Both the position numbers and the translations under genes were made by a program. The notes beneath the pieces were generated by a model. That model made no database searches. It saw only the letters and a list, made by a program, of their open reading frames with translations, and had not been told where the DNA came from. Shown here in pieces: positions 1 through 64,000 of a DNA stretch of 64,000 bases (position 1 is the stretch's first letter; the number at the start of each line of letters is the position of its first letter). Origin of the DNA: an uncultured Actinomycetota bacterium (GTDB lineage Bacteria > Actinomycetota > Humimicrobiia > Humimicrobiales > Humimicrobiaceae). The stretch is taken from positions 12,680 to 76,679 of the forward strand of contig CAZRVN010000004.1 in NCBI GenBank assembly GCA_964603595.1, given 5' to 3'.

Positions 1-2
1 AA

Positions 3-254
3 TTATCCACTGATGTATATTTAAGCATCATGGCCCAATATCACCCTGCTTACAGGGCATTTAAATATCCGGAGTTAAGCAGAACAATTACGGCAAAAGA
101 ATATCTGGAAGTAGTAAGATATGCAGAAAAAAAGGGTTTTAGTTATGGGTGGACCCAGGATTACATAACCCTTAATGATAATGAAGATTTGTTCATACCT
201 GATTTTAAAGATAAGAAAGTCTTTAAATACTATAAGAATAATAAAGCTGAATAA
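3..254 (+). CDS. C-terminal fragment of a radical SAM protein (PflX-like), 5'-truncated by window
   Basis: Frame open from window start (LSTDVYLSIMAQYHPAYRA...ELSRTITAKEYLEVVRYA...GWTQ), resembling the C-terminus of PflX-like radical SAM proteins; the CxxxCxxC motif would lie outside the window. Confidence 0.5.
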   Translation, partial: LSTDVYLSIMAQYHPAYRAFKYPELSRTITAKEYLEVVRYAEKKGFSYGWTQDYITLNDNEDLFIPDFKDKKVFKYYKNNKAE

Positions 255-290
255 GCGGCAAACGGCAACTGGCGTGATTAATAGAAAAAT

Positions 291-2114
291 TTAATTCCTT
301 TTTTCTTTCCATTCCATTAATTCTTCCAGGGAGAACGTATTTAAAATATCCTTTTTCTCAAGTCCGGCCCTTCTCGCTATATCTACCCCCAATACAATCA
401 TATCCATGTTATTGGGACGGTGCGCATCTGTATTTATAACCAGTTTAACACCCATTTTCGCAGCTTTTCTTGCATTTTGTTCATTAAGGTCCATTCTTAA
501 AAAATATGAATTTATCTCCAGCGCTTTACCGTTTCTGGCTGCTGCTTCAATTAACCTGTCAATATCAACAGAATAAGGCGCCCTGCTTCCAAAAACAGCA
601 CCTGTGGGATGGCCTATAAAATCAATATATTTATTTTCAACCGCACTTACTACCCTATCGGTATTTTTAGTTTTTGAATTCAGATAAGAAGAGTGCATTG
701 AACCAATAGCTATTTCCATCTTCTTGATTATACTTTCAGGATAGTCAAGTTTGCCCGCTCCCTTTATATCTATCTCTGAACCCATTAAAATATGAAAATC
801 CTTATACCTGGATTTTAATTTGTTTATGTAGCCAATCTTTTCTAAAACCTTTTTATCATCAAGACCCCTGCCGTAATAATTGCTTACCGAGTGGTCTGTA
901 ATTGCCAGATATTCATAATTAAATTTTTTTATTATCCCAATCATATCATCAAGTTCCAGGGAACCATCGCTCCACCTAGAATGAACATGCAGGTCACCTT
1001 TTATATCATCCACAGTCAAAAGGGAAGGAAGCAAATTTTTCCCTGCCATTTCTATTTCATCCCGTCCCTCCCTTAATTCAGGAGGTATATACTCAAGACT
1101 AAGCATATTATATATTTTTTCTTCGGGACAGGAGCCGCCATCTGGCAATAAGCCCGCTTCCTGCCATTTATCTTCATCCGCATGATTGTTAACTTCAATC
1201 CTGCCATTTTTTATATATCCTTTTCTAAAAGCTATTTCCTCCAGTTTTTTTATATGTTTTTTGCTCCCTGTGGTATACAACATATCATAAGCCCAATTTT
1301 CCCTGCTGCTTATAATAAACTCCACTTCTATACCAAAAACAGTTTCGAACCTCGCGCTTGTACTCTCCTGCCTTATATCATTGCTCTTAAATCTTTTTAT
1401 AAAATTGAGTGCCTTTAATTCATCAAGCAGCTTCTCACTTTTTAATGAATCGTAAGCATTACTGTTAAAGCCGGGTAGTATAAGTATATCTATATCCTTA
1501 ACTACAGATTTTTTCCTTCTTAAGGAGCCGACTGTAACTGCTTTTTCTATACTTTTTATTTTAAAAAGGCAATTTTTTATTTCATCAATATAAAGTTCAA
1601 CTCTCCAGCGCGGATAAAGACCTTTTATACTTTCCATATAATCTATAGAGTCCTTTAGTCTATCATTATAAAAGGGATCGCTTTTACCAGAACCTGAAAC
1701 ATTTTCTGCAACAACATCTAAAACCTTGCTGTCCATACCACCCGCAAGTTTTTCTTTTAGTTCTTTAAGACCTTCTACATTTAAAGTTTCATAAACTTTA
1801 AACATTTTCCTTTTACCAAGGCCGCTTATTCTAACTAATCTTATTAAATCCTCGCTGTATCTTGATTTTAATTCTTCATAAAATCTGATACTTCCCCTTT
1901 CCATATATTCCATTACATACTCAAAGGCAAGCCCTTCCATGCCGTACAAATCTTTGATTTTTCTACTTCTGTAGATTTCTTCAATTCTTTTAGGTGTGTC
2001 TCTAAGCGTTCTTGCTGCCCCTATTAAATTTGAGACAGTTTTTATATCTGCACCGCCGGATTTTTTAACTTCTGCAATATCCGTGAGGATATCTGCCAGT
2101 TTCAGATTGATCAT
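291..2114 (-). CDS. Non-canonical PolX-PHP protein (degenerate polymerase site, intact PHP domain)
   Basis: GSLRRKKSVVKDIDIL palm motif; the third Asp position reads IEVEFII; YTTGSKKHIKKLE; PHP motifs DLHVHSRWSDG, ITDHS, EID, MHS, GHPTG, EINS, NTDAH. Confidence 0.9.
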   Translation of the reverse strand: MINLKLADILTDIAEVKKSGGADIKTVSNLIGAARTLRDTPKRIEEIYRSRKIKDLYGMEGLAFEYVMEYMERGSIRFYEELKSRYSEDLIRLVRISGLGKRKMFKVYETLNVEGLKELKEKLAGGMDSKVLDVVAENVSGSGKSDPFYNDRLKDSIDYMESIKGLYPRWRVELYIDEIKNCLFKIKSIEKAVTVGSLRRKKSVVKDIDILILPGFNSNAYDSLKSEKLLDELKALNFIKRFKSNDIRQESTSARFETVFGIEVEFIISSRENWAYDMLYTTGSKKHIKKLEEIAFRKGYIKNGRIEVNNHADEDKWQEAGLLPDGGSCPEEKIYNMLSLEYIPPELREGRDEIEMAGKNLLPSLLTVDDIKGDLHVHSRWSDGSLELDDMIGIIKKFNYEYLAITDHSVSNYYGRGLDDKKVLEKIGYINKLKSRYKDFHILMGSEIDIKGAGKLDYPESIIKKMEIAIGSMHSSYLNSKTKNTDRVVSAVENKYIDFIGHPTGAVFGSRAPYSVDIDRLIEAAARNGKALEINSYFLRMDLNEQNARKAAKMGVKLVINTDAHRPNNMDMIVLGVDIARRAGLEKKDILNTFSLEELMEWKEKRN

Positions 2115-2192
2115 TTTATAATATCCTATATGTTATAATACTAATATACTAAAATTTAAACCAAAGTATTATATCACGAATTACTCCATGTT

Positions 2193-2858
2193 ATGAAAGA
2201 AATAAATAATTCCAACATCAAAGACCATGATGAAAAATACCGGATACTCAGGGAGAATATGGTAGAAAATCAGATTGTTTCACGCGGTATTTTAAATAGC
2301 AGGGTCCTTGAAGTATTAAGAAAAGTTCCACGGCATATATTTGTAGATGAGGAATATATTGACTCAGCTTATGACGACAGGCCGCTTCCCATTGGTTCCG
2401 GGCAGACAATATCACAGCCGTATATAGTTGCACTTATGACAGAAAGCCTTGAACTCTCCGGAAATGAGAAAGTCCTGGAAATTGGCACCGGCTCGGGCTA
2501 CCAGGTAGCCATACTCGCCGGGCTGGCAAAAGAAGTCTATACCGTGGAAATAATCACTTCCTTATATAATAAAAATAAAAAGCTTCTTTCTGGATACAGC
2601 AATATAAAAATGAGCAACCATGACGGTTACCTTGGGTGGGAAGAATATTCCCCATACGACAGAATAATTGTCACCGCAGCACCTGACCACATTCCGCAAA
2701 CATTTATAGAACAGTTGAAGGACGGCGGGATTATGGTCATCCCCGTTGGCCCTTCAAGCTGGAGTCAGGTCCTATACAAGGTAATTAAAAGCAAAAATAG
2801 CATAAAAAAAATAAACCTGTGCGGCGTGGCTTTCGTGCCCCTGACCAGGATACAGTGA
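2193..2858 (+). CDS. pcm: Protein-L-isoaspartate O-methyltransferase
   Basis: VPRHIFV, AYDDRPLPIGSGQTISQPYIVA, VLEIGTGSGYQ, YDRIIVTAA, QLKDGGIMVIPVG. Confidence 0.95.
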   Translation: MKEINNSNIKDHDEKYRILRENMVENQIVSRGILNSRVLEVLRKVPRHIFVDEEYIDSAYDDRPLPIGSGQTISQPYIVALMTESLELSGNEKVLEIGTGSGYQVAILAGLAKEVYTVEIITSLYNKNKKLLSGYSNIKMSNHDGYLGWEEYSPYDRIIVTAAPDHIPQTFIEQLKDGGIMVIPVGPSSWSQVLYKVIKSKNSIKKINLCGVAFVPLTRIQ

Positions 2859-3009
2859 ATATAAAGGAATCCCCCGCGATTTTTTTCATTAATTCTTATT
2901 ATCTTTCTTAAATTTCTTAGTAATTTTGTTTATTTAGTAATAATTACTTAACTGCCGATTCTTATTATCACCTGTTAATAAAATAATTTATTCCATCTTC
3001 CGAACAGTC

Positions 3010-4500
3010 TTATTTAGTGTTATCAAAACTAAATTTTGCTTCCAGACCAATATGATCTGATACCGTATAGCTGATAAGAGAGCAGCTATTCCTGCTATCA
3101 GCCTGCATATAACAGCTTATCCCGGATAAAAACTGCTGGAAAAAGCAGGTACCGAAGTTGTATGGTATATCAGGATTTTCAGGTACCGGATTAATCGATT
3201 CCGGATCTATAACCGGATTACCGGAACCACCAAAGTAAAAAATATAATCAATTCTCTGAGGTCCGCCTGTTTCAACCGCAATTCGATTGCCCAGATCGCC
3301 ATAGGAATTCTCACTGCCGGTATTCCAATCCTTGCCTATCCATGTGAAACCCGGATCATCACCTTTTAAATCAAGCCATATATCTTCCAGGTAAATTTTA
3401 CCTTCCATATCAACTTCGGTAAAATTTTTAATCTCCCGACAAAACTCTCCATACTCCTGATGAGATACAGAAGTCAGATCAAAATTGCCGTTCTGCCCAT
3501 ATCCATCCGGAGGAGAAATTATTCCGGAAGAGTCCATCCAATCTTCATTTATATCAGCTGCAACGTTAAAGTCTCCCATAATTAAAATAGGATGGTAATT
3601 TTCTTCTTCCGGCTTAATAATCATTCCAATAAAATTTAGTAATTCTTTCAGGTTTTCCATGCGTGTCTCACTGTAATCATGAGACTGAAGATGGGTATTA
3701 AAAACATGTATATAATCCTCTTTTGACCGACCAATCTGAATCCTGGCGTATACCACACCTTTGTTGGCAAGAATATCTGTTCCGCTGCTTTCTGAAAAAC
3801 TAAACGCGCTGCATTCTGTTATAGGATATACTGATAATATCACCAGACCGCCGTCCTGCCTGATAGAAAGTCTTCCGCCTTCAGGACCCATTACATAATA
3901 AGGGCTACAAATAAGTCTTGCTTCCTTCCGGTTTGGCTTACAATCAATTACATGGACACCCAGCCAGCTGCCCTGCTCCGATAGTTCTGCAACATCCATG
4001 GCACTGGTAAGAGGTTGCAATATTTCTTTATCGGGATGTTCCATCGAGCCGTACCAGCTATTGAAATAATCATCTTCCCATTCGGCAGATGTTCCGCTAT
4101 TTATCCTGTCGTAAATTTTATTATGCCAGGCTGAAACAATTTGATTCTGACTGCTCCCGGCAAATACTTCCTGAAGTCCTATAATTCCATACCCTCCCAT
4201 TATTAAATCAATTATGCCATAGGTACGCTGGCGGTAAGCAGGTGCTACAAACGAAAATGGTATAAGCATTGTATTCTGGGTAAGAACTTTAACAGTTCCT
4301 TCCATACCTGAACCTGTAGATTGATATGCTTTAGAGTTATTTCCAGAATATTCTTTTTCCTGTTTTTCCGAAACTAATGATTTTATATCGTTCGTACATC
4401 CACCGGCAGTAGCAGCTAGTGAAGAAAAAATTATGATAACTATTACAGCAACAATATTTCCATATTTGAAAAACACCCTTTTTTTATATACCCATCTCAT
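3010..4500 (-). CDS. Endonuclease/exonuclease/phosphatase (EEP; sphingomyelinase/DNase I-like) family, probable lipoprotein
   Basis: TQN, GLQE, FNTHL, MGDFN, RIDYIF, SDH catalytic motifs; N-terminal hydrophobic segment ending AGGC. Confidence 0.8.
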   Translation of the reverse strand: MRWVYKKRVFFKYGNIVAVIVIIIFSSLAATAGGCTNDIKSLVSEKQEKEYSGNNSKAYQSTGSGMEGTVKVLTQNTMLIPFSFVAPAYRQRTYGIIDLIMGGYGIIGLQEVFAGSSQNQIVSAWHNKIYDRINSGTSAEWEDDYFNSWYGSMEHPDKEILQPLTSAMDVAELSEQGSWLGVHVIDCKPNRKEARLICSPYYVMGPEGGRLSIRQDGGLVILSVYPITECSAFSFSESSGTDILANKGVVYARIQIGRSKEDYIHVFNTHLQSHDYSETRMENLKELLNFIGMIIKPEEENYHPILIMGDFNVAADINEDWMDSSGIISPPDGYGQNGNFDLTSVSHQEYGEFCREIKNFTEVDMEGKIYLEDIWLDLKGDDPGFTWIGKDWNTGSENSYGDLGNRIAVETGGPQRIDYIFYFGGSGNPVIDPESINPVPENPDIPYNFGTCFFQQFLSGISCYMQADSRNSCSLISYTVSDHIGLEAKFSFDNTK

Positions 4501-4691
4501 TTAAAAAAATTTTTTAATTTTTTCAGATATAATATACGGATTTCTACTGCCATTTGCTATTCTAACCCAAGTTATTTTGGTATACAATACATACAAAAGG
4601 CGGTCAGTATATATTTTAAAATAAATATATACCCTATGGTCACTAATAGTAGTAATCATTTTAATAAATTTAAAAGTAACCACTATATATT

Positions 4692-5780
4692 ATGAGAACA
4701 GGAACGATGAACCTTCCCCTTCATGGAGGTAAAGCTCCTTTATGGTTATTTACCAGGATGAAAAAACTCTCCAGGGAAATAATTTCTATGATTGTTTCAG
4801 AATATGGCAGCCGCGAAATGCTCTGCCGGCTTTCAGACCCGCTGTGGTTCCAGGCCCTGGGGTGCGTGCTGGGTTTTGACTGGCACTCAAGCGGGGTAAC
4901 CACTACCGTCTGCGGAGCACTAAAAGAATCAATAAAAGGCCTTGAGAAAGACCTTGGTTTCTTTATAGCCGGCGGTAAAGGCGGAACTTCAAGAAAAACC
5001 CCTTCTGAAATTGAGAACGCTGCCAGCCTTATGGGAAAAGACTTTAATAATCTTATATACAGCAGCAAAATAGTAGCAAAAGTTGACAGTAACGCCCTGC
5101 AGGACGGTTACCAGCTTTATCACCATACCTTTATTTTCACCACTGACGGAAAGATGTGGTCAGTAATACAGCAGGGAATGAATGAAGAAAATAAAATGGC
5201 AAGAAGGTACCATTGGATATCGGAAGGCCTTAAAAGTTATATACTTGAGCCGCACAGGGCGATATGCTGCAATAAAAAAGGTAGGGCAATAAACCTTGTA
5301 GCCACCGAAAGCGAAAAGGCAAGAGAAACGGTTACCCTGCTCTCCTGCGAAAAACCAGTAAACATTATAAAAGATTTAAAAAAAGTAAGAAATTTTTTAG
5401 ATAATCACTATACCCTTCCTACCAGACATCATATAAGATTGCATGACATGGACTTAAAAAGGCTGGAAACAATCTTCACCTCCACTTACCAGAGGAAACC
5501 TGAAAATTTTGAGCGCCTCCTTGCCTTAAAGGGTGTTGGTCCCAAGACAATAAGAGCTCTGGCACTTATTTCAGAACTGGTATATGGAGTAAAATACAGC
5601 ATAAAGGACCCTGTAAGATTCAGTTTTGCACATGGGGGCAAGGACGGCATACCCTATCCGGTGGACAGGGAAAACTATAACCGTTCCATTGAGATTTTAC
5701 ATAAAGCAGTCAGGGATAGTAAAATTGGCAGAACAGAAAAAATAGGAGCAATAAAAAGACTTTCTTATTTCTATGGATAA
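4692..5780 (+). CDS. DUF763 family protein (C-terminal helix-hairpin-helix)
   Basis: RTGTMNLPLHGGKAPLWL, GFDWHSSGVTT, QQGMN, RRYHW, LKGVGPKTIRALAL, FSFAHGGKDGIPYPVD. Confidence 0.85.
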   Translation: MRTGTMNLPLHGGKAPLWLFTRMKKLSREIISMIVSEYGSREMLCRLSDPLWFQALGCVLGFDWHSSGVTTTVCGALKESIKGLEKDLGFFIAGGKGGTSRKTPSEIENAASLMGKDFNNLIYSSKIVAKVDSNALQDGYQLYHHTFIFTTDGKMWSVIQQGMNEENKMARRYHWISEGLKSYILEPHRAICCNKKGRAINLVATESEKARETVTLLSCEKPVNIIKDLKKVRNFLDNHYTLPTRHHIRLHDMDLKRLETIFTSTYQRKPENFERLLALKGVGPKTIRALALISELVYGVKYSIKDPVRFSFAHGGKDGIPYPVDRENYNRSIEILHKAVRDSKIGRTEKIGAIKRLSYFYG

Positions 5781-7512
5781 AGAAGAAATAATAAAAATCT
5801 TAAAAGATATAAGCGTATTCCTGGAACTAAAGGATGAAAACCCCTTTAAAATCAGGGCTTACCAGAATGCGGCCCGTGCACTGGAGTCATCTGATATTGA
5901 TTTAAATAAAAAATTAGAAATAAAAGACCTCACTGATATAAAAGGTATAGGGTCACATATCACGGAAAGAATAAAAGAATTAACCAGCGAAGGTAAACTC
6001 AAGCTCTATGAAGACCTTAAGAAATCTATTCCTTCCGGCCTTGTAGAAATGCTCTCGATCCCATCCATGGGCCCCAAAAAAATAAAATACCTTTATGATA
6101 ATCTTGGCATAAGCACCGTCGGAGAGCTTGAATATGCCTGCACTGAAAACCGCCTTCTAGATTTGCCTAATTTTGGTAAAAAGACACAGGATAATATCCT
6201 CAAAGGAATTGAGGTATTAAAAAAATACAAAGGTAAATATCTTTATGCAAAGATTATAAATGAAGCAGATGATATCCATAAAAAAATACAGGATTTCAAA
6301 TACACAAAAAGGTCCAGTCTCGCCGGAAGTGTCAGGAGGAAGAAGGAAATTGTTAAGGATATTGACATAGTAGCAAGCAGCGGACAGCCAGTTAAAGTAA
6401 TGGATTTTTTCACCGGCCTGGACGAGGCAGAAGATATAATTGCAAAGGGTGATACAAAATCCAGCATCAGGCTAAAGTCCGGTATTAACGTGGATATAAG
6501 GATTGTCGATGATAACCAATATCCCTACGCCCTTCTCCATTTTACCGGCAGCAAGGAACATAATACCGCCATGAGAACCACAGCTAAAAAAGATAACATA
6601 AAAATGAATGAATATGGACTTTACAAAAATGACCGGCTAATTAAATGTTCTGACGAGAAAGATATCTACGATTATTTTTCAATGGACTGGATACCTCCTG
6701 AACTCAGGGAGAATTACGGTGAAATTGAAGCCAGTAAAAACAAAAAACTTCCCCGGCTAATTGAAGGAAAAGATATAAAAGGTATATTCCATATACACAC
6801 CAACCATAGCGATGGCAACAACAGTTTAGAGCAGATATGTAACTATCTTAAGGAAAATGGCTTTCAGTATGCCGGTATAAGCGACCACAGTAAAACTGCC
6901 TCCTATGCAGGAGGAATAAAAGATAAAGAAATTGATAAATATTTAAAAGAAATAGATAAAATGAACAGGGAGCTTTCCGGATTCAAAACCTTTAAAGGTA
7001 TTGAATCCGATATCCTTCTGGATGGTAAACTTGATTATAAAGACAGTATTCTTGAAAAGTTTGATTTTATAATCGCTGCAGTTCATTCCAATTTTAATCT
7101 AAGTGAAGAGCAGATGACAAACAGGATTATAAAAGCCATTGAAAATAAATTTACTACCATTCTGGCCCATCCTACTGGAAGATTGCTTCTGGCAAGGGAC
7201 CCCTATAAGGTTGATATGACAAGAATAATAAACGCAGCTGCAGAGAGTAATGTAGATATTGAACTAAACTCAAGCCCTTACAGGATGGACCTTGACTGGA
7301 GGATGTGCAGGTACGCAAAGGAAAAAGGAATAAAGATCTTTATAAACCCGGACGCTCACAGCCTAAAGAATTTAGATGATTATAAATTCGGCGTAAATAT
7401 TGCAAGGAAGGGCTGGCTTGAAAAAAAAGATGTTCCCAATACCTTTTCTGTTGATAAAATAAGTAAATACCTGAAAGATAAAAAAACAACAAAACAGAAT
7501 AAAATAATTTGA
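5773..7512 (+). CDS. polX: DNA polymerase X with PHP 3'-5' exonuclease domain
   Basis: FKIRAYQNAA, KGIGSH, GSVRRKKEIVKDIDIV, NVDIRIV (third Asp), HFTGSKEHNTAMR; PHP HIHTNHSDG, SDHS, AHPTG, NPDAH. Confidence 0.95.
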   Translation: MDKEEIIKILKDISVFLELKDENPFKIRAYQNAARALESSDIDLNKKLEIKDLTDIKGIGSHITERIKELTSEGKLKLYEDLKKSIPSGLVEMLSIPSMGPKKIKYLYDNLGISTVGELEYACTENRLLDLPNFGKKTQDNILKGIEVLKKYKGKYLYAKIINEADDIHKKIQDFKYTKRSSLAGSVRRKKEIVKDIDIVASSGQPVKVMDFFTGLDEAEDIIAKGDTKSSIRLKSGINVDIRIVDDNQYPYALLHFTGSKEHNTAMRTTAKKDNIKMNEYGLYKNDRLIKCSDEKDIYDYFSMDWIPPELRENYGEIEASKNKKLPRLIEGKDIKGIFHIHTNHSDGNNSLEQICNYLKENGFQYAGISDHSKTASYAGGIKDKEIDKYLKEIDKMNRELSGFKTFKGIESDILLDGKLDYKDSILEKFDFIIAAVHSNFNLSEEQMTNRIIKAIENKFTTILAHPTGRLLLARDPYKVDMTRIINAAAESNVDIELNSSPYRMDLDWRMCRYAKEKGIKIFINPDAHSLKNLDDYKFGVNIARKGWLEKKDVPNTFSVDKISKYLKDKKTTKQNKII

Positions 7513-8213
7513 AAAATAATATGAATGCTAAAAGAAAAGCTAAAGGAGAAAATACTTCATATAAGGCTGCATATAAACCTGCATTAGAAAATATTGATAA
7601 GATAATTGATATCCTTAACCACGAATATCCAGAAACAGTTTCAACTTCACTCAAACACAAGAATGCATACCAGCTGCTTATCTCTACAATCCTTTCTGCA
7701 CAGAGCACTGATAAGCTGGTAAATAAAGTTACTCCGGAGCTTTTTAAAAAATACAAAACCCTTAAAGATTTTGCAATTGCAGATATAGCCCGGCTGCAGG
7801 AAGATATAAAATCCACCGGATTTTATAGAAACAAGGCAAAAAGTATAATTAGTTGTTCAAGGGATATAATGTATAAGTTTAACGGTGTAATGCCTGATAA
7901 TATTGAAGACTTAACCTCACTTCACGGTGTGGGAAGAAAGACCGCCAATGTCGTGCTTGCCAATGTATTCGGCAAACAGGCAATAATAGTGGATACCCAT
8001 GTCAGAAGAATTTCATACAGAATTGGGCTTACTATAAATAAAGACCCTGTTAAAATTGAGTTTGACCTTATGAAAATAATTCCAGAGAATAGCTGGAGTT
8101 ATTTTTCCCACAGAATAATTGCACTGGGACGAACAATATGCCTGGCAAAAAGCCCGAAATGTCCTGCATGCAAACTTTTAAAATACTGCAGGTATGGCCA
8201 GGAAAATACCTGA
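7509..8213 (+). CDS. nth: Endonuclease III (start may be ATG 7521)
   Basis: LISTILSAQSTD, GFYRNKAK, LHGVGRKTANVVL (HhH Lys), VDTHV, CLAKSPKCPACKLLKYC 4Fe-4S motif. Confidence 0.95.
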   Translation: MKNNMNAKRKAKGENTSYKAAYKPALENIDKIIDILNHEYPETVSTSLKHKNAYQLLISTILSAQSTDKLVNKVTPELFKKYKTLKDFAIADIARLQEDIKSTGFYRNKAKSIISCSRDIMYKFNGVMPDNIEDLTSLHGVGRKTANVVLANVFGKQAIIVDTHVRRISYRIGLTINKDPVKIEFDLMKIIPENSWSYFSHRIIALGRTICLAKSPKCPACKLLKYCRYGQENT

Positions 8214-8214
8214 T

Positions 8215-8634
8215 TTAAATATCCTTGCCCAGTGTAGATTTTGCCAGCTGGGCATGCTTTACGCCTTTTACTACTTTAAGTTTATTTTCAAGTCCAAACA
8301 ATTCAGAAATCATACCTTTTACTACAATTACCTCCAGGCAGGTTCTATGGTCAAGATGTATATGCTGGCTTGATATTATGACCTTATAGTGGTCGTGCTG
8401 GATATTTATTATATTATCAACCAGCTCTTTTTGATGATGGTCGTAAACAAGGATTATGGCACCGGCCACCATCTCATCCTCTTCGCTTACCCACTGGTTA
8501 TCAACCAGCTCCTTCCTTATTAAATCCCTTAAAGCTTCAGAGCGGTTCCTGTAACCCCCGCTTTTAACATAACTGTCAAATTTCTTTAGTAACTTTTTTT
8601 CTATAGATACCCCGAACCTTTTTAATGCACTCAT
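8215..8634 (-). CDS. nikR: Nickel-responsive transcriptional regulator
   Basis: RFGVSI ribbon, NRSEALRDLIR, YDHH, HIHLDHRTCLEVIVVKG. Confidence 0.93.
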   Translation of the reverse strand: MSALKRFGVSIEKKLLKKFDSYVKSGGYRNRSEALRDLIRKELVDNQWVSEEDEMVAGAIILVYDHHQKELVDNIINIQHDHYKVIISSQHIHLDHRTCLEVIVVKGMISELFGLENKLKVVKGVKHAQLAKSTLGKDI

Positions 8635-8693
8635 CTTCTTACCTCTATTATCTCAAAAATCATATAAATTTAATTGCCAAAAATTCATATCTT

Positions 8694-9452
8694 TTACCTG
8701 CGCATCAACGCATAAAGAAATGTATGTTTTTTTCTATTAAATGCTTCCTTACCATCAGGGCCTTTTAGGGAAATCCTTTTAAAACCAGAATTTTCAGCAA
8801 TTTTTAAAAACATATTTACTTTTAAAGTACACATGTGCAAAGAGTCCACAAAAAAATCTATAATTTCATCATTGCTAATTACAGTTACTATAAAATCAAA
8901 CCTGGTTTTAATTTTCCCATATTCAGAGTGCCTGATAAGAACGTAGCTCCTACCATCCTTTTTAAATGTCTTTGGGTTGTAGTACCTGTTTTTTTCCATA
9001 ATATCAGAATTAAAATTGAGTAGCCGGACTATTGCAAGACCACTTGCTGTTAGCTTATTTCTTATTTTCTTAAGAGCCAGTTTAACATTCTTACGCTTCC
9101 CCAGCATTGGGAGTGTATCCCCCAGACAGGTTACAAGGTCAAAAGGACCTTCGGATATCCTGTCCAATCCTTCAAGTTTTACTTTAAGCGTAGTGATGCC
9201 GGAAGCTTCTACTTTATCTGCTCCTGGATGCCTCGCCGGGCCCTTTAAAAGATTTACTGCGGTCACTTTTTCTGCATAACCGGTAAAAAATTTTATATGA
9301 TTCCCGGTCATATAACCTATATCAAGCACACTTTTAATATCATTTTTTTTAAATAAATCTTTAAAAAATTCAACCTTGGGCCCCGGTCCTCTACTCTCCT
9401 CTATCAATAAATTACAGAGCTCCCGGATTAAAATAGAATTATTTTTCTCCAT
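8694..9452 (-). CDS. Class I SAM-dependent methyltransferase-like protein
   Basis: VLDIGYMTG (variant motif I), FDLVTCLGDTLPML, LTASGLAIV; resembles glycine/sarcosine N-methyltransferase-like proteins. Confidence 0.65.
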   Translation of the reverse strand: MEKNNSILIRELCNLLIEESRGPGPKVEFFKDLFKKNDIKSVLDIGYMTGNHIKFFTGYAEKVTAVNLLKGPARHPGADKVEASGITTLKVKLEGLDRISEGPFDLVTCLGDTLPMLGKRKNVKLALKKIRNKLTASGLAIVRLLNFNSDIMEKNRYYNPKTFKKDGRSYVLIRHSEYGKIKTRFDFIVTVISNDEIIDFFVDSLHMCTLKVNMFLKIAENSGFKRISLKGPDGKEAFNRKKHTFLYALMRR

Positions 9453-9698
9453 TTCTAAAACCGCTTTATAAAGCTATTATTAAATTTTTCCTCTGGCTTT
9501 TTATAATATCATAACAGTTAAAATTAACCTATATTCCGCATCTATTTAGAAAATAAAAATATTTGAGCTGGACTGTAAATTAAAATACACTATCATATAT
9601 AATTATACATAAGAAATTATCATAAACTCTCTTACAGGTAAGAGAAACATATAAAATGAAATAATATAAGTGATTCAAGCTGTTAAAAAGCATTAAAA

Positions 9699-10760
9699 AT
9701 GAAAATAGCAATTACTGCAGATATACACTTAAAAACTAAAGAAGAGTCCCCCGAGAGATGGAATGCTCTATCAAATATTCTTGATAAAATGCTCTCTGAA
9801 AATATTAATACACTTATTATAGCCGGCGACCTTTTTGATAAAGAAAGTCAGAACTATTCTGATTTTGATAAGTTTTGCACTAAAACAAAATACACCAGCA
9901 GCAATGTAAAATTCTATATAATCCCGGGTAATCATGACCCCTCTATAAGGCAGGAATATTTTACCTCCGGGAATATAAAAGTTTTCAGTAGCCCTGAAGT
10001 TCTTACATCAGAAAGTTCATCTGCGGCTTTCTTTTTTACACCTTACCTGCCGGCAAGTTCTATGGGGGAAATTATAGCCGAACATAATAAAAAGCTAACC
10101 AATACATGGATTTTGATAGGACATGGCGATTATGCATCAGGACTGCACAAACCCAATCCTTATGAACCCGGTATTTACATGCCCTTAACCAGAAACGATA
10201 TACAGTATTATAACCCCGCCAGGGTTATCCTGGGACATCTTCATAAAAAAATAAATCTCGGTAAAGTTTATTATCCCGGCTCGCCCTGCGGTCTGGATAT
10301 AAATGAAACCGGTAAAAGGAGCTTTTTAATTCTGGACGCAGGCACGCTGGAAATAACAGAAAAGCAAATTGATACCGACATTATATTCTTTAATGAAAAC
10401 CTTATATCACTCCCCACCACTAATGAATTTGAATTTATAAAAAAAGAGATAAGCAAAATGATAGACAAATGGGATATATCCAAAAACGAGATACCAAAGG
10501 TAAGACTCCGCTTAAAGATCAAAGGATATACTTCCAATAAAATAAAACTTTCCGACACAATTAATAAAGCACTAAAAGATTTTTCTTTTTATAATAATGA
10601 GCAGCCGGATTTAACTGAAGTTTCGTTATTTAATGACCCGGAAAGAATAACTATTATAGAAAATCTAAAAAATGAGATTGAAAAACTTGAATTAGAAAGT
10701 GAGATCTTCTCAAAGGAAGATATACTGGAAAAAGCACTCCACATAGTTTTAAAGCAATAA
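9699..10760 (+). CDS. Mre11/SbcD-like metallophosphoesterase nuclease (YhaO-like)
   Basis: ITADIH, IAGDLFD, PGNHD, IGHG, LGHLH, YYPGSP. Confidence 0.88.
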   Translation: MKIAITADIHLKTKEESPERWNALSNILDKMLSENINTLIIAGDLFDKESQNYSDFDKFCTKTKYTSSNVKFYIIPGNHDPSIRQEYFTSGNIKVFSSPEVLTSESSSAAFFFTPYLPASSMGEIIAEHNKKLTNTWILIGHGDYASGLHKPNPYEPGIYMPLTRNDIQYYNPARVILGHLHKKINLGKVYYPGSPCGLDINETGKRSFLILDAGTLEITEKQIDTDIIFFNENLISLPTTNEFEFIKKEISKMIDKWDISKNEIPKVRLRLKIKGYTSNKIKLSDTINKALKDFSFYNNEQPDLTEVSLFNDPERITIIENLKNEIEKLELESEIFSKEDILEKALHIVLKQ

Positions 10761-10794
10761 AGGTAACAATTATTTAAGATACAGGGAAATTTAA

Positions 10795-12927
10795 ATGGGA
10801 GTTAAAATTGATAAAATATCAGTAAAAGACCTGGGGCCAATTAAGGAATTTTTGGCCGCCTTTGGAATATTTAACCTTATTTACAGCAAGAACGAAAGGG
10901 GAAAGACTTTCTTTACTGAATTCTTAATACGCTCACTATTTAAAAATACCAGCCGCTGGAGTTATTTAAGAAGCGGGGGAAAAGGAAAGGTCACTTTAAG
11001 CGGCCTTGATAAACACCCTGTTGATTTTACCTGTTCCTCTCCAAAGAAGCTTGAAGATTACTGGGAAAAAAGTGAGAAGGGGCTCCCTCTATCCATGGCA
11101 AAACTTTTGATAGTAAAAGGCGGAGAAGCCGGGATCGAGGATAATGGGAGCATAAGCAAATTTTTAATCAAGGAAGTTTTATCCGGTATAAATATTCTTG
11201 ATAAGATTGACAGCGACAGTAATATCCAGTCAACTGTTAAGTCTGCAAAAATCACTAACAGCCGCATTGATATAAATGATAAAGGAGAAGGGAAAAAATA
11301 CCATGACATCAAAAATAAACTGGAAAAAATTGATAATCTTTTTGAAGAAATAGAATCAGGATATACACAGGGGATATTAAAAACTTATCAGCTGAAAAAA
11401 GAAACACTGCTTGATAAATTAGCAAGACTTAAACAGGCTAAAAAGCATCTTGCATATTTAATTTCAGAAGAAATCAAAAAATTAAATTCAGAGCTATCCG
11501 ATATTCCTGACAGTGAATTAAACAGCATAGAAAAAGAAATTTTTCTTTACAGAAGCAAGAAAAACACATTAAGCAAGACGGAAAAAGATTATAAAGATGC
11601 ATCTCTTAAAAGCAAAGACTTTAAATGGCTTGAAAGCGCACTATCCCATTACAGAGAGCTGCTATCAAAAAATGTAAAAAGACCGGGAAAAATCCTGCCT
11701 GTACTTTGCGGATTGTTTACAGCCAGCGGAATAGCTGCTTTCGCAGCAGCGCTTTTCATGTACCGGAATACTACAGAATCCCTTATGCTATTATTACTTG
11801 GGATCATAGGTTTCTCCTTTTTAGGTCTAATTACATCCGCACTCTTTTACTTTAAAAAACTCTATAACTTTTTAAGGCAGGCAGGGCAAAATGAAGAATT
11901 AAATAGAATAAGGGTAGAATTTAAAAAAAGAACCGGTAAAAATCTTGCAGATATCTCATCCCTGGAATCAACCCTAAACGGGCAAAGGGAACACAACAGC
12001 AGACTTTCATTATTGGAAAGCCAGATTAATCCTCTTAAAAAGGAACTGGGTGATTCTATTTTTAATATCAATCAGAAAATAAAAAAGCTCTGCCGAAAAG
12101 AAATTGGAGAAAAGGAATGGGATGAAAAAATAGAAAGTTTAAAAAAGAGAAATGCTAGTTTGAAAAACGAGGTTCATAAACAAGAAATAGAATTATCTAA
12201 ATTGCAGTTATCCGAGCAGGATTATCTTGCCGAAGAGACAGATACCGCATACAGCCGGGAAGAGCATGAAAAAACTTCAGACGAGATTGCAGATACCCTG
12301 GAAGAAATAAAAAATCAGGAAGATAGAATCCAAAATTTAAAATATAAAATCTGTGAAAAGACCGGAGATGACCCCAGCATTGGCTGGGAAGAGCTTATTA
12401 ATAATCTACAGAGTAAAAGAGGCGAAACTGAAAAGGAGCTTAAAGATATTTCTGCCGGTATAATAGCCGGCCTTACAGTACATAATGTTATTTTAAGTTT
12501 GCGCAGAGAAGAAGACCAGAAAATAAAAGAAGGATTAAAGTCAAAAGTTGTAACAGGACCTTTGAAAGCTATTACCCAGAGATATGACAACCTTACTATT
12601 AAAAATAATAACCTGATTGTTTCAGACCCCTACGACAGCTTTGATATAAAGGATTTAAGTACCGGAGCAGTTGAACAGGTAATGCTTGCGTTAAGGATCG
12701 GCTTTACCTCAAAATTATTAAAAGAAGACAGCCTGTTTTTAATCCTTGATGATGCATTCCAGCATTCGGACTGGGAAAAACGCGAAATTATTATAGAAAA
12801 GCTGGCAGAAATTGCAAAAAATGGATGGCAGATAATCTACCTCACCATGGATGACCATATAAAAGGATTATTTGAGAAAAAAGGCAGGGAATTTAAAAAA
12901 GGTGGATATAAAAGTTTCGAGTTGTAA
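10795..12927 (+). CDS. Rad50/SMC-like ATPase (YhaN/SbcE-like) with central coiled coil and two TM segments
   Basis: N-terminal Walker A variant YSKNERGKT; C-terminal LSTGAVEQ signature, LILDDAF Walker B; long coiled coils; hydrophobic segments in the middle. Confidence 0.82.
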   Translation: MGVKIDKISVKDLGPIKEFLAAFGIFNLIYSKNERGKTFFTEFLIRSLFKNTSRWSYLRSGGKGKVTLSGLDKHPVDFTCSSPKKLEDYWEKSEKGLPLSMAKLLIVKGGEAGIEDNGSISKFLIKEVLSGINILDKIDSDSNIQSTVKSAKITNSRIDINDKGEGKKYHDIKNKLEKIDNLFEEIESGYTQGILKTYQLKKETLLDKLARLKQAKKHLAYLISEEIKKLNSELSDIPDSELNSIEKEIFLYRSKKNTLSKTEKDYKDASLKSKDFKWLESALSHYRELLSKNVKRPGKILPVLCGLFTASGIAAFAAALFMYRNTTESLMLLLLGIIGFSFLGLITSALFYFKKLYNFLRQAGQNEELNRIRVEFKKRTGKNLADISSLESTLNGQREHNSRLSLLESQINPLKKELGDSIFNINQKIKKLCRKEIGEKEWDEKIESLKKRNASLKNEVHKQEIELSKLQLSEQDYLAEETDTAYSREEHEKTSDEIADTLEEIKNQEDRIQNLKYKICEKTGDDPSIGWEELINNLQSKRGETEKELKDISAGIIAGLTVHNVILSLRREEDQKIKEGLKSKVVTGPLKAITQRYDNLTIKNNNLIVSDPYDSFDIKDLSTGAVEQVMLALRIGFTSKLLKEDSLFLILDDAFQHSDWEKREIIIEKLAEIAKNGWQIIYLTMDDHIKGLFEKKGREFKKGGYKSFEL

Positions 12928-12985
12928 ATAACTGTTCTTGATTTATTCTCTTTAGTCTTTCCGATAATTTTTATAAAATAAATCG

Positions 12986-13870
12986 TTAAACCTTACCCAT
13001 GTTTTCTTCTTTTTCTTCATCACTTTGAACATCTTTTTCCGTTTTTAAACCTATGCTGGACATCTCAACAAGGGTACCGGTCGGGCATGCTTTTATACAT
13101 TCCCCGCAGAGAGTACACTTCTTATAATCAAATTCAGGTATAGCTTTCTCATCATTCCAGATTATTGCATCATATTCACATGCTTTGAAACATTTTTTGC
13201 AATGCAGGCAGCCGCTGCTACATTTTTCCCTACCGGGAATATTTCTAAGAGGCTTATAGTTACATAAATAAACCACTTTTGAGCCTGCCGGGATAAGTTC
13301 TATTGCATTCATCGGGCATTCCTTCACACAAATACCGCAGCCGGTACACTTATCCGTATCTACTGCAGCCACATGCGTTTCCTCATTAATATATATGGCA
13401 TTAACAGGACAAGCTTCAACACAATCCCCCAGCCCAAGGCAGCCATAGGGGCACTTCTTGAAACCGCCAATCATTTTTGAAGCAGTCTTACATTTTTCTA
13501 TACCACTGTAATTTCCAATTAATTCTGCATTGCCCGAACAACGGACTACTGCTTTTTTTTTCATTGCAGAAGAATCTATTTTAATACCAAGGACCCTTTC
13601 CAGTCCTTCAAGCATATCCGGCTCCTGCAGAACAGTGGTACAGGGACTTTTACTAAAAATATCTTTATCCTCTGCCAGTGCCTGTGCATAAGCAAAACAC
13701 CCCGGATATCCACAGGCGCCACAATTAGCCCCTGGCAGGTATTTTGCAATTTTTTCAGTTTTCCTTAATGAATCTGGCTCTTTGGGAAGAAACCTGTTTA
13801 CCAGAAAAATCAGTATCCCGCATATAATCCCTATTGAGCTCAAAATTATAATAATTAAACCTGTGCTCAT
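12986..13870 (-). CDS. rnfB: Rnf complex subunit B (polyferredoxin type)
   Basis: N-terminal TM, LPGANCGACGYPGC, four further CxxCxxCxxxC-type clusters. Confidence 0.93.
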   Translation of the reverse strand: MSTGLIIIILSSIGIICGILIFLVNRFLPKEPDSLRKTEKIAKYLPGANCGACGYPGCFAYAQALAEDKDIFSKSPCTTVLQEPDMLEGLERVLGIKIDSSAMKKKAVVRCSGNAELIGNYSGIEKCKTASKMIGGFKKCPYGCLGLGDCVEACPVNAIYINEETHVAAVDTDKCTGCGICVKECPMNAIELIPAGSKVVYLCNYKPLRNIPGREKCSSGCLHCKKCFKACEYDAIIWNDEKAIPEFDYKKCTLCGECIKACPTGTLVEMSSIGLKTEKDVQSDEEKEENMGKV

Positions 13871-13929
13871 AATCTAATAACCAATCCTAAATTCCTAAAA
13901 TAAAATTGTATTATACTTTCCATGCCATT

Positions 13930-14505
13930 CTATGCCATCCCATTAAATCCCAAAAATGCCATTGCAAGTAGAGCCGCAGTTAAGAAAGCTACCGGCAGAC
14001 CCTTCATGGATTTTGGAGCATCAGCAAGATCCAGCTTCTCCCTTATCCCCGACATTATTATAAGAACCAGGGTAAAACCAATGCCTGCCCCCAGAGCACT
14101 AACAACGCTTTCCAGAATTGAGTAATTCTCCGTTGAGTTTATAAGAGTTATACCCAGAACAGCACAATTAGTGGTTATCAGCGGCAGATATATTCCCAGA
14201 GCATTGTAAAGTATTATATTAGTCCGCTTGATTGTCAGCTCTACTATCTGGACCAGGGAAGCTATCACTAGTATATATATTACAATATTCATGAATTCAA
14301 CCCCATAGGGCACCAAAATATAATTATAAATAACTGATGTCGATACAGAAGCAATAAGCATAACCAGAGTCACTGCTATACCCATGCTGAAAGCATTTGA
14401 TAATTTTTTAGATACTCCGAAAAAAGGACACAGGCCAAGAAATTTAACCAGAACAATATTATTCACAAAGATCATTACTATAAATATGGTTAAAAGATTA
14501 TTCAT
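13930..14505 (-). CDS. rnfA: Rnf complex subunit A
   Basis: NNIVLVKFLGLCPFFGVSKK, GIYLPLITTNCAVLG. Confidence 0.95.
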   Translation of the reverse strand: MNNLLTIFIVMIFVNNIVLVKFLGLCPFFGVSKKLSNAFSMGIAVTLVMLIASVSTSVIYNYILVPYGVEFMNIVIYILVIASLVQIVELTIKRTNIILYNALGIYLPLITTNCAVLGITLINSTENYSILESVVSALGAGIGFTLVLIIMSGIREKLDLADAPKSMKGLPVAFLTAALLAMAFLGFNGMA

Positions 14506-15184
14506 CTTTTATCACCCCTGTTAACTTGAATAATGCCATAAGAATTCCTATTACCAGGAAAGCTCCCGCAGGAGAAATAAAAAACGCCAGCGGATATGAA
14601 GAAAGGCCCGGCAGTTGAAAAAGCTGCTTTCCGAATATCTCAACGCCTCCTGTCCCCAGCACTTCTCTTAAAAAAGAGATCATTATAAGGGCAATGGCAA
14701 AGCCCAGTCCAATCCCCAGTCCATCAGCTATAGAAAGAAGTACAGGATTTTTAGAAGCAAATGCTTCCGCCCTTCCCAGAATAATGCAATTTACCACGAT
14801 AAGAGACAGATAAATTCCCAGTGATTCATAAAGCGGCGGAAAATATGCTTCAAATACCAAGCTTAAAATAGTTACAAAAGTAGCAATTACAACAATAAAA
14901 ACAGGTATCCTGACCAGAGGAGGTGTTGCTTTTCTAATACCGGAAATTATGATATTCGAACAGAGAAGGACAAATATTACTCCTGCGCTCATCCCCAGGG
15001 CGTTGTTAACAGTATTTGTAACAGCCAGTGTAGGACAGAGCCCCAGGGTAAGTATAAATACAGGATTTGATATTATAATCCCTTTTAAAAATTCCTTCCA
15101 GAATTTTTTTCCATCATCTGTCTTTGATTTGGCCATATCCTTATTATCGCTCATCCTGTAACCTAATTCTCCCCTGTTATTCAA
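14498..15184 (-). CDS. rnfE: Rnf complex subunit E
   Basis: NPVFILTLGLCPTLAVT, RIPVFIVVIATFVT, LIVVNCIILGRAEAFA. Confidence 0.95.
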   Translation of the reverse strand: MNNRGELGYRMSDNKDMAKSKTDDGKKFWKEFLKGIIISNPVFILTLGLCPTLAVTNTVNNALGMSAGVIFVLLCSNIIISGIRKATPPLVRIPVFIVVIATFVTILSLVFEAYFPPLYESLGIYLSLIVVNCIILGRAEAFASKNPVLLSIADGLGIGLGFAIALIMISFLREVLGTGGVEIFGKQLFQLPGLSSYPLAFFISPAGAFLVIGILMALFKLTGVIKDE

Positions 15185-15211
15185 TAGATTATTAATAAAA
15201 AGATATAATTT

Positions 15212-15769
15212 TTATTTTTCCAGGTCCCCTACTACTTCAGCCATTTTACCCCGTATAGCATCCACAACAGCTCTTGAACTTATAGTAGCCCCTGTTATGG
15301 CGTCTATCTTACCGCCCTCTGACTTAAGGACAACTTCGCTTAAAGACATACCTTTAAACTGGTCTGTAAAAGAAACTTCAGCTATTCTTGCACCAAGTCC
15401 AGGTGTTTCAGCCTGTGACAGTATTGATATCCCCTTAATTTCAAAACCGGTGTCCAGACCCACCAGTATCTCAATTTCTCCGCCATAGCCATTACCGGAA
15501 GCCTTAAAAGCGTAACCGGTCTTTTCCCCGTCCTGGTATATGACATATATTTCATCTTCAATTTCATAGCGGCTCATTTGAGGAAAAATAATTTCAAGTG
15601 TTTTTTTTGTTTCTTCGGCCTTTCTTAACTCCAGCACTGGCGACGTAACACTACTTATTAACAACAGCAAACTTACAGAAATTATAACAATTACTGCCAG
15701 AAAAATAATTGGATATGCTTTATTTGATAAAAATTTTTTAAGCATTTTTCCTTTTTTTATAAAAACCAA
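15212..15769 (-). CDS. rnfG: Rnf complex subunit G (true start probably ATG 15745)
   Basis: GYGGEIEILVG, ETPGLG, DAITGATISS FMN-binding Thr motif. Confidence 0.93.
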   Translation of the reverse strand: MVFIKKGKMLKKFLSNKAYPIIFLAVIVIISVSLLLLISSVTSPVLELRKAEETKKTLEIIFPQMSRYEIEDEIYVIYQDGEKTGYAFKASGNGYGGEIEILVGLDTGFEIKGISILSQAETPGLGARIAEVSFTDQFKGMSLSEVVLKSEGGKIDAITGATISSRAVVDAIRGKMAEVVGDLEK

Positions 15770-16691
15770 ATGGTTTTAATTTAACATATTTATCAATAAG
15801 GGGAGCAAAGGCATTCATAATAAGTATTGAAAAAGATACTCCTTCGGGCATATTACTAAAATTCCTGATAAGCACAGTTAATACTCCCAGCCCTATACCA
15901 AATATTATTCTTCCTCTCCTGGTTACAGGTGAAGTTACGTAATCAGTAGCCATGAAAAACGCGCCTATCATCAGACCCCCAGCCAGAACCTGTAATAATA
16001 CATCTTTTCCCATTATAAAAGAGCCAAAAGCTACAACCCCGATATAAAATACCGGTATTCTCCAGTCTATTACATGAAACGCTATAAGGATTAATGCTCC
16101 AACCAGTATAAGCATTGCCGACGTTTCCCCCAGGGAGCCCCCGGTGTTTCCAAAAAATAAATCCTTGTATAATGAAATTTTATCCGCCTGATAGGTAAAA
16201 TTTTCTCCCAGCGGGGTAGCGCCGGTTATAGCATCATAATTAAAATTAGGAGGAATAACCCAGGTAGTCATTTCTCTGGAAAAACACATTGTCAGGAATG
16301 CCCTTCCAGCAAGGGCAGGGTTAAATATATTATATCCCAGCCCCCCGAAGGCTTCTTTTGCTATAGCTATGGCAAAAAAGGAGCCCAGAGCAGCCATCCA
16401 GAGAGGTAACCTCGGCGGAAGTGTCAGTGCAAAAAGAAGCCCTGTAATTACTGCACTTCCGTCCATTATAAATCTTCTTCTTCTAAGCTTTTTTATAACA
16501 AACTCGGTAAGCACAGCAGTTACAACACTTGTAAGTATTAAATAAATTGCGTAATATCCGAAAAAATAAATACTGGCAGCGGTAGGAAAAAGAAGAGCAA
16601 ATACTACCATATACATTATCTTACCCGTAGAGAATCCTCTCCATATATGGGGTGCATGGGAAATTAATATATTATTATTTTTCACTTCCAC
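15738..16691 (-). CDS. rnfD: Rnf complex subunit D
   Basis: FNPALAGRAFL, DAITGATPL FMN site, GSLGETS, FFMATDYVTSP. Confidence 0.95.
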   Translation of the reverse strand: MEVKNNNILISHAPHIWRGFSTGKIMYMVVFALLFPTAASIYFFGYYAIYLILTSVVTAVLTEFVIKKLRRRRFIMDGSAVITGLLFALTLPPRLPLWMAALGSFFAIAIAKEAFGGLGYNIFNPALAGRAFLTMCFSREMTTWVIPPNFNYDAITGATPLGENFTYQADKISLYKDLFFGNTGGSLGETSAMLILVGALILIAFHVIDWRIPVFYIGVVAFGSFIMGKDVLLQVLAGGLMIGAFFMATDYVTSPVTRRGRIIFGIGLGVLTVLIRNFSNMPEGVSFSILIMNAFAPLIDKYVKLKPFGFYKKRKNA

Positions 16692-16712
16692 TTTTTCTTC
16701 TTTTCCTAACCA

Positions 16713-18068
16713 TTATTTTTTTGACAGCTCACTTTTACAGGTTTTTATATACCCTACAATAGGAATATTTGCAGGACAAACATATGAACAGGCACCACAT
16801 TCAATACAATTGTCTATATAATATTCCTTACAGGCCTCAAATTTTTTCTTTTTTGTATTCCTTACATACATAAGAGGCATAAGATCCATAGGGCATGCAT
16901 CTATACATCTTCCACAATTTATACAGTTCTGCTCATCCTGCAACCTCCTTTTCTTGACCAGTATACAATTTGTTCCCTTTGTTACAGGGAAGTCAGTATT
17001 AGCAAAGGAGATGCCCATCATGGGTCCGCCGGCTATTATAGAATTAAATTCACTCCTGTATCCTCCACACTTTTCAATCAATGATCTGATAGAGGTACCC
17101 AGCCTCACTTTAAGGTTTTTAGGATTTGTAATAGCTCCTGTGACTGTAACTACTCTTTCTATTAGCGGTTTACCTTCAATTACGGCATCATATATTGATT
17201 TAGCAGTAGCAATGTTATTTACTATGACCCCCACATCCATCGGAAGTCCGCCCATAGGAACAGACCTTCCTGTTATGGTTTTTATCAGGGTTTTTTCTGC
17301 TCCCATAGGATACCTCGATTTAAGAGAAACTATCTTAAACAAATCATCAAGATTCATCATCACAATAAGTTTCTCCAGATGTTCTATGGCATCTTTTTTA
17401 TTATCTTCTATCCCTATATAAACATTCTGAGGTGAAAGCAATTTGAATATAATGTAAAGCCCCATAAGGACTTCCCTGCCTTTTTCAAGCATAACCCTGT
17501 GGTCCGAGGTTATAAATGGCTCACATTCACAGCCATTTAAAATAATTGTATAAATCTTTTTTTCCGGAGGAGGTTTAAGTTTTACATGGGTTGGGAATGC
17601 TGCCCCGCCCAATCCAACAATTCCTGCTTCTCTTATCTTTTTTAATACTTCCTCTTTATCTATACTGCCTATGATTCTTTTTAAACTAAAAAAGTCATCT
17701 GATTCTCTTATATTAAATAATTCGTCGCATTCAACCCGGGAATCTTCTCCGTCCGATTTTATAACTGCTGCATCCATTACATTGCTGGTTATCGGATTTA
17801 CCATTTTTATAATCTTTGAAACTTCTCCCGAGATGGATGAATGAATGGGGGCAGAAACATATCCTTTTGAATCGGCAATTTTCTGCCCGGTTTTAACCAT
17901 ATCCCCCCTTCTCACCATAAATTCACAGGAGGCGCCAATATTTTGCTGGAGTGGAATGACCGCTTCTCCGGGGACAGGCAAATCCTCTATCGACTTTTCA
18001 GCAGTTATTTTATTTTCAGGCAGGGATAGTCCTCTAAATGATCTTTTCTTTTTAAAAACAATTTTCAT
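16713..18068 (-). CDS. rnfC: Rnf complex subunit C
   Basis: GIVGLGGAAFPTHVKL, NGCECEPFITSD, YPMGAEK, CINCGRCIDACP, CIECGACSYVCP. Confidence 0.95.
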   Translation of the reverse strand: MKIVFKKKRSFRGLSLPENKITAEKSIEDLPVPGEAVIPLQQNIGASCEFMVRRGDMVKTGQKIADSKGYVSAPIHSSISGEVSKIIKMVNPITSNVMDAAVIKSDGEDSRVECDELFNIRESDDFFSLKRIIGSIDKEEVLKKIREAGIVGLGGAAFPTHVKLKPPPEKKIYTIILNGCECEPFITSDHRVMLEKGREVLMGLYIIFKLLSPQNVYIGIEDNKKDAIEHLEKLIVMMNLDDLFKIVSLKSRYPMGAEKTLIKTITGRSVPMGGLPMDVGVIVNNIATAKSIYDAVIEGKPLIERVVTVTGAITNPKNLKVRLGTSIRSLIEKCGGYRSEFNSIIAGGPMMGISFANTDFPVTKGTNCILVKKRRLQDEQNCINCGRCIDACPMDLMPLMYVRNTKKKKFEACKEYYIDNCIECGACSYVCPANIPIVGYIKTCKSELSKK

Positions 18069-18094
18069 TTACTTCTTAATTGTTTCTGGCAATT

Positions 18095-19156
18095 TTACTT
18101 AATATATCCTAAAATTCCGGAAGACTTATAAATTTCTCCGTTTGAATCTATTATATAGGCCTCAACATCATCAAGCGACTCGATTAACTCCAGTCCACTT
18201 TCCGGCCCCATTACAAAAACAGAAGTAGCCAGAATATCGGCCCGGGTGCAACTGTCTGCTATTATAGTTACACTCATGCAGACATTTGCAGAATATCCTG
18301 TCCTAGGGTCCATTATATGATGTACTTCCTTCTCCTCATCATAATAACGGTGATAACCACCTGAAGTAGTTACTGCTCTGTCCTTAACAGAAAATATAAC
18401 AACCGGCTCCGTATCAATATTTTCATCACTCTCCCCGTCACCGGGACTTTCCAGCTCTATGGCCCATTTTTCTCCATCAGGCTTTGCGCCTATTGTATAT
18501 ATATCTCCCCCTGCATTAACCAGTCCTCGTTCAATTCCAAACTCTTTTATTTTTTCTATCGCCTTATCAACAGCATATCCTTTAGCTATGCCTCCCAGTG
18601 TAATGGCCATTCTATCCAATTCAAATTCTATCCTGTCATCACTGGTATTAATTTTATCAGAGCCAATAATCTCAAGCGTTTCCCCTATTTTTTGTGCCTG
18701 GACTTCCTCGCTTTCCTTCCATAAACCTTCGCTCCACAAATCAAGTAAGGGCTGGACAGTTATATCAAAACAACCACCAGTGGTATTATAATATTCAATA
18801 GATGTATTTATAAGATTTAAAAATTCGGTTGAAGTATTATCAATATAACCATTTTCATTTAAAAATGAGGCTTCACTCTCCGGGTCATAAACTGATGCCA
18901 TTGCTTCAATTTTTTCTATTTCCTTAAATGCTTCTTCTATAGCATTACTGCCTGTTTCCTGGTCCGAATAAACAATTATGCTGACATAAGTCCCCATCAT
19001 TTCCCTGGTTTCTTCTATCTTTTCTATAGTTCTGAACTTACAGGAGCCAAGGGATAAAAGTAAAAAAGAAATTGCAAAAAAAACACCTATAGCAGCAATT
19101 ATTTTCATTCTACCAAAAAAAATCTTACTCATACCTTTCCTCCAATATGAAAACAT
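18095..19156 (-). CDS. apbE: FAD:protein FMN transferase (lipoprotein)
   Basis: MMGTYV, FDITVQPL, LGGIAKGYAVD, NAGGDI, TTSGGYHR, HIMDPRTG, ADILATSVFVMG; lipobox LGSC. Confidence 0.93.
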   Translation of the reverse strand: MFSYWRKGMSKIFFGRMKIIAAIGVFFAISFLLLSLGSCKFRTIEKIEETREMMGTYVSIIVYSDQETGSNAIEEAFKEIEKIEAMASVYDPESEASFLNENGYIDNTSTEFLNLINTSIEYYNTTGGCFDITVQPLLDLWSEGLWKESEEVQAQKIGETLEIIGSDKINTSDDRIEFELDRMAITLGGIAKGYAVDKAIEKIKEFGIERGLVNAGGDIYTIGAKPDGEKWAIELESPGDGESDENIDTEPVVIFSVKDRAVTTSGGYHRYYDEEKEVHHIMDPRTGYSANVCMSVTIIADSCTRADILATSVFVMGPESGLELIESLDDVEAYIIDSNGEIYKSSGILGYIK

Positions 19157-19200
19157 TATAACAATTTTATAATGTTTATATTTTAGAATTATTGATGATT

Positions 19201-20562
19201 TTACAGCTTATCCTGTAATCTTCTAAGTTTAAGTAACACCGAATCTTCAGCTAACTTCACATCATTATATTTTATAGGTTTATCTTTTTCCACATCTTTT
19301 TTCAAAACACATCCCTGTGATAGGCCAACAGGTAGCAAATTTTGGCTTTTTGCTCTGTCATATTCTTCAATAAGGCCATATACCATATATCTTCCGATAC
19401 CGTCAATCTCTTCCCCGGCTCTCAGGTCTTTTTTTGCTATAGTTATGACTTCTGAAACAAGCCCAAAATCAGGAGTAATAGTTGGTTCACCATAGAAATA
19501 AGCAAGTGCTATAGATAAAGGTGTCTCAATACTTGTCAGGTGATAGGGCCTGTAAAGAAGGTAGTAAGGGCCATCGCCAAGCATCAGATATTTGAGGTCA
19601 GCTTTTATTATTTTATTCCTGGTAGAATAAACAAGAAAAACCCCGGGAGCAAGATCCCCTATTGCAAAATCAACTACACCTTTTCTATTCAATACCCCGC
19701 CGTCACTTTTCAACCTGAATACTTCAAGTAAATCCTTTATATTTGCTTTGGGCCCATGCATGCCCCTGCAGTCCGGCACCAGGCCGGTTGAATTTGAAAG
19801 GCAGGCCATCTCTATCATTGATTTTGTACCATCCACAAAGGACGTCATCATGTTCGGGCTTGAGCCCTTGCTCTCGGCATAATCTTTAAGCGTAGCCGGG
19901 TTAGCATAACGGTCGAGAGGATTATTTTTACCTTTTCCTGCCGCAACTACTTCAAGTCCCAGAGTGGAGGCAAAGTTATACAACTCTTTTAAGGCTGCCG
20001 GCTCATCCCCTGCTGAAACCGTATAAACTACTCCGGCATCATCTGCCATTTTCTTTAGTATGGGTCCAATAGTTACATCTGCTTCCACATTCAGTGTCAC
20101 TACGTGCTTCCCTGATGAAATAGCGTTTGATGCTATATATGCACCTGCCTCGGGGCTTCCTGTAGCATCTATGACTATATCTATATCATCAATTGCAAAT
20201 AAAACTGAAAGGTCGTCTGCCACGATAATCTTATTTTCCCCGGCAGACTGGTTTAGTTTACTTTTTACTCCGCTATCCAAGCCACTATTACCTAAAGCTA
20301 TTTTTTCTATATCATTTCTATTATGGTTTTCACCATGCTTTTTTCCAACCAGTACAATTTCGCTATAATTTATTTCTAATTCTTCCAGAATGCTTATAAC
20401 TCTACCGGCATCCCTGTTTGCAACTGCCACAACCTGCATCCCTTCCAGGTCCCTTAAATGCGATACAAGACTCTTTCCCATCTGCCCCACTCCGGCTAAG
20501 GCAATTTTTATGGTTTTTCCACTTTCCTTAAGTCTATTTAACTTTTCCCTAAAATTTAACAT
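19201..20562 (-). CDS. NAD(P)-dependent oxidoreductase, homoserine-dehydrogenase-like, with C-terminal SAF domain
   Basis: GVGQMG Rossmann fold, IDATGSP, TLNVEADVTIGP, SFVDGTKSMIEM, AKKDLRAGEEIDGIG (SAF). Confidence 0.8.
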   Translation of the reverse strand: MLNFREKLNRLKESGKTIKIALAGVGQMGKSLVSHLRDLEGMQVVAVANRDAGRVISILEELEINYSEIVLVGKKHGENHNRNDIEKIALGNSGLDSGVKSKLNQSAGENKIIVADDLSVLFAIDDIDIVIDATGSPEAGAYIASNAISSGKHVVTLNVEADVTIGPILKKMADDAGVVYTVSAGDEPAALKELYNFASTLGLEVVAAGKGKNNPLDRYANPATLKDYAESKGSSPNMMTSFVDGTKSMIEMACLSNSTGLVPDCRGMHGPKANIKDLLEVFRLKSDGGVLNRKGVVDFAIGDLAPGVFLVYSTRNKIIKADLKYLMLGDGPYYLLYRPYHLTSIETPLSIALAYFYGEPTITPDFGLVSEVITIAKKDLRAGEEIDGIGRYMVYGLIEEYDRAKSQNLLPVGLSQGCVLKKDVEKDKPIKYNDVKLAEDSVLLKLRRLQDKL

Positions 20563-20680
20563 AATTATTTTTTCAAAACTTTCTTAAAATAATAAATTTT
20601 CAAAAACATTCAATAAGCTATTATATTATAATACAGTCCAACCTTAAACTTTAAAAATAAAATTCTTTAAAAACTTTACC

Positions 20681-21970
20681 CTAATCAAACGAAATTGAAT
20701 CAAGCATGGTTTCATAAAGACTGCCTGCAAACTCCCTGTAATAAATATCAGAAATTTTTATGGCAAGATAAAGCATATTATTCTTTTCCATAAAAATAAG
20801 TTCAACATCCCAGCCGCTATTATCCTCTTTTGTATAAGAATAATTAATACGCCTGCAGATAGCACCATTGATTTCCCCCGTATGCTCCCCGCTCTTTATT
20901 TCCATACCATCATCCGTATCAACTACTTCTGTCAATATGCTTTCAGAGAAATCAGAATATTGGTCCCCGGAAGGGTAGTAACCCTCCTTTAAAACCATAA
21001 CCTTTATTTCAACAGGATTATCCACATCCTCAAGTGATGGCATAAAATTTACCTCAAGCCCTCTGTTGTCTTCCCCTTCTTCATAAATCCAGCTGTCAGG
21101 GTAAAGAATAAAAAATTTATAATCTTCTTTCCTATATATATTGTTGTCGCAAAAAGTGGCATCCGGGATTTCCCTTTTCACCACCTCAAAAATATACTCA
21201 TCCTCTATAAGCCCATTACGGTATACATCCACATGATAATCAGTTACAGGCCATGGTTCATCATCAATCATTTCAAATACTATAAAACCGGGAAGATAAT
21301 AATTCTTTTCAATATTAACTTCCTCCTCACCAAGAAGTTCATCTTCACCCTTATACCACTTTACACCTATAGTTTCGCCTGCTATCTGGTAATCCAGCTC
21401 TACCAGTGTATATATAACATCGTCAGGATAAAAAATTCTAGTGATATCAACAGGCTGGCCTTTCCCATCAATTTCACTGGATAATACTACTCTGGTTATC
21501 TCCGGCACAGGTGGCTCTATGGTAAAGTATGCGCTGCTTATTAACCCGCCGTTATGATAAAAATTAACACTGTAATTACCCGGCTCTCCTATAATGCCGG
21601 CCTTGTCTGCAGGAGTCAGGCAATTTGAAAGATGCCCTTCAACGTGCGCACTATCGCCGTCAGAATACTTGCCATCAGATTCTGCAATTATTTTTCCCGT
21701 ATCTTCATTTATCCAGACAAACTTCCATTCATCCCTGGCACTAGCACCGGATACTTCTATCACTGCAAATATCTCATTTTCATCAATATAAAAACTGTCT
21801 TTAGTTCCAGCAGGTTTAAAAGTTACGCCATCTACCTCCCCGCAAACTATCAAATCACCAAAACTTAATTCCTGTCTGCATGATTTAATAAAAGGCGAAA
21901 ATACCAGCATTACAATAATCATAAGTATTAATACCAATATTTTTCTGGCAGTTTGATTTTTAACCATCAT
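20681..21970 (-). CDS. Hypothetical lipoprotein, two repeated beta-sandwich-like domains plus PsbP-like C-terminus
   Basis: Signal ending KSC; internal similarity (DGVTFKP...FYIDENEIF vs DGKGQP...FYPDDVIY); FFILYPDSW. Confidence 0.55.
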   Translation of the reverse strand: MMVKNQTARKILVLILMIIVMLVFSPFIKSCRQELSFGDLIVCGEVDGVTFKPAGTKDSFYIDENEIFAVIEVSGASARDEWKFVWINEDTGKIIAESDGKYSDGDSAHVEGHLSNCLTPADKAGIIGEPGNYSVNFYHNGGLISSAYFTIEPPVPEITRVVLSSEIDGKGQPVDITRIFYPDDVIYTLVELDYQIAGETIGVKWYKGEDELLGEEEVNIEKNYYLPGFIVFEMIDDEPWPVTDYHVDVYRNGLIEDEYIFEVVKREIPDATFCDNNIYRKEDYKFFILYPDSWIYEEGEDNRGLEVNFMPSLEDVDNPVEIKVMVLKEGYYPSGDQYSDFSESILTEVVDTDDGMEIKSGEHTGEINGAICRRINYSYTKEDNSGWDVELIFMEKNNMLYLAIKISDIYYREFAGSLYETMLDSISFD

Positions 21971-22140
21971 ATCAAGGAGACACTTAAGGAAAATTTTAAT
22001 ATTAGAAACATAGTTTATAGAAAGTATTTATAGCTATAATTAAAGAATAAAGCCACTTTGATTTCTTTACGGACATTACCTCTTTCATTTCCTATATATT
22101 ATAACCAATAATATTCTGCTTATCTATTTATATAAAACTG

Positions 22141-22485
22141 CTAGGATTGTCCCCTGTTTGGTACCACGCATATCATGCTCAACCCATTTTCTCCCGCCCT
22201 GAACTGGTGCAGTTCTGATGGTTCTACATAAATGAAATCATCCTTTTCAATACTTACATCTTCACCGTCTTTAAATACAAAACCATCTCCACTTACAATA
22301 TATACTTCGTGCTCCCAATCATGGCGGTGCCTGGGTGTGTATCCCCCCGGACTTATTTCAAAAAGTCTCATGGAAAAAGTTGGAGTTCCATCCTTTAACG
22401 TTAGCATAGGATAATAGTTAACCTTTTTTGTTTCACTATTATCTTTTAAAATAGGGTCAAATTCTCTTTTCTTTTTTATAATCAT
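22141..22485 (-). CDS. Cupin domain protein
   Basis: PGGYTPRHRHDWEHEVYIVSGDG, PSELHQF. Confidence 0.88.
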   Translation of the reverse strand: MIIKKKREFDPILKDNSETKKVNYYPMLTLKDGTPTFSMRLFEISPGGYTPRHRHDWEHEVYIVSGDGFVFKDGEDVSIEKDDFIYVEPSELHQFRAGENGLSMICVVPNRGQS

Positions 22486-22639
22486 TCATTCTCCTTTTCC
22501 CCCGTACGCATTTTCTATAAATTATCAAAATTTATACCTGATTATACATTAATACAAGAGTTATACACAAATAAAGTAAGGCCAGAATTTTAAATAAGTG
22601 TTACTTTAAAATTTAAAATAGAAAAATAATGTATGATGC

Positions 22640-22694
22640 TTGACTCTAAAAAAGAAAAATGTTATATTCGGAAAACGTGTTAGAAAACGTGTTC
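22640..22694 (+). promoter_or_regulatory. Sigma70-type promoter followed by two LacI-type operators
   Basis: TTGACT (22640-45), 17 nt, TG-n-TATATT (22663-68); GAAAACGTGTT at 22671-81 and GAAAACGTGTTC at 22683-94. Confidence 0.75.
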
Positions 22695-22711
22695 CTATTT
22701 TATAATTAGAA

Positions 22712-23764
22712 GTGTTTTATTTAATTATGGATAGTAAAGAAATAGCTAAACTGGCAGGTGTTTCAAGAAGTACTATTTCCAAGGTAGTAAATAATTATGA
22801 ACACATTTCAGATAAAACAAAAAAGAAAGTGCTTGAAGTTGTAAATAAATATGGCTATGTTCCCCACGCTTCAGCCAGAAATCTCGCCGGCAAATCAAAT
22901 AAAATGATAGGGGTTTTCATAACAGATATTAACCATAACAGTAGAAATCTTAAAGTTATTGAAAGTGACTATTTCTCCCCATTTACTACTGCAACAATAG
23001 ATTTCGCTGATAAATATAAGTACAATGTACTGGTTTTGGTAATAGATAAAAATAGAGAGTTTGAGAAAGTAAGAAAGCTTCTTTATAACAAAACAGTGTC
23101 CGGGGGAATCTTTATTGGGGCAGAAAATAATGTAGAAGAGATTTTTAAACTTATAAAATCTGGTTATAAACTGGTGATTATAGATCAGGATAAAAATACG
23201 GATAAAAAATTGGGCAAGCATATTATAATCAATTCCAAGAATTTAGAAGGTGCATACAAAGCTACAAAACATCTTATAGCTTATGGCCATAAGGAAATAG
23301 CACATATTTGTGGAAATATGAATAAATTCTCGGGTTTTAAGCGACTGGAAGGTTATAAAAAAGCCCTGAATGAAGAGTGTATCCCTATAAAAAAAGAATA
23401 TATTGTTGAGGGGGATTTTACTGAGGACAGTGGATATGAAGCAGCAAAAAAACTCTTCAATAAAAAGAATAAGATAACAGGTATTTTTGCATCCAATGAT
23501 AGTATGGCTATTGGTGCAATAAAATTCCTGAAGGATATAGGAATTAAAATACCTGATGATATTTCTATTGTAGGTTATGACGACATAAGGATTGCAGGGT
23601 ATATTTCACCTTCTCTTACTACAATAAGAGCTTCTATGATAGAAATGGCATCAATTGCAGTAAACAATCTGATCAAATTTATTGAAAAAGATATTGCCTA
23701 TCCTAAATATAATACTGTTGCTACTGAATTGATTATAAGGGAATCCAGTAAAAAAATAATATGA
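22712..23764 (+). CDS. LacI family transcriptional regulator (start probably ATG 22727)
   Basis: SKEIAKLAGVSRSTISKVVN HTH, YVPHASARNL, ISIVGYDDI, PSLTTI. Confidence 0.95.
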   Translation: MFYLIMDSKEIAKLAGVSRSTISKVVNNYEHISDKTKKKVLEVVNKYGYVPHASARNLAGKSNKMIGVFITDINHNSRNLKVIESDYFSPFTTATIDFADKYKYNVLVLVIDKNREFEKVRKLLYNKTVSGGIFIGAENNVEEIFKLIKSGYKLVIIDQDKNTDKKLGKHIIINSKNLEGAYKATKHLIAYGHKEIAHICGNMNKFSGFKRLEGYKKALNEECIPIKKEYIVEGDFTEDSGYEAAKKLFNKKNKITGIFASNDSMAIGAIKFLKDIGIKIPDDISIVGYDDIRIAGYISPSLTTIRASMIEMASIAVNNLIKFIEKDIAYPKYNTVATELIIRESSKKII

Positions 23765-23806
23765 TAAAAATCTAGTTTTAATATGGGTTATTACAATTAC
23801 AATTAA

Positions 23807-23824
23807 TAAGCCCCAGAGGGCTTA
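23807..23824. terminator. Short GC hairpin after lacI-type gene
   Basis: TAAGCCC-CAGA-GGGCTTA; no clear + strand U-tract. Confidence 0.4.
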
Positions 23825-24031
23825 AAATAGGTGACTTTTTTATAAAAAAACAGCAATTAAATTATTTTATACAAAATAAAAACTTTAATAAGAAAATATA
23901 AATTAGGAAGGGGGTATTTTATTACTAATCAAAAGTGAGATTCGTTTAGATATTGTATAGCACGGTCGGCATACATTCTAAACAAATCTCGAGAGAAATT
24001 TTAGCAAATTTTTTAAGCAATTAAAAGGAGG

Positions 24032-25432
24032 ATGAAAAGCAAAATGAAGAAAGCACTTATAGTTTTACTGGTCCTATCAATGATTGCAGTATTTTCTCTC
24101 GCAGGTTGTAAGGGGGAAGTAGCAGATGCAGGTGATGACGTAGAAGTAGCTGATGCAGGTGCTGATGCGGATGCTGATGCAGATGCAGACGCAGACGCAG
24201 ATGTTGAAGAGATAGACCCCGCAAGTTTTGAAGGTACTGTAGAATTTTGGTGTTTCGCTACTGAATTTGAAAATTTCATACCAAAATTCAATGAAACCTA
24301 CCCAAACATTAAAGTAAACTGGACAAATATACCGAATGAAGAAATTGCTTCTAAATTAGAGACTGCTTTGAGTACCGGAACAGGTGCCCCGGATGTATTC
24401 GTCGGAGAAATAGCTTATGTAAAAAAATGGGTAGATTCCGATGTGTGGGAAAATCTTTCCGCAGCTCCATATAATGCTGAAGAAATAGTTGGAGATTTGG
24501 CAGAATATGTTGTTGATGCTGGAAGAGATGCTGACGGCAATATAAGAGGTCTAAGCTGGCAGGCAACCCCGGGGGGAGTATTTTACAGAAGAAGCATGGC
24601 AGAGGAATATTTCGGAACAGATGACCCTGGTGAAATAGCAGAATTAATGTCCACTATGGATGGATACATTGATATGGGAAGAACTATTAAAGAAGAAAGT
24701 GGAGGAGAAAATTTCCTGATAGCCGGCTGGCAGGATTTACAGTGGTTCCCATTTAATGCCCGGACCAATCCATGGGTAAAAGACGGTAAATTGATGATTG
24801 ACCAGCCAATACTGGACTACTTTGACCAGGCAAAATTAATAAGGGATGAAGGTCTTGACAATAAAATTGCACAATGGACTCCGGAATGGTTTGCTGGAAT
24901 GAATGATAATATATTCTCGTATGTTATGCCAACCTGGGGCCTGTTCTTTGTCATTGATCCTACTATAAATCCTGAAGAACCAGAAGAGGGAGTAGAATAT
25001 ACTTCAGGTGACTGGGCAGTAGCATCCGGTCCGGCTCCCTATTTCTGGGGCGGTACATGGCTTGGTGTATACAAAGATAGTGAAGTAAAAGATCTCGCCT
25101 GGGAATTTGTGAAGTTCATATCAACGGATGAAGATTTCTTAAAATGGGACGCTCAAACATACGGAGACTATGTTGCTGACCTGGCAGTCGTAGAAGAAAT
25201 TAAAGATGATTTCTCATGGGAATCTTTAGGCGGGCAGAATCATTATGAATTCTTCTATGAGGAAGCACAGAAAATTGATGCTTCAAAAATAACGAAGTAT
25301 GATCAGGAAATTCAGAATATGTTACTGGCTGCTATTACTCAGTATGTAGAGGGCACTCTTACGAAAGAGGAAGCTATAGCTCAATTTAAAACTGATGTTC
25401 AGACAGCTTTTCCTGAAGTTGATGTGGATTAA
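24032..25432 (+). CDS. Carbohydrate ABC transporter substrate-binding lipoprotein
   Basis: Lipobox LAGC, acidic linker, GAPDVFVGE, WGGTWLGV; RBS AAGGAGG. Confidence 0.92.
   Translation: MKSKMKKALIVLLVLSMIAVFSLAGCKGEVADAGDDVEVADAGADADADADADADADVEEIDPASFEGTVEFWCFATEFENFIPKFNETYPNIKVNWTNIPNEEIASKLETALSTGTGAPDVFVGEIAYVKKWVDSDVWENLSAAPYNAEEIVGDLAEYVVDAGRDADGNIRGLSWQATPGGVFYRRSMAEEYFGTDDPGEIAELMSTMDGYIDMGRTIKEESGGENFLIAGWQDLQWFPFNARTNPWVKDGKLMIDQPILDYFDQAKLIRDEGLDNKIAQWTPEWFAGMNDNIFSYVMPTWGLFFVIDPTINPEEPEEGVEYTSGDWAVASGPAPYFWGGTWLGVYKDSEVKDLAWEFVKFISTDEDFLKWDAQTYGDYVADLAVVEEIKDDFSWESLGGQNHYEFFYEEAQKIDASKITKYDQEIQNMLLAAITQYVEGTLTKEEAIAQFKTDVQTAFPEVDVD
24161..24202 (+). repeat. 7x GCN-GAY coding repeat (Ala-Asp linker)
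   Basis: gctgatgcggatgctgatgcagatgcagacgcagacgcagat. Confidence 0.9.
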
Positions 25433-25467
25433 AAGTTATTAAAACTTTTGGCCTCTCTAATCAGAAG

Positions 25468-25532
25468 GATGGGTATTAGCTTGAAAAAATTAGTAAAAAT
25501 GCAAAAGAATATTTTTAAAGTTAATACCCATC
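25468..25532 (+). other. Intercistronic stem-loop after SBP gene
   Basis: GATGGGTATTAGCTT (25468-82) pairs with AAGTTAATACCCATC (25518-32), one G-U pair. Confidence 0.6.
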
Positions 25533-25568
25533 AATTATTTTATATAGTTAGATGCAAGGTAGATTAAA

Positions 25569-26492
25569 ATGGAAAGATTTAGACTAAGAAAAGATAATTA
25601 CGGGTATATATTTATAATACCATTCTTTCTGGTCTTTTTAGGGCTCCAACTATACCCCATCTTATACACCCTTTATCTTAGCTTCCAACAATATGATGGT
25701 ATCTCAAATGCCCAATTCATAGGACTAGACAATTATGCCAGACTTATAAAAGACCCTGTTTTTTTAAAGGCAATATATAATACCTGGCGAATATGGTTAT
25801 GCAATTTTATACCCCAGCTTATTTTTGGTCTGGGTCTTGCTGCTATACTTACCCAGTCCCGGATAAAAGGAAGAAGTTTTTTCAGAGCAATATATTTTCT
25901 TCCGAACCTGGTTACTGCAGCATCAATAGGAATATTATTCAGCATATTATTGGGCAGGCAGTACGGCACAATTAATCAAATGTTGCTGGGGATAGGATTA
26001 ATAAAAGAGCCAATATATTTTTTAGGGAGTCCGGGATGGCATGGCTGGGGATGGCCAAGTATAACTGTTTCAGCCATCTTATGGTGGATGTGGTTTGGGC
26101 ATAGTATGATCATTTTCATGGCAGGCATAAGAGCTATTCCTAATAATTTATATGAAGCAGCACGTGTTGATGGAGCAAACGGATGGCAGTCTTTCTGGAA
26201 AATAACTCTACCTTTACTCAAGCCCATAATGATTTATGTTCTCGTTACATCTCTAATAGGTGGAATGCAGAACTTTGATGTCCCTTATGTTATAGGAGAA
26301 GGAATGACACTGGGAACGGGTGAACCGCAAAAAGTATTATTAACAATGGTAATGTATCTATATAACACTGCATTCAAGTATAGTAACCGCGGTTATGCCG
26401 CTGCTATTGCATATGGCTTGTTTTTCATAATTATTGTATTTTCGGTAATTATCTTTATATTTATGCAGAGAAGAGAGAAACAGAAAGTATAG
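25569..26492 (+). CDS. Carbohydrate ABC transporter permease
   Basis: LYEAARVDGANGWQSFWKITLPLLKP (EAA motif), multiple TM. Confidence 0.95.
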   Translation: MERFRLRKDNYGYIFIIPFFLVFLGLQLYPILYTLYLSFQQYDGISNAQFIGLDNYARLIKDPVFLKAIYNTWRIWLCNFIPQLIFGLGLAAILTQSRIKGRSFFRAIYFLPNLVTAASIGILFSILLGRQYGTINQMLLGIGLIKEPIYFLGSPGWHGWGWPSITVSAILWWMWFGHSMIIFMAGIRAIPNNLYEAARVDGANGWQSFWKITLPLLKPIMIYVLVTSLIGGMQNFDVPYVIGEGMTLGTGEPQKVLLTMVMYLYNTAFKYSNRGYAAAIAYGLFFIIIVFSVIIFIFMQRREKQKV

Positions 26493-26502
26493 GTGCTAAA
26501 AA

Positions 26503-27369
26503 ATGAATAATAACCTAAAAAAAACAGGGAAAACTAATAGGTTTTTTAAAAACTTTAGGATGAGTGTTATTCTGCTTTATATTTTTCTAATACTGCTGGC
26601 AATTATCTGTTACATCCCATTCTATATCATGATTATTAATGGAACCCGTTCTACCACACAGATAAATCTGGGCTTAAGCTTGCTTCCTGGTACAGGTATG
26701 GTTGAAAATTATGTTAAGATGCAGGATTCTATGAATATATGGAGAGGTTTTTTAAATAGTATATTGGTTGCTCTACCTTCCACTTTATTTGCAGGATACT
26801 TTGGAGCACTAACGGCATATGCATTTTCAAAATTTAATTTCAAAGGAAACAGGATATTATTCTGGCTGGTCCTTGCTACCATGATGGTGCCAACTCAATT
26901 AGGGCTTGTGGGTTATTATCAACTTGCCGGAAAGTTACACCTGATTGATACCCTATGGGCTTTAATTTTACCATCAATAGCCAATGCGGGTACGGTATTT
27001 TTCTTGAAAATGTATATAGATGCCAATTTGAGTGATTCTTTGCTGGAAGCATCAAGAATTGATGGCGGTAATGAATTTTATATATTTAATAAGGTAGTAT
27101 TTCCTATAATAACGCCCGGTGTAGCTATGATATCAATTTTAAACTTCGTATTTTACTGGAATAACTATATTACACCACTGGCTTTATTAAATTCCAAGGA
27201 TAATTATACATTACCAATTTTAATAGCCCTGGTTAAGGGTACATATAAGCAAAATATCGGTTCACAGTATCTTGCTGTAGGAATTTCGGTGATTCCTATA
27301 ATAATCTCCTTTATGTTTTTCTCCAGGTATATTATTAGCGGTGTGGCTGCAGGAGCAATTAAAGAATAG
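26503..27369 (+). CDS. Carbohydrate ABC transporter permease
   Basis: SLLEASRIDGGNEFYIFNKVVFP, WNNY, GAIKE end. Confidence 0.95.
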   Translation: MNNNLKKTGKTNRFFKNFRMSVILLYIFLILLAIICYIPFYIMIINGTRSTTQINLGLSLLPGTGMVENYVKMQDSMNIWRGFLNSILVALPSTLFAGYFGALTAYAFSKFNFKGNRILFWLVLATMMVPTQLGLVGYYQLAGKLHLIDTLWALILPSIANAGTVFFLKMYIDANLSDSLLEASRIDGGNEFYIFNKVVFPIITPGVAMISILNFVFYWNNYITPLALLNSKDNYTLPILIALVKGTYKQNIGSQYLAVGISVIPIIISFMFFSRYIISGVAAGAIKE

Positions 27370-27587
27370 CCGAAATTTAATAAAATAAAACAGTTTTAAC
27401 CATTACTATTAAGTAAAAAGTTTCATATCTATTTAATCCTACCTTTAAGTTCTTATCTTAATTTAAAGGCAGATAATATCGTTATATTGAAAGTACCACA
27501 TAAAACCGGGGTTTAGAAATTTAATTGTTGCAGGATAAAAAAGGAATAGAAGTTTAAAAATACAGTAATCAGAAAGGAGAAAGGTTT

Positions 27588-30500
27588 TTGAACCAGGATA
27601 GAAATTCAAAATATTATTTAAATAAAAATAACCAATTTGTTATAAAAAACTATAATAGGATAGCACCTTTTTCAAGTTTTTTACCTGCAATTTCGGGTTT
27701 ATATGGTAAACCAATGTGGGTTTTTTATGTTAACAGAGGACAGTGCATAGTATCAGCCGGAATTAATAATAAAAATTATTCAATAATGGAATTTCTCCCT
27801 GCTGACAAAGCATACCGGCAGGTTTCTTTAAATGGTTTTAGAACATTTTTAAAAATAAGAAATGGCAAAAAGACTTCTTATTACGAACCCTTCCAGAATA
27901 ATTCCTATTTTAATAATGTTTACAAAATCTCTCGCAACATGATGTATATCACTTCATATGACCTTAAATTAGAAGAGATAAATGAAACTCTTGGTTTAAA
28001 AGTTGAAATAATGTATTGCACCCTGCCTAATGAGAAACTAAGTAGCCTTATAAGAAGCACCCGTATAACAAATATCTCGGACAAATCCATAGATATTGAA
28101 CTAATAGATGGTCTTCCAATAATAATTCCTTATTATCTTACTGACTATAACCTGAAGAATGAAAGTAACCTTAGGCAGGCCTGGGCACGTGTAGAAAACT
28201 ATAAGACAATACCTTTTTATAAGATTAAAGTACTTCCCTACGATACCCCTGAAATAATTCATGTTGAAGGAGGTAATTTTTTCCTTAATTTTAATTTTAA
28301 TAAACATAACAAGATTACTTTTTCAAAAATAATTATAGAGCCCCGTATTGTTTTCAATAATGTTACAGATTTTTTATACCCGGAGAACTTTATCAGTGAA
28401 AATTTCAGAATTCCCAAAGAGCAGGTTAATGAAGGAGCTATGCCATGTGGCTTCGGGTATCAAAAAATAATACTTGGAGCAAATGACTCAAAGGCAACTT
28501 ATACATTACTGGGTAATAGTGATAAATATGAAAAATTAAAGAAATTCGTAAATAATATTCTAAATAAAAAATATATCATAGATAAAATCGAAGAGAACAA
28601 AAAAATAATAGAAAGCCTTAAGAACCCTATTTTTTGTCTTAGCAGCAAAATACAATTTGACCTCTACTGCGGACAGACATTTATGGATAATTTTATAAGA
28701 GGCGGCTACCCGATACAGCTTGGTAATAAAAAGCACATCTTCTATGTTTACTCAAGAAAACATGGCGACCTTGAGAGAGAATATAATTTCTTTCAGGTAG
28801 ATTCAACAAATTTTTCCCAGGGCAATTCAAATTTCAGAGATGTCTGTCAGAACAGGCGAAATGATGTTTTTTTCTTTCCCTATGCAAACTATACAAATAT
28901 AAAGATTTTCTTTAACCTTATCCAGCTGGACGGTTTTAACCCTCTTGCACTTAAAGGGTCCGTTTTTAGTATCGGAGACACTAAAAAATTAGAAAAGATT
29001 ATTAGTAAATATATTCATAAAATTCGCATTAAACCTTTAAATAAATTTTTTAATTCAACATTTACCCCCGGGAGTCTTTTAAGTTTTATTGATTCAAATG
29101 AAATTTTCCTGGCTAAAGGTACGCTTAGTGAGTTCTTAAATAAAATCTTAAGCATCAGTGATAAAGAAGACATAGCAGAGTTTCAGGAAGGATGCTGGAT
29201 AGACCACTGGACATATAATACCGACCTTATTGAGCAATATATATCAGTTTTCCCTGATAAAATAATAGATTTGCTGCTGGATAGGAAAGAATTTTCATAT
29301 TTTGATTCCTCTGAGTTTGTTAAACCAAGAAATCAGAAATATATCCTCACAGAAAATGGGGTAAGACAGCTTAGATCACTGGTAAAAATACCTGAAAAGA
29401 TAGAAATGATAAAAAAAAGGATTAAAGATCCCAATAAAGTACATACAAATCTAGGTAAGGGTGATGTTTACAGATGTTCTCTGTTATCAAAGATAATCTG
29501 TATTATTGTAAATAAAATAGCATCACTTGACCCCCGGGGTGTCGGTATTGAGATGGAAGCTGATAAACCCGGCTGGTGTGATGCATTAAATGGACTTCCC
29601 GGAATAATGGGTTCATCCATTAATGAAAGCGCAGAATTAAAAAGGTTATCACTCCTACTGCTGGGTATTTTTAATTTATATAAAATAAATAAAAGTACAA
29701 AAATTAAAGTAGCTGAAGAAGTATTTTTATTCTTCAGGAAGGTAGAAAGCTTACTTGGTAAAAAAATGGGTGAATATGAGTATTGGGACCTTAGCCATAG
29801 TGCCAAAGAAAATTTCCGTTATAATACAATATTCGGTATTTCCGGAAAAGAAAAAGAGATAGATATTGGTACGCTTATTACATTTCTGAATTCAGTTGTA
29901 GCAAAAATTAACCGTGGTTTAGAGAAAGCCTATAACAATAAAAGTGGAGTATATTATACCTATTTTATAAATGAAGTAGTTGATTATAAACTAATAAGAG
30001 ATAAAAATAATAATCCACTAAAAAATGAAGCTGGGCATCCATACATAAAACCATTGAAGCTTAAGCAAAGGCCTATCCCCTACTTCCTGGAAGGACCGGT
30101 ACATATTCTACGGATAGAAAAAGATATTAAAAAAGCAAAAAAGCTTTATCATTCTATAAAAAATACAGGACTATATGATAAGAAGCTGGAAATGTACCTG
30201 GTTAATGATTACATAATGGATGAGACATATGAGATCGGGAGGCAAAATATATTCCCCAGAGGCTGGCTTGAAAATGAATCAGTTTTTTTACACATGGAAT
30301 ACAAATATTTGCTGGAACTTTTAAGATGCGGCTTATATGATGAATTTTTTCATGATTTTAAAAAGATTCTTGTCCCCTTTCTAAATCCTGAGATTTATGG
30401 TAGAAGCATACTTGAAAACTCAACATTTATTGTTAGCACTTCGCATCAAGATAAAAAAATCCATGGAAAAGGATATGTATCAAGACTATCCGGATCTGCA

Positions 30501-30899
30501 ACAGAGTTTCTCAGTATGTGGGTTTTAATGGTAACAGGTAAAAATCCATTTTTCCTTGATAAGAAAGGTAAATTATGCCTGGAATTTAAACCTATCCTCC
30601 CGGGATGGCTTTTTACCGAAAAACCTGAAAGTGCCGTTTTTTATAAAGATATGAAGCAGAAAACAATATCATTACCCGAGAATGCTTTTGCGTTTAACTT
30701 CTTAGGCAGGATGCTTACCATCTACCATAACAGGGGAAGAAAGAACACTTTTGGTAAAGAAAAAGCTTCTATAAGCCAGATTGTACTTTATAAATCAGGC
30801 AAGGAAGTTGTTAATATTAAGGGTAGCGTAATCCCGATGCCCTATTCATTACATATACGTGATGGAATTATAGATAAAATTGATGTGTTTATGAAATAA
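27588..30899 (+). CDS. Probable beta-1,3-glucan phosphorylase, GH161-type
   Basis: ~1100 aa; N-terminus FSSFLPAISGLYGKPMWVFYVNRGQ...IMEF.PAD.AY, YSRKHGDLEREYN, GNSNFRDVCQNRR, KPGWCDALNGLPG, GWLENES.F.HMEYKY, RLSGSATEF, matching my recollection of GH161 (PapP-like); adjacent GH16. Confidence 0.75.
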   Translation: MNQDRNSKYYLNKNNQFVIKNYNRIAPFSSFLPAISGLYGKPMWVFYVNRGQCIVSAGINNKNYSIMEFLPADKAYRQVSLNGFRTFLKIRNGKKTSYYEPFQNNSYFNNVYKISRNMMYITSYDLKLEEINETLGLKVEIMYCTLPNEKLSSLIRSTRITNISDKSIDIELIDGLPIIIPYYLTDYNLKNESNLRQAWARVENYKTIPFYKIKVLPYDTPEIIHVEGGNFFLNFNFNKHNKITFSKIIIEPRIVFNNVTDFLYPENFISENFRIPKEQVNEGAMPCGFGYQKIILGANDSKATYTLLGNSDKYEKLKKFVNNILNKKYIIDKIEENKKIIESLKNPIFCLSSKIQFDLYCGQTFMDNFIRGGYPIQLGNKKHIFYVYSRKHGDLEREYNFFQVDSTNFSQGNSNFRDVCQNRRNDVFFFPYANYTNIKIFFNLIQLDGFNPLALKGSVFSIGDTKKLEKIISKYIHKIRIKPLNKFFNSTFTPGSLLSFIDSNEIFLAKGTLSEFLNKILSISDKEDIAEFQEGCWIDHWTYNTDLIEQYISVFPDKIIDLLLDRKEFSYFDSSEFVKPRNQKYILTENGVRQLRSLVKIPEKIEMIKKRIKDPNKVHTNLGKGDVYRCSLLSKIICIIVNKIASLDPRGVGIEMEADKPGWCDALNGLPGIMGSSINESAELKRLSLLLLGIFNLYKINKSTKIKVAEEVFLFFRKVESLLGKKMGEYEYWDLSHSAKENFRYNTIFGISGKEKEIDIGTLITFLNSVVAKINRGLEKAYNNKSGVYYTYFINEVVDYKLIRDKNNNPLKNEAGHPYIKPLKLKQRPIPYFLEGPVHILRIEKDIKKAKKLYHSIKNTGLYDKKLEMYLVNDYIMDETYEIGRQNIFPRGWLENESVFLHMEYKYLLELLRCGLYDEFFHDFKKILVPFLNPEIYGRSILENSTFIVSTSHQDKKIHGKGYVSRLSGSATEFLSMWVLMVTGKNPFFLDKKGKLCLEFKPILPGWLFTEKPESAVFYKDMKQKTISLPENAFAFNFLGRMLTIYHNRGRKNTFGKEKASISQIVLYKSGKEVVNIKGSVIPMPYSLHIRDGIIDKIDVFMK

Positions 30900-30911
30900 T
30901 TAAGCTGAATT

Positions 30912-32282
30912 ATGAATAAAAATATTAGTCTTAAAATATTTATTTTTCTATTTTTAATCTCTATTATTTTTTCAGGATGCTCCTTAGAATCAGTTATCAA
31001 TGGAGATGAAATCACAACACCATTTTCCATAGAGGAAGAATCCGGAGATGATGAACTCCCTAAAAATATTATTATAAATAGTGATTTTAGCAAGTCAGAT
31101 TTAAATGACTGGGATCTTTTTTTAGGTGCCAGTGGAGATGCTTCTATTAAGGTAATTGATAACGAATTATTTGTCGATATTATAAAAGGAGGAAATGAAC
31201 GCTGGCATGTGCAGCTAAGACAACTAAATCATCCAATTAAAAAGGATGCCAGATATGTTGTGTCTTTTGATGCTAGAGCCATGGAACCAAGGAGAATCGA
31301 GAGTCAGGTAGGAAAAAATTCCGAACCATGGACCGCCTATTCAGAAGAAGAAGTATTTGAAATTACAACCGATATGCAAACTTATACTTATGAGTTCGTA
31401 ATGACTAATGAATCTGACCCCGAGGGAAGATTTTTAATTGACTTTGGAGGAAGCAATATCGGTGTTTATATTGACAATATATTTGTATGGCAAAAAACCC
31501 CCGGTGAGGAACCTTTTATTGTTACTGAAGAAGATGCCATTTCCGAACAAATTCCTGAACCCGTATATCATGATTGGAAACTTGTATGGAGTGAAGATTT
31601 TGATGGAGCTGAGGTTAATCAGAATAACTGGAGTTTTGATATAGGAACAGGAAATAATGGCTGGGGCAATAACGAACTTCAATACTATACTGATAGACCT
31701 GAGAATATCAGGATAGAAGATGGTATTCTCATAATTGAAGCCCGTAAAGAAAACTATAAAGGCAGTAATTATACATCTGCAAGAATAAAAACAGAGAATA
31801 AACAATTCTGGACTTATGGAAAGATTGAAGCAAGAATAAAACTTCTACAGGGAAAAGGAATATGGCCTGCTTTCTGGATGCTGGGGGAATCATTTGGTAC
31901 TATAAGCTGGCCTTACTGCGGAGAAATCGATATTATGGAAATGATTGGCGGAGGTGTAAACGATAGTATCTGTCATGGCACAATACACTGGGATAAAAAT
32001 GGCTGGACCTACTCAGGTGGAAATACAACCCTTTCAACCGGCATTTTTTCAGATGATTATCATACTTTTAGCATAGAATGGGATCAAGAAACTATCCGAT
32101 GGTTTCTTGATGGTATACAATATCATGCTGAAAATATTAATCATGAACATCAATCTGAGCTACATGATAATTTCTTTATAATCTTAAATTGCGCCGTAGG
32201 AGGTAACTGGCCTGGTAGTCCGTCACAATCTACAATATTTCCCCAGAAAATGTATGTAGATTGGGTAAGAGTTTATCAATAG
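30912..32282 (+). CDS. GH16 laminarinase-type lipoprotein with N-terminal CBM4-like module
   Basis: Lipobox FSGC; WGNNELQYY, YGKIEARIKL, WPAFWMLG, GEIDIME catalytic motif, GGNWPG. Confidence 0.92.
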   Translation: MNKNISLKIFIFLFLISIIFSGCSLESVINGDEITTPFSIEEESGDDELPKNIIINSDFSKSDLNDWDLFLGASGDASIKVIDNELFVDIIKGGNERWHVQLRQLNHPIKKDARYVVSFDARAMEPRRIESQVGKNSEPWTAYSEEEVFEITTDMQTYTYEFVMTNESDPEGRFLIDFGGSNIGVYIDNIFVWQKTPGEEPFIVTEEDAISEQIPEPVYHDWKLVWSEDFDGAEVNQNNWSFDIGTGNNGWGNNELQYYTDRPENIRIEDGILIIEARKENYKGSNYTSARIKTENKQFWTYGKIEARIKLLQGKGIWPAFWMLGESFGTISWPYCGEIDIMEMIGGGVNDSICHGTIHWDKNGWTYSGGNTTLSTGIFSDDYHTFSIEWDQETIRWFLDGIQYHAENINHEHQSELHDNFFIILNCAVGGNWPGSPSQSTIFPQKMYVDWVRVYQ

Positions 32283-32346
32283 TCCCCGCTTTCCCAAAAT
32301 AAATTTTTTATTTCATCATAAATTACTTTAAGAGCTGTACTTACAT

Positions 32347-33390
32347 TTACAATTCTCCAAGTATACCATCCAGGCTGGCCTCCGCATATGCTATGCTGGT
32401 ATCGGCAGCACCGTAGTATATCTTTACAATGCCATCTTCATATAAAACCCCACAGGAAAAAACCACACCGTCCAGAAAGCCACTTAGCTCATAATCTTTT
32501 TCGGGTTTGACCAGAGGAGCTTTACTCCTTGCTAATACTTCCCATGGTTTTTTACCATCAAGGAGCACTGCTCCAAGGCAGTATTGATTGTACTCTGAAG
32601 CACCATGATAAATCTCAAGCCATCCCTCCTTTATCCTGAAGGGAACAGCTCCTGCACCTATCTTTGTATTATCCCAATATTTTTCTCTGGGACCCATTAA
32701 CCTCCTGTGACCACCCCAGAAAAAAAGATCAACTGATTCAGATATCCAAATATCCTTTGTCCTAAATTCAGTAGATGAAGGGCGGTTTAATGCATAATAC
32801 CTGCCTCTTATTTTTTCAGGAAAGATACAAACATCCTTATTATCAGGCATAAAAATTACACCGCTCCTTTTAAATTCTTTAAAATCAGAAGTAGTAGCCA
32901 GGCAGGTAGTTATTCCCGTTACATCCGATACTGCAATGTAACTTATATAATATATTCCATCAATCAGGGTAATTCTCGGGTCTTCTATGCCAAAACTTTC
33001 ATATCTGTTTTCAGGGAACAGAGCTGGCTTTTTATCTATATTAAAATCAATTCCATTTTTGCTTCTTGCAACCCTTAAATGAGAAATTGAGGTAAGATAG
33101 TTACCTGAAATTGTCCTTAAAAATCTCGGGTCATGAAAGTCAATTGAAGGGTCGGTTTTACTAAATTCTTTTATAGAAATATCGCCTTTTTCTAAATCAA
33201 GCAGGGGTAATAGTATCTTATTCTCATTGTCATTAAGCGGTTCTTCGGCAACTCTTAAAAGAAGTAAAACCTCCCCGCCAAATTTTGCAACGCCACAGTT
33301 AAAAACACCTGCAACTTTAAAATCACTCCTTGTTGGCTTTATATCATCCGGAGTTATTATTGGATTTTTTTCTGACCTTGATATATCCAT
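32347..33390 (-). CDS. GH130 glycoside phosphorylase, beta-1,2-mannoside phosphorylase-like
   Basis: NPIITP, GVFNCGV, LLLRVAE, FHDPR, YLTSISHLR, GIEDPRIT, NKDVCIFPEKI, LNRP, IYHG, VVFSCG, YYGAADT. Confidence 0.85.
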   Translation of the reverse strand: MDISRSEKNPIITPDDIKPTRSDFKVAGVFNCGVAKFGGEVLLLLRVAEEPLNDNENKILLPLLDLEKGDISIKEFSKTDPSIDFHDPRFLRTISGNYLTSISHLRVARSKNGIDFNIDKKPALFPENRYESFGIEDPRITLIDGIYYISYIAVSDVTGITTCLATTSDFKEFKRSGVIFMPDNKDVCIFPEKIRGRYYALNRPSSTEFRTKDIWISESVDLFFWGGHRRLMGPREKYWDNTKIGAGAVPFRIKEGWLEIYHGASEYNQYCLGAVLLDGKKPWEVLARSKAPLVKPEKDYELSGFLDGVVFSCGVLYEDGIVKIYYGAADTSIAYAEASLDGILGEL

Positions 33391-33533
33391 GTATTAATAT
33401 TATCACATAATTTTATAATCAAGAATATCCGCTTCAAAGAATTATTTATGGCTTTATATAATCACAGAAGATGGCTTAAACTTTTGATATTTTACTTAAG
33501 ATTTTAAAAATAATTTCATAAAAAATAAGTTAT

Positions 33534-34535
33534 TTAATAAAGCCACTTGCCAATCCCCAATCTATCAGCAGCAATAAATGCCATTAAAAAACATATACTT
33601 GACTCAGCTCCCTGGTTTAAATTAACTCCTTCAGGTGTCAGCCCATCATGACAGGCAAAATTGTTGTCTACGAGAGAAGTGCCCTTTATATTATAACCAA
33701 AGAACCACCTGTACCATTTTTCAGCCCAGCTTCTATAAAAATCATTTTTTGTTGCAAAGTATGCTTTTTCAAGACAGCAAACCATGTAAGCCGGGTCAAT
33801 CGGCTGCTGGTCGTAAATTGCTTTTTTCTTACCCTTAAAATACCATCCATTATTTCCTACTGGAGCAGGGATATTATCCTGCTGGCATTTCTCTATTAAA
33901 AAATTAGTTGTCCTTTCTGCAATCTCCAGGCTTGTTTTACAATTTCTTTTCAAATAAGTTTCCCATAGTGCCCAGGGTATAATAGCATTTGCATACGTTA
34001 GATTACTTTCAAACCATACCCAGCTCTTATAGGAATTTTTAAAATATAAATTATGCAATTTTTTTCTCAGTTCTTTTTCCAGAACATTGGAACGGCTTAG
34101 ATTTAATAAGCCCATTAACGCTGCAGCTATTGTTCTTGGTGAATCCCAGTTATGAGCCTCCTTCATCAGCTCCCATATAATTCTGTTAATATCATGATTA
34201 CGGTCTTTTATATTCAAAAGGGCCCACAGAGTTAAACCGTAGGCTTCCTCAGGATTCGGCTTTGAATTTATTTCGCTATTCCTGAATAATTCCCTGCCAT
34301 CATTTTCATAAAAAAAATGGTAAAGCAAGCCATCTTCCCTCCGGGCTTTCAGTATAAAATTTAAATAAATATCCCTTAAGCTACTATCCCCGAGCTCACT
34401 AGTAACTATAAGAGCCCTTGCCTGGTCTTCCAGGGCATAACCAAATTCCGGCTTGGGTCCGCTTAACTTCCCATGCTGATAAATACCTTTATCTGAAGTC
34501 ATGGATTTTATTTTTTTTAGCGGGTCAACAGTCAT
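33534..34535 (-). CDS. Glycosyltransferase-associated (alpha/alpha)-barrel-like protein
   Basis: YALEDQARAL, WFESNLTYANA, PVGNNGW, YDQQPID, WFFGYN, CHDGL...NLNQGAES; resembles the C-terminal half of long GT4 fusion proteins. Confidence 0.65.
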   Translation of the reverse strand: MTVDPLKKIKSMTSDKGIYQHGKLSGPKPEFGYALEDQARALIVTSELGDSSLRDIYLNFILKARREDGLLYHFFYENDGRELFRNSEINSKPNPEEAYGLTLWALLNIKDRNHDINRIIWELMKEAHNWDSPRTIAAALMGLLNLSRSNVLEKELRKKLHNLYFKNSYKSWVWFESNLTYANAIIPWALWETYLKRNCKTSLEIAERTTNFLIEKCQQDNIPAPVGNNGWYFKGKKKAIYDQQPIDPAYMVCCLEKAYFATKNDFYRSWAEKWYRWFFGYNIKGTSLVDNNFACHDGLTPEGVNLNQGAESSICFLMAFIAADRLGIGKWLY

Positions 34536-34621
34536 GGTATTTCTTTCTTTTTTTATTATATAAAAACAACTCTCAGATATTTATAATAAGAGATCTTTTT
34601 AAATTAATTTATTCTGAAGAG

Positions 34622-35812
34622 CTAAACGCCCCCATGTTTTCCAAGAACCCTGTTAAACAATTGAAAATGTTGCAGGGCTACATTGGGCCAGGTCATCAAT
34701 TTTCCAAATTCTAATGCTTCTCTTTCAATTCTTAATTTCTTTTCCGGATTCTTACACATATCTACTACAGCATCGGCTATGGCCCTGGAATTGCGGAAGG
34801 GTACAATCACACCCCTGCCATCCGCCAAAATTTCTTTTGCGTATATATATGGAGTTGATATGCACGCTTTACCCGCTCCTATTGCATACGCCAGGGCACC
34901 GGAAGCGGATTGCTGCGGGTCCAGATACGGTGTTATATATATATCAATAGCTTTTAGCCACCTGACAAGTTCATCCAGAGACATATACTTATTTATAAAC
35001 TTAACATTTTCTTCTAGACCAAGCTCTTCTGTCTTTTTTTTTAAAAAATTCCTATATTTTTCACCATCTACTTTCATTACAACCGGATGCGTCTGTCCAA
35101 TTATAAGATACAGGACATCAGGAAATTGCTTTTTAATTAATTCCAGTGCTTCTATTATGTATTCAAGTCCCTTAACATCCGATAATAGATTTATATTCCC
35201 GAGTATTATTTTATCTTCCAGTCCCTTCTCTTCTTTATATCTTTCAATGGGTCCCATGAGTATATAAGGGACACCATGGGGAATTAATTCAATATTTTCT
35301 TCAGGATAATTATATTTCCTTGCCAGTTTCCGTATGCTCTCCGGCATCATAACTATTATATTGTCAGCAAACTCAATAATATCCTTTAAAGCTGCTCCAT
35401 ATCCTTTGCCTGGATCATCAGGAATTGTATGGGCAGTAATAATCAGCGGTTTTTTAATAAGCTTGACCAGCTCATTTATGTATTCTCCAAACATACCACC
35501 ATACAGGCCAAACTCATGTTCAAGAACAACTACATCTGCCCTGGATTTATTAATATGTCTAGCAGCTTTTTTATAGGAATTAGCATCATGCTGGTTAATC
35601 TCAAAAATAACCTTTGGCGGGTAATCAATCCCATCTTCCGGCTTATTCATAGCTACAATTCTTGATTCACAATGAGGAATAATAAGGTCCAGAGCACTGG
35701 TTAAATCTCTTGTGTATGTTGCAATTCCACACTTTCTTGGAATAAAAGAAGATATAAATATACTATCCACCCCCCTGAATTTTTTTCTTAAGGCCTTCTT
35801 GAGCTTTCCCAA
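34622..35812 (-). CDS. GT4 glycosyltransferase
   Basis: SFIPRKCGIATYT, EHEFGLYGG, IPHGVP, KGLEY, TPYLDPQQSASGALAYAIGAGKACISTPY, VPFRNS. Confidence 0.88.
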   Translation of the reverse strand: MGKLKKALRKKFRGVDSIFISSFIPRKCGIATYTRDLTSALDLIIPHCESRIVAMNKPEDGIDYPPKVIFEINQHDANSYKKAARHINKSRADVVVLEHEFGLYGGMFGEYINELVKLIKKPLIITAHTIPDDPGKGYGAALKDIIEFADNIIVMMPESIRKLARKYNYPEENIELIPHGVPYILMGPIERYKEEKGLEDKIILGNINLLSDVKGLEYIIEALELIKKQFPDVLYLIIGQTHPVVMKVDGEKYRNFLKKKTEELGLEENVKFINKYMSLDELVRWLKAIDIYITPYLDPQQSASGALAYAIGAGKACISTPYIYAKEILADGRGVIVPFRNSRAIADAVVDMCKNPEKKLRIEREALEFGKLMTWPNVALQHFQLFNRVLGKHGGV

Positions 35813-35967
35813 AATAACATCGCCTCCTTAAGTTTATTTAGGGAATAGATATTTTCCAGTAATTTAAGGATATCCCAATATTTAAGATTAGTAAGTTTAT
35901 AAATTAACTTTATAATAATATTATAAAGCTTTATATTAATTTATAAAATAGGAAAGGTTAAAAAAAT

Positions 35968-37200
35968 CTAAAAGTCAGGAGGAAAACTTATTTCCTTTCC
36001 TTTTATTTTTTTAAGTCTTGCAAATCTGTATGCACGCCTGTATTTGCTTGTAACAACTTCCCAGGATACAACTTTATTTAAATAATTTTTTAGATTTCCT
36101 GAAAGTTCTTTTCTTAAACTTTTATCACAGGCCAATCTTATAACTTTTTCTTTTAACATCTGTTTATTTGTAAATAACAGCCCCCCTTCACTCTCAAGAG
36201 TTTGAGCTGTGAGCCCTTCCAGCGGAGCCGTTGTTATATAGGGTTTTTTTAGAGCAATAATTCTTGCCAGCGTGCCTGACTGCGTTTCATCTACCGTGGG
36301 CAGAACTACAAACTTGCAAAGCGCCATCACTTTATAATAAATATCACCCCTGGGGGTAAATTCGTAATAATGTGCAATGCCCTTTTTTTCCAGAATTTCC
36401 AGGCTTTCTTTGTATTGTTTGAAATCCTCCTTATGCGCCTCGTCCCTCATGGTACCTGCCGCCAGAAGGTCCCAGTCCTCACCAGTTCTTTTTTTTATTT
36501 CTTTAAGTACCTCTTCCCATACAGAAGTTAATATATCCCATCTTTTATTTGATTGAATCCATCCTATTAATCCAACTATATTATCGCTTAGATACTTAAT
36601 TTTATCTAATTTAAGTTCTTTTCTTAATTTTTGAATACCTTTTTCACCCCAGCTCCTGTCAACCCTCGCTCCGTGAGGAATAATCATAATATTATTGGGC
36701 ATCTTCCATCCTTTCTGGGTAAAGGTCCAGTTCAGCCTCCACTTCTGGTAATCACTTTTAAATAAAACCACGTCAGAATCTTCGCATAACTGGTAAATAA
36801 AATTTTCTTCAAATTCCTTTAACCTTCCATGAACTGTATGCGGCTCCACTACAATAGGAAATTCATTTATGGAACCCAGAAATTCTATAAATCCCTGATT
36901 CTTATCCCCTATGCCCCTTTTATCCACATGTTCATACAATCCGTATTCATGCTGTATGTGTACTACATATGGTGATAGCTTTTTAATCTTTTTTGCAACC
37001 GGTCTCCACCAGAAACGGTTAGAAGTGTCTATTATCGGGTAAACCCCCCTGCCTTTTCCATCTACATGACTTATTACAAGCACTTCTCTTTCCGGGTATT
37101 CTTTTTTTATGAATTCCCTGGCTTCCTCACAAAAAGTAGCTATCCCGCATAATCTGGGAACATAACTTGAAATTAAAACTATTGGCTTGCCCCTTACCAT
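35968..37200 (-). CDS. Divergent GT4-like glycosyltransferase
   Basis: SYVPRLCGIATF, QHEYGLY, IPHGAR, QSGTLARIIALKKPYITT. Confidence 0.75.
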   Translation of the reverse strand: MVRGKPIVLISSYVPRLCGIATFCEEAREFIKKEYPEREVLVISHVDGKGRGVYPIIDTSNRFWWRPVAKKIKKLSPYVVHIQHEYGLYEHVDKRGIGDKNQGFIEFLGSINEFPIVVEPHTVHGRLKEFEENFIYQLCEDSDVVLFKSDYQKWRLNWTFTQKGWKMPNNIMIIPHGARVDRSWGEKGIQKLRKELKLDKIKYLSDNIVGLIGWIQSNKRWDILTSVWEEVLKEIKKRTGEDWDLLAAGTMRDEAHKEDFKQYKESLEILEKKGIAHYYEFTPRGDIYYKVMALCKFVVLPTVDETQSGTLARIIALKKPYITTAPLEGLTAQTLESEGGLLFTNKQMLKEKVIRLACDKSLRKELSGNLKNYLNKVVSWEVVTSKYRRAYRFARLKKIKGKEISFPPDF

Positions 37201-37431
37201 AAAAAAATCATCCTTTTAATATTTTCCTAGAAATAAAAATTTTTACCTTTCTTTTTATGAAATTTACTTACCTTTTGCAAATAATAGATACAAAACCTGC
37301 TCTTGTCAATTATTACTCTTCTTATGATGACTATGACTGTCTTCAATAAAACTTTACAATAACTAATTATTCCTTTGAGCTAATTCTATTAAAAAACCTC
37401 TTTTAAAATAAGTAAAAAAAATAGATCAAAT

Positions 37432-37483
37432 CTATTTATAAACACCTGTTACCATTTGAATAGCAACAGGTGTTTATAAATAG
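37432..37483 (-). terminator. Long hairpin, probable terminator of LCP gene
   Basis: Perfect 19-bp inverted repeat CTATTTATAAACACCTGTT / AACAGGTGTTTATAAATAG, extendable by G-U pairs on the minus strand; T-rich tract follows on the minus strand. Confidence 0.7.
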
Positions 37484-37526
37484 CTAAATGGGGCTCTGCT
37501 TCTACCCCGTATTAGATTATATTTCC

Positions 37527-38810
37527 CTACTGGTTCAGGATATTTCTGAAAAACTGATTTTTTTCTGCTTCGTTATAACCTACTGCACTTGATTTCCCAA
37601 ACCACTGGGGCCATGACCTGAAAGTGGTTATTGTAATATCTCCCCTGTCTATGGAACTAATAACAGGTAATATCTGTGATGCCTGGCTTAGCGATATATT
37701 AGTCCATATATACTGTCCCATTATATTTAAGAAATTGGATAAATTTCCTGAATTCACTATTGCCTTTTTTTGCAGAAGCAAATCTGCAATAAGCATTGCG
37801 GACTGCCTCTCCCTGGAATAAGCACCTCCGCCATAAAGTGACCTACCGTGTCTTGCTCTTGACAGGGCAAGCGCCTGCGTGCCATCTATATGGTGTGTTC
37901 CTGTAGTTAAGTAACACCCCGAAAATGCGTCTGATATGTTTTCCTCAACCGTAGTATCCACACCACCAAAATAATTAATAAGCGGAACAAATCCATCAAA
38001 ATCAGTTATTACATAAAAATCAATATCCGCACCTGTAAATTCTTCAAATATACTCACTGCATAATCATTGCCCCCTATGGCATGATAGCCGTTTATTTTA
38101 CGCCCTTTAAACCAGGTATCCCGGGGTATAGTAACCAGATATGCTTTCCCGGTGTCCAGGTTTAAATGCACAAATATATTAATGTCAGTTCTACCGCTAA
38201 CTCTTCCTCCTGCCCTGTCATGGGCACTATCGTCTCCCCAGATTATAAAATTAACCTTCCTGCCTGCCTGAAAGCCGCTCACCCCACTCGAATTATAACC
38301 GGAAGATGATGTTGAATAAGTGTTAGTAGTACTTGCAGTAGTAGCTGCACCTTCATATGGCGTAATCCCATAATTCCCGCATAGCGTGGCAAATTCTTTG
38401 GATTTTAAAAATCCGTCCAGAACTTTCTCTCTGCTCATACCTCCGGCCAATCTTTCCAGCCAGGCGCTATGCCCATTTGCATCCGGCTCGCGGTCAAAAA
38501 ATGCCCGGTAAAGTATGGTAACAAACTCCTCATCTGAATACTCATGGCTTAAAAACTCTTTGCTGAAAACAAATCCCTCTGCAACATCTGCTCCAGTTTT
38601 TGAACCATTTAGAAGACGGCTAACCCATTCGTTTAAACCATCAGCGTCTGGCTGTCTATCCAGGCACTGTGTGTAGAAACGTGTAACAAAGTTCTGGACC
38701 TGTTCTGCCTGACCTCCGCCAAGAGTACCAGGGAAAAGAGTCATAACAAGAGCCCCCACCAGAATCACGACCAGAAAATACCTGGAATAAGAAATCATTT
38801 TTTTTGTCAT
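37527..38810 (-). CDS. DUF4214-like domain + LytR-CpsA-Psr (LCP) family protein
   Basis: FVTRFYTQCLDRQPD and YRAFFDREPD repeats; Ser/Thr linker; RTDINIF, IPRDTW, KING, RARH, RERQ LCP motifs. Confidence 0.85.
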   Translation of the reverse strand: MTKKMISYSRYFLVVILVGALVMTLFPGTLGGGQAEQVQNFVTRFYTQCLDRQPDADGLNEWVSRLLNGSKTGADVAEGFVFSKEFLSHEYSDEEFVTILYRAFFDREPDANGHSAWLERLAGGMSREKVLDGFLKSKEFATLCGNYGITPYEGAATTASTTNTYSTSSSGYNSSGVSGFQAGRKVNFIIWGDDSAHDRAGGRVSGRTDINIFVHLNLDTGKAYLVTIPRDTWFKGRKINGYHAIGGNDYAVSIFEEFTGADIDFYVITDFDGFVPLINYFGGVDTTVEENISDAFSGCYLTTGTHHIDGTQALALSRARHGRSLYGGGAYSRERQSAMLIADLLLQKKAIVNSGNLSNFLNIMGQYIWTNISLSQASQILPVISSIDRGDITITTFRSWPQWFGKSSAVGYNEAEKNQFFRNILNQ

Positions 38811-38915
38811 TATCTGCTCCTTATAAAATTAAAATTCCTATCAATACGTTTCAAAGCCATTTAAAAGCATTAAAATTTCTACTATTATACAATTATTCCT
38901 TAAAGGTTAAAAACA

Positions 38916-39779
38916 CTAAATTATTTTTTTAATGAAAATTTCTTCTATTTTATTCATCCCAAGCCTGGTTAATGCAAAATCATACTTAGCAGGGTCATCC
39001 TTATTAAATTTTTTTAAAGCACTGGTTATCTCAAGAGCAGTTTTAATATCTGCCTGTTTTCTTGCTGTAAACCCGAGCTTTACTGAAATCCTGTACATAT
39101 GAGTATCCAGGGGAACAATTAAGACTGAGGCAGGAATACCGTGCCAGCCACCGGGGTCTACATTATCCTTCCGCACCATCCAGCGAAGGTAAAGGTTTAA
39201 TCTTTTAAAGGCGCTATTTCCAAGAAAGGAAGGTATTAAACTGCTGCATTTGTTTTCTGAAAAAAGGTTGAGATTCCTTGCAAAATTTAAAATAGCAGGA
39301 ACAATTGTTTTTTCTAGACTACTTTTAGGCATTAATCCACCTTTTTTCCCAGTTCTACTTATTACAGTATTTAACTTATCTTTTTCCGGGTTTTCTTTAC
39401 CTGTTTTAAAGCTCTGCAGAAAGCAATTATTTAACGACCCGTATTTTTCTAAAGCATTTTTTATACCCTTTAACAGGCAGCATAGCTCATATCCTGTAGT
39501 AAATCTGTGCTTGAAGTTTTTAAAATAATTTAAAAAAGAATCAGGTATTGATTTTTTTATAAAGATGTAAGGGGCTGGTTTCATTTTATCCAGCACCAAA
39601 GATACGCTCTTCAGTATCTGGGTTACTCTCCCATAAGCTAAAGAAGAAGCAACCAGGCCTGCGATTTCACGGTCCTCTATATTTTCATAATTATACAAAA
39701 ACTCCAGAGGGTCAGGGTGGACAAACTTCCTGTGGTTATATGCTAAATATAATTTATCAAGTTCTTCTTTAAGTCCCAT
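38916..39779 (-). CDS. TIGR02757/DUF2400 family protein
   Basis: DPLEFL, EIAGLVASSLAYGRV, KRLNLYLRWMVRKD.VD.G.W, PLDTH, DPAKYDFAL. Confidence 0.85.
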   Translation of the reverse strand: MGLKEELDKLYLAYNHRKFVHPDPLEFLYNYENIEDREIAGLVASSLAYGRVTQILKSVSLVLDKMKPAPYIFIKKSIPDSFLNYFKNFKHRFTTGYELCCLLKGIKNALEKYGSLNNCFLQSFKTGKENPEKDKLNTVISRTGKKGGLMPKSSLEKTIVPAILNFARNLNLFSENKCSSLIPSFLGNSAFKRLNLYLRWMVRKDNVDPGGWHGIPASVLIVPLDTHMYRISVKLGFTARKQADIKTALEITSALKKFNKDDPAKYDFALTRLGMNKIEEIFIKKII

Positions 39780-39885
39780 CTACCTCCAGCTATTCCAATT
39801 CTTTAAAACTTCTAACTGACGGAAAATACTTTACCTATCATTGCTTACTACTTAATTACATCTTTTATAATACCGGCTTTTTTAA

Positions 39886-41058
39886 TTAAGAAATATCCAT
39901 ATGCCTGCTGCTTATTTTTTCTGCCAGCTTATCCAGCAATCTAAAATCATCCTCTTTCGGATAACCTTTTATAATTACAGGTTCTATAATTTCAGCTTTT
40001 AAAGGAGATAAGATATCCGAAAGCATCTCAACAGTCCTTCCTCCCCATCCATATGAACCAATTATTGAGATAAATCTTAATTTTGGCCTAAGTGCCTTAA
40101 TAAGATAAGCTGCGTAAACTATATTCGGATGAGGTCCCATCAATACCGTAGGAGTAGCTATAACAACTGTGGCCGCATCAACCAGAGCCATAGCAAGCTC
40201 CCCTATATCAGATTCTGTAAGATGAAAAGTCTTAACCTTAATACCCTTTCCGGCCAGTGATTTCTCAAAATATTCAACCATTTTATCTGTAGTGCCATGC
40301 ATTGACACATAGGGTATTATAACTTCATTTTTAACTTTATCAGAAGACCAGTCTTTATATGCATTTACTATAAAATCAATATCCCTGTAAACCGGACCAT
40401 GGCTGGGGGCAATAATCTCTATGTCAAGGTCTGAAATTTTCTGAATATTTTTTATCACCTGGCCGCTGAAAGGCATCATAATTTCCGCATAATAGCGTTT
40501 TGCAGCATTATATATTTTCTTCTCATCTATTACAAATAGCTCATCAGTCGCATAATGTGAACCAAAAAAGTCACAGCTAAAAAATATCTTATCTTCCTCA
40601 AGATATGTACACATTGTTTCAGGCCAGTGAACCCAGGGGGTAAAAATAAATTTCAGTGTTTTATCACCAAGGGATAGAGTTTCTCCATCATTAATAACTA
40701 TAAATTTCTCTTCAGGTATTAAAAGCAAATCCACAAGCATTGATTTGCACTTCTGGTTGGTTACTATTTTTGCCTCAGGGTAATTTTTTATAAGTTCCTG
40801 CAGGGAGCCAGAATGGTCCTGCTCTGCATGATGAGATATAATATAATCTATCCTGTCTGAACCTGATTTTTTAAGCCCATCCAATAAAACATCACACATA
40901 GGAGGGTCAACACTATCAAGCAGGGCAATTTTTTCTGACCCTTTAATTAAATAAGAATTATATGAGGTCCCGTCAGGCAAAGGAATAAGTTCATCAAATA
41001 ATTTTCTGTTCCAGTCTATTGCTCCAACAAAATAAACATTTTCTTTTATTTTTTGCAT
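39886..41058 (-). CDS. fprA: Flavodiiron protein (FprA/type A flavoprotein)
   Basis: GTSYNSYL, HHAEQDHSGS, WVHWPETM, SCDFFGSH, APSHG, YVSMHGTT, GSYGWGG. Confidence 0.93.
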   Translation of the reverse strand: MQKIKENVYFVGAIDWNRKLFDELIPLPDGTSYNSYLIKGSEKIALLDSVDPPMCDVLLDGLKKSGSDRIDYIISHHAEQDHSGSLQELIKNYPEAKIVTNQKCKSMLVDLLLIPEEKFIVINDGETLSLGDKTLKFIFTPWVHWPETMCTYLEEDKIFFSCDFFGSHYATDELFVIDEKKIYNAAKRYYAEIMMPFSGQVIKNIQKISDLDIEIIAPSHGPVYRDIDFIVNAYKDWSSDKVKNEVIIPYVSMHGTTDKMVEYFEKSLAGKGIKVKTFHLTESDIGELAMALVDAATVVIATPTVLMGPHPNIVYAAYLIKALRPKLRFISIIGSYGWGGRTVEMLSDILSPLKAEIIEPVIIKGYPKEDDFRLLDKLAEKISSRHMDIS

Positions 41059-41188
41059 GTTAGCTAAGCCCTGTCCTTTCTCTTAACTTTATCAGGTTTT
41101 TAATCCTGCTGCTTAAGTAACAAGTTATATATTATAAAGTAAGAAGTTTTTCAACCTTTGACTTTTTCCGTATAAGGTATATACTTCA

Positions 41189-41563
41189 TCAGCTTTTCCA
41201 CAGCCCGTGAATATTGCAGTACTCTCTGGCAGTTACATTATCCCCATTTATGCAGAATTCAGCTTCAGGTGCATCTCCGGGATTTAAGAACTTCCTGTAA
41301 TTGATGCCATCAACAATTAGCTCAATCCATTCGATATAGTGCTCGCTTACCATGGGGTGGGCCACACTTCCAACCTTAACTTTAAACCCGCTCGCTGTCT
41401 TTTCAATCACTGGTACATGTTTTTCAAGTGCAGCATCAACAGTATTTTCTTTATACAGCTTCATGGGCTGGCCGCAGCAGGCAAGCTCCCCTTCCCCGCT
41501 ATGGAGAACTTCAACAATGTTTTCGCAATTCTTGCATTTATAAATTTGAAATCTTTCAGCCAT
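41189..41563 (-). CDS. dfx: Desulfoferrodoxin (superoxide reductase)
   Basis: [35 protein letters not shown]. Confidence 0.95.
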
Positions 41564-41717
41564 CCTTTCCTCCTCTTTTATTTTTATCTATTTAATAACT
41601 AAAGTATCCTTTACTATCAAAAATTACTCCTATTTTATTTATTATATATTTATATAAATCCAGTGTAAATTTAAAAAGAGTGCTCTCAAATTGTGCATAC
41701 AACATTTAGAATTTTTT

Positions 41718-44276
41718 CTAAAGCTCTTTTACATCCTTTTCAATCATTGAGGATACCTTTCTACATTCATTATATTCTGATTTTTTAAACTTTAGGGACC
41801 TGCCATAGCTTACTTCTATAAGAGGCCACTCCGGTAGATGCCCCCATGGAATTATCCCATTCCTTAAAATATTAAAAAGTCCCTTTACTCTTACGGGGAC
41901 AACAGGAACTTCCATATCAAGCGCTATTACGCCAATGCCGGGTTCAAACTCTTTTATATTGCCATCGGCAGTAACTCTTCCTTCGGGATAAATCAGAATA
42001 TACCAGCCCTCATCAATCATCTTTCCGATATTTTCCATGATCTTTTTAAACCCATAGGTTCTGGAGATAGGTGAAACATTGACAAATAAATTCACCAGAA
42101 GATAAAATCCTACTGCTTCTATTATTCTCCTCCACCATGCTCCGGTATGATAGAAAAAATTCCTGAAATGATGCTCTATTGACATAAGTACGACAACTTT
42201 TCTTCTTATATTAAAAGGCAATGAATACAGGATAACAAAACTATCCAGGACACTCGTATGGTTGGCAGCAAACACTGCTGGCTTTCTTAAATCTTTCAAA
42301 TTTTTTCTGCCCCTTACCTTAAGCCGGTAAATCAGAAACATGAAAGGATACAAAATAAACTGAAATATTGTTCTTATAATCTTGACAGGAAGCCAGAAAG
42401 GAAAGCCATAGGAAGGTACCTTACGGGTACTTTTCTCAGGAGGAGACTTAATCATATTTTCAAGCTCGCTGACTTTAGTATTTCTGCCTATATAAGAATC
42501 GTCCATCTCTATATTATATTTTTCCTCAATAATGCCTGAGAGCTCAACCAGGTCAAGTGAATCCAGCCCCAGGTCCCTTTCAAGCTCTGAATCTCCTTTT
42601 ACATTTTCCGGTCTTACCTTTTTTAAGCTCTTTAACACTTCCAGCAAAACTGCCCTGCCCCCGGGAGACTCGCTACCTGAAATTACTTCTACTTCCTTTC
42701 CTTCTGACAGGGTTTTTGAAACCCCGTCTCTTTCTATTTTTCTGGTAGCAGTTCTTGGAAAATCATCTCCTGACCATATACTGTAACTATTTATATACTG
42801 GTACACGTTTAACTTCTTATTAGCTTCATCTATTATATTCTGTGTTTCACCTTTAAAACCATCTTCAAGTATTAAAACAGCATGAATTTTTAGACTCCTG
42901 CCATCTTTTAATCCCAGAACCATGCTATCCTTTACCGGCTCAAATGTTTTTAGCACAGACTCAATATCCTCGGGATAAATATTTATTCCATCCTCCCTGA
43001 CAATAACCGAATCTTTCCTGCCTTTAAAAAATATATTGCCATCCTTATCCATTTCGGCCAGGTCCCCTGTCTTGAACCATCCTTTTGAGAATGACTTTTT
43101 TGTCAGTGAAGAATTTTTAAAATAGCCGGGAGTTACATTACTGCCTTTTACGTATATTTCCCCGTTTACCATCTTCACTTTAAGTCCCTTAAGAGCTTCG
43201 CCTATAGAGCCCGCACCTACCCTGGTAGGGTCAGCCAGGGTTATTAGCGGTGCTGTTTCCGTTAATCCATAGCCCTGGAATATGGCATATGCAAGGCACC
43301 TCCAGAACTGGTCTATATTTCTATCAAAAGAAGCTCCTCCCACCACTATAGCTACAAGTCTCCAGCCAATTTTAAGGTGGATATTTAAAAAAGCCATAAA
43401 CCTTAGCGGCCATTTAATCTTTTTAAACCTTTCATACTTTTTCTTGAACTTCTCACTTCCAAGATTAAATTTTTTTATCATATAATCTTTTAGTAATTCA
43501 AGGATTTTAGGAAGGGTCCCAAGAATCCAGATTTTTTCCTCTTTTATCGCTTTTAAAATTTCTGCTGGATTTATGCTATCCACAAAAACTACGGAGCTTT
43601 CTATCATAAAGGGTATAAATATCCCAATTAGCTGACCGTACATATGGCTTAAGGGAACAACAGATAAAATTTTTAAATCCTGCATGAAACGGAAAAATTT
43701 TTTCCACTTCTCCATTACCGGCCGGATAGATTCAAGGTTTGATTCAATATTACCATGTGTAATCATTACCCCTTTTGGCCTGGTTGTGGTGCCGGAAGTA
43801 AAAATAATTTCTGCCAGGTCATCGGACGAAATCTTTTGTCCTGCATCTTCCACGGGCTCTACATCTGAAAGAATTCCTTCAATGTCAGCCATATTAATTG
43901 ATTTAATCCGTAAGGATCTATCTATACCTTCGCCACTACACACCAGTAATTCTGCCTTTACCTCGGTCAGGACTTTTCTTTCAAATTCAGAGCCGGAATT
44001 TACATCAATAGGAACTGCAACCACGCCCTCCATAAGACAACCCGTAAAAGCGACTATCCACTCGGGCCTGTTTTGCCCTTTTATTATGACCTTACTACCT
44101 TTTTTTATATTATAACGGCGGAGCAATGAAGCAAATTTCCTGGCGTAACTGTAAACTTTCTTGAAATCCCATGACACCGTGCGATACTTCCCGCGGTGAT
44201 AAAAATATTTATTTTTAGACCCTATATTTTTCTCCAGGTAGCCAGGCAATCCTGAACTCATTATATTCTTTAACAC
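41718..44276 (-). CDS. Fused long-chain acyl-AMP ligase / carrier protein / PlsC-type acyltransferase
   Basis: FTSGTTTRPKG, GYGLTE, WFKTGD (adenylation); DLGLDSLDLVEL (phosphopantetheine site); NHTSVLD and YPEGR (acyltransferase). Confidence 0.9.
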   Translation of the reverse strand: MLKNIMSSGLPGYLEKNIGSKNKYFYHRGKYRTVSWDFKKVYSYARKFASLLRRYNIKKGSKVIIKGQNRPEWIVAFTGCLMEGVVAVPIDVNSGSEFERKVLTEVKAELLVCSGEGIDRSLRIKSINMADIEGILSDVEPVEDAGQKISSDDLAEIIFTSGTTTRPKGVMITHGNIESNLESIRPVMEKWKKFFRFMQDLKILSVVPLSHMYGQLIGIFIPFMIESSVVFVDSINPAEILKAIKEEKIWILGTLPKILELLKDYMIKKFNLGSEKFKKKYERFKKIKWPLRFMAFLNIHLKIGWRLVAIVVGGASFDRNIDQFWRCLAYAIFQGYGLTETAPLITLADPTRVGAGSIGEALKGLKVKMVNGEIYVKGSNVTPGYFKNSSLTKKSFSKGWFKTGDLAEMDKDGNIFFKGRKDSVIVREDGINIYPEDIESVLKTFEPVKDSMVLGLKDGRSLKIHAVLILEDGFKGETQNIIDEANKKLNVYQYINSYSIWSGDDFPRTATRKIERDGVSKTLSEGKEVEVISGSESPGGRAVLLEVLKSLKKVRPENVKGDSELERDLGLDSLDLVELSGIIEEKYNIEMDDSYIGRNTKVSELENMIKSPPEKSTRKVPSYGFPFWLPVKIIRTIFQFILYPFMFLIYRLKVRGRKNLKDLRKPAVFAANHTSVLDSFVILYSLPFNIRRKVVVLMSIEHHFRNFFYHTGAWWRRIIEAVGFYLLVNLFVNVSPISRTYGFKKIMENIGKMIDEGWYILIYPEGRVTADGNIKEFEPGIGVIALDMEVPVVPVRVKGLFNILRNGIIPWGHLPEWPLIEVSYGRSLKFKKSEYNECRKVSSMIEKDVKEL

Positions 44277-44476
44277 CTGCCTTAAGAATAATGGTTAAAA
44301 TAAAAATATAAGTTATAAACTTAAAATAACTACCGGTCTTAAGGATAGATTGTTTTTTTAAATTATTTTAATTATAAGATAGTCACCATGCTTTATTCAA
44401 ACACAGGTAAAAAAAGAAAAGATTCCCGGAAAAATTCATAATATGAAAAGGAATAAAATGAAATGAACACTAAGAT

Positions 44477-44842
44477 TTAACCAGCTTTAATTTTTTTTAT
44501 GTTTTTAGAAAGTTTGAGCTCTGTTAAAGTCCAGATTGCCCCAAATAAATCCACTACTCCAAAAGCTATTATTATAGTTGGTGCTAAATTTAATAATACA
44601 AGTGCTGATAAAAATACAATAGCAGAGAAACGGGTATGAATAGTCCACCAAAAGAACCCGATCATTTTTTTACCTGAAATGCCAGCTCTGATATAATAAT
44701 ATCCATAAAATATAAGCATCATTCCCAGCAGACGAATTACTGCACTTCCAGATATATCAAGGCCAACAAAATTAAGAAGAAAGCCCGGAAATATAAGCAA
44801 AAATAAACCGGCTGACACAATATAAATTCCAAAAAAGAACAC
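44477..44842 (-). CDS. Small four-TM hypothetical membrane protein (see ATC start finding)
   Basis: Hydrophobic ORF; frame extends upstream to an ATC at 44863 behind an AAGGAG. Confidence 0.65.
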   Translation of the reverse strand: MFFFGIYIVSAGLFLLIFPGFLLNFVGLDISGSAVIRLLGMMLIFYGYYYIRAGISGKKMIGFFWWTIHTRFSAIVFLSALVLLNLAPTIIIAFGVVDLFGAIWTLTELKLSKNIKKIKAG

Positions 44843-44892
44843 ACTTTTTGCTAATCTATTGATGATAAACTCCTTTTTTTGAATTTAATAAT

Positions 44893-45915
44893 TTAACGCA
44901 TATCCGATACGATATTACCCTTTAACCGTACCTTTACACTATTTATAGCAGAATTTGTTTTCTTAAAGTAAGGTGATTTATTAAGAAGCCAGTAACGAAT
45001 AAAAGGTTTAAATATCCTGGTAAGGTATCTTTTAAAACCCAGATGGCTTTTAATATCATCTAAAAAATCATCTAATCTTTTATGTTGATAATTTAAAAGC
45101 TTCTGGCTCTCTGAGGTATCCATCCAGTCAAGATAAAAAGGTTCTGATGAAAATGCTTCCTCGGGTAACATTCCAATACCAATAAATTCCAGAACTTTAC
45201 TTACAAAATTTCTCTGGTACATCTGGCAGGCCTTGCCACCCCCAATAAGAAGGGTTTTACACTGGATATTTTCTTCTATCGCTGCATTGGCCAGGGCTAT
45301 ACCAGCATCATGAGCATGAATTAATTCAACTCTTGTATCCGGAGGAACACTAAAAAGCAGAGGATCCATCTCACATAATGACATACTTAATACCGCACCT
45401 AACCTTAATATAACCCAGTCCAGACCGGATACTTTTATCAGCTGCTCACAGGCAACTTTATGATGGGAATAATTATCAGTAGGCATAACCGGGTCTGATA
45501 CCGTTCTTGGCGGCTTAAGATTATTTGTTTTTCCAAATACAGAAACTGAAGAAGTAAATACAATTTTAGGTTTAGACGGAAGAACCCTCATTGCATTCAA
45601 CAGGTTCCGTGTTCCCTCTACATTGATCTCCCAGGTCCAATTTGGCTCCTTTTCAGTTAAGGAAGGAATTACAAAAGCCAGATGTATGACTACATCCTGG
45701 TTGGCTACTGCTCTTTCTACATCTTTTTTATTTGTTATATCACCCCAGATTATTTCTATATCTGATTTAAATTTTTTATAAATATTTTCATTGGCAGAAG
45801 TTTTTAATTCTATTACCCTTACTTTACAGCCTTTTTTTAGTAATTCCTGCAAAGTAAACTTCCCTACATTCCCAAAAGCACCTGTTAATAACACCTTCAA
45901 TTTAAATTCCTCCAT
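44893..45915 (-). CDS. NAD-dependent epimerase/dehydratase (extended SDR)
   Basis: LTGAFGNVG, HLAFV, FTSSVSVFG, YSHHK (YxxxK). Confidence 0.88.
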   Translation of the reverse strand: MEEFKLKVLLTGAFGNVGKFTLQELLKKGCKVRVIELKTSANENIYKKFKSDIEIIWGDITNKKDVERAVANQDVVIHLAFVIPSLTEKEPNWTWEINVEGTRNLLNAMRVLPSKPKIVFTSSVSVFGKTNNLKPPRTVSDPVMPTDNYSHHKVACEQLIKVSGLDWVILRLGAVLSMSLCEMDPLLFSVPPDTRVELIHAHDAGIALANAAIEENIQCKTLLIGGGKACQMYQRNFVSKVLEFIGIGMLPEEAFSSEPFYLDWMDTSESQKLLNYQHKRLDDFLDDIKSHLGFKRYLTRIFKPFIRYWLLNKSPYFKKTNSAINSVKVRLKGNIVSDMR

Positions 45916-45946
45916 CTTTTTTTATTCAGCTTTAAAGTTCCTTGCT

Positions 45947-46570
45947 TTATCGCCGTATGACACCTTCTAATATAATCTCCGGGCTCTCTTTTGCAATCTT
46001 ATCCCAGTCAGCTCCATTGGGGTCCAGCATTCCCTGCATTACAAAACCCACAGCAATAGCTATTATCATCCTGGCCGCAGTATCAGAATTAATCCTTTTA
46101 ATTATTTTTTCCTCTATGCCTTCTTCTATCAAGTCTTTGAATAACTTTAAATACTTATAATAGGACCCAATAGTAATTTTACGGAGATTCTCATCTCTTG
46201 AAGCTCTAATCCATAATTCAATAAAAATAGGCAGTTTACTGCTGGCATCCTGAAATATTGGTTTTGCTTTTGCTATATTCATAAACATCTCCAGCATATT
46301 TGATGAGTCTCCTCTGGCAGAATCTATATATCTATCAATTATCTCTAACCATTGATTTAATATTTCCAGAAAAAGATCTTGTTTGCTGGAAAAATGATGG
46401 TAAAATGCACCCTTACTCATACCTGCTGTTTTACAAATCCTGTCAACTCCTGAAGCATCAAGACCGTATTTCGCAAAACATATCTCTGCCGCTTTAAGCA
46501 GCTTATGCCTTGACTTTCTACCCTTTTCTTTTAAATTCATATAACTTATACCACTTTTAAAAAATACCAA
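45947..46570 (-). CDS. TetR/AcrR family regulator (start probably ATG 46540)
   Basis: AAEICFAKYGLDASGVDRICKTAGMSKGAFYHHFSSKQDL. Confidence 0.93.
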   Translation of the reverse strand: MVFFKSGISYMNLKEKGRKSRHKLLKAAEICFAKYGLDASGVDRICKTAGMSKGAFYHHFSSKQDLFLEILNQWLEIIDRYIDSARGDSSNMLEMFMNIAKAKPIFQDASSKLPIFIELWIRASRDENLRKITIGSYYKYLKLFKDLIEEGIEEKIIKRINSDTAARMIIAIAVGFVMQGMLDPNGADWDKIAKESPEIILEGVIRR

Positions 46571-46612
46571 CTGGTCGGTTTATATATTAAATCAAATTTA
46601 GCCCGGTGTCAA
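46566..46612 (-). promoter_or_regulatory. Promoter and probable TetR operator
   Basis: Minus strand TTGACA (46612-07), 17 nt, TAATAT (46589-84), then near-palindrome ACCGACCAGTTGGT (46579-66). Confidence 0.7.
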
Positions 46613-46833
46613 TATCAAATCTACTTTTTTACCTAAAAGTTAAAGATGCAATATTTTTTACTAAAATTAAAATATAAACTTAAATATCATGATTGCCTGT
46701 TATAGAAATCCACAATTCCGTTTAAATAAATGAGTAAGTAACTTTGATACTTTTTTATTTAACTTAGGTAAAGAAGGTCTATATTTTGATTTAATTAAAA
46801 GAACTTACACTATTTTTATTTTCTTTTTCTATC

Positions 46834-47463
46834 TCAGGGTATATGATGCCTATCCCTTTTAGCAGCATCCTTTCCTACAAATAAAAGAGGAAACACAACA
46901 TCGCTTGTACAACATGGAATCCATACCGAGAAAAATAGAAATATAAAAACTATAACAAATAAGAACCAATTTACTTTTCCTTCCAATGCCATAATAATAT
47001 GAAACAGCGAAGCACTGGTGCTGAGTAATACGTGCCCGGCATGGCTAATTTTTGTGCTTTGTTTAAAATAAGCCAGAGCTATACCTAAAAAAGCCAGAGG
47101 ATTTACCAGCCACCACTTTTCAATAAAACCTATATGAATTCCCCTATTGGGAAGGTTGAGCAAAGCTTCTCCTAAAAAAGGAATTATTGAATCACTCAAT
47201 GTAGCTATGCCTATTGAGCCCAGATAACCAATTAGAAATATCATCCACAGATTCTTCTTTTTATTTCCTTTATAAATAATATATATTGCTGCAGTTGTAA
47301 ATGCGCTTAGAAATACATGGATTGGATGTAATATATAAAAAATATTGTAGGATATTTCAAACGGGATTTTATATGAAATTACCATAATAATAATTCCGAT
47401 AAAAGCCCCTAAAGAAGTAAACGGTGCATGATTTTTTAGCTCTCTAGCTATGGTTTTAATCAT
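46834..47463 (-). CDS. Uncharacterised His/Cys-containing membrane protein
   Basis: ~5-6 TM; HAPFT, LHPIHV, SHAGHV, SLFH, IPCCTSD. Confidence 0.7.
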   Translation of the reverse strand: MIKTIARELKNHAPFTSLGAFIGIIIMVISYKIPFEISYNIFYILHPIHVFLSAFTTAAIYIIYKGNKKKNLWMIFLIGYLGSIGIATLSDSIIPFLGEALLNLPNRGIHIGFIEKWWLVNPLAFLGIALAYFKQSTKISHAGHVLLSTSASLFHIIMALEGKVNWFLFVIVFIFLFFSVWIPCCTSDVVFPLLFVGKDAAKRDRHHIP

Positions 47464-47720
47464 TTATATCCTACTCTCCCAGTTTGATTATCTCTATTTA
47501 TCAGATCTATTAATTATTATTAAATAATTTTATCTAAATACATCTACTACTTATTTTAGCAAAGCTGTCAACGGACATACCCGAAGACAATTTTTTAATT
47601 GAGGCGACAGGAATATCAATGGGTGTGAGTTTTTATTTAAATTAATATTTCTATGTAATAAAAAAATTAAAGGATTATAAAGTCTGTCTGGTTTTTATTT
47701 TTTAACCTTAACTAATTTTC

Positions 47721-49583
47721 TCACTGCATAACAAACTTTTCTACAAGCATCGGGTTAAACTGGGTTCCCGAGCACCTCATAAGCTCTTTTTTAGCTTCTT
47801 CCTCAGAAATTGCAGGCCTGTAATGCCTGCCAAAAGTCATAACATCATAAGCATCAACTATTGACACAATACATGCGTTTACGGGTATCTCCCTTTCCTT
47901 TAAGCCCTGCGGGTAACCATTTCCATCCCACCGCTCATGATGTGACAATATGCCTTCAGCTATAGGCGCAATCTGCGGGGTTGATTCTGCTATCCTATAA
48001 CCAATCTCGGGATGTCTTTTTATAATATTCCACTCTTTTATATTTAACCTTCCCCTTTTCATTAAGATTTTATCAGGTATTCCTACCTTGCCAATATCAT
48101 GGAGAGCAGAAAGCAGTTCCAGCTCATCCAGCTCGTTTTGCGGTAAATTGATAGCACTTCCCAGCATCAGGGAGAGTTTCCTCAGGCGGTCTGCATGTTC
48201 CTTGGTTTCATGATTCTTCTCCCACAATATTCTTTCCAGTGATAAAATAATAGAATTGTAAATGCTCTTTCTTTTAAGAAGCTTGTTTTTATACATGTTG
48301 TTTTCTGCTTCTTTTATAACTTCCCTTAAATTCTGGCTCTTGTCTATTCTTGCTGAAGTACCTATTGAAATGTTTAAAGGTATCTTCTGGTCCCTTGTTT
48401 CCATACATATTTTCTTTATTTTATTTAATACTCTTTCCACATCCTTCTCTGTAGACCTCGGCATGAGTATAAAAAATTCATCTTCGCCCCATCTTGCAAT
48501 AATGTCTTCCTCGCGCGAGCAGTACCTAAGGATTTTTGCCACCCTTCTCAGCAGTCCATCTCCTTCGTTATACCCAAAAGCATCATTTACAAGTTTAAGT
48601 CCGTTAAGGTCGCAAATTATAAAGTTTAATGGTAAATCCCTATCTTTATAAATATTTACCAGGACCTTTTCAAAATAAGCCCTGTTGTATAGCTCTGTCA
48701 GTCTATCATGAAAACTGATATACCTTATTCTTTTTTCTGCTTTTTTCTGTTCACTGACATTATTTATAACCTCTATTCTTGCTTCCATATTATTATGGGT
48801 AATAGCCCTGCCTGTTATTTCTAAAACTACTTTGCTGCCATTACCTTTAAGTCCTGCCACTTCATAAGGGGTATCGGTACCGGAATTTATCTTACTCATT
48901 ACTATATCCCTGTATTCAGGTGCAATAAAATCCAGTAAATTTTTGCCTATAGCATCAGAATAATTGCAGCCGAATATCTTTTTAAAAGATTCGTTCATAT
49001 CCAAAATTTTCCCATCACTGTGAATAACAATACCCCCTATTGAAGTTTTAAACAGGGCATTAAATTTTTCTCCGCTCTCTATAAATCCGCTCTCCAGCTT
49101 CTTCTTTTCAGTAACATCTTTTATAATTATCTTAAAACCTATAATCTTTTTATTTTTATTTTCTAAGGGACCGAAATAAACTTCCCCGAAAAGAACATCG
49201 CCATTTTTCCTATGCTGTGCAATTTCAAAAGAGCCAACCTCTTTCCCTTCTAAAATTGCCCTGAATATCTCAAGGTATCTGGGAATATCCCTGGTACTGA
49301 TGTTAACCCTCCTGGTAAAATACCTGCCGACTAATTTTTCCTTCGAATAACCTGAAAAGTCCAGCGCAGCATCATTGCACTCTGTTATTATTCCTCTGGA
49401 ATCTATTATAATAATGGCCACGGAGCTTGTATTAAGAAGACTTTTGTATTTCCCTTCGTTTTCCTCAAGTAACTTTTTGTAATTTATAAACTGCTTTTCA
49501 TATTTCTTAAGGTCAATAATCCTCTGGTTCATCTCCATCAGTTTATTTACAAGCTGCTCTTTTGTAATTTCTTCAATATTCAT
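47721..49583 (-). CDS. PAS-PAS-GGDEF(degenerate)-HD-GYP c-di-GMP protein
   Basis: HDRLTELYNR, DLNGLKLVNDAFG, RWGEDEF, LHDIGK, HHERWDGNGYP. Confidence 0.92.
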   Translation of the reverse strand: MNIEEITKEQLVNKLMEMNQRIIDLKKYEKQFINYKKLLEENEGKYKSLLNTSSVAIIIIDSRGIITECNDAALDFSGYSKEKLVGRYFTRRVNISTRDIPRYLEIFRAILEGKEVGSFEIAQHRKNGDVLFGEVYFGPLENKNKKIIGFKIIIKDVTEKKKLESGFIESGEKFNALFKTSIGGIVIHSDGKILDMNESFKKIFGCNYSDAIGKNLLDFIAPEYRDIVMSKINSGTDTPYEVAGLKGNGSKVVLEITGRAITHNNMEARIEVINNVSEQKKAEKRIRYISFHDRLTELYNRAYFEKVLVNIYKDRDLPLNFIICDLNGLKLVNDAFGYNEGDGLLRRVAKILRYCSREEDIIARWGEDEFFILMPRSTEKDVERVLNKIKKICMETRDQKIPLNISIGTSARIDKSQNLREVIKEAENNMYKNKLLKRKSIYNSIILSLERILWEKNHETKEHADRLRKLSLMLGSAINLPQNELDELELLSALHDIGKVGIPDKILMKRGRLNIKEWNIIKRHPEIGYRIAESTPQIAPIAEGILSHHERWDGNGYPQGLKEREIPVNACIVSIVDAYDVMTFGRHYRPAISEEEAKKELMRCSGTQFNPMLVEKFVMQ

Positions 49584-49618
49584 AAGCCATCTGATTTTTT
49601 CTAATTTTTAATACCATT

Positions 49619-49648
49619 AAAAAAATCAGAAGTGAAATTCACCTCTGA
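49619..49648 (-). terminator. Rho-independent terminator-like hairpin
   Basis: Minus strand UCAGAGGUGA-AUU-UCACUUCUGA followed by U7. Confidence 0.6.
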
Positions 49649-49816
49649 CTTTTAGAGTCTTAAATTTTTTTTGAATTAACCTGTAATTACTTTTTTTTAA
49701 AAAAAAATAAATCCTCATTTAAAAAACAATCTTTTTAAACCGGAAACCTGCTTAATAAAAATTATAAATCATAGGTTCTGCTTCCTCCGGGCTCTTCCTA
49801 TTATATCTCCCCGGCA

Positions 49817-50461
49817 TCAAATTTCTTCCCCTTTTTCATTATCTTCCGCAAACAGGATTTCCTCATCACTACTATAGCTATTTTTCCCATTTTCTTCAAT
49901 CGTATCAATACTCTTATCTATCTTAGGATCATCACCGTCCGTGTCACTATCAAAACTATTTTCCTGAATCCTATAACTTTCCTGCAAATTTTCTTCATCA
50001 ATCTTCTTTAAAAATAACTTAAATTCTTCTGAAATTATTTTTTTTATCCTGTTTTTAAACTCATCATATTTATACTGCAGATAATTTATGTCTTCTTCAA
50101 GTTCCTGTTTTTTTCTTAGCAAATCTTTATATGAATCCTCCATCTTAGTCTTATCATCTTCAAAATGGTTCTTTATTTCATACTCTTCCCCGATTTCTTC
50201 TCTTCCTGCTTCTTCCTGCCCTGCTGTTTCCCGGTCATTAGTCTCTTCATTATCTCCATTACCAATATCCAATCTATCCGGGTTATCCAGACTATTTAGA
50301 AAAGTCTCCATATCTTCTTCCCTTACTTTTATAGAATCCCCGGTTTCAACCGCAGGTAACTTCTTCATTGTAATCATATTCATTATTTCCTGCTCACTTA
50401 CACCGAGCATCTCGGTAACTTCTTCAATAGTATATAATTTGCCACTACTACTCATATTCAT
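49817..50461 (-). CDS. Excisionase/BldC-like HTH (HTH_17) fused to acidic linker and coiled coil
   Basis: LYTIEEVTEMLGVSEQEI...LPAVETGDSIKVREEDM; coiled coil LLRKKQELEEDINYLQYKYDEFKNRIKKII. Confidence 0.7.
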   Translation of the reverse strand: MNMSSSGKLYTIEEVTEMLGVSEQEIMNMITMKKLPAVETGDSIKVREEDMETFLNSLDNPDRLDIGNGDNEETNDRETAGQEEAGREEIGEEYEIKNHFEDDKTKMEDSYKDLLRKKQELEEDINYLQYKYDEFKNRIKKIISEEFKLFLKKIDEENLQESYRIQENSFDSDTDGDDPKIDKSIDTIEENGKNSYSSDEEILFAEDNEKGEEI

Positions 50462-50671
50462 TCTTATCCCTACCCGCGCCTTAAACGGCTGATATTTATT
50501 TCTAAAAAATATTTCTCATATTATAACATATAAATTAATTAAAATAATCGTGCTTTTTGTTTTACTACCAAGATATTTCTTATTATTATAATTATCTAAT
50601 GGTTATCTGTATTCATAAATATTAAAATAAATACTAATAAACCTAAAATTATAAAACTACCAATTATAATA

Positions 50672-51433
50672 ATGAACCAGGATATAATAAAACCATTTAT
50701 TTTAACTTCAATTGCAGGTCTTTCTACTACAATAGGAAGCATAATAGGCCTTGTAATTAAAAAAGAAAATCCTAAATTCATGAGCTCGGTCCTCGGTTTC
50801 ACCGCAGGGGTTATGATAGGTATTTCTTTTTTTGAACTTCTTCCTTCAGGAATAGATGAGCTGGGGCTTGCAAGGGCGAGCGCTGCTTTTATTGCAGGCT
50901 TCATTCTTATTTTTCTAATCGATACTCTTATTCCTCATGAGTATATCGGGTAAAAAGAAAAAATTGACAGCAAGACCGATTCCCGTCTTTTACAAACTGG
51001 CCTTTTCGTTGCCCCTGGAATAACTATTCATAATTTTCCTGAAGGGATGTCAGTCTTTTATAGCTCAATGGCAGATACCAGCCTGGGAATATCAATAGCC
51101 ATTGCCATTGCCATTCATAACATACCGGAGGGCATTGCTGTATCCACGCCGGTATATAATGCAACCGGCAGCAGAAAAAAGGCTTTTATGCTGTCATTCT
51201 TATCCGGGATAGTTGAACCAATTGGTGCACTGGTTACAGCCCTGATACTCCTTCCTTTTTTAAACCTCCGGATTCTGGGCTATATGCTTTCGGGTATCGC
51301 AGGCCTTATGGTTTTTATATCCATTGACAAGCTCCTGCCTGTTTCCAAATCATACGGGCATATTCATCTGCTAATATTAAGCTTTATAATTGGAATAATA
51401 GTAATGATTCTAAGTCTCGTGCTTATAAAATAA
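50672..51433 (+). pseudogene. zupT: ZIP family zinc transporter ZupT interrupted by a single in-frame TAA (50951-50953)
   Basis: ORFs 50672..50953 and 51047..51433 share one frame; reading through gives ...PHEYIG*KEKIDS...IHNFPEGM...IHNIPEG..., i.e. both ZIP metal motifs. Confidence 0.88.
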
Positions 51434-51734
51434 AGAAATCATCTTTTCATTCTGCTAATTACAGGAAATTTTTCAAAAAATCCTATCGCATATAGAGTTT
51501 CTTTAAGTTTATCTGTCAGATCTGCTCCAGCTAAATTTACCACCCGATGCTTCATATTTTTCTAGAGAAAACTTCCTTTTATATCTTAAACCTTTCCTTC
51601 GCAGACAAAACAGCCCTTATCTCTATTTTTTTTACTGTTCTTTTGTGAACTCTCACATTTAATTTAAATGGGTAAGAGCTATTAATATTAATTCAGAGCC
51701 CTACCCTGAAAAAGCCTTTCTGTAATAAAATTAA

Positions 51735-52292
51735 TTATCTAAGGAATTTTCCCACAAACGGAGAAGTTTCCCCCCTCCTTAAGAAGTGGCCTGACGGACC
51801 CTCACCCAGGAATTCCGAGAACCAGCTCTCATGTTCAATTTCCTCATTGAGAATAGCCAGAGCTAATTCATAAGTTCTGTGGTCCTTCCCCGCTGTAATA
51901 TTGCAGATATGCGTATAACCTCTTACTGCACATCTCTCAGCTTCAACAAGTACCTTAAGTATAGCCATAACATCCGTAGGGTCTTTGGGAAGAGCTGCAG
52001 GCGGACAGGCTGACATATCATGAAAATCCTTCATACTCTCAGGAAGTTTACCTCCCAGCTCATAAATTCTGGGAACAATTGCTTCAAAGTGATTTCTATC
52101 CTCGATTCTTGCAGTTTCTGCTATTTCTTTTACTCCCTCTCCTTTGAGGCCTATCAGGCTTGCTCTTAATATAGTGTAATAATAGTAAGTAGTAAGCTCA
52201 GCTGCAGCATTCTTTACAAGCAGTTTAATAATTTCATCGACATTTACCCCTGCTTTTTCAACCATCTCCCTTGTTACTTTAGCCATTTTCAC
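51735..52292 (-). CDS. Dps-like (DPSL/thioferritin) ferritin-superfamily protein
   Basis: AAAELTTYYYY, EDRNHFE, SACPP...AERCAVRGY Cys pair, EEIEHE. Confidence 0.9.
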   Translation of the reverse strand: MKMAKVTREMVEKAGVNVDEIIKLLVKNAAAELTTYYYYTILRASLIGLKGEGVKEIAETARIEDRNHFEAIVPRIYELGGKLPESMKDFHDMSACPPAALPKDPTDVMAILKVLVEAERCAVRGYTHICNITAGKDHRTYELALAILNEEIEHESWFSEFLGEGPSGHFLRRGETSPFVGKFLR

Positions 52293-52681
52293 TCCTTTCT
52301 TTCTATATCATATTTAATAAATAGACTTATATAAACTTGCGTCGATTATTAATGATATAAAAATCCAGTGTTGCTTCTGTTGCTGTGGTTAAAGTTTAAA
52401 ATCTCATAAATCCATGTCTTATATTAACAATTACTTCTTAAGTATAATATTATTTTAAAAAAATACTATCACGAACTTAAATTGGGTAAAAAGGGCTTTA
52501 TTTCTATTCTAAAAGCTTACAGCTCAAATATCATTAAATCGTCAATTACTTTTCTACTTATCTTTAAATCCTGAAGTAGTTTCTTGACAATGCGCCCACA
52601 ATTGTTATTATTATATATAAAGATTATATACGTAAATTTACATTTACACAAAAGTTTAAATCATTTAGACCGGGTGAAATT

Positions 52682-53410
52682 ATGATTAAAGAAAATTCTA
52701 ATAAAATAATTTACCTTGCAGTCATTCTAGGTGTATGCCTGATAATCAGTGCCTCAATTGGTTCTTTTACATTTTATAAAGTAAGAACACCTGTTGATAC
52801 CATTGCAGTAACAGGTTCAGTAAGGGAAAGGGTTACCTCGGATATTGCCATATGCTCTTCTGAATTTACACGAACTGTCCCTGCTGAAAATTTAAAAGAA
52901 GGATACCGGATGATGCAAAATGACCAGGAACTTGTACTGGAATTTTTTGAGGATAATGGGTTTACCGAAGATGACCTGACCATTACCCCTGTATTCATGG
53001 AAACGCTATATATGTATGACCCCAACGCTCCAAAAGAGAACATTCTGAAACAAACAGTTACCATCCAATCGGTTGATGTTAATAAAATTACCAATATGGC
53101 CAAGAGCACCCAGGAACTCATAAACAAGGGAGTTATATTTTCCACACGCTCTCTTGAATACTATTATTCCAAGCTGCCTGACCTTAGAATAGAGCTAATA
53201 CCCGATGCTATAAATGACGCAAAATTAAGAGCTCAAAAAATTGCCGAGGGCAGCGGTAAAAAATTGGGGGTTATAAAATCCGCAAATCTGGGTGTGGTAC
53301 AGGTTCTCCCGGTTAATTCTACAGAGGTTTCTGATTGGGGAACTTATGATACTTCCACTATTGAAAAAGAAGTAATGATACCGGTTACTGTAACCTTTAC
53401 GCTGGAATAA
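52682..53410 (+). CDS. SIMPL domain protein
   Basis: N-terminal TM, IAVTGS, AINDAKLRAQKIA, LGVVQV, IEKEV..PVTVTF. Confidence 0.85.
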   Translation: MIKENSNKIIYLAVILGVCLIISASIGSFTFYKVRTPVDTIAVTGSVRERVTSDIAICSSEFTRTVPAENLKEGYRMMQNDQELVLEFFEDNGFTEDDLTITPVFMETLYMYDPNAPKENILKQTVTIQSVDVNKITNMAKSTQELINKGVIFSTRSLEYYYSKLPDLRIELIPDAINDAKLRAQKIAEGSGKKLGVIKSANLGVVQVLPVNSTEVSDWGTYDTSTIEKEVMIPVTVTFTLE

Positions 53411-53457
53411 ATTTATAAGAACCGCAACATATAAAATTGAAGAAGAAATATCCTGGA

Positions 53458-54327
53458 TTAATTATGATTAACCGCAGGACATACAGAAAGGCCCCATATT
53501 CCCGGGCCGGTATGGGCGCTCATTACTGTAGTTACTTCGGTTAGTATTAATTCATCTATCGCAATTTTATTATCGCTTCTTATTATCTTTTCTAATTCCA
53601 GAGCTATATCTATATCTTCGCCGTAAAAAATACCAATCTTTTTCCTTTTATCAGGATAAGAGACTTTTTTAAGCTGCCAGTAAAGCTCGATTAGTGAATT
53701 CCTTTTATTCCTGACAAACTTTACTAATTTTACCTTCCCATTGCTTTTCAGGGTTATAATTGGCTTTAACCTTATTGACATTGATAAAAATTTACCAAAA
53801 AAGGGTGCCCTACCTCCTACAAATAAGTATTTAAAATTATCAATAGTGGCAAAAAGCCTGTTATTTCTTATGAGATAATCAATAATTTCTTCTATCTTTT
53901 TCCTGTTTTCTCCCTTCTTTACTGCCCTCGCTGCTTCCAGGGCAATAAAACCCATACCGATAGCTGCTGTCTTTGAATCAATAACTTTTATTTCCGCCTC
54001 AGGAAAAAATTTTTTTGCCTGGTTTGCAGAATTAATTGTGGTAGAGAGTTTTGAACTAAGATGAATTGAATAAATTAGATTTTTCTTTCTATCTTTAACC
54101 AGGTGACGGTAAATTTCTACAAATTCACCGACTGATGGCGTGGATGTAAATATTCTTATGCCTTCTCTTAATTTTTTAAATAATTCCTGGCTATTTATTT
54201 CCTTTCCGTCTTTAAATAACCTGCCTTCATATCCCACATTAAGAGGTACGACAGTTATGTCGCTATCCCTTGCTAATTCTACCGGTATATCAGCAGTGGT
54301 ATCTGTAACTATGGCGATATTTTCCAT
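53458..54327 (-). CDS. DegV family fatty-acid binding protein
   Basis: IVTDTTADI, TSTPS, IHLSSKLS, IDSK, SAHTGPG. Confidence 0.92.
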   Translation of the reverse strand: MENIAIVTDTTADIPVELARDSDITVVPLNVGYEGRLFKDGKEINSQELFKKLREGIRIFTSTPSVGEFVEIYRHLVKDRKKNLIYSIHLSSKLSTTINSANQAKKFFPEAEIKVIDSKTAAIGMGFIALEAARAVKKGENRKKIEEIIDYLIRNNRLFATIDNFKYLFVGGRAPFFGKFLSMSIRLKPIITLKSNGKVKLVKFVRNKRNSLIELYWQLKKVSYPDKRKKIGIFYGEDIDIALELEKIIRSDNKIAIDELILTEVTTVMSAHTGPGIWGLSVCPAVNHN

Positions 54328-54659
54328 AAATATCCTTTTTAAAAAATTAAATTCTATTTTACATTAAACTACTAAAAAATATAACAAAATTATTACAAAT
54401 TTATCATATTATATTAATTTTCCGGCATTAAAAACATTTTTTTAGCATTGAAGGGTGGATAATTTAATTATTGAAATATATAATATTTTAAATTTCTTCC
54501 ACCATTTTTGTAAATTTTTGGATAAAACAGGTGAAAAAATATTATAAATCTGTTATAAGAGTCATAAACAGTTATAATATTTATAAACAGTTGCAGCAGG
54601 GTTGTTCTTTATAATAGAAATAATCTACAGACAAATACCCTGTACAGAATAAGATTCTT

Positions 54660-55553
54660 ATGATAGAGACCAAACATTCATATAGCCCCGGAGAAAAGAC
54701 TCCGAGGATAATTGCTGTTTCCAGCCAGAAAGGCGGTGTTGGTAAAAGTACAACTGCGGTAAATGTAGCTACATATCTCGGTGAGTTCGGGTACAGGACC
54801 ATACTTGTGGATATGGATCCCCAGAGCAGTTCTACAAGTGGACTGGGCATAAAATATAAGAAATTAAAAAATTCTATCTATGATGCATTAATCCATGATG
54901 AAGACCCAAATAACATAATCATGGAAACCCCTTATAATAACCTGGCACTACTGCCTTCCAGCCAGCATCTTTCAAATGCAGAAATTGAACTCTCAGTAAC
55001 AAGCGGGAGAGAGTTCAGGTTAAAAAATGTTTTTGAAAATCTCAATTATGATTTTGATTTTATAATCATAGATTGTTCACCCTCCCTAGGAATCCTTACC
55101 ACCAATGCCCTTGTCTCTGCCAGCGAAGTTCTTATACCAATGCAGTGCGAGTATTATGCTCTTGAGGGGATTACCAGATTAGTTGAAACCATAAACGAGA
55201 TTAAAGCAGTGTTTAATGAACCACTTGAAATAGCAGGTGTAGTATTCACTATGTATTTAAAAACGATGTTATCAAGACAGATAATAAAAAAAGTAAAGAG
55301 CTACCTCCCCGATAAAGTATTTAAAACTATTATACCCAAGAATGTTAAGCTTGTGGAAGCACCTAGCATGGGGGAACCGATTAAAACTTATAACCCGTCA
55401 TGCAAAGGGGCCCGTGCTTATGAAAGTTTAACCAGAGAAATTATAGAAGTCAAAAATAGCCCTCTTAAAAAAAGTTTCCCATCACTTCCCAAAAAAATCA
55501 TAGACTTCTGGGATACGGGTGCGCCTCCCAGGCACGCCGCAAAAAATTACTAA
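54660..55553 (+). CDS. ParA/Soj family ATPase (no adjacent parB)
   Basis: QKGGVGKSTT, VDMDPQ, IDCSPSLG, ALEG, LVEAPSMG. Confidence 0.92.
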   Translation: MIETKHSYSPGEKTPRIIAVSSQKGGVGKSTTAVNVATYLGEFGYRTILVDMDPQSSSTSGLGIKYKKLKNSIYDALIHDEDPNNIIMETPYNNLALLPSSQHLSNAEIELSVTSGREFRLKNVFENLNYDFDFIIIDCSPSLGILTTNALVSASEVLIPMQCEYYALEGITRLVETINEIKAVFNEPLEIAGVVFTMYLKTMLSRQIIKKVKSYLPDKVFKTIIPKNVKLVEAPSMGEPIKTYNPSCKGARAYESLTREIIEVKNSPLKKSFPSLPKKIIDFWDTGAPPRHAAKNY

Positions 55554-55724
55554 TACCCTGCCCTGTAACCAGCTACTTTCACACACCTTTTTACCTGAAA
55601 ATAGGAATATTTGATTATTGTAAAAATTATTTTATAATTACTTTAAATAAAACTTTAATAATATTTTTATAAATACCTCTTTTATAAAAAATTTTTTATA
55701 TATTTTATTAAATTTAACAAGAGG

Positions 55725-57218
55725 TTGAACATGAAAAAAATACCATCAAAGATAAAAGTGCTTTTCACTTTATTTTCTATTCTTTTCCTTATCATTACTT
55801 TCTCCCTTGCAAATGCCGCATGTACTGGAGATGAATCAGGGGAAAGTGATAAGGAAGTTGAAGATACTTCAGAAGCCGGCGCAAAAGGAGAAGATAAAGC
55901 TACTGATGAAGGAAAACCCGAAACAGAAGAGATTATAGAGCCATCCTATAAACTGCTCTATCAACTAATCAGGAGCAAGGTCTCAAAAAATGTAACTGCA
56001 AATACTGAATGTTACCTGTTTAATTTCAGTGAATTCATGGATGGGGGATTGATTAATCCTGACAGCAGCGGTAACAAAATATTAGAATTAAAAAAATATC
56101 CTACCAGCTTTATAACAGCTGAAGAACTTGAAAACTATTATTATATATACTCCCCCAACAATCCAGTTACGCAGCTTGAAGGTTTTGATTTCTTTAACTG
56201 GGATATTGAAGGCCAGGCAATGATTACAGCTGATTTTGAAACCGGTACCAGCACCGAACTTAAAACTTCCCCGCCTGATATGTACCCGGGCAGTGTCCTT
56301 GCCTCCCCTGAAAATAAATACCTGGCATATCCAATGACCATACAGAAAGATTCCAATGTTTCTTCAGGCGGAAGTTTTGTGATGGAAAAATTTAACCCTT
56401 TTCTTTCTGACTCTAATCTTGTAATTATGGATACTAGTGATAACCAGGAAAAAACAGTTCTGGAAAATACCTATAACAGGCAGCTTTTTTCCAGTTTTTC
56501 TCAATTCTCGGTAAGTGATGATTATTTTTATACCATAGCCATAGAAAATGACAGCTTTAAATTTGTAAGGATATCTCTTGATACGGGAGAAGTTAAAGAT
56601 TTCTCAGAAGCTTTCCCCTACTTTGACTGGAGCATAATAGACTGGGATGAATTTTTCCCCAGGTCAGGTGATTTTTCATACGCTAATTTCTCATTATCTC
56701 CTGATGAAGAAAGAATGGTTATATACAAAAATAGTTATGTAGCCAATATGAAAAATCCATGTTCATCAGAAGCCCACCATAAACTATGGATTTTAAATCT
56801 TGAAGACGGCAGTATGGATTTATTCGTGAAAGATAACGGTTATGTAACAGATGTTTCCTGGAATCCTGATGGTAGCCAGAAATTCGCCCTGTCAATTAAT
56901 AGCCACTGCGGGTGCTACCCGGACTACATCGATACAAGAATTGATATAATTGACAAAAATGGTGGTTCAGTGGAAACACTTATGACTGAATCTAAAAGCA
57001 AAATAACAAGTCTCGGTTGGTCACCTGATGGAAAAACCATTGCCTATGATATTTACGGTACTGATTTTACAGGCAGCCTGAAATTAATTGGCGTAGAAGA
57101 CAGAAAAGTGGAAGAACTAACCAGTACTGCGGCACTTATAAACAGCGGCTTAATTGAGGATACAACAAGTAAAGAATCACACATCCTTATAATGTTTATA
57201 GGGTGGGTTAAAGAATAA
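55725..57218 (+). CDS. Hypothetical lipoprotein with TolB-like beta-propeller repeats
   Basis: Signal ending NAAC, acidic linker, SPENKYLAY, LSPDEERM, SWNPDGS, WSPDGKTIAY. Confidence 0.7.
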   Translation: MNMKKIPSKIKVLFTLFSILFLIITFSLANAACTGDESGESDKEVEDTSEAGAKGEDKATDEGKPETEEIIEPSYKLLYQLIRSKVSKNVTANTECYLFNFSEFMDGGLINPDSSGNKILELKKYPTSFITAEELENYYYIYSPNNPVTQLEGFDFFNWDIEGQAMITADFETGTSTELKTSPPDMYPGSVLASPENKYLAYPMTIQKDSNVSSGGSFVMEKFNPFLSDSNLVIMDTSDNQEKTVLENTYNRQLFSSFSQFSVSDDYFYTIAIENDSFKFVRISLDTGEVKDFSEAFPYFDWSIIDWDEFFPRSGDFSYANFSLSPDEERMVIYKNSYVANMKNPCSSEAHHKLWILNLEDGSMDLFVKDNGYVTDVSWNPDGSQKFALSINSHCGCYPDYIDTRIDIIDKNGGSVETLMTESKSKITSLGWSPDGKTIAYDIYGTDFTGSLKLIGVEDRKVEELTSTAALINSGLIEDTTSKESHILIMFIGWVKE

Positions 57219-57379
57219 AGAAACAAAATAACCTGCCCGGCCAATTGCAAACTAATGAGGGTTGATTAACTTATAACTTTTTGGAAAAATTGAACTGATG
57301 AGGCCTATTGGCTCGTTTTGCTTAATTTCTAATGAAAGTAAGCATGTAATATTCTTAAAATAAAATACGGAGGCATTTT

Positions 57380-57829
57380 ATGAAAACTTTAATAGTCTAT
57401 GACTCTGTCTATGGCAATACAGAAAAAATTGCACAATCCATAGGCAATGCCATAAGCGGCGACACCAGAGTGCTAAGGGCAGGCGAAGTAAAACTTCATG
57501 AACTGGAATCAACTGATTTCCTTATTGTCGGCTCCCCCACTTATGCAGGCAGGCCAACACAACCGGTTAAGGATTTCCTCTCCGGGATTCCTAAATCTTT
57601 ACTAAAAGACATCTCTGTAGCTGCATTCGATACAAGAATGTCTATAAAAATTGCGAAATTCTTTGGTCATGCAGCAAATAAAATAGCAAAAATCCTTGTG
57701 GCCAGAGGTGGTAATCTTGCTTTACCTCCTGAAGGTTTTTTGGTTAAAGACAAAGAAGGCCCGCTCTATGAAGGTGAAGAAATTCGAGCAGCCGGCTGGG
57801 CAAGAGAAGTTATCAAAAGTAAAAATTAG
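57380..57829 (+). CDS. Flavodoxin family protein
   Basis: YDSVYGNTEKIA, GSPTYAG, AAFDTR; RBS GGAGG. Confidence 0.9.
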   Translation: MKTLIVYDSVYGNTEKIAQSIGNAISGDTRVLRAGEVKLHELESTDFLIVGSPTYAGRPTQPVKDFLSGIPKSLLKDISVAAFDTRMSIKIAKFFGHAANKIAKILVARGGNLALPPEGFLVKDKEGPLYEGEEIRAAGWAREVIKSKN

Positions 57830-57870
57830 TAATTAAGTTGACCGGGCATAAAAGATTATTAATTGAATTT

Positions 57871-58929
57871 TTATTTTATCCGCTTTGCCAGCGACTCTGT
57901 TAGTTTAAAAACCCTTTTTGATTCTTCCTCTTTCATTGTGCCCATACCGCAGGCGGGAGTAAAAATAATATTTTTTAATATATCTTCTTTTCTTATACCT
58001 TCTTTTCCAAATTTTCCCAGAACTGAGAAAAATTTATCATACAGCTCTTCTTCTGATATCCCCTCTTTATATTCTGCAGTTGGAACAAGGCCAAAAGAAA
58101 GAAAACTACCCCTTTTTAAAAACTTTTTTACTTCCTCCGGATAAAGTGCCAGTTTTCCCCCAAAACTATATGAATCAAAGCTTAAAATATCAATTCCCAG
58201 CTCAAGTATAATCCTCCAGTTCGTATTACCACAGCAATGAAGGCCAATGATAAGGTTATCCTCGCGCTCTCTTATAAAATCAATAAAGCTATTTATAAGA
58301 AAAGATACCCTTTCGTCACTAACTGCCAGGTATGCCGAGCCCAGTCCCCAGAGTGAAGGTTCATCAAAGAAAAGCACAGGTATTTTACCTATTTTCTTAA
58401 TCTCCTGCACCTGCCACAGGCCCTTCATTGCCAAGCCCAGAGTTATGGCCTCTGTAAATTCCTCATCAAAAATCATTGACTGTTTATCTTTTTTAGTCAG
58501 TGAGATCAAATATGTAACCGGCCCTGTTACCTGGACTTTAACAAAGGGGTTATCCTTATCCTTGCATTTCTCAAGCAAGGGATAAAAACCTTTAATGTAT
58601 TCAGGGCTTATCTTAAAATGATCGTAGCAGTTATATGACACGTAATCATAAAATTCAGCTATGCTCTTTTCTCTGTCTTTTGTTTCATCATAAAAAACCT
58701 GCTTCTTTTTGTAATCCTCTATCACACAGGGCAAATTCTCGGCAAACTGCAGGAACATATTTTCCCTTGGATCCCTTTTTATAAGCTGGGGTACATAAGG
58801 AATATCCGGACAATAATTTAAAATAAGGTCACATGCCTTATTTTCATCAAGAAACGGGAGACTCCCGATTCCGGTTATCCTTAAACTTTTATCCATATCC
58901 CTTAACAGCTCAATTGCTTTTTTTTGCAT
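57871..58929 (-). CDS. Single-domain MetE/UroD-like (cobalamin-independent methionine synthase C-terminal-like) protein
   Basis: TGIGSLP, KVQVTGPVT, FFDEP, GLHCCG, ILSFD, TPACGMG. Confidence 0.75.
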   Translation of the reverse strand: MQKKAIELLRDMDKSLRITGIGSLPFLDENKACDLILNYCPDIPYVPQLIKRDPRENMFLQFAENLPCVIEDYKKKQVFYDETKDREKSIAEFYDYVSYNCYDHFKISPEYIKGFYPLLEKCKDKDNPFVKVQVTGPVTYLISLTKKDKQSMIFDEEFTEAITLGLAMKGLWQVQEIKKIGKIPVLFFDEPSLWGLGSAYLAVSDERVSFLINSFIDFIREREDNLIIGLHCCGNTNWRIILELGIDILSFDSYSFGGKLALYPEEVKKFLKRGSFLSFGLVPTAEYKEGISEEELYDKFFSVLGKFGKEGIRKEDILKNIIFTPACGMGTMKEEESKRVFKLTESLAKRIK

Positions 58930-59194
58930 AAACCTTTCCTTCTTTAAAACTTCCCTGTTAATAATAAATTATATTAAACAGCAAAATATTGCCATTTCGC
59001 GTGAATGATTATAATCCATTTATATCTTTTTTTCTAATAAATGCTTTATATTTTCTTCTAAAGTCGCTTATTTTGCATATTATTTTCCTGTAATGTTTTA
59101 AGGTATGCCAAGTATCTATAAAAAACATTTACTTATCTATCAAATGGATTAAAATATTAGATATGTAATTAAAACAATAAAAGGAGATAGAAAT

Positions 59195-60022
59195 ATGAAA
59201 AAATGGCCTGTAACTTTTATTATTATCTCTATAATGCTTACAATTACATTAACGCCTCTTTACATGTTGGGCGCAAGTTCCGAAAACCTTGTTTTAAATG
59301 AAGATTTTAGCTCGGGCAATTTAGACAATTGGAGTATATCAGGCAATGTCAGTATAGTCGATGACGCAGGGAATTATGCCGCCAGTGTTGACTCAAGCGT
59401 ATTACTCTCAACATTAAGCCAAACAATTACATCAATTCCAACTAATAATTTGTTATTTAATTGCCATGTTAAACCTATAAATTTTGATGACGGGGAAATT
59501 GCCCTATTATTAGTATTAATATCTTCAGGAAACCCGATTGGAGCTATAGGAGTAGGCTTTTTTCCGGGTGCTTTTACAGTAGATGAGTGGAATTTAATAA
59601 GCTCTGAAGGTTACTATCTTCCTACAGAGTGGTTTAATGCCACAGGGCAGAAAATACCAGCTTTTGATACAGTTATTTTATCAGCGACAACTTCTTTGGG
59701 AAATCTGGTTTATTTTGATGACTTCTCCTTAGCTCCTATATATCCAGAAGCTGAGCAGGAAGAATGGGTACGCACAATGCCTATGACATGCTGGCAGGTC
59801 TGGGTAAATGAGGATGATAACTTCCAGTTTATCTTCTGGTATCCATATAAGAATAATAACTGGGTAAGAATATATGACATGGAAGGAAATATGGTTTTTG
59901 AGATAGATCTTCCTGTTAACGACCCAAATCTAATTGTTGACCTTCCTGACGGCTTTTATACAGTAAAAACATTCCATGATGACTATGAAAATCCCATACA
60001 GGAGTTTATTATAGGTAAATAG
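59195..60022 (+). CDS. Hypothetical secreted protein (CBM-like N-terminal domain, distinct Trp-rich C-terminal domain)
   Basis: Signal peptide; NLVLNEDFSSGNLDNW...VYFDDFSL; C-terminal EWVRTMPMTCWQVW...RIYDMEGNMV...QEFIIGK; RBS AAGGAG. Confidence 0.7.
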   Translation: MKKWPVTFIIISIMLTITLTPLYMLGASSENLVLNEDFSSGNLDNWSISGNVSIVDDAGNYAASVDSSVLLSTLSQTITSIPTNNLLFNCHVKPINFDDGEIALLLVLISSGNPIGAIGVGFFPGAFTVDEWNLISSEGYYLPTEWFNATGQKIPAFDTVILSATTSLGNLVYFDDFSLAPIYPEAEQEEWVRTMPMTCWQVWVNEDDNFQFIFWYPYKNNNWVRIYDMEGNMVFEIDLPVNDPNLIVDLPDGFYTVKTFHDDYENPIQEFIIGK

Positions 60023-60072
60023 TAATATATCCATCATTAAAAAATAGAAATTTTTTAAATATATTTTCCATT

Positions 60073-61500
60073 ATGAAGCACTTTTTAACTTTCCTCTTAA
60101 TAATTTTCATGCTTTTTTTAATACTTACACTTGGCTCCTGCGGAAAATCAGAACTTGAATATTTTCCGGATACCGGAGCAGCACAGGTTGAAACTTCCGG
60201 TGGCAGCCAGGAAGAGCCGGGCAATATAGAAAATGATGTAATGTTTTTTAATAGCAAAGTAAACTTCGCTTTTATCTATCCGCAGGAACATCTGATTATA
60301 TCTTCATGCCCCTGCATCACAGAAGATTATAACAGTAACCTTTTTTTAAACGTCAGCATAAATTTTATAGATAATCTTACAGGTTCAGAGAAAGAAGAGG
60401 TAGTAAATGAAAAGGAAGCCCTTGAATCAGGGAACGCCGGCTCCTACCCGGATTACTCTTTCGAACCTTCGAGAAAATTAACCCGAGTAAGTGATACTTT
60501 CGTAAAAGAGTTTCTAACACTTTCAGGATACGATGATACTTTATGTGGTATAACCTTTGACCGTGAAGCACGCTTTTATAATAACGGCTACCAGGTAAGG
60601 ATAATACTTTCAGCCGGCAAAGATAAAATAGTAGAAAGCATGGACCAGTACTTTATAAATGACGGAACAGACTGCCCCGGTCAAAAGGCCTGGGACCCCA
60701 ACAAACAGGATGAGTTTTATGAAAAACTTACAACTGGCCCACTATCAGGCCCTGCACTGGAATGGTATGATACATTTGAAGACATCATGTATCTACTCCA
60801 GATAAATGATTTCAAAGGAGCAACAGGCGGATACAGTAGACTGATAGACAGAAGATTTTTTGAAGAAAGCACCGATAAAAATTATTTAATTAGTGTTTCC
60901 TATCCGCAGTTTCAGTCTGCTGTGGCTGGCGGGCTGGATGAAAGCATAAATAAAATAATATACGAGCAAAAAGTTCTTTCTATAATCAGCGATTTCAAAG
61001 AAGAAATTTCTTCATATGAAGATGAAGGTGCCTGCCCTAACTATCTTTTAACCATGGATTATACTATATATATGTATGATGAAAATGGAATCTCTGTATG
61101 TTTTGATATATACCCCTACCTTGGAGGAGCTCACGGCTTGCTTTATTTTGAAACCATTAATTTTGATCTTGAAAAAATGAATCAGGTAGAAATAGGAGAA
61201 TTGTTTGTAAGCAATTATAATTATTACAGTTCAATATCCGGATACTGCCGGGAAAGTCTTACCAGGCAGATTAATGACATGGGTTTTGAGCCGGACATAC
61301 AACTGCTAGAAAACGGCACTGACCAGGATTGCGCCGATAATTTTAGAAACTTTCTTGTGGCCCCTTATGGTCTAATAATTAAATTTCCAGCTTACCAGGT
61401 AGCCCCATATGCAGCTGGTAGTTTTTCAGTTAATATACCCTACGAAGAGTTTAAAGGTAATTTAAATCCTGAAAGTATAATTAGAGATTATAATAATTAA
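60073..61500 (+). CDS. Lipoprotein with C-terminal DUF4163/DUF3298 (PdaC/RsiV-like) domains
   Basis: Lipobox LGSC; SVSYPQF, YLGGAHG, INFDL, FPAYQVAPYAAG...IPY. Confidence 0.75.
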   Translation: MKHFLTFLLIIFMLFLILTLGSCGKSELEYFPDTGAAQVETSGGSQEEPGNIENDVMFFNSKVNFAFIYPQEHLIISSCPCITEDYNSNLFLNVSINFIDNLTGSEKEEVVNEKEALESGNAGSYPDYSFEPSRKLTRVSDTFVKEFLTLSGYDDTLCGITFDREARFYNNGYQVRIILSAGKDKIVESMDQYFINDGTDCPGQKAWDPNKQDEFYEKLTTGPLSGPALEWYDTFEDIMYLLQINDFKGATGGYSRLIDRRFFEESTDKNYLISVSYPQFQSAVAGGLDESINKIIYEQKVLSIISDFKEEISSYEDEGACPNYLLTMDYTIYMYDENGISVCFDIYPYLGGAHGLLYFETINFDLEKMNQVEIGELFVSNYNYYSSISGYCRESLTRQINDMGFEPDIQLLENGTDQDCADNFRNFLVAPYGLIIKFPAYQVAPYAAGSFSVNIPYEEFKGNLNPESIIRDYNN

Positions 61501-61752
61501 AATACACTTCTTTAAATTCTTTTAACTTAAACCAGATTTTTTACCTATAAAAATTTTACTTTTACCTTTTTAAAATTTTATTATTTAACTTATTTTTTTA
61601 TCTTTTTTTAATCAATCAAATCTTAAAGAACGCCGCATTACACTTTTACCTGATAACCCGGCTCCTGACTGACCAGCTATACTCATTCTTAGCCAGAATT
61701 TAGTTAAAGAATAATCATTTATCGCCTGAATTTTTGAAAAATAAATTTTTAC

Positions 61753-61803
61753 TTGAAAAAAAATTTTCCATGAGCTATTATTTAATATAATTTATATATA
61801 AAT
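61753..61803 (+). promoter_or_regulatory. Putative promoter and palindrome upstream of ROK gene
   Basis: TTGAAA (61753-58), 17 nt, TATTAT (61776-81); palindrome AATTTATATATAAATT (61788-61803); AT-rich, so chance is possible. Confidence 0.45.
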
Positions 61804-61831
61804 TCAATTTATTAGTTAATTGACTTAATTA

Positions 61832-63064
61832 ATGATTTCAAATAAAAAGCTTAAAGAAGGCACCAACTTAAGAGATATGCAATCAATGAACAGGTCTCTT
61901 GTCATTAGATTGCTACGTAACAAACAAAACTGCTCACGTGCTAAACTCGCAAAAGAAACCGGCCTCAGGCAGGCCACAATTACAAATATCATAAATGATT
62001 TCATAAACTGGGGTCTTGTAGTAGAAACAGGAATAATCAATGGAGAAAAAGGAAGACGTTCTATCGGAATATCCCTTAATAACAAAAAATTCAGGTCAAT
62101 AGGCGTAAGGTTATCAAGGAATTACTTCTCTATTGGCTTGTTTGACCTATTAGGCACAGGATACAGCATAAAAGAAGAATATATTGACGCTTCAGCTGGT
62201 CCGGATGCTGCCCTAAAAAAGATGAAGAAGACAATCAATGAATATATAAGAAAAAATCTGGATAAAGTCAGGATACTGGGCATCGGTATCTCTATTCCCG
62301 GACCATATATTAAAAGCAAAGGCAGGATAGCTTTAATGACCGAATTCCCCGGCTGGGATAAGATTCTAATAGAGGGTGAATTAAAATTAACTTCTAAAAT
62401 CCCAATATATTTTGAACATGACGCTAATACCGGAGCACTGGCAGAATGGTGGTATGGATATTCCAGAAGAGCTAAAGGCACGCTTGTCTATATCCTTGCC
62501 GGTGAAGGAATTGGAGCTGGCATTGTAATAGATGGCAATCTTTACAGAGGCAGTCTCGGTATCGCCGGTGAAATTGGCCATACAAGTATTAATTTTAACG
62601 GCCCCGTTTGCAAGTGTGGCAATAGAGGGTGCCTTGAACATTATTGTTCAACAATATCCCTTGTAAATGAAGCAAAAAAGGAATTACCCGATTATCCAAA
62701 AAGTGTTTTAAATAAAGATTTATCCAAAAGTTCAATATTTTCAGCACTAAAAGAAGGCGATGAACTTGCAGAGAAGCTGGTTAATAATGCCACAAGATAC
62801 TTAGGGTTCGGGGTTGTAAATGTTATAAACACATATAATCCGGATACAATCGTTATTGGAGACGAGTTAACCCAGGCGGGGGCAAAGGTACTGGAGATTG
62901 TTAGAAACTCGGTAAGAATGCACACATTACCTGATATATACAAGAGTTTACATATAAAACTAAGTTCATTAAAGAATGACCCTGTCCTCCTGGGAGCAAG
63001 TTTCTTAGCACTAGAGAATGTTTTAAAAAATCCTTCATTATTTAAAGAATTAAATAATTTATAA
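61832..63064 (+). CDS. ROK family transcriptional regulator
   Basis: SRAKLAKETGLRQATITNII HTH, GIGISIPGP, EHDAN, GIGAGIV, GEIGH, CKCGNRGCLE. Confidence 0.95.
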   Translation: MISNKKLKEGTNLRDMQSMNRSLVIRLLRNKQNCSRAKLAKETGLRQATITNIINDFINWGLVVETGIINGEKGRRSIGISLNNKKFRSIGVRLSRNYFSIGLFDLLGTGYSIKEEYIDASAGPDAALKKMKKTINEYIRKNLDKVRILGIGISIPGPYIKSKGRIALMTEFPGWDKILIEGELKLTSKIPIYFEHDANTGALAEWWYGYSRRAKGTLVYILAGEGIGAGIVIDGNLYRGSLGIAGEIGHTSINFNGPVCKCGNRGCLEHYCSTISLVNEAKKELPDYPKSVLNKDLSKSSIFSALKEGDELAEKLVNNATRYLGFGVVNVINTYNPDTIVIGDELTQAGAKVLEIVRNSVRMHTLPDIYKSLHIKLSSLKNDPVLLGASFLALENVLKNPSLFKELNNL

Positions 63065-63349
63065 AATTAGAAATAACTGGAATTGAATAATAAAAAAAAT
63101 TTTAAAAAAGGATTAATAAAAAACTATTATTATATTAATCCTTTAAGGGAGGGATGGATATGAAACAAAAAATGGTTTGCTAAAAAATAAATTCCCTTGT
63201 CGATGAATCTATTCCAAGCAAACCACCAAAATTTTATTGGTTATCAAGAAAAAAGTAAAGCAATTCTCTTAAAAAGGAGGTGATTAGGTACACGAAATTT
63301 TTCGTCTACTAACAATGCTAAGGTTTATAAAAGAAAGGAAAATAAAAAA

Positions 63350-64000
63350 ATGAAGAAGATATTTACATCTATATTTATTCTTATAATCTCTGTTTCAGTT
63401 ATTATATCCTTTTCACTACTCGGTTGCACCGGTGAAACTACTGAAACAACTGAAACAGAAACTCAAGAAGAAACAACTACAGAAGAAGCAATTATAGAAG
63501 AAGCAGCTGCGGAAGGACCTATTTTTCTTGGATTGGCCGCACATGGAATCCGTAATGCCTGGGAAGACCTTTATGTTAAAGGCTTTCAATGGTATTGCGA
63601 TGAATTGGGAATTGCATACACAGTTACTGAATCAGGTTACGACGCTGCAATGCAGATAACCCAGGCAAAAAGGATAATTGATATGGGTGTTGACGGTCTG
63701 ATTATCTCACCTTGGGACATGGAAGCATTAAGCGAAGTTATGGATTATGCAGAAGAAAAAGGTGTTCCAGTCATCTGTACAAACACTGCGGTTAACAGTA
63801 GCTACCCCTTGATGTTCGTAGGATATGGCGCTAGAAGAGGTGGAGTACAATTAGCTGAAGCGATTGTTGAATATCTGGGAGATGATGAAGGAACAGTTCT
63901 CGAATTATCTTCAGGACCGGGTACCTCCGAGGATACCATTAGAGGCGGCGGCTTCCACGAAGTTATTGATCAATATGCTGATATTACTGTAATCACTCAA
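63350..64000 (+). CDS. Sugar ABC transporter substrate-binding lipoprotein (RbsB-like), 3'-truncated; absent from ORF track
   Basis: My translation: MKKIFTSIFILIISVSVIISFSLLGCTGETTE...GVDGLIISPWD...GVPVICTNT; RBS AAAGGA; frame open to window end. Confidence 0.88.
   Translation, partial: MKKIFTSIFILIISVSVIISFSLLGCTGETTETTETETQEETTTEEAIIEEAAAEGPIFLGLAAHGIRNAWEDLYVKGFQWYCDELGIAYTVTESGYDAAMQITQAKRIIDMGVDGLIISPWDMEALSEVMDYAEEKGVPVICTNTAVNSSYPLMFVGYGARRGGVQLAEAIVEYLGDDEGTVLELSSGPGTSEDTIRGGGFHEVIDQYADITVITQ

Follow-up and report, generated by a model that had tools for sequence, protein, structure and literature searches.

A variant PolX-PHP protein with a DDE triad, encoded beside a canonical PolX in an uncultured actinobacterium

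The locus and its gene products

Two PolX-PHP proteins are encoded near the start of the window, the 64,000-nucleotide stretch of DNA from an uncultured Actinomycetota bacterium (Humimicrobiia) that was analysed here. One of them, termed ALT, is a variant of 607 aa; the other, termed CAN, is a canonical PolX of 579 aa. Both open reading frames lie as originally described, and the placement of the variant 3.7 kb from a canonical PolX is borne out: the start codons are 3,659 bp apart, and CAN carries the canonical signature. The two proteins align end to end with 31% identity (E = 2e-86). ALT also aligns over its full length with the solved PolX of T. thermophilus (ttPolX, 3au2; E = 1.8e-71) and has the PolX1 domain order, with 8-kDa domain, fingers, palm, thumb, linker and PHP on one polypeptide. 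A Pfam search of ALT identifies the PHP and Pol beta thumb domains, places the palm match under threshold and returns no HHH_8 match. The AF2 model of the protein (pLDDT 88, pTM 0.89) is confident except at residues 138–145 and 310–327 of the core. Its best Foldseek match is the DNA-bound ttPolX complex 3au6 (TM 0.81/0.87). The NCBIfam equivalog NF006375 (DNA polymerase/3'-5' exonuclease PolX) has a cut-off of 426 bits, which CAN passes with 570.6 and ALT fails with 347.7. Relatives of ALT carry no more specific label in public records than 'PHP domain-containing protein'.

The genes and their features are collected in table 1. ALT and pcm are transcribed divergently, a radical-SAM gene past the start of the window converges on ALT, and the ALT transcription unit appears to be monocistronic. 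CAN belongs to a DUF763-polX-nth operon on the opposite strand, a separate transcription unit from that of ALT. The two extended -10-like boxes between ALT and pcm are candidates defined by consensus matches only; both recur across the family. A promoter and terminator scan gave 21 promoter-like matches against 33 in shuffled sequence, and is thus uninformative save for these two conserved boxes. Scanning the window for Rfam families and tRNAs gave no match, and tandem repeats are unremarkable. An SbcD-like gene downstream of the operon scores under all curated cut-offs, and its 710-aa neighbour gave no domain match.

Table 1. Features of the ALT–CAN locus. Positions are those of the window; residue numbers in the first column are those of ALT.
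Feature	Position	Strand	Basis and remarks
ALT, variant PolX-PHP protein of the 'DDE-type' subfamily	291..2114	-	ORF, Pfam, ttPolX alignment
ALT Pol beta-like core, residues 1–350 (8-kDa domain, HhH2 subdomain, palm, dNTP subdomain)	1065..2114	-	ttPolX alignment
ALT PHP domain, residues 373–607	294..998	-	HHDHEHHDH pattern of nine metal ligands; dN/dS 0.17
GMEG, degenerate first HhH hairpin (HhH1)	1932..1943	-	subfamily G-I-D/E, canonical G-I-G
GLGKRK, second HhH hairpin (HhH2), kept	1806..1823	-	corresponds to the primer-strand-binding HhH of Pol beta-like cores
GSLRR, triphosphate binding, kept	1515..1529	-	Pol beta 179-GSFRR-183
DIDIL, first two catalytic carboxylates	1482..1496	-	D207 and D209 on ttPolX D198 and D200
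LPGFN, subfamily-specific motif	1464..1478	-	inserted right after the DxD strand
EVEFI, third carboxylate	1314..1328	-	E265 for third catalytic Asp; E263 at Pol beta R254; I267 for R258
dNTP-pocket helix YTTGSKKHIKKLE	1239..1277	-	T-G-S, K285 and H287 kept; F272->T, N279->I, R283->E
GHPTGA in PHP domain	597..614	-	ligand H502; A506 at B. subtilis PolX R469 position (DNA-binding path)
R-A-G for canonical K/R-G-W in PHP domain	363..371	-	basic residue (B. subtilis K545 equivalent) kept, Trp lost
ALT–pcm intergenic region, 78 bp, AT-rich	2115..2192		two opposed extended -10-like boxes
Candidate -10-like box TGTTATAAT	2131–2139	+	consensus match
Candidate -10-like box TGATATAAT	2176–2168	-	consensus match
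pcm, protein-L-isoaspartate O-methyltransferase	2193..2858	+	Pfam PCMT, E = 1.5e-58; divergent from ALT
DUF763 gene, first of the DUF763-polX-nth operon	4692..5780	+	Pfam DUF763, E = 9.5e-136; 8-nt overlap with CAN start
CAN, canonical PolX-PHP	5773..7512	+	signature S R D D N D R H F G S K N R; Pfam HHH_8, HHH_5, thumb, PHP
nth, endonuclease III-like HhH-GPD glycosylase	7509..8213	+	Pfam HhH-GPD, E = 3.1e-25; 4-nt overlap with CAN stop
SbcD-like gene	9699–10760		under all curated cut-offs

Conserved and replaced residues in the core and PHP domain

The palm of ALT presents a triad of three acids, D207, D209 and E265. Pol beta position numbers are mapped here according to PMC9226535, and on this mapping ALT I288 falls on ttPolX S266, the position of Pol beta N279. 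The first two acids are 100% conserved across the ALT subfamily and lie in the expected DxD motif (KDIDILIL in ALT, KDIDIVAS in CAN). E265 aligns with ttPolX D243, the third catalytic Asp, within GIEVEFII in ALT and GINVDIRI in CAN. Of 118 aligned sequences, 116 have Glu at this position and two have Gln. The original prediction, that DID is kept and the third Asp replaced by Glu, was therefore correct, and no true Asp is found there. Residues that hold the metals and the triphosphate are essentially invariant in the subfamily: the three acids, S197 and R200, G283–S284 and K/R285. S197 and R200 belong to GSxRR (Pol beta S180/R183), in which G196, S197, R199 and R200 are invariant both in set A1 and in 117 subfamily sequences. 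G283–S284 and K285 represent the G274–S275 motif and the Lys at position 276. The first reading of the sequence had missed these retained residues as well as GSxRR; GS or GN is conserved, and position 276 is K or R in 17 of 18 loci.

All positions that check the nascent base pair or drive the fidelity switch (the equivalents of Pol beta Y271, F272, N279, R283 and R258) carry replacements. The dNTP-pocket helix reads YTTGSKKHIKKLE in ALT against HFTGSKEHNTAMR in CAN. With I288 at N279 (I, L or V in the subfamily) and E292 at R283, the nucleotide-binding Asn and Arg are indeed lost, as had been claimed. The YF/HF steric gate is not kept; ALT has Y-T, and across the subfamily the first position is variable and the second T, A or S. 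At the R258 position, 98% of ALT sequences have Ile and 97% of canonical ones Arg. Ile also stands at this position in human Pol lambda, an active enzyme. More than 20 core residues are specific to the subfamily and conserved at 90% or more. The ALT palm has insertions (LPxFN and T258) and no deletions. In the first of these, conservation reaches 0.99 for P214, 0.99 for F216 and 1.00 for N217, and positions 216–217 are gapped in 97% of canonical PolX.

The elements that bind the gap and its 5'-phosphate are replaced as well. The second Gly of the HhH1 hairpin, found in 67/67 canonical sequences, is D, E, N or K in ALT; the Pol beta K72 position is Lys in 59/67 canonical sequences and Leu in 93/117 of the ALT type; and GFGxK is missing. 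The reported loss of lyase-domain signatures is likewise confirmed (LIGAARTL in ALT and RAYQNAARAL in CAN; GMEG in ALT and GIGS in CAN). HhH2 is kept, with G98 in 117/117 and G100 in 113/117 sequences, followed by K/R-K.

All PHP metal ligands are retained, in agreement with the original prediction. The nine residues H376, H378, D383, H408, E447, H474, H502, D563 and H565 form the HHDHEHHDH pattern in 117/117 subfamily members, although the R469 equivalent and a Trp invariant in canonical PolX are replaced, which the first reading had likewise missed. The basic DNA-binding array of the PHP domain (Rodriguez et al. 2019) is kept at five of six B. subtilis positions, namely F/Y477 (F440), R511 (R474), N535 (N498), R540 (R503) and R582 (K545). 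Of the five residues on the PHP DNA path, ALT keeps four without variation, and the aromatic at the Phe440 position is conserved. The missing one is R469, whose equivalent is Arg in 67/67 canonical sequences and V, F, I or A in 117/117 of the ALT type. The Trp follows the same division, with W in 67/67 canonical and G in 117/117 ALT sequences. In the B. subtilis enzyme, mutation of this Arg impairs DNA binding the most; R469A cuts AP-endonuclease efficiency by 300-fold, the exonuclease by 36-fold and affinity for DNA by 11-fold (PMC6616362). Because both the Arg and the Trp are lost, the ALT nuclease could be weaker, or aimed beyond the usual DNA ends.

Phylogeny, selection and gene retention

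ALT defines a small, old subfamily whose members known so far all come from Humimicrobiia-type Actinomycetota MAGs. The 118 aligned ALT-type sequences are 44–100% identical and have in common GSxRRKK, DxD, the Glu, TTGSKxH[ILVF]xxLE and AARTxRD; the signature also occurs at 18 genomic loci and persists in remote representatives that are as little as 42% identical. An archaeal origin, considered for one record named 'Methanosarcinales archaeon' (P0080), was rejected: its contig has the order nth-polX-pcm / ALT / radical-SAM of the actinobacterial MAGs, and the label is probably a binning artefact. A neighbour-joining tree built from 89 PolX sequences recovers ALT and CAN each as a monophyletic group in 200/200 bootstraps, and as sisters in 0/200. 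ALT is 31% identical to its CAN neighbour and 31–36% identical to PolX of other phyla, so that CAN is no closer. The separate clades rule out a recent tandem duplication, and the earlier description of the pair as a 'twin' cannot be upheld. The apparent sister taxa of ALT in this tree are other long-branch altered PolXs (L049, L022, L035 and L050), a grouping that is regarded as long-branch attraction and leaves either horizontal gene transfer or ancient paralogy as the origin of ALT. Among the best 150 representatives, R258 and F272 are lacking in 16/16 PolXs with a DDE triad and N279 in 15/16; N279 is present in 69/86 proteins with DDD.

Selection on the two proteins was compared in 14 pairs, which overlap phylogenetically. 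These give dN/dS values of 0.27 for the ALT core and 0.17 for the ALT PHP domain, against 0.086 for the CAN core and 0.118 for CAN PHP. Across the pairs and a trio compared likewise, ALT values range from 0.15 to 0.34 in the core and from 0.07 to 0.25 in PHP. Constraint on the ALT core is about three times weaker than on the CAN core, and within ALT it is strongest on PHP. Purifying selection on ALT is thus shifted towards the nuclease, the reverse of the domain pattern in CAN, and is not decay. Divergence in the same genomes follows this division: the ALT core has diverged 1.4–2.7 times as much as the CAN core, and PHP just 1.2 times. Within ALT, divergence is fastest in the dNTP subdomain, at 2.7 times the CAN rate. 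The ALT reading frame is intact at every full-length locus examined. Orthologues decaying under relaxed selection, the outcome named in the original prediction as evidence against it, are therefore not what dN/dS and residue conservation reveal.

The pcm gene adjoins ALT in 15/15 of the L001–L019 loci that have the upstream flank and in 16 metagenome loci, as well as in L084, L085, L112 and the P0067 contig; it does not in L083. ALT and CAN are separated by no more than about 4 kb in 10/14 informative L001–L019 loci and in 16/16 informative loci obtained with the CAN query. The synteny survey suggested originally thus finds the pairing in most loci, but CAN is missing or split in several relatives. 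In L017, CAN is cleanly deleted by comparison with L011 (flanks 89% identical), and ALT keeps its full signature. At the syntenic locus, the region to which the comparison is limited, CAN is missing in L010, L009, L013 and the P0067 contig; in L085 it is split. ALT is intact in all of these. Collinearity also extends to unrelated genes (NikR, a methyltransferase, radical SAM and an HTH gene), so the linkage of ALT to the base-excision repair operon may reflect general collinearity and not function. A general linkage of DUF763 to PolX was discarded, since DUF763 lies within 10 kb of PolX in just 1/61 loci from other phyla.

Relation to known PolX proteins and proposed function

Noncanonical PolXs are defined by a triad in which some or all of the three acids are lacking (Prostova et al. 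2022, PMC9226535). They are exonucleases without polymerase activity, as the original prediction had stated. In the truly inactive noncanonical proteins the triad has drifted to hundreds of variants, and GS and the basic residue 276 are lost. In canonical PolXs the N279 equivalent is N in 92.9% and the gate YF or HF in 94%; 21 sequences with a DDE triad are listed under canonical (Table S1 of the same paper). Pairs of canonical and noncanonical PolX have already been published, and cooperation of both types may be beneficial (PMC9226535). ALT extends this known kind as a variant. Like the altered PolX-PHP proteins of D. radiodurans and D. gobiensis (PMC9226535), it combines a full-length core with a PHP domain whose active site is fully conserved, has a hydrophobic residue for N279 and no YF/HF gate, and its nuclease is more strongly selected than its polymerase site. 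Such proteins, too, can coexist in one genome with a canonical PolX of a distant clade. ALT differs from them in its DDE triad, which makes it formally 'canonical' in that scheme, and in keeping GSxRR, the GS motif and the basic residue 276, which altered PolXs have mostly lost. Its palm has insertions instead of deletions, its site is frozen across the subfamily without drift, and two surface changes in its PHP domain run through the whole subfamily. It also forms its own clade in MAGs of Actinomycetota, a phylum whose PolX proteins were almost all canonical in the published survey.

The best sequence and fold matches of ALT are canonical PolXs of identical domain order (B. subtilis YshC/PolX; ttPolX 3au2/3au6/3auo). 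These share with it DxD, GSxRR, TGSK-H, HhH2, the IPPELRE linker, the nine PHP ligands and the equivalents of R474, N498, R503 and K545. ALT departs from them in the Glu for the third Asp, in the replaced R258, F272, N279 and R283 equivalents, in the HhH1 second Gly, the K72-position Lys, GFGxK, the PHP R469 and Trp, and in its sub-threshold equivalog score. A substitution at the third catalytic carboxylate like that of ALT is present in human Pol beta D256E. This is an engineered single mutant with an otherwise intact site, in which the contact of R254, needed to position D256, is lost; activity is about 1000-fold lower, not abolished (PMC5499815). Unlike this mutant, ALT combines the change with an acidic residue at 254 and Ile at 258, fixed by selection.

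We propose, with a probability of roughly 55%, that ALT is a functional member of an old PolX-PHP subfamily specialised away from faithful, template-checked gap filling. Nuclease and metal/nucleotide residues are kept and template readers lost, which points to a specialised repair enzyme, not to a decaying or recent duplicate. Judged by its residues, ALT is likely to have lost faithful gap filling. It would act mainly as a PHP phosphoesterase on DNA 3' ends, as a 3'-5' exonuclease, 3'-phosphatase or 3'-phosphodiesterase, possibly with AP incision. The polymerase-like core would hold the DNA through HhH2, and may still bind metal and nucleotide with poor or no templated synthesis. The ttPolX exonuclease is reported to require both the POLXc and PHP domains (PMC2665239), which offers a reason for selection to keep the ALT core. 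The changed PHP surface, with Arg replaced by hydrophobic residues and Trp by Gly, suggests a substrate preference unlike that of canonical PolX. ALT would work independently of CAN, which would fill gaps as part of the DUF763-polX-nth base-excision operon. The division of labour envisaged originally is plausible, given the loss of template reading and gap binding, the PHP-weighted selection and the failure at the equivalog cut-off.

The proposal must be weighed against the frozen D207, D209, E265, GSxRR, GS and K/R285, which are exactly the pattern that an active nucleotidyltransferase would present. The term 'polymerase-dead', applied to ALT at first, is unsupported, since the triad consists of three carboxylates, the published scheme counts DDE as canonical, and metal and triphosphate ligands invariant across the subfamily are unlike a dead site. 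It is conceivable that ALT is a working nucleotidyltransferase with relaxed rules, extending ends with low fidelity, tolerance of the template or use of ribonucleotides, while PHP trims them; Pol mu, TdT and the polymerase domain of LigD would be counterparts in spirit. On this view the DDE triad and the intact triphosphate pocket would sustain catalysis, and the relaxed rules would follow from the missing minor-groove readers and steric-gate Phe. Invariance or near-invariance of the metal and triphosphate residues holds down to 42% identity, the Ile at R258 is compatible with activity in Pol lambda, the core is under purifying selection at 0.27, and LPxFN beside the DxD strand looks like remodelling of the site and not its loss. 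Inactive PolXs, moreover, drift and shed GS and the basic residue 276, as noted above. However, D256E alone is costly in Pol beta, and the dNTP subdomain is where ALT diverges fastest. Several PolX lineages also combine DDE with the absence of N279, F272 and R258, in the manner of altered PolXs; the 5'-phosphate and gap-binding elements are gone, and ALT scores under the PolX equivalog cut-off. A change of substrate is an unlikely alternative in which the PHP site acts on RNA or RNA-DNA ends, nucleotides, or protein-linked or phosphorylated termini, with the core as a ligand-binding domain. It would account for the two PHP replacements, each in 117/117 sequences, for a nucleotide pocket kept where HhH1 and GFGxK are lost, and for the constant pairing with pcm, another repair enzyme for spontaneous damage. 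Against it, four of five DNA-path residues and the Phe440-position aromatic are conserved, HhH2 is invariant and the predicted fold superposes best on a DNA-bound complex; nothing positive favours any particular alternative substrate.

That ALT is an obligate partner or subunit of CAN, an inactive copy scaffolding or regulating the active one, is improbable. The two genes are close together in most genomes of the clade, and cooperation between PolX types has been proposed (PMC9226535), but the deletion, absence and splitting of CAN in relatives with intact ALT count against an obligate heterodimer and against the heteromeric partner suggested originally. The genes also occupy opposite strands and different transcription units, and the unrelated genes around them are equally collinear. 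Decay of a duplicate without selected function is scarcely credible: ALT does diverge faster than CAN in every domain, and its palm and HHH_8 matches are sub-threshold in Pfam, but the frame is intact, dN/dS is low in both core and PHP, dozens of residues and the subfamily motifs are invariant, the AF2 model is confident, and ALT is kept where CAN is lost.

A more speculative extension is that DDE-type PolX-PHP proteins form a distinct class, neither 'canonical' nor 'dead', in which the pocket is kept for a metal-nucleotide triphosphate and template reading is discarded. On this doubtful reading, ALT might be a template-independent or ribonucleotide-adding end transferase coupled to a PHP end-trimmer, or else a nucleotide-gated PHP nuclease, switched by (d)NTP bound in the vestigial polymerase site. 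It would then serve long-term DNA maintenance in slow-growing anaerobes, perhaps co-regulated with Pcm, and its retention where CAN is deleted would make it the more important of the two. If the nucleotide pocket does regulate or redirect the PHP nuclease, it would exemplify a novel form of reuse of a polymerase active site.

Should ALT instead prove to be just another exonuclease-only PolX, its main interest is the extension of a published phenomenon to a new phylum-level lineage. The classification of prokaryotic PolX splits by the three acidic triad residues, and ALT shows DDE together with lost base-pair-reading and gap-binding residues and frozen ligands. A DDE triad accompanied by such losses implies that some 'canonical' PolXs are probably not gap-filling polymerases. 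Related genomes with both ALT and CAN, or with ALT alone, constitute a natural experiment on which PolX function is indispensable in slow-growing anaerobes. The stand-alone 'PolX-like' PHP proteins of actinobacteria (PMC12926913), from the same phylum as ALT, fit the idea that the PolX-type PHP nuclease outweighs DNA synthesis. They have no polymerase region, whereas ALT keeps a complete core under selection.

Active sites of the variant PolX

The variant PolX-PHP protein (ALT) and the canonical PolX (CAN) are encoded in a window of about 35% G+C and are 31% identical over their full length (E = 2e-86). Pfam recognizes HHH_8, HHH_5, the pol-beta 'thumb' and PHP in CAN. In ALT only PHP and thumb are recognized; the palm match is sub-threshold and no HhH model matches. 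The NCBI PolX equivalog model (cut-off 426) accepts CAN with 570.6 bits and rejects ALT with 347.7. The nearest solved structure to ALT is that of Thermus thermophilus PolX (ttPolX; E = 1.8e-71, residues 3–606 on 3–572). AlphaFold2, given a 25-sequence alignment, yields a confident model (pLDDT 88.2, pTM 0.89), with disorder limited to residues 138–145 and 310–327; the model's top superposition is 3au6, the ternary complex of ttPolX with primer/template (TM 0.81/0.87). Alignment, model and superposition together indicate that ALT is a complete PolX-PHP protein.

The residue changes named in the original prediction are borne out. Catalytic residues D198 and D200 of ttPolX align with ALT D207 and D209, and its third catalytic Asp, D243, aligns with a glutamate, E265. 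The 8-kDa (lyase) domain signatures are lost, AYxxAA becoming LIGAARTL and G-I-G becoming GMEG. Equivalent residues are numbered here by Pol beta, one strand of which is 253-RRIDIRL-259. The published correspondences of ttPolX 187-GSARR-191 with Pol beta 179-GSFRR-183, and of 258-YLTGSKAHS-266 with 271-YFTGSDIFN-279 (PMC9226535), place I288 at the nucleotide-binding Asn279 and E292 at Arg283. At positions S180, R183, D190, D192, R254, D256, R258, Y271, F272, G274, S275, D276, N279 and R283, the ALT subfamily has S R D D [D/E] E I x T G S [K/R] [I/L/V] [E...] versus S R D D Q/N D R Y/H F G S K N R in canonical PolXs including CAN. The metal ligands, triphosphate ligands, cis-peptide GS and basic residue at 276 are thus frozen. 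Replaced are the minor-groove contacts to primer terminus, incoming base and template base (Y271, N279, R283), as well as the steric-gate Phe and the R258 switch. Conserved at 90% or more, and specific to the subfamily, are E15, K18, T36, R38, D39, Y86, R95, F105, Y108, R152, Y159, R169, K201 and W274, and an LPxFN insertion immediately C-terminal to the DxD strand. In Pol beta, the substitution D256E brings a loss of about three orders of magnitude (PMC5499815). ALT is very unlikely to fill gaps faithfully as a polymerase. The original term 'polymerase-dead' is nevertheless unsupported as it stands: because the carboxylate and the triphosphate pocket are conserved, ALT may have a residual or altered role in nucleotidyl transfer or nucleotide binding.

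The PHP domain retains all nine metal ligands, as predicted. Six PHP residues of Bacillus subtilis PolX are required for every nucleolytic activity (PMC6616362), and five are kept in ALT (F/Y477, R511, N535, R540, R582). The sixth, R469, corresponds to ALT residue 506 (window 597–599), which is V, F, I or A in 117/117 ALT proteins; all 67 canonical ones have Arg there. In place of W548 of CAN, a Trp present without exception in canonical PolX, all 117 ALT proteins have Gly (ALT residue 584, window 363–365). Both changes lie on the PHP surface and occur in none of the 67 canonical proteins. With the R469A mutation, the efficiency of AP-endonuclease falls 300-fold, that of exonuclease 36-fold and the affinity for DNA 11-fold (PMC6616362). 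The two changes may be a co-evolving pair, reflecting either mutual structural compensation or altered substrate preference. ALT is most likely selected for its predicted PHP phosphoesterase activity. Since that activity is likely selected and faithful gap filling is unlikely, ALT probably complements CAN. The proposed division of labour is plausible in this form, but the suggested heteromeric partnership is unsupported as stated.

Descent, selection and loss of the canonical gene

Neighbour-joining of 89 PolX sequences recovered ALT and CAN as separate clades (200/200 bootstraps each) and never as sisters, so the two are not the 'twins' that had been proposed. This agrees with the distant clades usually occupied by canonical and noncanonical PolX of one genome (PMC9226535).

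Relaxed selection or decay was looked for. ALT is clearly under purifying selection, with constraint shifted away from the polymerase core and onto the nuclease, as dN/dS and domain divergence show. Among 14 phylogenetically overlapping, non-independent locus pairs with unsaturated dS and both genes present, median dN/dS was 0.27 for the ALT core (IQR 0.24–0.30) and 0.17 for its PHP domain, versus 0.086 and 0.118 in CAN. An independent trio of loci agrees. At longer distances the ALT core diverges 1.4–2.7 times as much as its CAN counterpart in those genomes, most of all in the dNTP subdomain (45% versus 80% identity), and the PHP domains differ only 1.2-fold. Purifying selection and the conserved subfamily motifs rule out a decayed copy.

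Canonical PolX is a presence/absence polymorphism among ALT-bearing relatives. Its slot is empty in loci L010, L017, L009 and L013 and in the P0067 contig; L009 and L013 lack nth as well. In L085, CAN is broken into ORFs of 112 and 467 aa. CAN has been cleanly deleted from L017: between DUF763 and nth, the 1,722 bp bearing it in L011 (5537–7259) correspond to about 6 bp (5575–5582), remnants of both gene ends are retained, and both flanks are 89% identical. ALT is intact, with its full signature, where CAN is missing or split. In reverse, a CAN query of metagenome contigs, which reached close relatives only (73–89% identity), found ALT in 16/16 loci with sufficient upstream sequence.

Distribution and published PolX classes

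The best 120 database relatives of ALT (44–100% identity) all share its altered motifs and, where named, are Humimicrobiaceae, Hydromicrobium or 'Actinobacteria bacterium' MAGs. Only about ten ALT-type clusters (350–625 bits) occur among 1.84 billion cluster representatives; ordinary PolX scores 318 bits or less. Among 185,579 species genomes, the ALT-type matches are L001–L019 (44–67% identity), nearly all labelled as Actinomycetota, Actinomycetes or Humimicrobiaceae MAGs and two just as 'bacterium'; PolX of other phyla comes next, at 31–36% identity. One further locus, L112 (DATKUT010000019.1), is deposited as 'Methanosarcinales archaeon'. Its nth-polX-pcm / ALT / radical-SAM order equals that of Actinomycetota MAGs, so the label is probably a mis-binning in the public record. 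A literature search found no discussion of PolX in Humimicrobiia.

The general phenomenon is already published, since Prostova et al. note that, where a genome has two PolX genes, these are a canonical/noncanonical pair in about half of the cases (PMC9226535). They class a PolX as noncanonical when it has lost an acidic residue of the triad, and list proteins with a DDE triad (21 sequences) as canonical (PMC9226535). ALT matches neither bin. It shares the loss of N279 and of the steric gate with the altered PolXs of that study (PMC9226535) but differs from them in retaining GSxRR, GS and K/R276, in having palm insertions instead of deletions, and in having a site that does not drift. In the best 150 representatives, a biased sample without phylogenetic correction, R258 and F272 are missing from 16/16 DDE proteins (eight outside the ALT clade), and N279 is missing from 15/16 but present in 69/86 DDD proteins. 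This suggests that the third-position change generally accompanies loss of template reading. The main value of ALT is the sharp, testable question it poses about the DDE class, along with the natural comparison of ALT-only and ALT+CAN genomes.

Gene neighbourhood

Coordinates of features in the window
Feature	Position	Strand	Remark
ALT	291..2114	-	ORF, 607 aa
ALT-pcm spacer	2115-2192		78 bp, genes divergent
Extended -10-like box TGTTATAAT	2131-2139	+	in ALT-pcm spacer
Extended -10-like box TGATATAAT	2176-2168	-	in ALT-pcm spacer
EEP-family protein	3010-4500	-	496 aa, inserted between pcm and DUF763
DUF763-CAN-nth	4692-8213	+	downstream of pcm
CAN	5773..7512	+	ORF, 579 aa
Phosphoesterase, then 710-aa protein	9699-12927	+	calcineurin-like, 353 aa
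Rnf cluster	12986-19156	-	complete
Carbohydrate uptake and degradation locus	22712-33390
ORF in carbohydrate locus	27588-30899		1103 aa

ALT is convergent with a radical-SAM gene just outside the window. The order nth-CAN-DUF763-pcm / ALT / radical SAM-HTH is found across the subfamily. It may be mere genome collinearity, because unrelated neighbours (NikR, a methyltransferase) recur with it. DUF763 overlaps CAN by 8 nt and CAN overlaps nth by 4 nt, stop codon over start codon, so the three genes form one operon. The opposed -10-like boxes recur across the subfamily, each about 54 nt from its own ATG, so putative ALT and pcm 5' UTRs would overlap in antisense. Between them, the subclade L010, L011, L012, L014 and L017 has an inverted repeat, GC-rich and showing compensatory changes, that may act as an operator or form a 5'-UTR hairpin.

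The EEP (endonuclease/exonuclease/phosphatase) insertion, whose product has a hydrophobic N-terminus and a weak sphingomyelin-phosphodiesterase-like match, is limited to the window and near relatives (L092, L095, L100, L107, L108, L110); elsewhere in the family pcm is followed directly by DUF763 or CAN. DUF763 is essentially uncharacterized: the literature searched mentions it once, in passing, and its sequence matches nothing in the PDB. An HhH-like stretch lies in its C-terminal part, and no gene of the repair island is more constrained (dN/dS 0.06–0.11). Its linkage to PolX is lineage-specific (1/61 loci of other phyla). It is a candidate new base-excision-repair factor.

The 353-aa phosphoesterase has weak SbcD/Mre11-like N-terminal matches, all under curated cut-offs. 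The 710-aa protein has no domain match; its orthologous neighbour on the P0067 contig matches AAA_27 weakly. The two genes may encode a divergent SbcCD/YhaON-type nuclease pair near the repair island. The carbohydrate locus encodes a LacI regulator, an ABC solute-binding protein with two permeases, a GH16 enzyme with CBM4/9, a GH130 phosphorylase and the 1103-aa protein, which has no Pfam match. The Rnf-type ion-translocating ferredoxin:NAD+ oxidoreductase cluster comprises an RnfB-like FeS protein, two Rnf-Nqr membrane subunits, an FMN-binding subunit, RnfD, RnfC and ApbE, and is consistent with an anaerobic lifestyle.

Follow-up and report, generated by a model that had tools for sequence, protein, structure and literature searches.

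Does a protein of the DUF763 family take part in DNA repair, and if so, at which step? This question is raised by a gene cluster on a 64,000-nt stretch of DNA (the window) from an uncultured Actinomycetota bacterium, in which a DUF763 gene is directly followed by genes for a family-X DNA polymerase (PolX) and an endonuclease III (Nth). Nth excises oxidised pyrimidines and cleaves AP sites through β-elimination; the PHP domain of PolX is responsible for cleaning 3' ends or incising AP sites, and gap filling is carried out by its polymerase domain. In base excision repair (BER), glycosylase/lyase action is followed by 3'-end cleaning and then by gap filling. A preliminary description of the locus, which was made from the letters of the sequence, had identified the three genes, noted that they overlap, and proposed that DUF763 is a lesion-recognition or processing enzyme feeding into this pathway. 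The gene identities proved correct, as judged from matches to PF05559, NF006375 and TIGR01083, and the two overlaps are present in the sequence. The features discussed here are listed in Table 1.

Table 1. Features of the DUF763-polX-nth cluster and its upstream region (coordinates refer to the window; residue numbers to the encoded protein).
Feature	Position	Strand	Remarks
PolX paralogue, second and divergent	291..2114	-	607 aa; 2.6 kb upstream of the cluster
Protein-L-isoaspartate O-methyltransferase (PCMT)	2193..2858	+	PF01135, E 1.5e-58
DUF763 (PF05559) gene	4692..5780	+	362 aa; first gene of the cluster
DWHSSG (D63-G68)	4878..4895	+	loop capping the N-end (N-cap) of helix 69-80
GGKGG glycine-rich loop (G94-G98)	4971..4985	+	after strand 90-96 (AF2 model)
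RRYHW (R171-W175)	5202..5216	+	R171, R172, Y173 and H174 >=95% conserved family-wide
Helix-hairpin-helix-like motif LKGVGPKTIRALALISEL (residues 279-296)	5526..5579	+	sub-threshold PF00633; LKGVGPKT = 279-286
D306-P307 ... HGGKDGIPYPVD loop (residues 306-325)	5607..5666	+	HGGKDG = 314-319
ATGGATAA overlap, 8 nt	5773..5780	+	DUF763 TAA (5778-5780) over polX ATG (5773-5775)
polX	5773..7512	+	579 aa; family-X DNA polymerase, PHP domain C-terminal
TTGA overlap, 4 nt	7509..7512	+	polX TGA over putative nth TTG start
nth	7509..8213	+	234 aa; endonuclease III, HhH-GPD glycosylase/AP lyase with 4Fe-4S loop

The three genes represent a genuine co-oriented cluster of one uncultured low-GC Actinomycetota lineage. 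Both overlaps were taken straight from the window sequence, and the ATGGATAA junction is identical in the orthologous loci L001, L002, L005 and L007, the last of which uses the ATG within it to start nth directly. The spacing between polX and nth in the orthologues amounts either to a gap of 20–48 nt or to an overlap of 8 nt, and no terminator-like sites were found on the plus strand at either gene junction. Overlaps of 4–8 nt are common in prokaryotic operons, and those observed here are consistent with co-transcription and coupling without proving either; the cluster is probably translationally coupled. Some gene callers start DUF763 at the ATG at position 4707, resulting in a protein of 357 aa, while the start at 4692 is supported by an MRTG/MKTG N-terminus conserved across phyla. 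For nth, the TTG is a plausible start, since it lines up with the ATG used by the orthologues ((M)KNNMNAKRK vs. MKNKRNIKK and MKNKKNITG), an alternative being the ATG at 7521.

PolX of the cluster matched NF006375 with 570.6 bits (cutoff 426), contains the Pfam domains HHH_8, HHH_5, thumb and PHP, and aligned over residues 3–570 with PolX of T. thermophilus (ttPolX, 3AU2; E 9.4e-111). Its palm carboxylates D196, D198 and D241 are kept and align with the segments GDLDF and QVDLR of ttPolX, as does its PHP motif HIHTNHSDG with QVHSTYSDG. Nth scored 242.2 bits against TIGR01083 (cutoff 211.7) and contains the Pfam domains HhH-GPD and HHH; its catalytic residues K144 (GVGRKTA) and D162 (VDTH), together with the four cysteines of the iron-sulphur loop (C211-x6-C218-x2-C221-x5-C227), are invariant across seven orthologues. 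The PolX paralogue encoded upstream reached 347.7 bits against NF006375, under the cutoff of 426, and E 1.8e-71 against 3AU2; its third palm carboxylate is Glu instead of Asp. It is syntenic with DUF763 across the lineage, being located upstream in L001–L003 and L005–L008. In L001 and L006–L009, the PCMT gene is located immediately upstream of DUF763 on the same strand; in the window, an EEP gene (3010–4500, minus strand) stands between them. The window also contains an SbcD-like gene, after which comes a 710-aa ORF without a match. Even if a repair role of DUF763 were refuted, the window would still represent an unusual island of repair genes from a little-known lineage of actinobacteria, containing two PolX paralogues, Nth and the SbcD-like gene with the ORF behind it.

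The DUF763 protein matched PF05559 over the entire profile (positions 1–319 of 319; E 9.5e-136; 452.6 bits, cutoff 35.5). This family is one of the older widespread families of unknown function and, when clustered at 50% identity, divides into about 3,500 clusters from archaea and bacteria, with members in Sulfolobus, Pyrococcus, Thermoplasma, rhizobia, Xanthomonas and many uncultured anaerobes. Its conservation is unusually strong, with identities of 55–65% between phyla and 36–46% between bacteria and archaea, and with over 40 positions occupied by polar, glycine or aromatic residues, including clusters of Asp and His, that are at least 85% conserved across both domains. Compared with a set of 125 sequences of less than 60% mutual identity, the window protein carries the consensus residue at every position conserved to at least 85%, and the invariant columns of a 106-sequence alignment of bacterial and archaeal members agree with those of this set. 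The motifs DWHSSG, RRYHW, HGGKDG and LKGVGPKT, which the preliminary description had singled out as conserved-looking or HhH-forming, are all present and conserved in the family, apart from K285 of the last one, which is absent in archaeal members. Among the 125 sequences, S67 and G68 of DWHSSG are conserved to at least 95% and D63, W64 and S66 to 85–95%, and H65 is replaced by Asp in archaeal members. The glycine-rich loop GGKGG retains G94, G95 and G97 at 95% or more and K96 at 85–95%, and the corresponding groups in the loop of residues 306–325 are G315, G316 and P321 (at least 95%) and D306, P307, K317, D318 and G319 (85–95%).

LKGVGPKT is part of a helix-hairpin-helix (HhH)-like motif, for which matches to PF00633 were obtained at the same position in four of six diverse family members with E values of 0.005–0.03, below the Pfam threshold. 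The window protein scored 17.2 bits and three distant members 14.6–14.8 bits, compared with a gathering score of 24 bits; precomputed PF00633 matches were also found in the members P0032 and P0275. Aligning the DUF763 and Nth profiles with hhalign yielded only the hairpin region, covering 31 columns at a probability of 49.5%.

The structure prediction and fold search suggested in the preliminary description resulted in a confident AlphaFold2 model (pLDDT 85.6, pTM 0.84), whose sole internal segment of low confidence covers residues 313–321 and whose N-terminal two-thirds form an alpha/beta domain. Searching this model with Foldseek against PDB and BFVD, i.e., solved and viral structures, retrieved no relative (best PDB match at E 2.5), and a profile search against PDB gave no match below E 0.1. 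Neither by fold nor by sequence was DUF763 similar to a known glycosylase, nuclease, ligase or phosphoesterase, and the modelled fold is possibly new. Membership in the HhH-GPD superfamily was rejected because only 31 columns aligned, no HhH-GPD structure was matched by Foldseek and the N-terminal domain contains beta-strands; likewise, no similarity was seen to solved members of the EEP/Xth, TIM/Nfo, PHP, PD-(D/E)XK or nucleotidyl-transferase folds. No publication describing DUF763 or its locus tags and no description of the three-gene module were found in the literature searched, which agrees with the earlier statement that DUF763 has no established function.

A further proposal had been to analyse the neighbourhoods of DUF763 across genomes. 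The order DUF763-PolX-Nth was restricted to the window and the loci L001, L002, L005 and L006, all from one lineage of Actinomycetota MAGs; in L007, DUF763 is followed by Nth without PolX between them, and in L003 and L004 polX is located some kb away. Neither PolX nor Nth was encoded within 10 kb of DUF763 in about 66 bacterial loci from other phyla. About 90 archaeal loci had no gene for PolX, Nth, EndoQ, DUF72 or the PD-(D/E)XK protein at a distance of up to 8 kb; stomatin/NfeD, RNase P Rpp14, proteasome genes and an unknown 343-aa ORF were recurrent neighbours there. A Pfam tally of 229 DUF763 neighbours showed no dominant family. A looser proximity to genes of DNA metabolism was seen in three other cases: the DUF763 gene of S. 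marinus is convergent to a cluster of a Rad50-like (SMC_N/AAA_23) and a HerA-like (DUF87) gene, that of Haladaptatus adjoins orc1/cdc6, and that of S. meliloti has UdgX at a distance of 3 kb.

Other clades were found to pair DUF763 with different nucleases acting on damaged DNA. In Thermodesulfobacteriota, a homologue of endonuclease Q (EndoQ) is encoded directly downstream on the same strand (L022, L024, L026 and L060; gaps of 79, 85, 178 and 2 nt), which scored 199.8 bits against TIGR00375 and E 2.3e-64 against EndoQ of P. furiosus (PfuEndoQ, 5ZB8). In L024 and L060, the next gene after EndoQ encodes DUF72, which in L068 is found at position +3 from DUF763. In eight loci of Dehalococcoidia, a gene for a 441-aa PD-(D/E)XK nuclease is located directly 3' of DUF763 on the same strand, overlapping it by 10 nt in L029. 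The PolX/Nth, EndoQ and PD-(D/E)XK contexts belong to separate DUF763 clades, and these three or four independent operon contexts credibly point toward a function of DUF763 in the repair of DNA base damage. Three cases of a repair gene at position +1 among 35–41 independent DUF763 lineages correspond to P values of about 0.003–0.12, varying with the assumed share of repair genes, and the enrichment of repair genes beside DUF763 is real and modest. The neighbourhoods support the original idea in part: its linkage to PolX and Nth is confined to a single lineage, and the pairing with DNA-damage nucleases in other clades sustains it in a weaker form. Among the conditions that would refute its proposal, the preliminary description had named a lack of enrichment of repair genes around DUF763; on this point, the outcome lies between the two clear answers because EndoQ/DUF72 and PD-(D/E)XK neighbours occur in separate clades.

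The same data have to be weighed against the explanation that DUF763 is unrelated to DNA repair and serves an RNA-related, small-molecule or housekeeping role, the gene orders being accidents of single lineages that were retained since short overlaps are hard to break. The variable neighbours in most bacterial and all archaeal loci, some of the latter close to genes of the exosome, RNase P or the ribosome, would be expected from such a role, as would the modest enrichment statistic, and PCMT, which repairs proteins, accompanies DUF763 in the window lineage as constantly as PolX does. The sub-threshold score of the HhH match fits as well. However, at least three independent clades place unrelated families of DNA-damage enzymes at position +1 on the same strand, the HhH-like element is kept family-wide, and for glycosylases and other repair enzymes that work alone it is likewise typical to have no conserved neighbourhood. 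Altogether, we regard a function outside DNA repair as a serious possibility, albeit one that we would not favour.

For the reading that DUF763 is a DNA-lesion or end-processing enzyme, possibly of a new fold, we consider the chances to be about even. Of the original claim of a lesion-recognition or processing enzyme in BER, the association with repair is backed by the nucleases adjoining DUF763 in other clades, the link to Nth and PolX applies to one lineage, and DNA binding, catalysis and a role in repair are inferred. The HhH-like motif found at one position in diverse members, the strong conservation with its Asp, His, Arg, Lys and aromatic residues, and the looser proximity to DNA-metabolism genes also speak for this reading; the mostly unrelated and variable neighbours, the loss of K285 in archaea and the absence of similarity to any known repair fold speak against it. 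Such an enzyme would act on the kind of substrate handled by PolX and Nth, be it a damaged base or AP site, or a nicked or blocked end after incision. The DNA backbone would be held by the C-terminal helix-hairpin-helix element and the glycine/lysine loops (GGKGG, GGKDG and SSGxTT), and the candidate active site may be formed by the polar residues D63, D132, D138, D306, D318, H11, H145, H174, R171, R172, K96 and K317 and the aromatic residues W52, W64, Y143 and Y173. The chemistry would most probably be metal-dependent hydrolysis of a phosphodiester bond, or, less likely, hydrolysis of the N-glycosidic bond at the lesion. Because DUF763 always comes first and the partner varies between Nth/PolX, EndoQ/DUF72 and PD-(D/E)XK, it may represent the constant step, with the partner providing or completing the incision. 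We propose only tentatively the broader version, in which DUF763 would be a new structural class of repair enzyme, widespread in archaea and mostly anaerobic or thermophilic bacteria, that performs a constant step of lesion recognition, incision or end processing together with these interchangeable partners.

The constant first position next to changing enzymatic partners would also suit a non-catalytic DNA-binding accessory, i.e., a damage sensor, clamp or scaffold that recruits or stimulates the incision or gap-filling enzyme encoded downstream, and the HhH-like motif and the lack of resemblance to any catalytic fold agree with it. We consider this improbable, since more than 40 conserved positions including Asp/His clusters would be less typical of a scaffold than of an active site, and most genomes carry DUF763 without an adjacent partner. 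It is very unlikely that DUF763 supplies the nick sealing or end healing that the module lacks, as a new ligase or 5'/3' end-modifier using the invariant lysine K96 or K317, because the appeal of this idea, namely that a ligase gene is missing from all three gene clusters and that two GGK(G/D)G loops contain a conserved Lys, is outweighed by the difference of GGKDG from the KxDG motif of nucleotidyl-transferases, by Foldseek and HMM searches without a ligase, RtcB or nucleotidyl-transferase match, and by the fact that the housekeeping LigA normally covers sealing.

If the broader version holds, DUF763 could represent a step that has so far been overlooked in the excision repair of base damage in archaea and bacteria, e.g., downstream of EndoQ incision. 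With confirmation, base or alternative excision repair would gain a new class of enzyme, which could clarify how repair initiated by EndoQ or PolX is completed where the textbook set of enzymes is missing.

Several known systems can be compared with the cluster. DUF72, represented by Tm1631, is an endonuclease-IV-like DNA repair enzyme according to a computational prediction (PMC3828134, PMC4939058) and is, like DUF763, a domain of unknown function, proposed as a DNA repair nuclease by computation only; it forms a TIM barrel unrelated to the DUF763 fold and is absent from the window. EndoQ of Pyrococcus furiosus, which initiates alternative excision repair, incises 5' of uracil, hypoxanthine and AP sites (PMC4357722, PMC5961232). 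These lesions are of the same class as those of Nth and PolX, whereas the window contains no EndoQ, and DUF763 is not homologous to it. As to the HhH-GPD glycosylases (EndoIII, MutY, AlkA and Ogg), the sub-threshold HhH-like element of DUF763 is preceded by a P-x-N-F-E-x-L helix that aligns with the matching segment of Nth, and its invariant D306 follows the hairpin by about 23 residues, a spacing similar to that of the GPD Asp; the N-terminal alpha/beta domain has no counterpart in these glycosylases, and archaeal members of DUF763 lack the HhH lysine. A further system is bacterial BER by PolX-PHP, as in T. thermophilus and B. subtilis, where PolX acts with endonuclease III or AP endonucleases: the window PolX aligns with ttPolX along its whole length and keeps the catalytic residues of palm and PHP domain, and the window Nth is likewise a canonical EndoIII. 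In contrast to those systems, polX and nth overlap here in one cluster headed by the uncharacterised DUF763 gene, and a second, divergent PolX paralogue is encoded 2.6 kb upstream.

The genes for DUF763, PolX (a family-X polymerase with a PHP domain) and Nth (endonuclease III) form a real cluster of three overlapping ORFs, which were recovered at the coordinates of the preliminary description. Both overlaps proposed there were also found, one between the stop of DUF763 and the start of polX at 5773-5780 (ATGGATAA) and one between the polX TGA and a TTG codon at 7509-7512 (TTGA), and all four DUF763 motifs quoted there are present in the sequence. The TTG at 7509 is a reasonable start for nth, with the ATG at 7521 as the alternative, because the encoded (M)KNNMNAKRK aligns with the MKNKRN and MKNKKN of orthologues starting with ATG. 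DUF763 is a member of PF05559, and PolX and Nth conform to their respective families in every feature tested. By Pfam, the PolX contains HHH_8, HHH_5, thumb and PHP domains; its residues 3-570 can be aligned with Thermus thermophilus PolX (3AU2), and the palm carboxylates D196, D198 and D241 and the PHP His motif are kept in this alignment. The catalytic Lys144, Asp162 and the four-Cys iron-sulphur loop of Nth are invariant among orthologues. The cluster contains two bona fide enzymes of base-excision repair (BER), together with a conserved protein of unknown fold. A promoter scan of the region yielded signals at or below shuffle expectation. Within the 191 nt upstream of DUF763, a block of 41 nt (4558-4598) recurs without any change in the orthologous locus L005 and may represent a promoter or operator, and a perfect 10-bp inverted repeat of A/T only (GTATATATTT-N6-AAATATATAC, 4607-4632) is not conserved in L005.

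Features of the window and of DUF763 loci used for comparison (positions without a locus handle refer to the window)
Feature	Position	Strand	Size, match or context
Second PolX paralogue	291-2114	-	607 aa; NF006375 347.7 bits (cutoff 426)
PCMT	2193-2858	+	
EEP-family (endonuclease/exonuclease/phosphatase) protein	3010-4500	-	496 aa; inserted between PCMT and DUF763
DUF763	4692-5780	+	362 aa; PF05559 matched from first to last model position, E 9.5e-136
PolX	5773-7512	+	579 aa; NF006375 570.6 bits (cutoff 426)
Nth, endonuclease III	7509-8213	+	TIGR01083 242.2 bits (cutoff 211.7)
NikR-type nickel-responsive repressor	8215-8634	-	RHH and NikR_C; convergent to nth
252-aa protein	8694-9452	-	After NikR gene; only weak glycine/sarcosine methyltransferase-like match
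SbcD/Mre11-like metallophosphoesterase	9699-10760	+	TIGR00619 E 5.8e-13, below cutoff
710-aa protein	10795-12927	+	No Pfam or NCBIfam match
85-aa protein, DUF763, EndoQ homologue, DUF72	L024:9672-13165; L060:3-4670		Thermodesulfobacteriota
Beta-rich ORF of ~343 aa	L118:2764-3792; e.g., L093:9260-10339, L116:3720-4739		11 other archaeal metagenome loci besides L118

The second PolX paralogue has no Pfam match to HHH_8 or HHH_5 and carries an insertion of ~35 residues in its N-terminal half; its DxD motif is kept, Glu replaces Asp as the third palm carboxylate ('GIEVEFIIS'), and the PHP motifs are intact. This paralogue may represent a PHP-only variant with impaired polymerase function. The genes for the SbcD-like and the 710-aa protein are located 1.5 kb downstream of nth as a pair (9699-12927), which is syntenic in L002, L005 and L007. 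With two PolX, Nth and this pair, the first 13 kb of the window look like a repair-gene island. The EEP-family gene has an orthologue at the same place in L005, and PCMT directly abuts DUF763 in L001 and L006-L009; on inspection, the translated EEP protein appears to have a hydrophobic stretch near its N-terminus. The stop codons of nth and the NikR gene are one base apart. Neither tRNA genes nor Rfam families at the gathering threshold were detected in the 64-kb window, and its G+C content of 35.6% is unusually low for Actinomycetota.

To follow the arrangement through other genomes, we fetched 80 species-level DUF763 loci from the more than 586 GTDB species seen and searched their ORFs with PolX and Nth of the window. 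The order DUF763-PolX-Nth is shared by the window, L001, L002, L005 and L006, with DUF763 identities of 69-83%. In L007 (5923-6003), DUF763 is followed by nth; the ATGGATAA junction is intact and its ATG opens nth directly (MDKVPAVKNID...), polX being absent as though excised precisely between the two start regions. L003 and L004 contain polX four to eight ORFs downstream of DUF763, with nth after polX in L004, and neither PolX nor Nth was found in L008 and L009. All nine loci (L001-L009) derive from Actinomycetota MAGs and belong to one clade in the DUF763 tree. The second, divergent PolX paralogue and the PCMT gene are also kept upstream of DUF763 in this lineage, the former being syntenic in L001-L003 and L005-L008. 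The DUF763 frame of L004 (3744-4832) is seemingly interrupted, as the ORF stops at 4580 and the tblastn match continues to 4832, for which a frameshift, pseudogenisation or faulty assembly could be responsible. The linkage of DUF763 with PolX and Nth holds in the window lineage but not elsewhere, as none of the ~66 remaining loci from other phyla encodes PolX or Nth within 10 kb.

The expectation that DUF763 neighbourhoods are enriched in repair genes received a mixed answer. When 79 putative operon partners (124 families) and 150 further neighbours (202 families) were tallied by Pfam, no family dominated. The conclusion of no repair enrichment drawn from these tallies was wrong in part, because endonuclease Q (EndoQ) has no Pfam model match and was missed by them, surfacing only via NCBIfam and PDB; recurrent neighbours were found by clustering the neighbour proteins and then annotating the clusters. 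In four loci of Thermodesulfobacteriota/Syntrophobacterales (L022, L024, L026 and L060), the next gene on the same strand codes for an EndoQ homologue without a Pfam match (TIGR00375 199.8 bits; PfuEndoQ 5ZB8 E 2.3e-64, full length), separated from DUF763 by 79, 85, 178 and 2 nt, respectively. EndoQ cuts 5' of uracil, hypoxanthine and AP sites (PMC4357722, PMC5961232). A DUF72 gene follows EndoQ in L024 and L060 and lies three genes downstream of DUF763 in L068 (Dehalococcoidaceae); DUF72/Tm1631 was computationally predicted as an endonuclease-IV-like repair enzyme (PMC3828134). The 85-aa protein encoded upstream of DUF763 (adjacent in L024, with an intervening radical-SAM gene in L060) gives an EF-Tu-domain-2-like Pfam match and is probably the source of four 'RPWMISH domain' NCBIfam matches.

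In one clade of Dehalococcoidia (8 loci), the next gene mostly codes for a 441-aa protein of the PD-(D/E)XK superfamily (PF12705 E 2.5e-8), whose gene shares 10 nt with DUF763 in L029 and lies at positions +2 and +3 in L051 and L076; a divergent DNA methylase gene is located upstream in three of the eight. The PolX-Nth, EndoQ and PD-(D/E)XK contexts fall into separate clades in a neighbour-joining tree of the DUF763 proteins, with L060 apart from the other EndoQ loci, and DUF763 precedes DNA-damage nucleases in at least three clades. Assuming 35-41 independent lineages, the probability of three repair contexts amounts to ~0.003-0.12, varying with the assumed share of repair genes, so the clustering of repair contexts beside DUF763 is suggestive but not decisive. 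In Rhizobium and Sinorhizobium, DUF763 stands alone on large plasmids, and a UdgX gene 3 kb from DUF763 on the S. meliloti megaplasmid is an isolated hint. The likeness of EEP/phospholipase neighbours in Rhizobium phaseoli to the EEP gene of the window was regarded as coincidence, reflecting generic superfamily similarity only (E 0.014-0.5).

Archaeal members share 36-46% identity with DUF763 of the window. The archaeal sample comprised 11 loci from genomes or plasmids and 80 from metagenomes, and in none of them does a gene for PolX, Nth, EndoQ, DUF72 or the PD-(D/E)XK protein occur within 8 kb of DUF763; the recurrent neighbours are stomatin/NfeD, RNase P Rpp14, proteasome alpha and a small metallophosphoesterase. 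In 10-12 loci, DUF763 is directly followed in the same orientation by a beta-rich ORF of ~343 aa without a sequence match in Pfam, NCBIfam or PDB, and stomatin and NfeD genes lie upstream in the same loci. Isolated hints are a convergent cluster with Rad50-like and HerA-like genes in Staphylothermus marinus and an abutting orc1/cdc6 gene in Haladaptatus.

A DUF763 profile search of 1.84 billion representatives retrieved 3,513 clusters at 50% identity with E <= 0.001, 764 of them with E <= 1e-30. Nearly all members are single-domain proteins of 350-400 aa with 55-65% identity across bacterial phyla; domain fusions were absent from the 150 best representatives, and the longer proteins considered as fusions seem to reflect mis-called starts or short tails. 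In 125 sequences with <60% identity to each other, M23, S67, G68, G94, G95, G97, D132, Y143, Q161, G162, A170, R171, R172, Y173, H174, G315, G316 and P321 are conserved to at least 95%, and H11, W52, F53, Q54, D63, W64, S66, T70, T71, K96, Q137, D138, H145, D306, P307, K317, D318 and the HhH glycines to 85-95%. An HhH match recurs at one shared position across diverse members, below the Pfam threshold. Profile-profile comparison with Nth covered only 31 columns around the HhH (probability 49.5%), and archaeal DUF763 does not conserve the HhH lysine that would stand in for the EndoIII nucleophile. The C-terminal 'KRLSYFY' was rejected as a PCNA/beta-clamp motif, since it forms part of the final helix in the model and lacks conservation as a terminal peptide. 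The literature library searched contained nothing on the family beyond its listing in a 2005 domain census.

A single-sequence PDB search returned nothing, and the profile returned only non-significant matches to RidA-like proteins (E 0.12-0.5) and the RuvA HhH (E 1.3), which were discounted as relatives in view of these E values and the lack of Foldseek support. An initial AlphaFold2 model from a shallow alignment reached a pLDDT of 68.6 and gave meaningless Foldseek matches. The model obtained with a bacterial and archaeal alignment of 106 sequences is confident (mean pLDDT 85.6, pTM 0.84) and predicts an alpha/beta architecture for the N-terminal part (residues ~17-200) and helices for the C-terminal part, which carries the HhH, with the HGGKDG loop as the sole internal low-confidence stretch. 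Foldseek found no relative of this model in PDB (best E 2.5) or BFVD (best E 0.36). DUF763 fits neither the HhH-GPD superfamily nor any of the solved nuclease, ligase or phosphoesterase folds against which it was tested, and we provisionally regard the predicted structure as a new fold with respect to these two libraries.

The preliminary description proposed DUF763 as a lesion-recognition or processing enzyme feeding BER, which the evidence supports in part. Its more general form, a DNA repair or processing enzyme, is favoured by repair contexts in separate clades but weakened by modest statistics and the silent archaeal neighbourhoods, and we consider its chances evenly balanced, with any specific chemistry rated well below. 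The same statistics and archaeal loci leave room for the main rival, namely an incidental adjacency together with a substrate of DUF763 other than DNA, which we judge rather unlikely in view of the repeated repair contexts. An anti-phage defence role was set aside, as a PADLOC scan gave no match for DUF763, PolX or their neighbours except weak generic ones. As a repair enzyme, DUF763 would bind DNA via its HhH and its glycine, lysine and serine-threonine loops, and its conserved cluster of Asp, His, Arg, Lys and aromatic residues would serve to process one of three substrates, namely a lesion, an AP site or an already processed end. Given how many His and Asp residues are conserved, a phosphodiesterase or nuclease that depends on metal seems more likely than a classical glycosylase; the data do not discriminate between the two. 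DUF763 is the constant first member of an array with variable partners (Nth/PolX, EndoQ/DUF72 or PD-(D/E)XK), which fits a modular step common to different incision systems.

The independent repair contexts, which emerged once neighbours without Pfam models were identified, and the absence of a structural relative in the libraries searched raise the interest of this finding above that of a routine operon annotation, and the chance of DUF763 being a repair enzyme of a categorically new kind is substantial, albeit below one half. The cluster of the window is functionally alike to the PolX-centred BER of Thermus and Bacillus and to the EndoQ pathway of Thermococcales, adding to either of them an unknown first gene.
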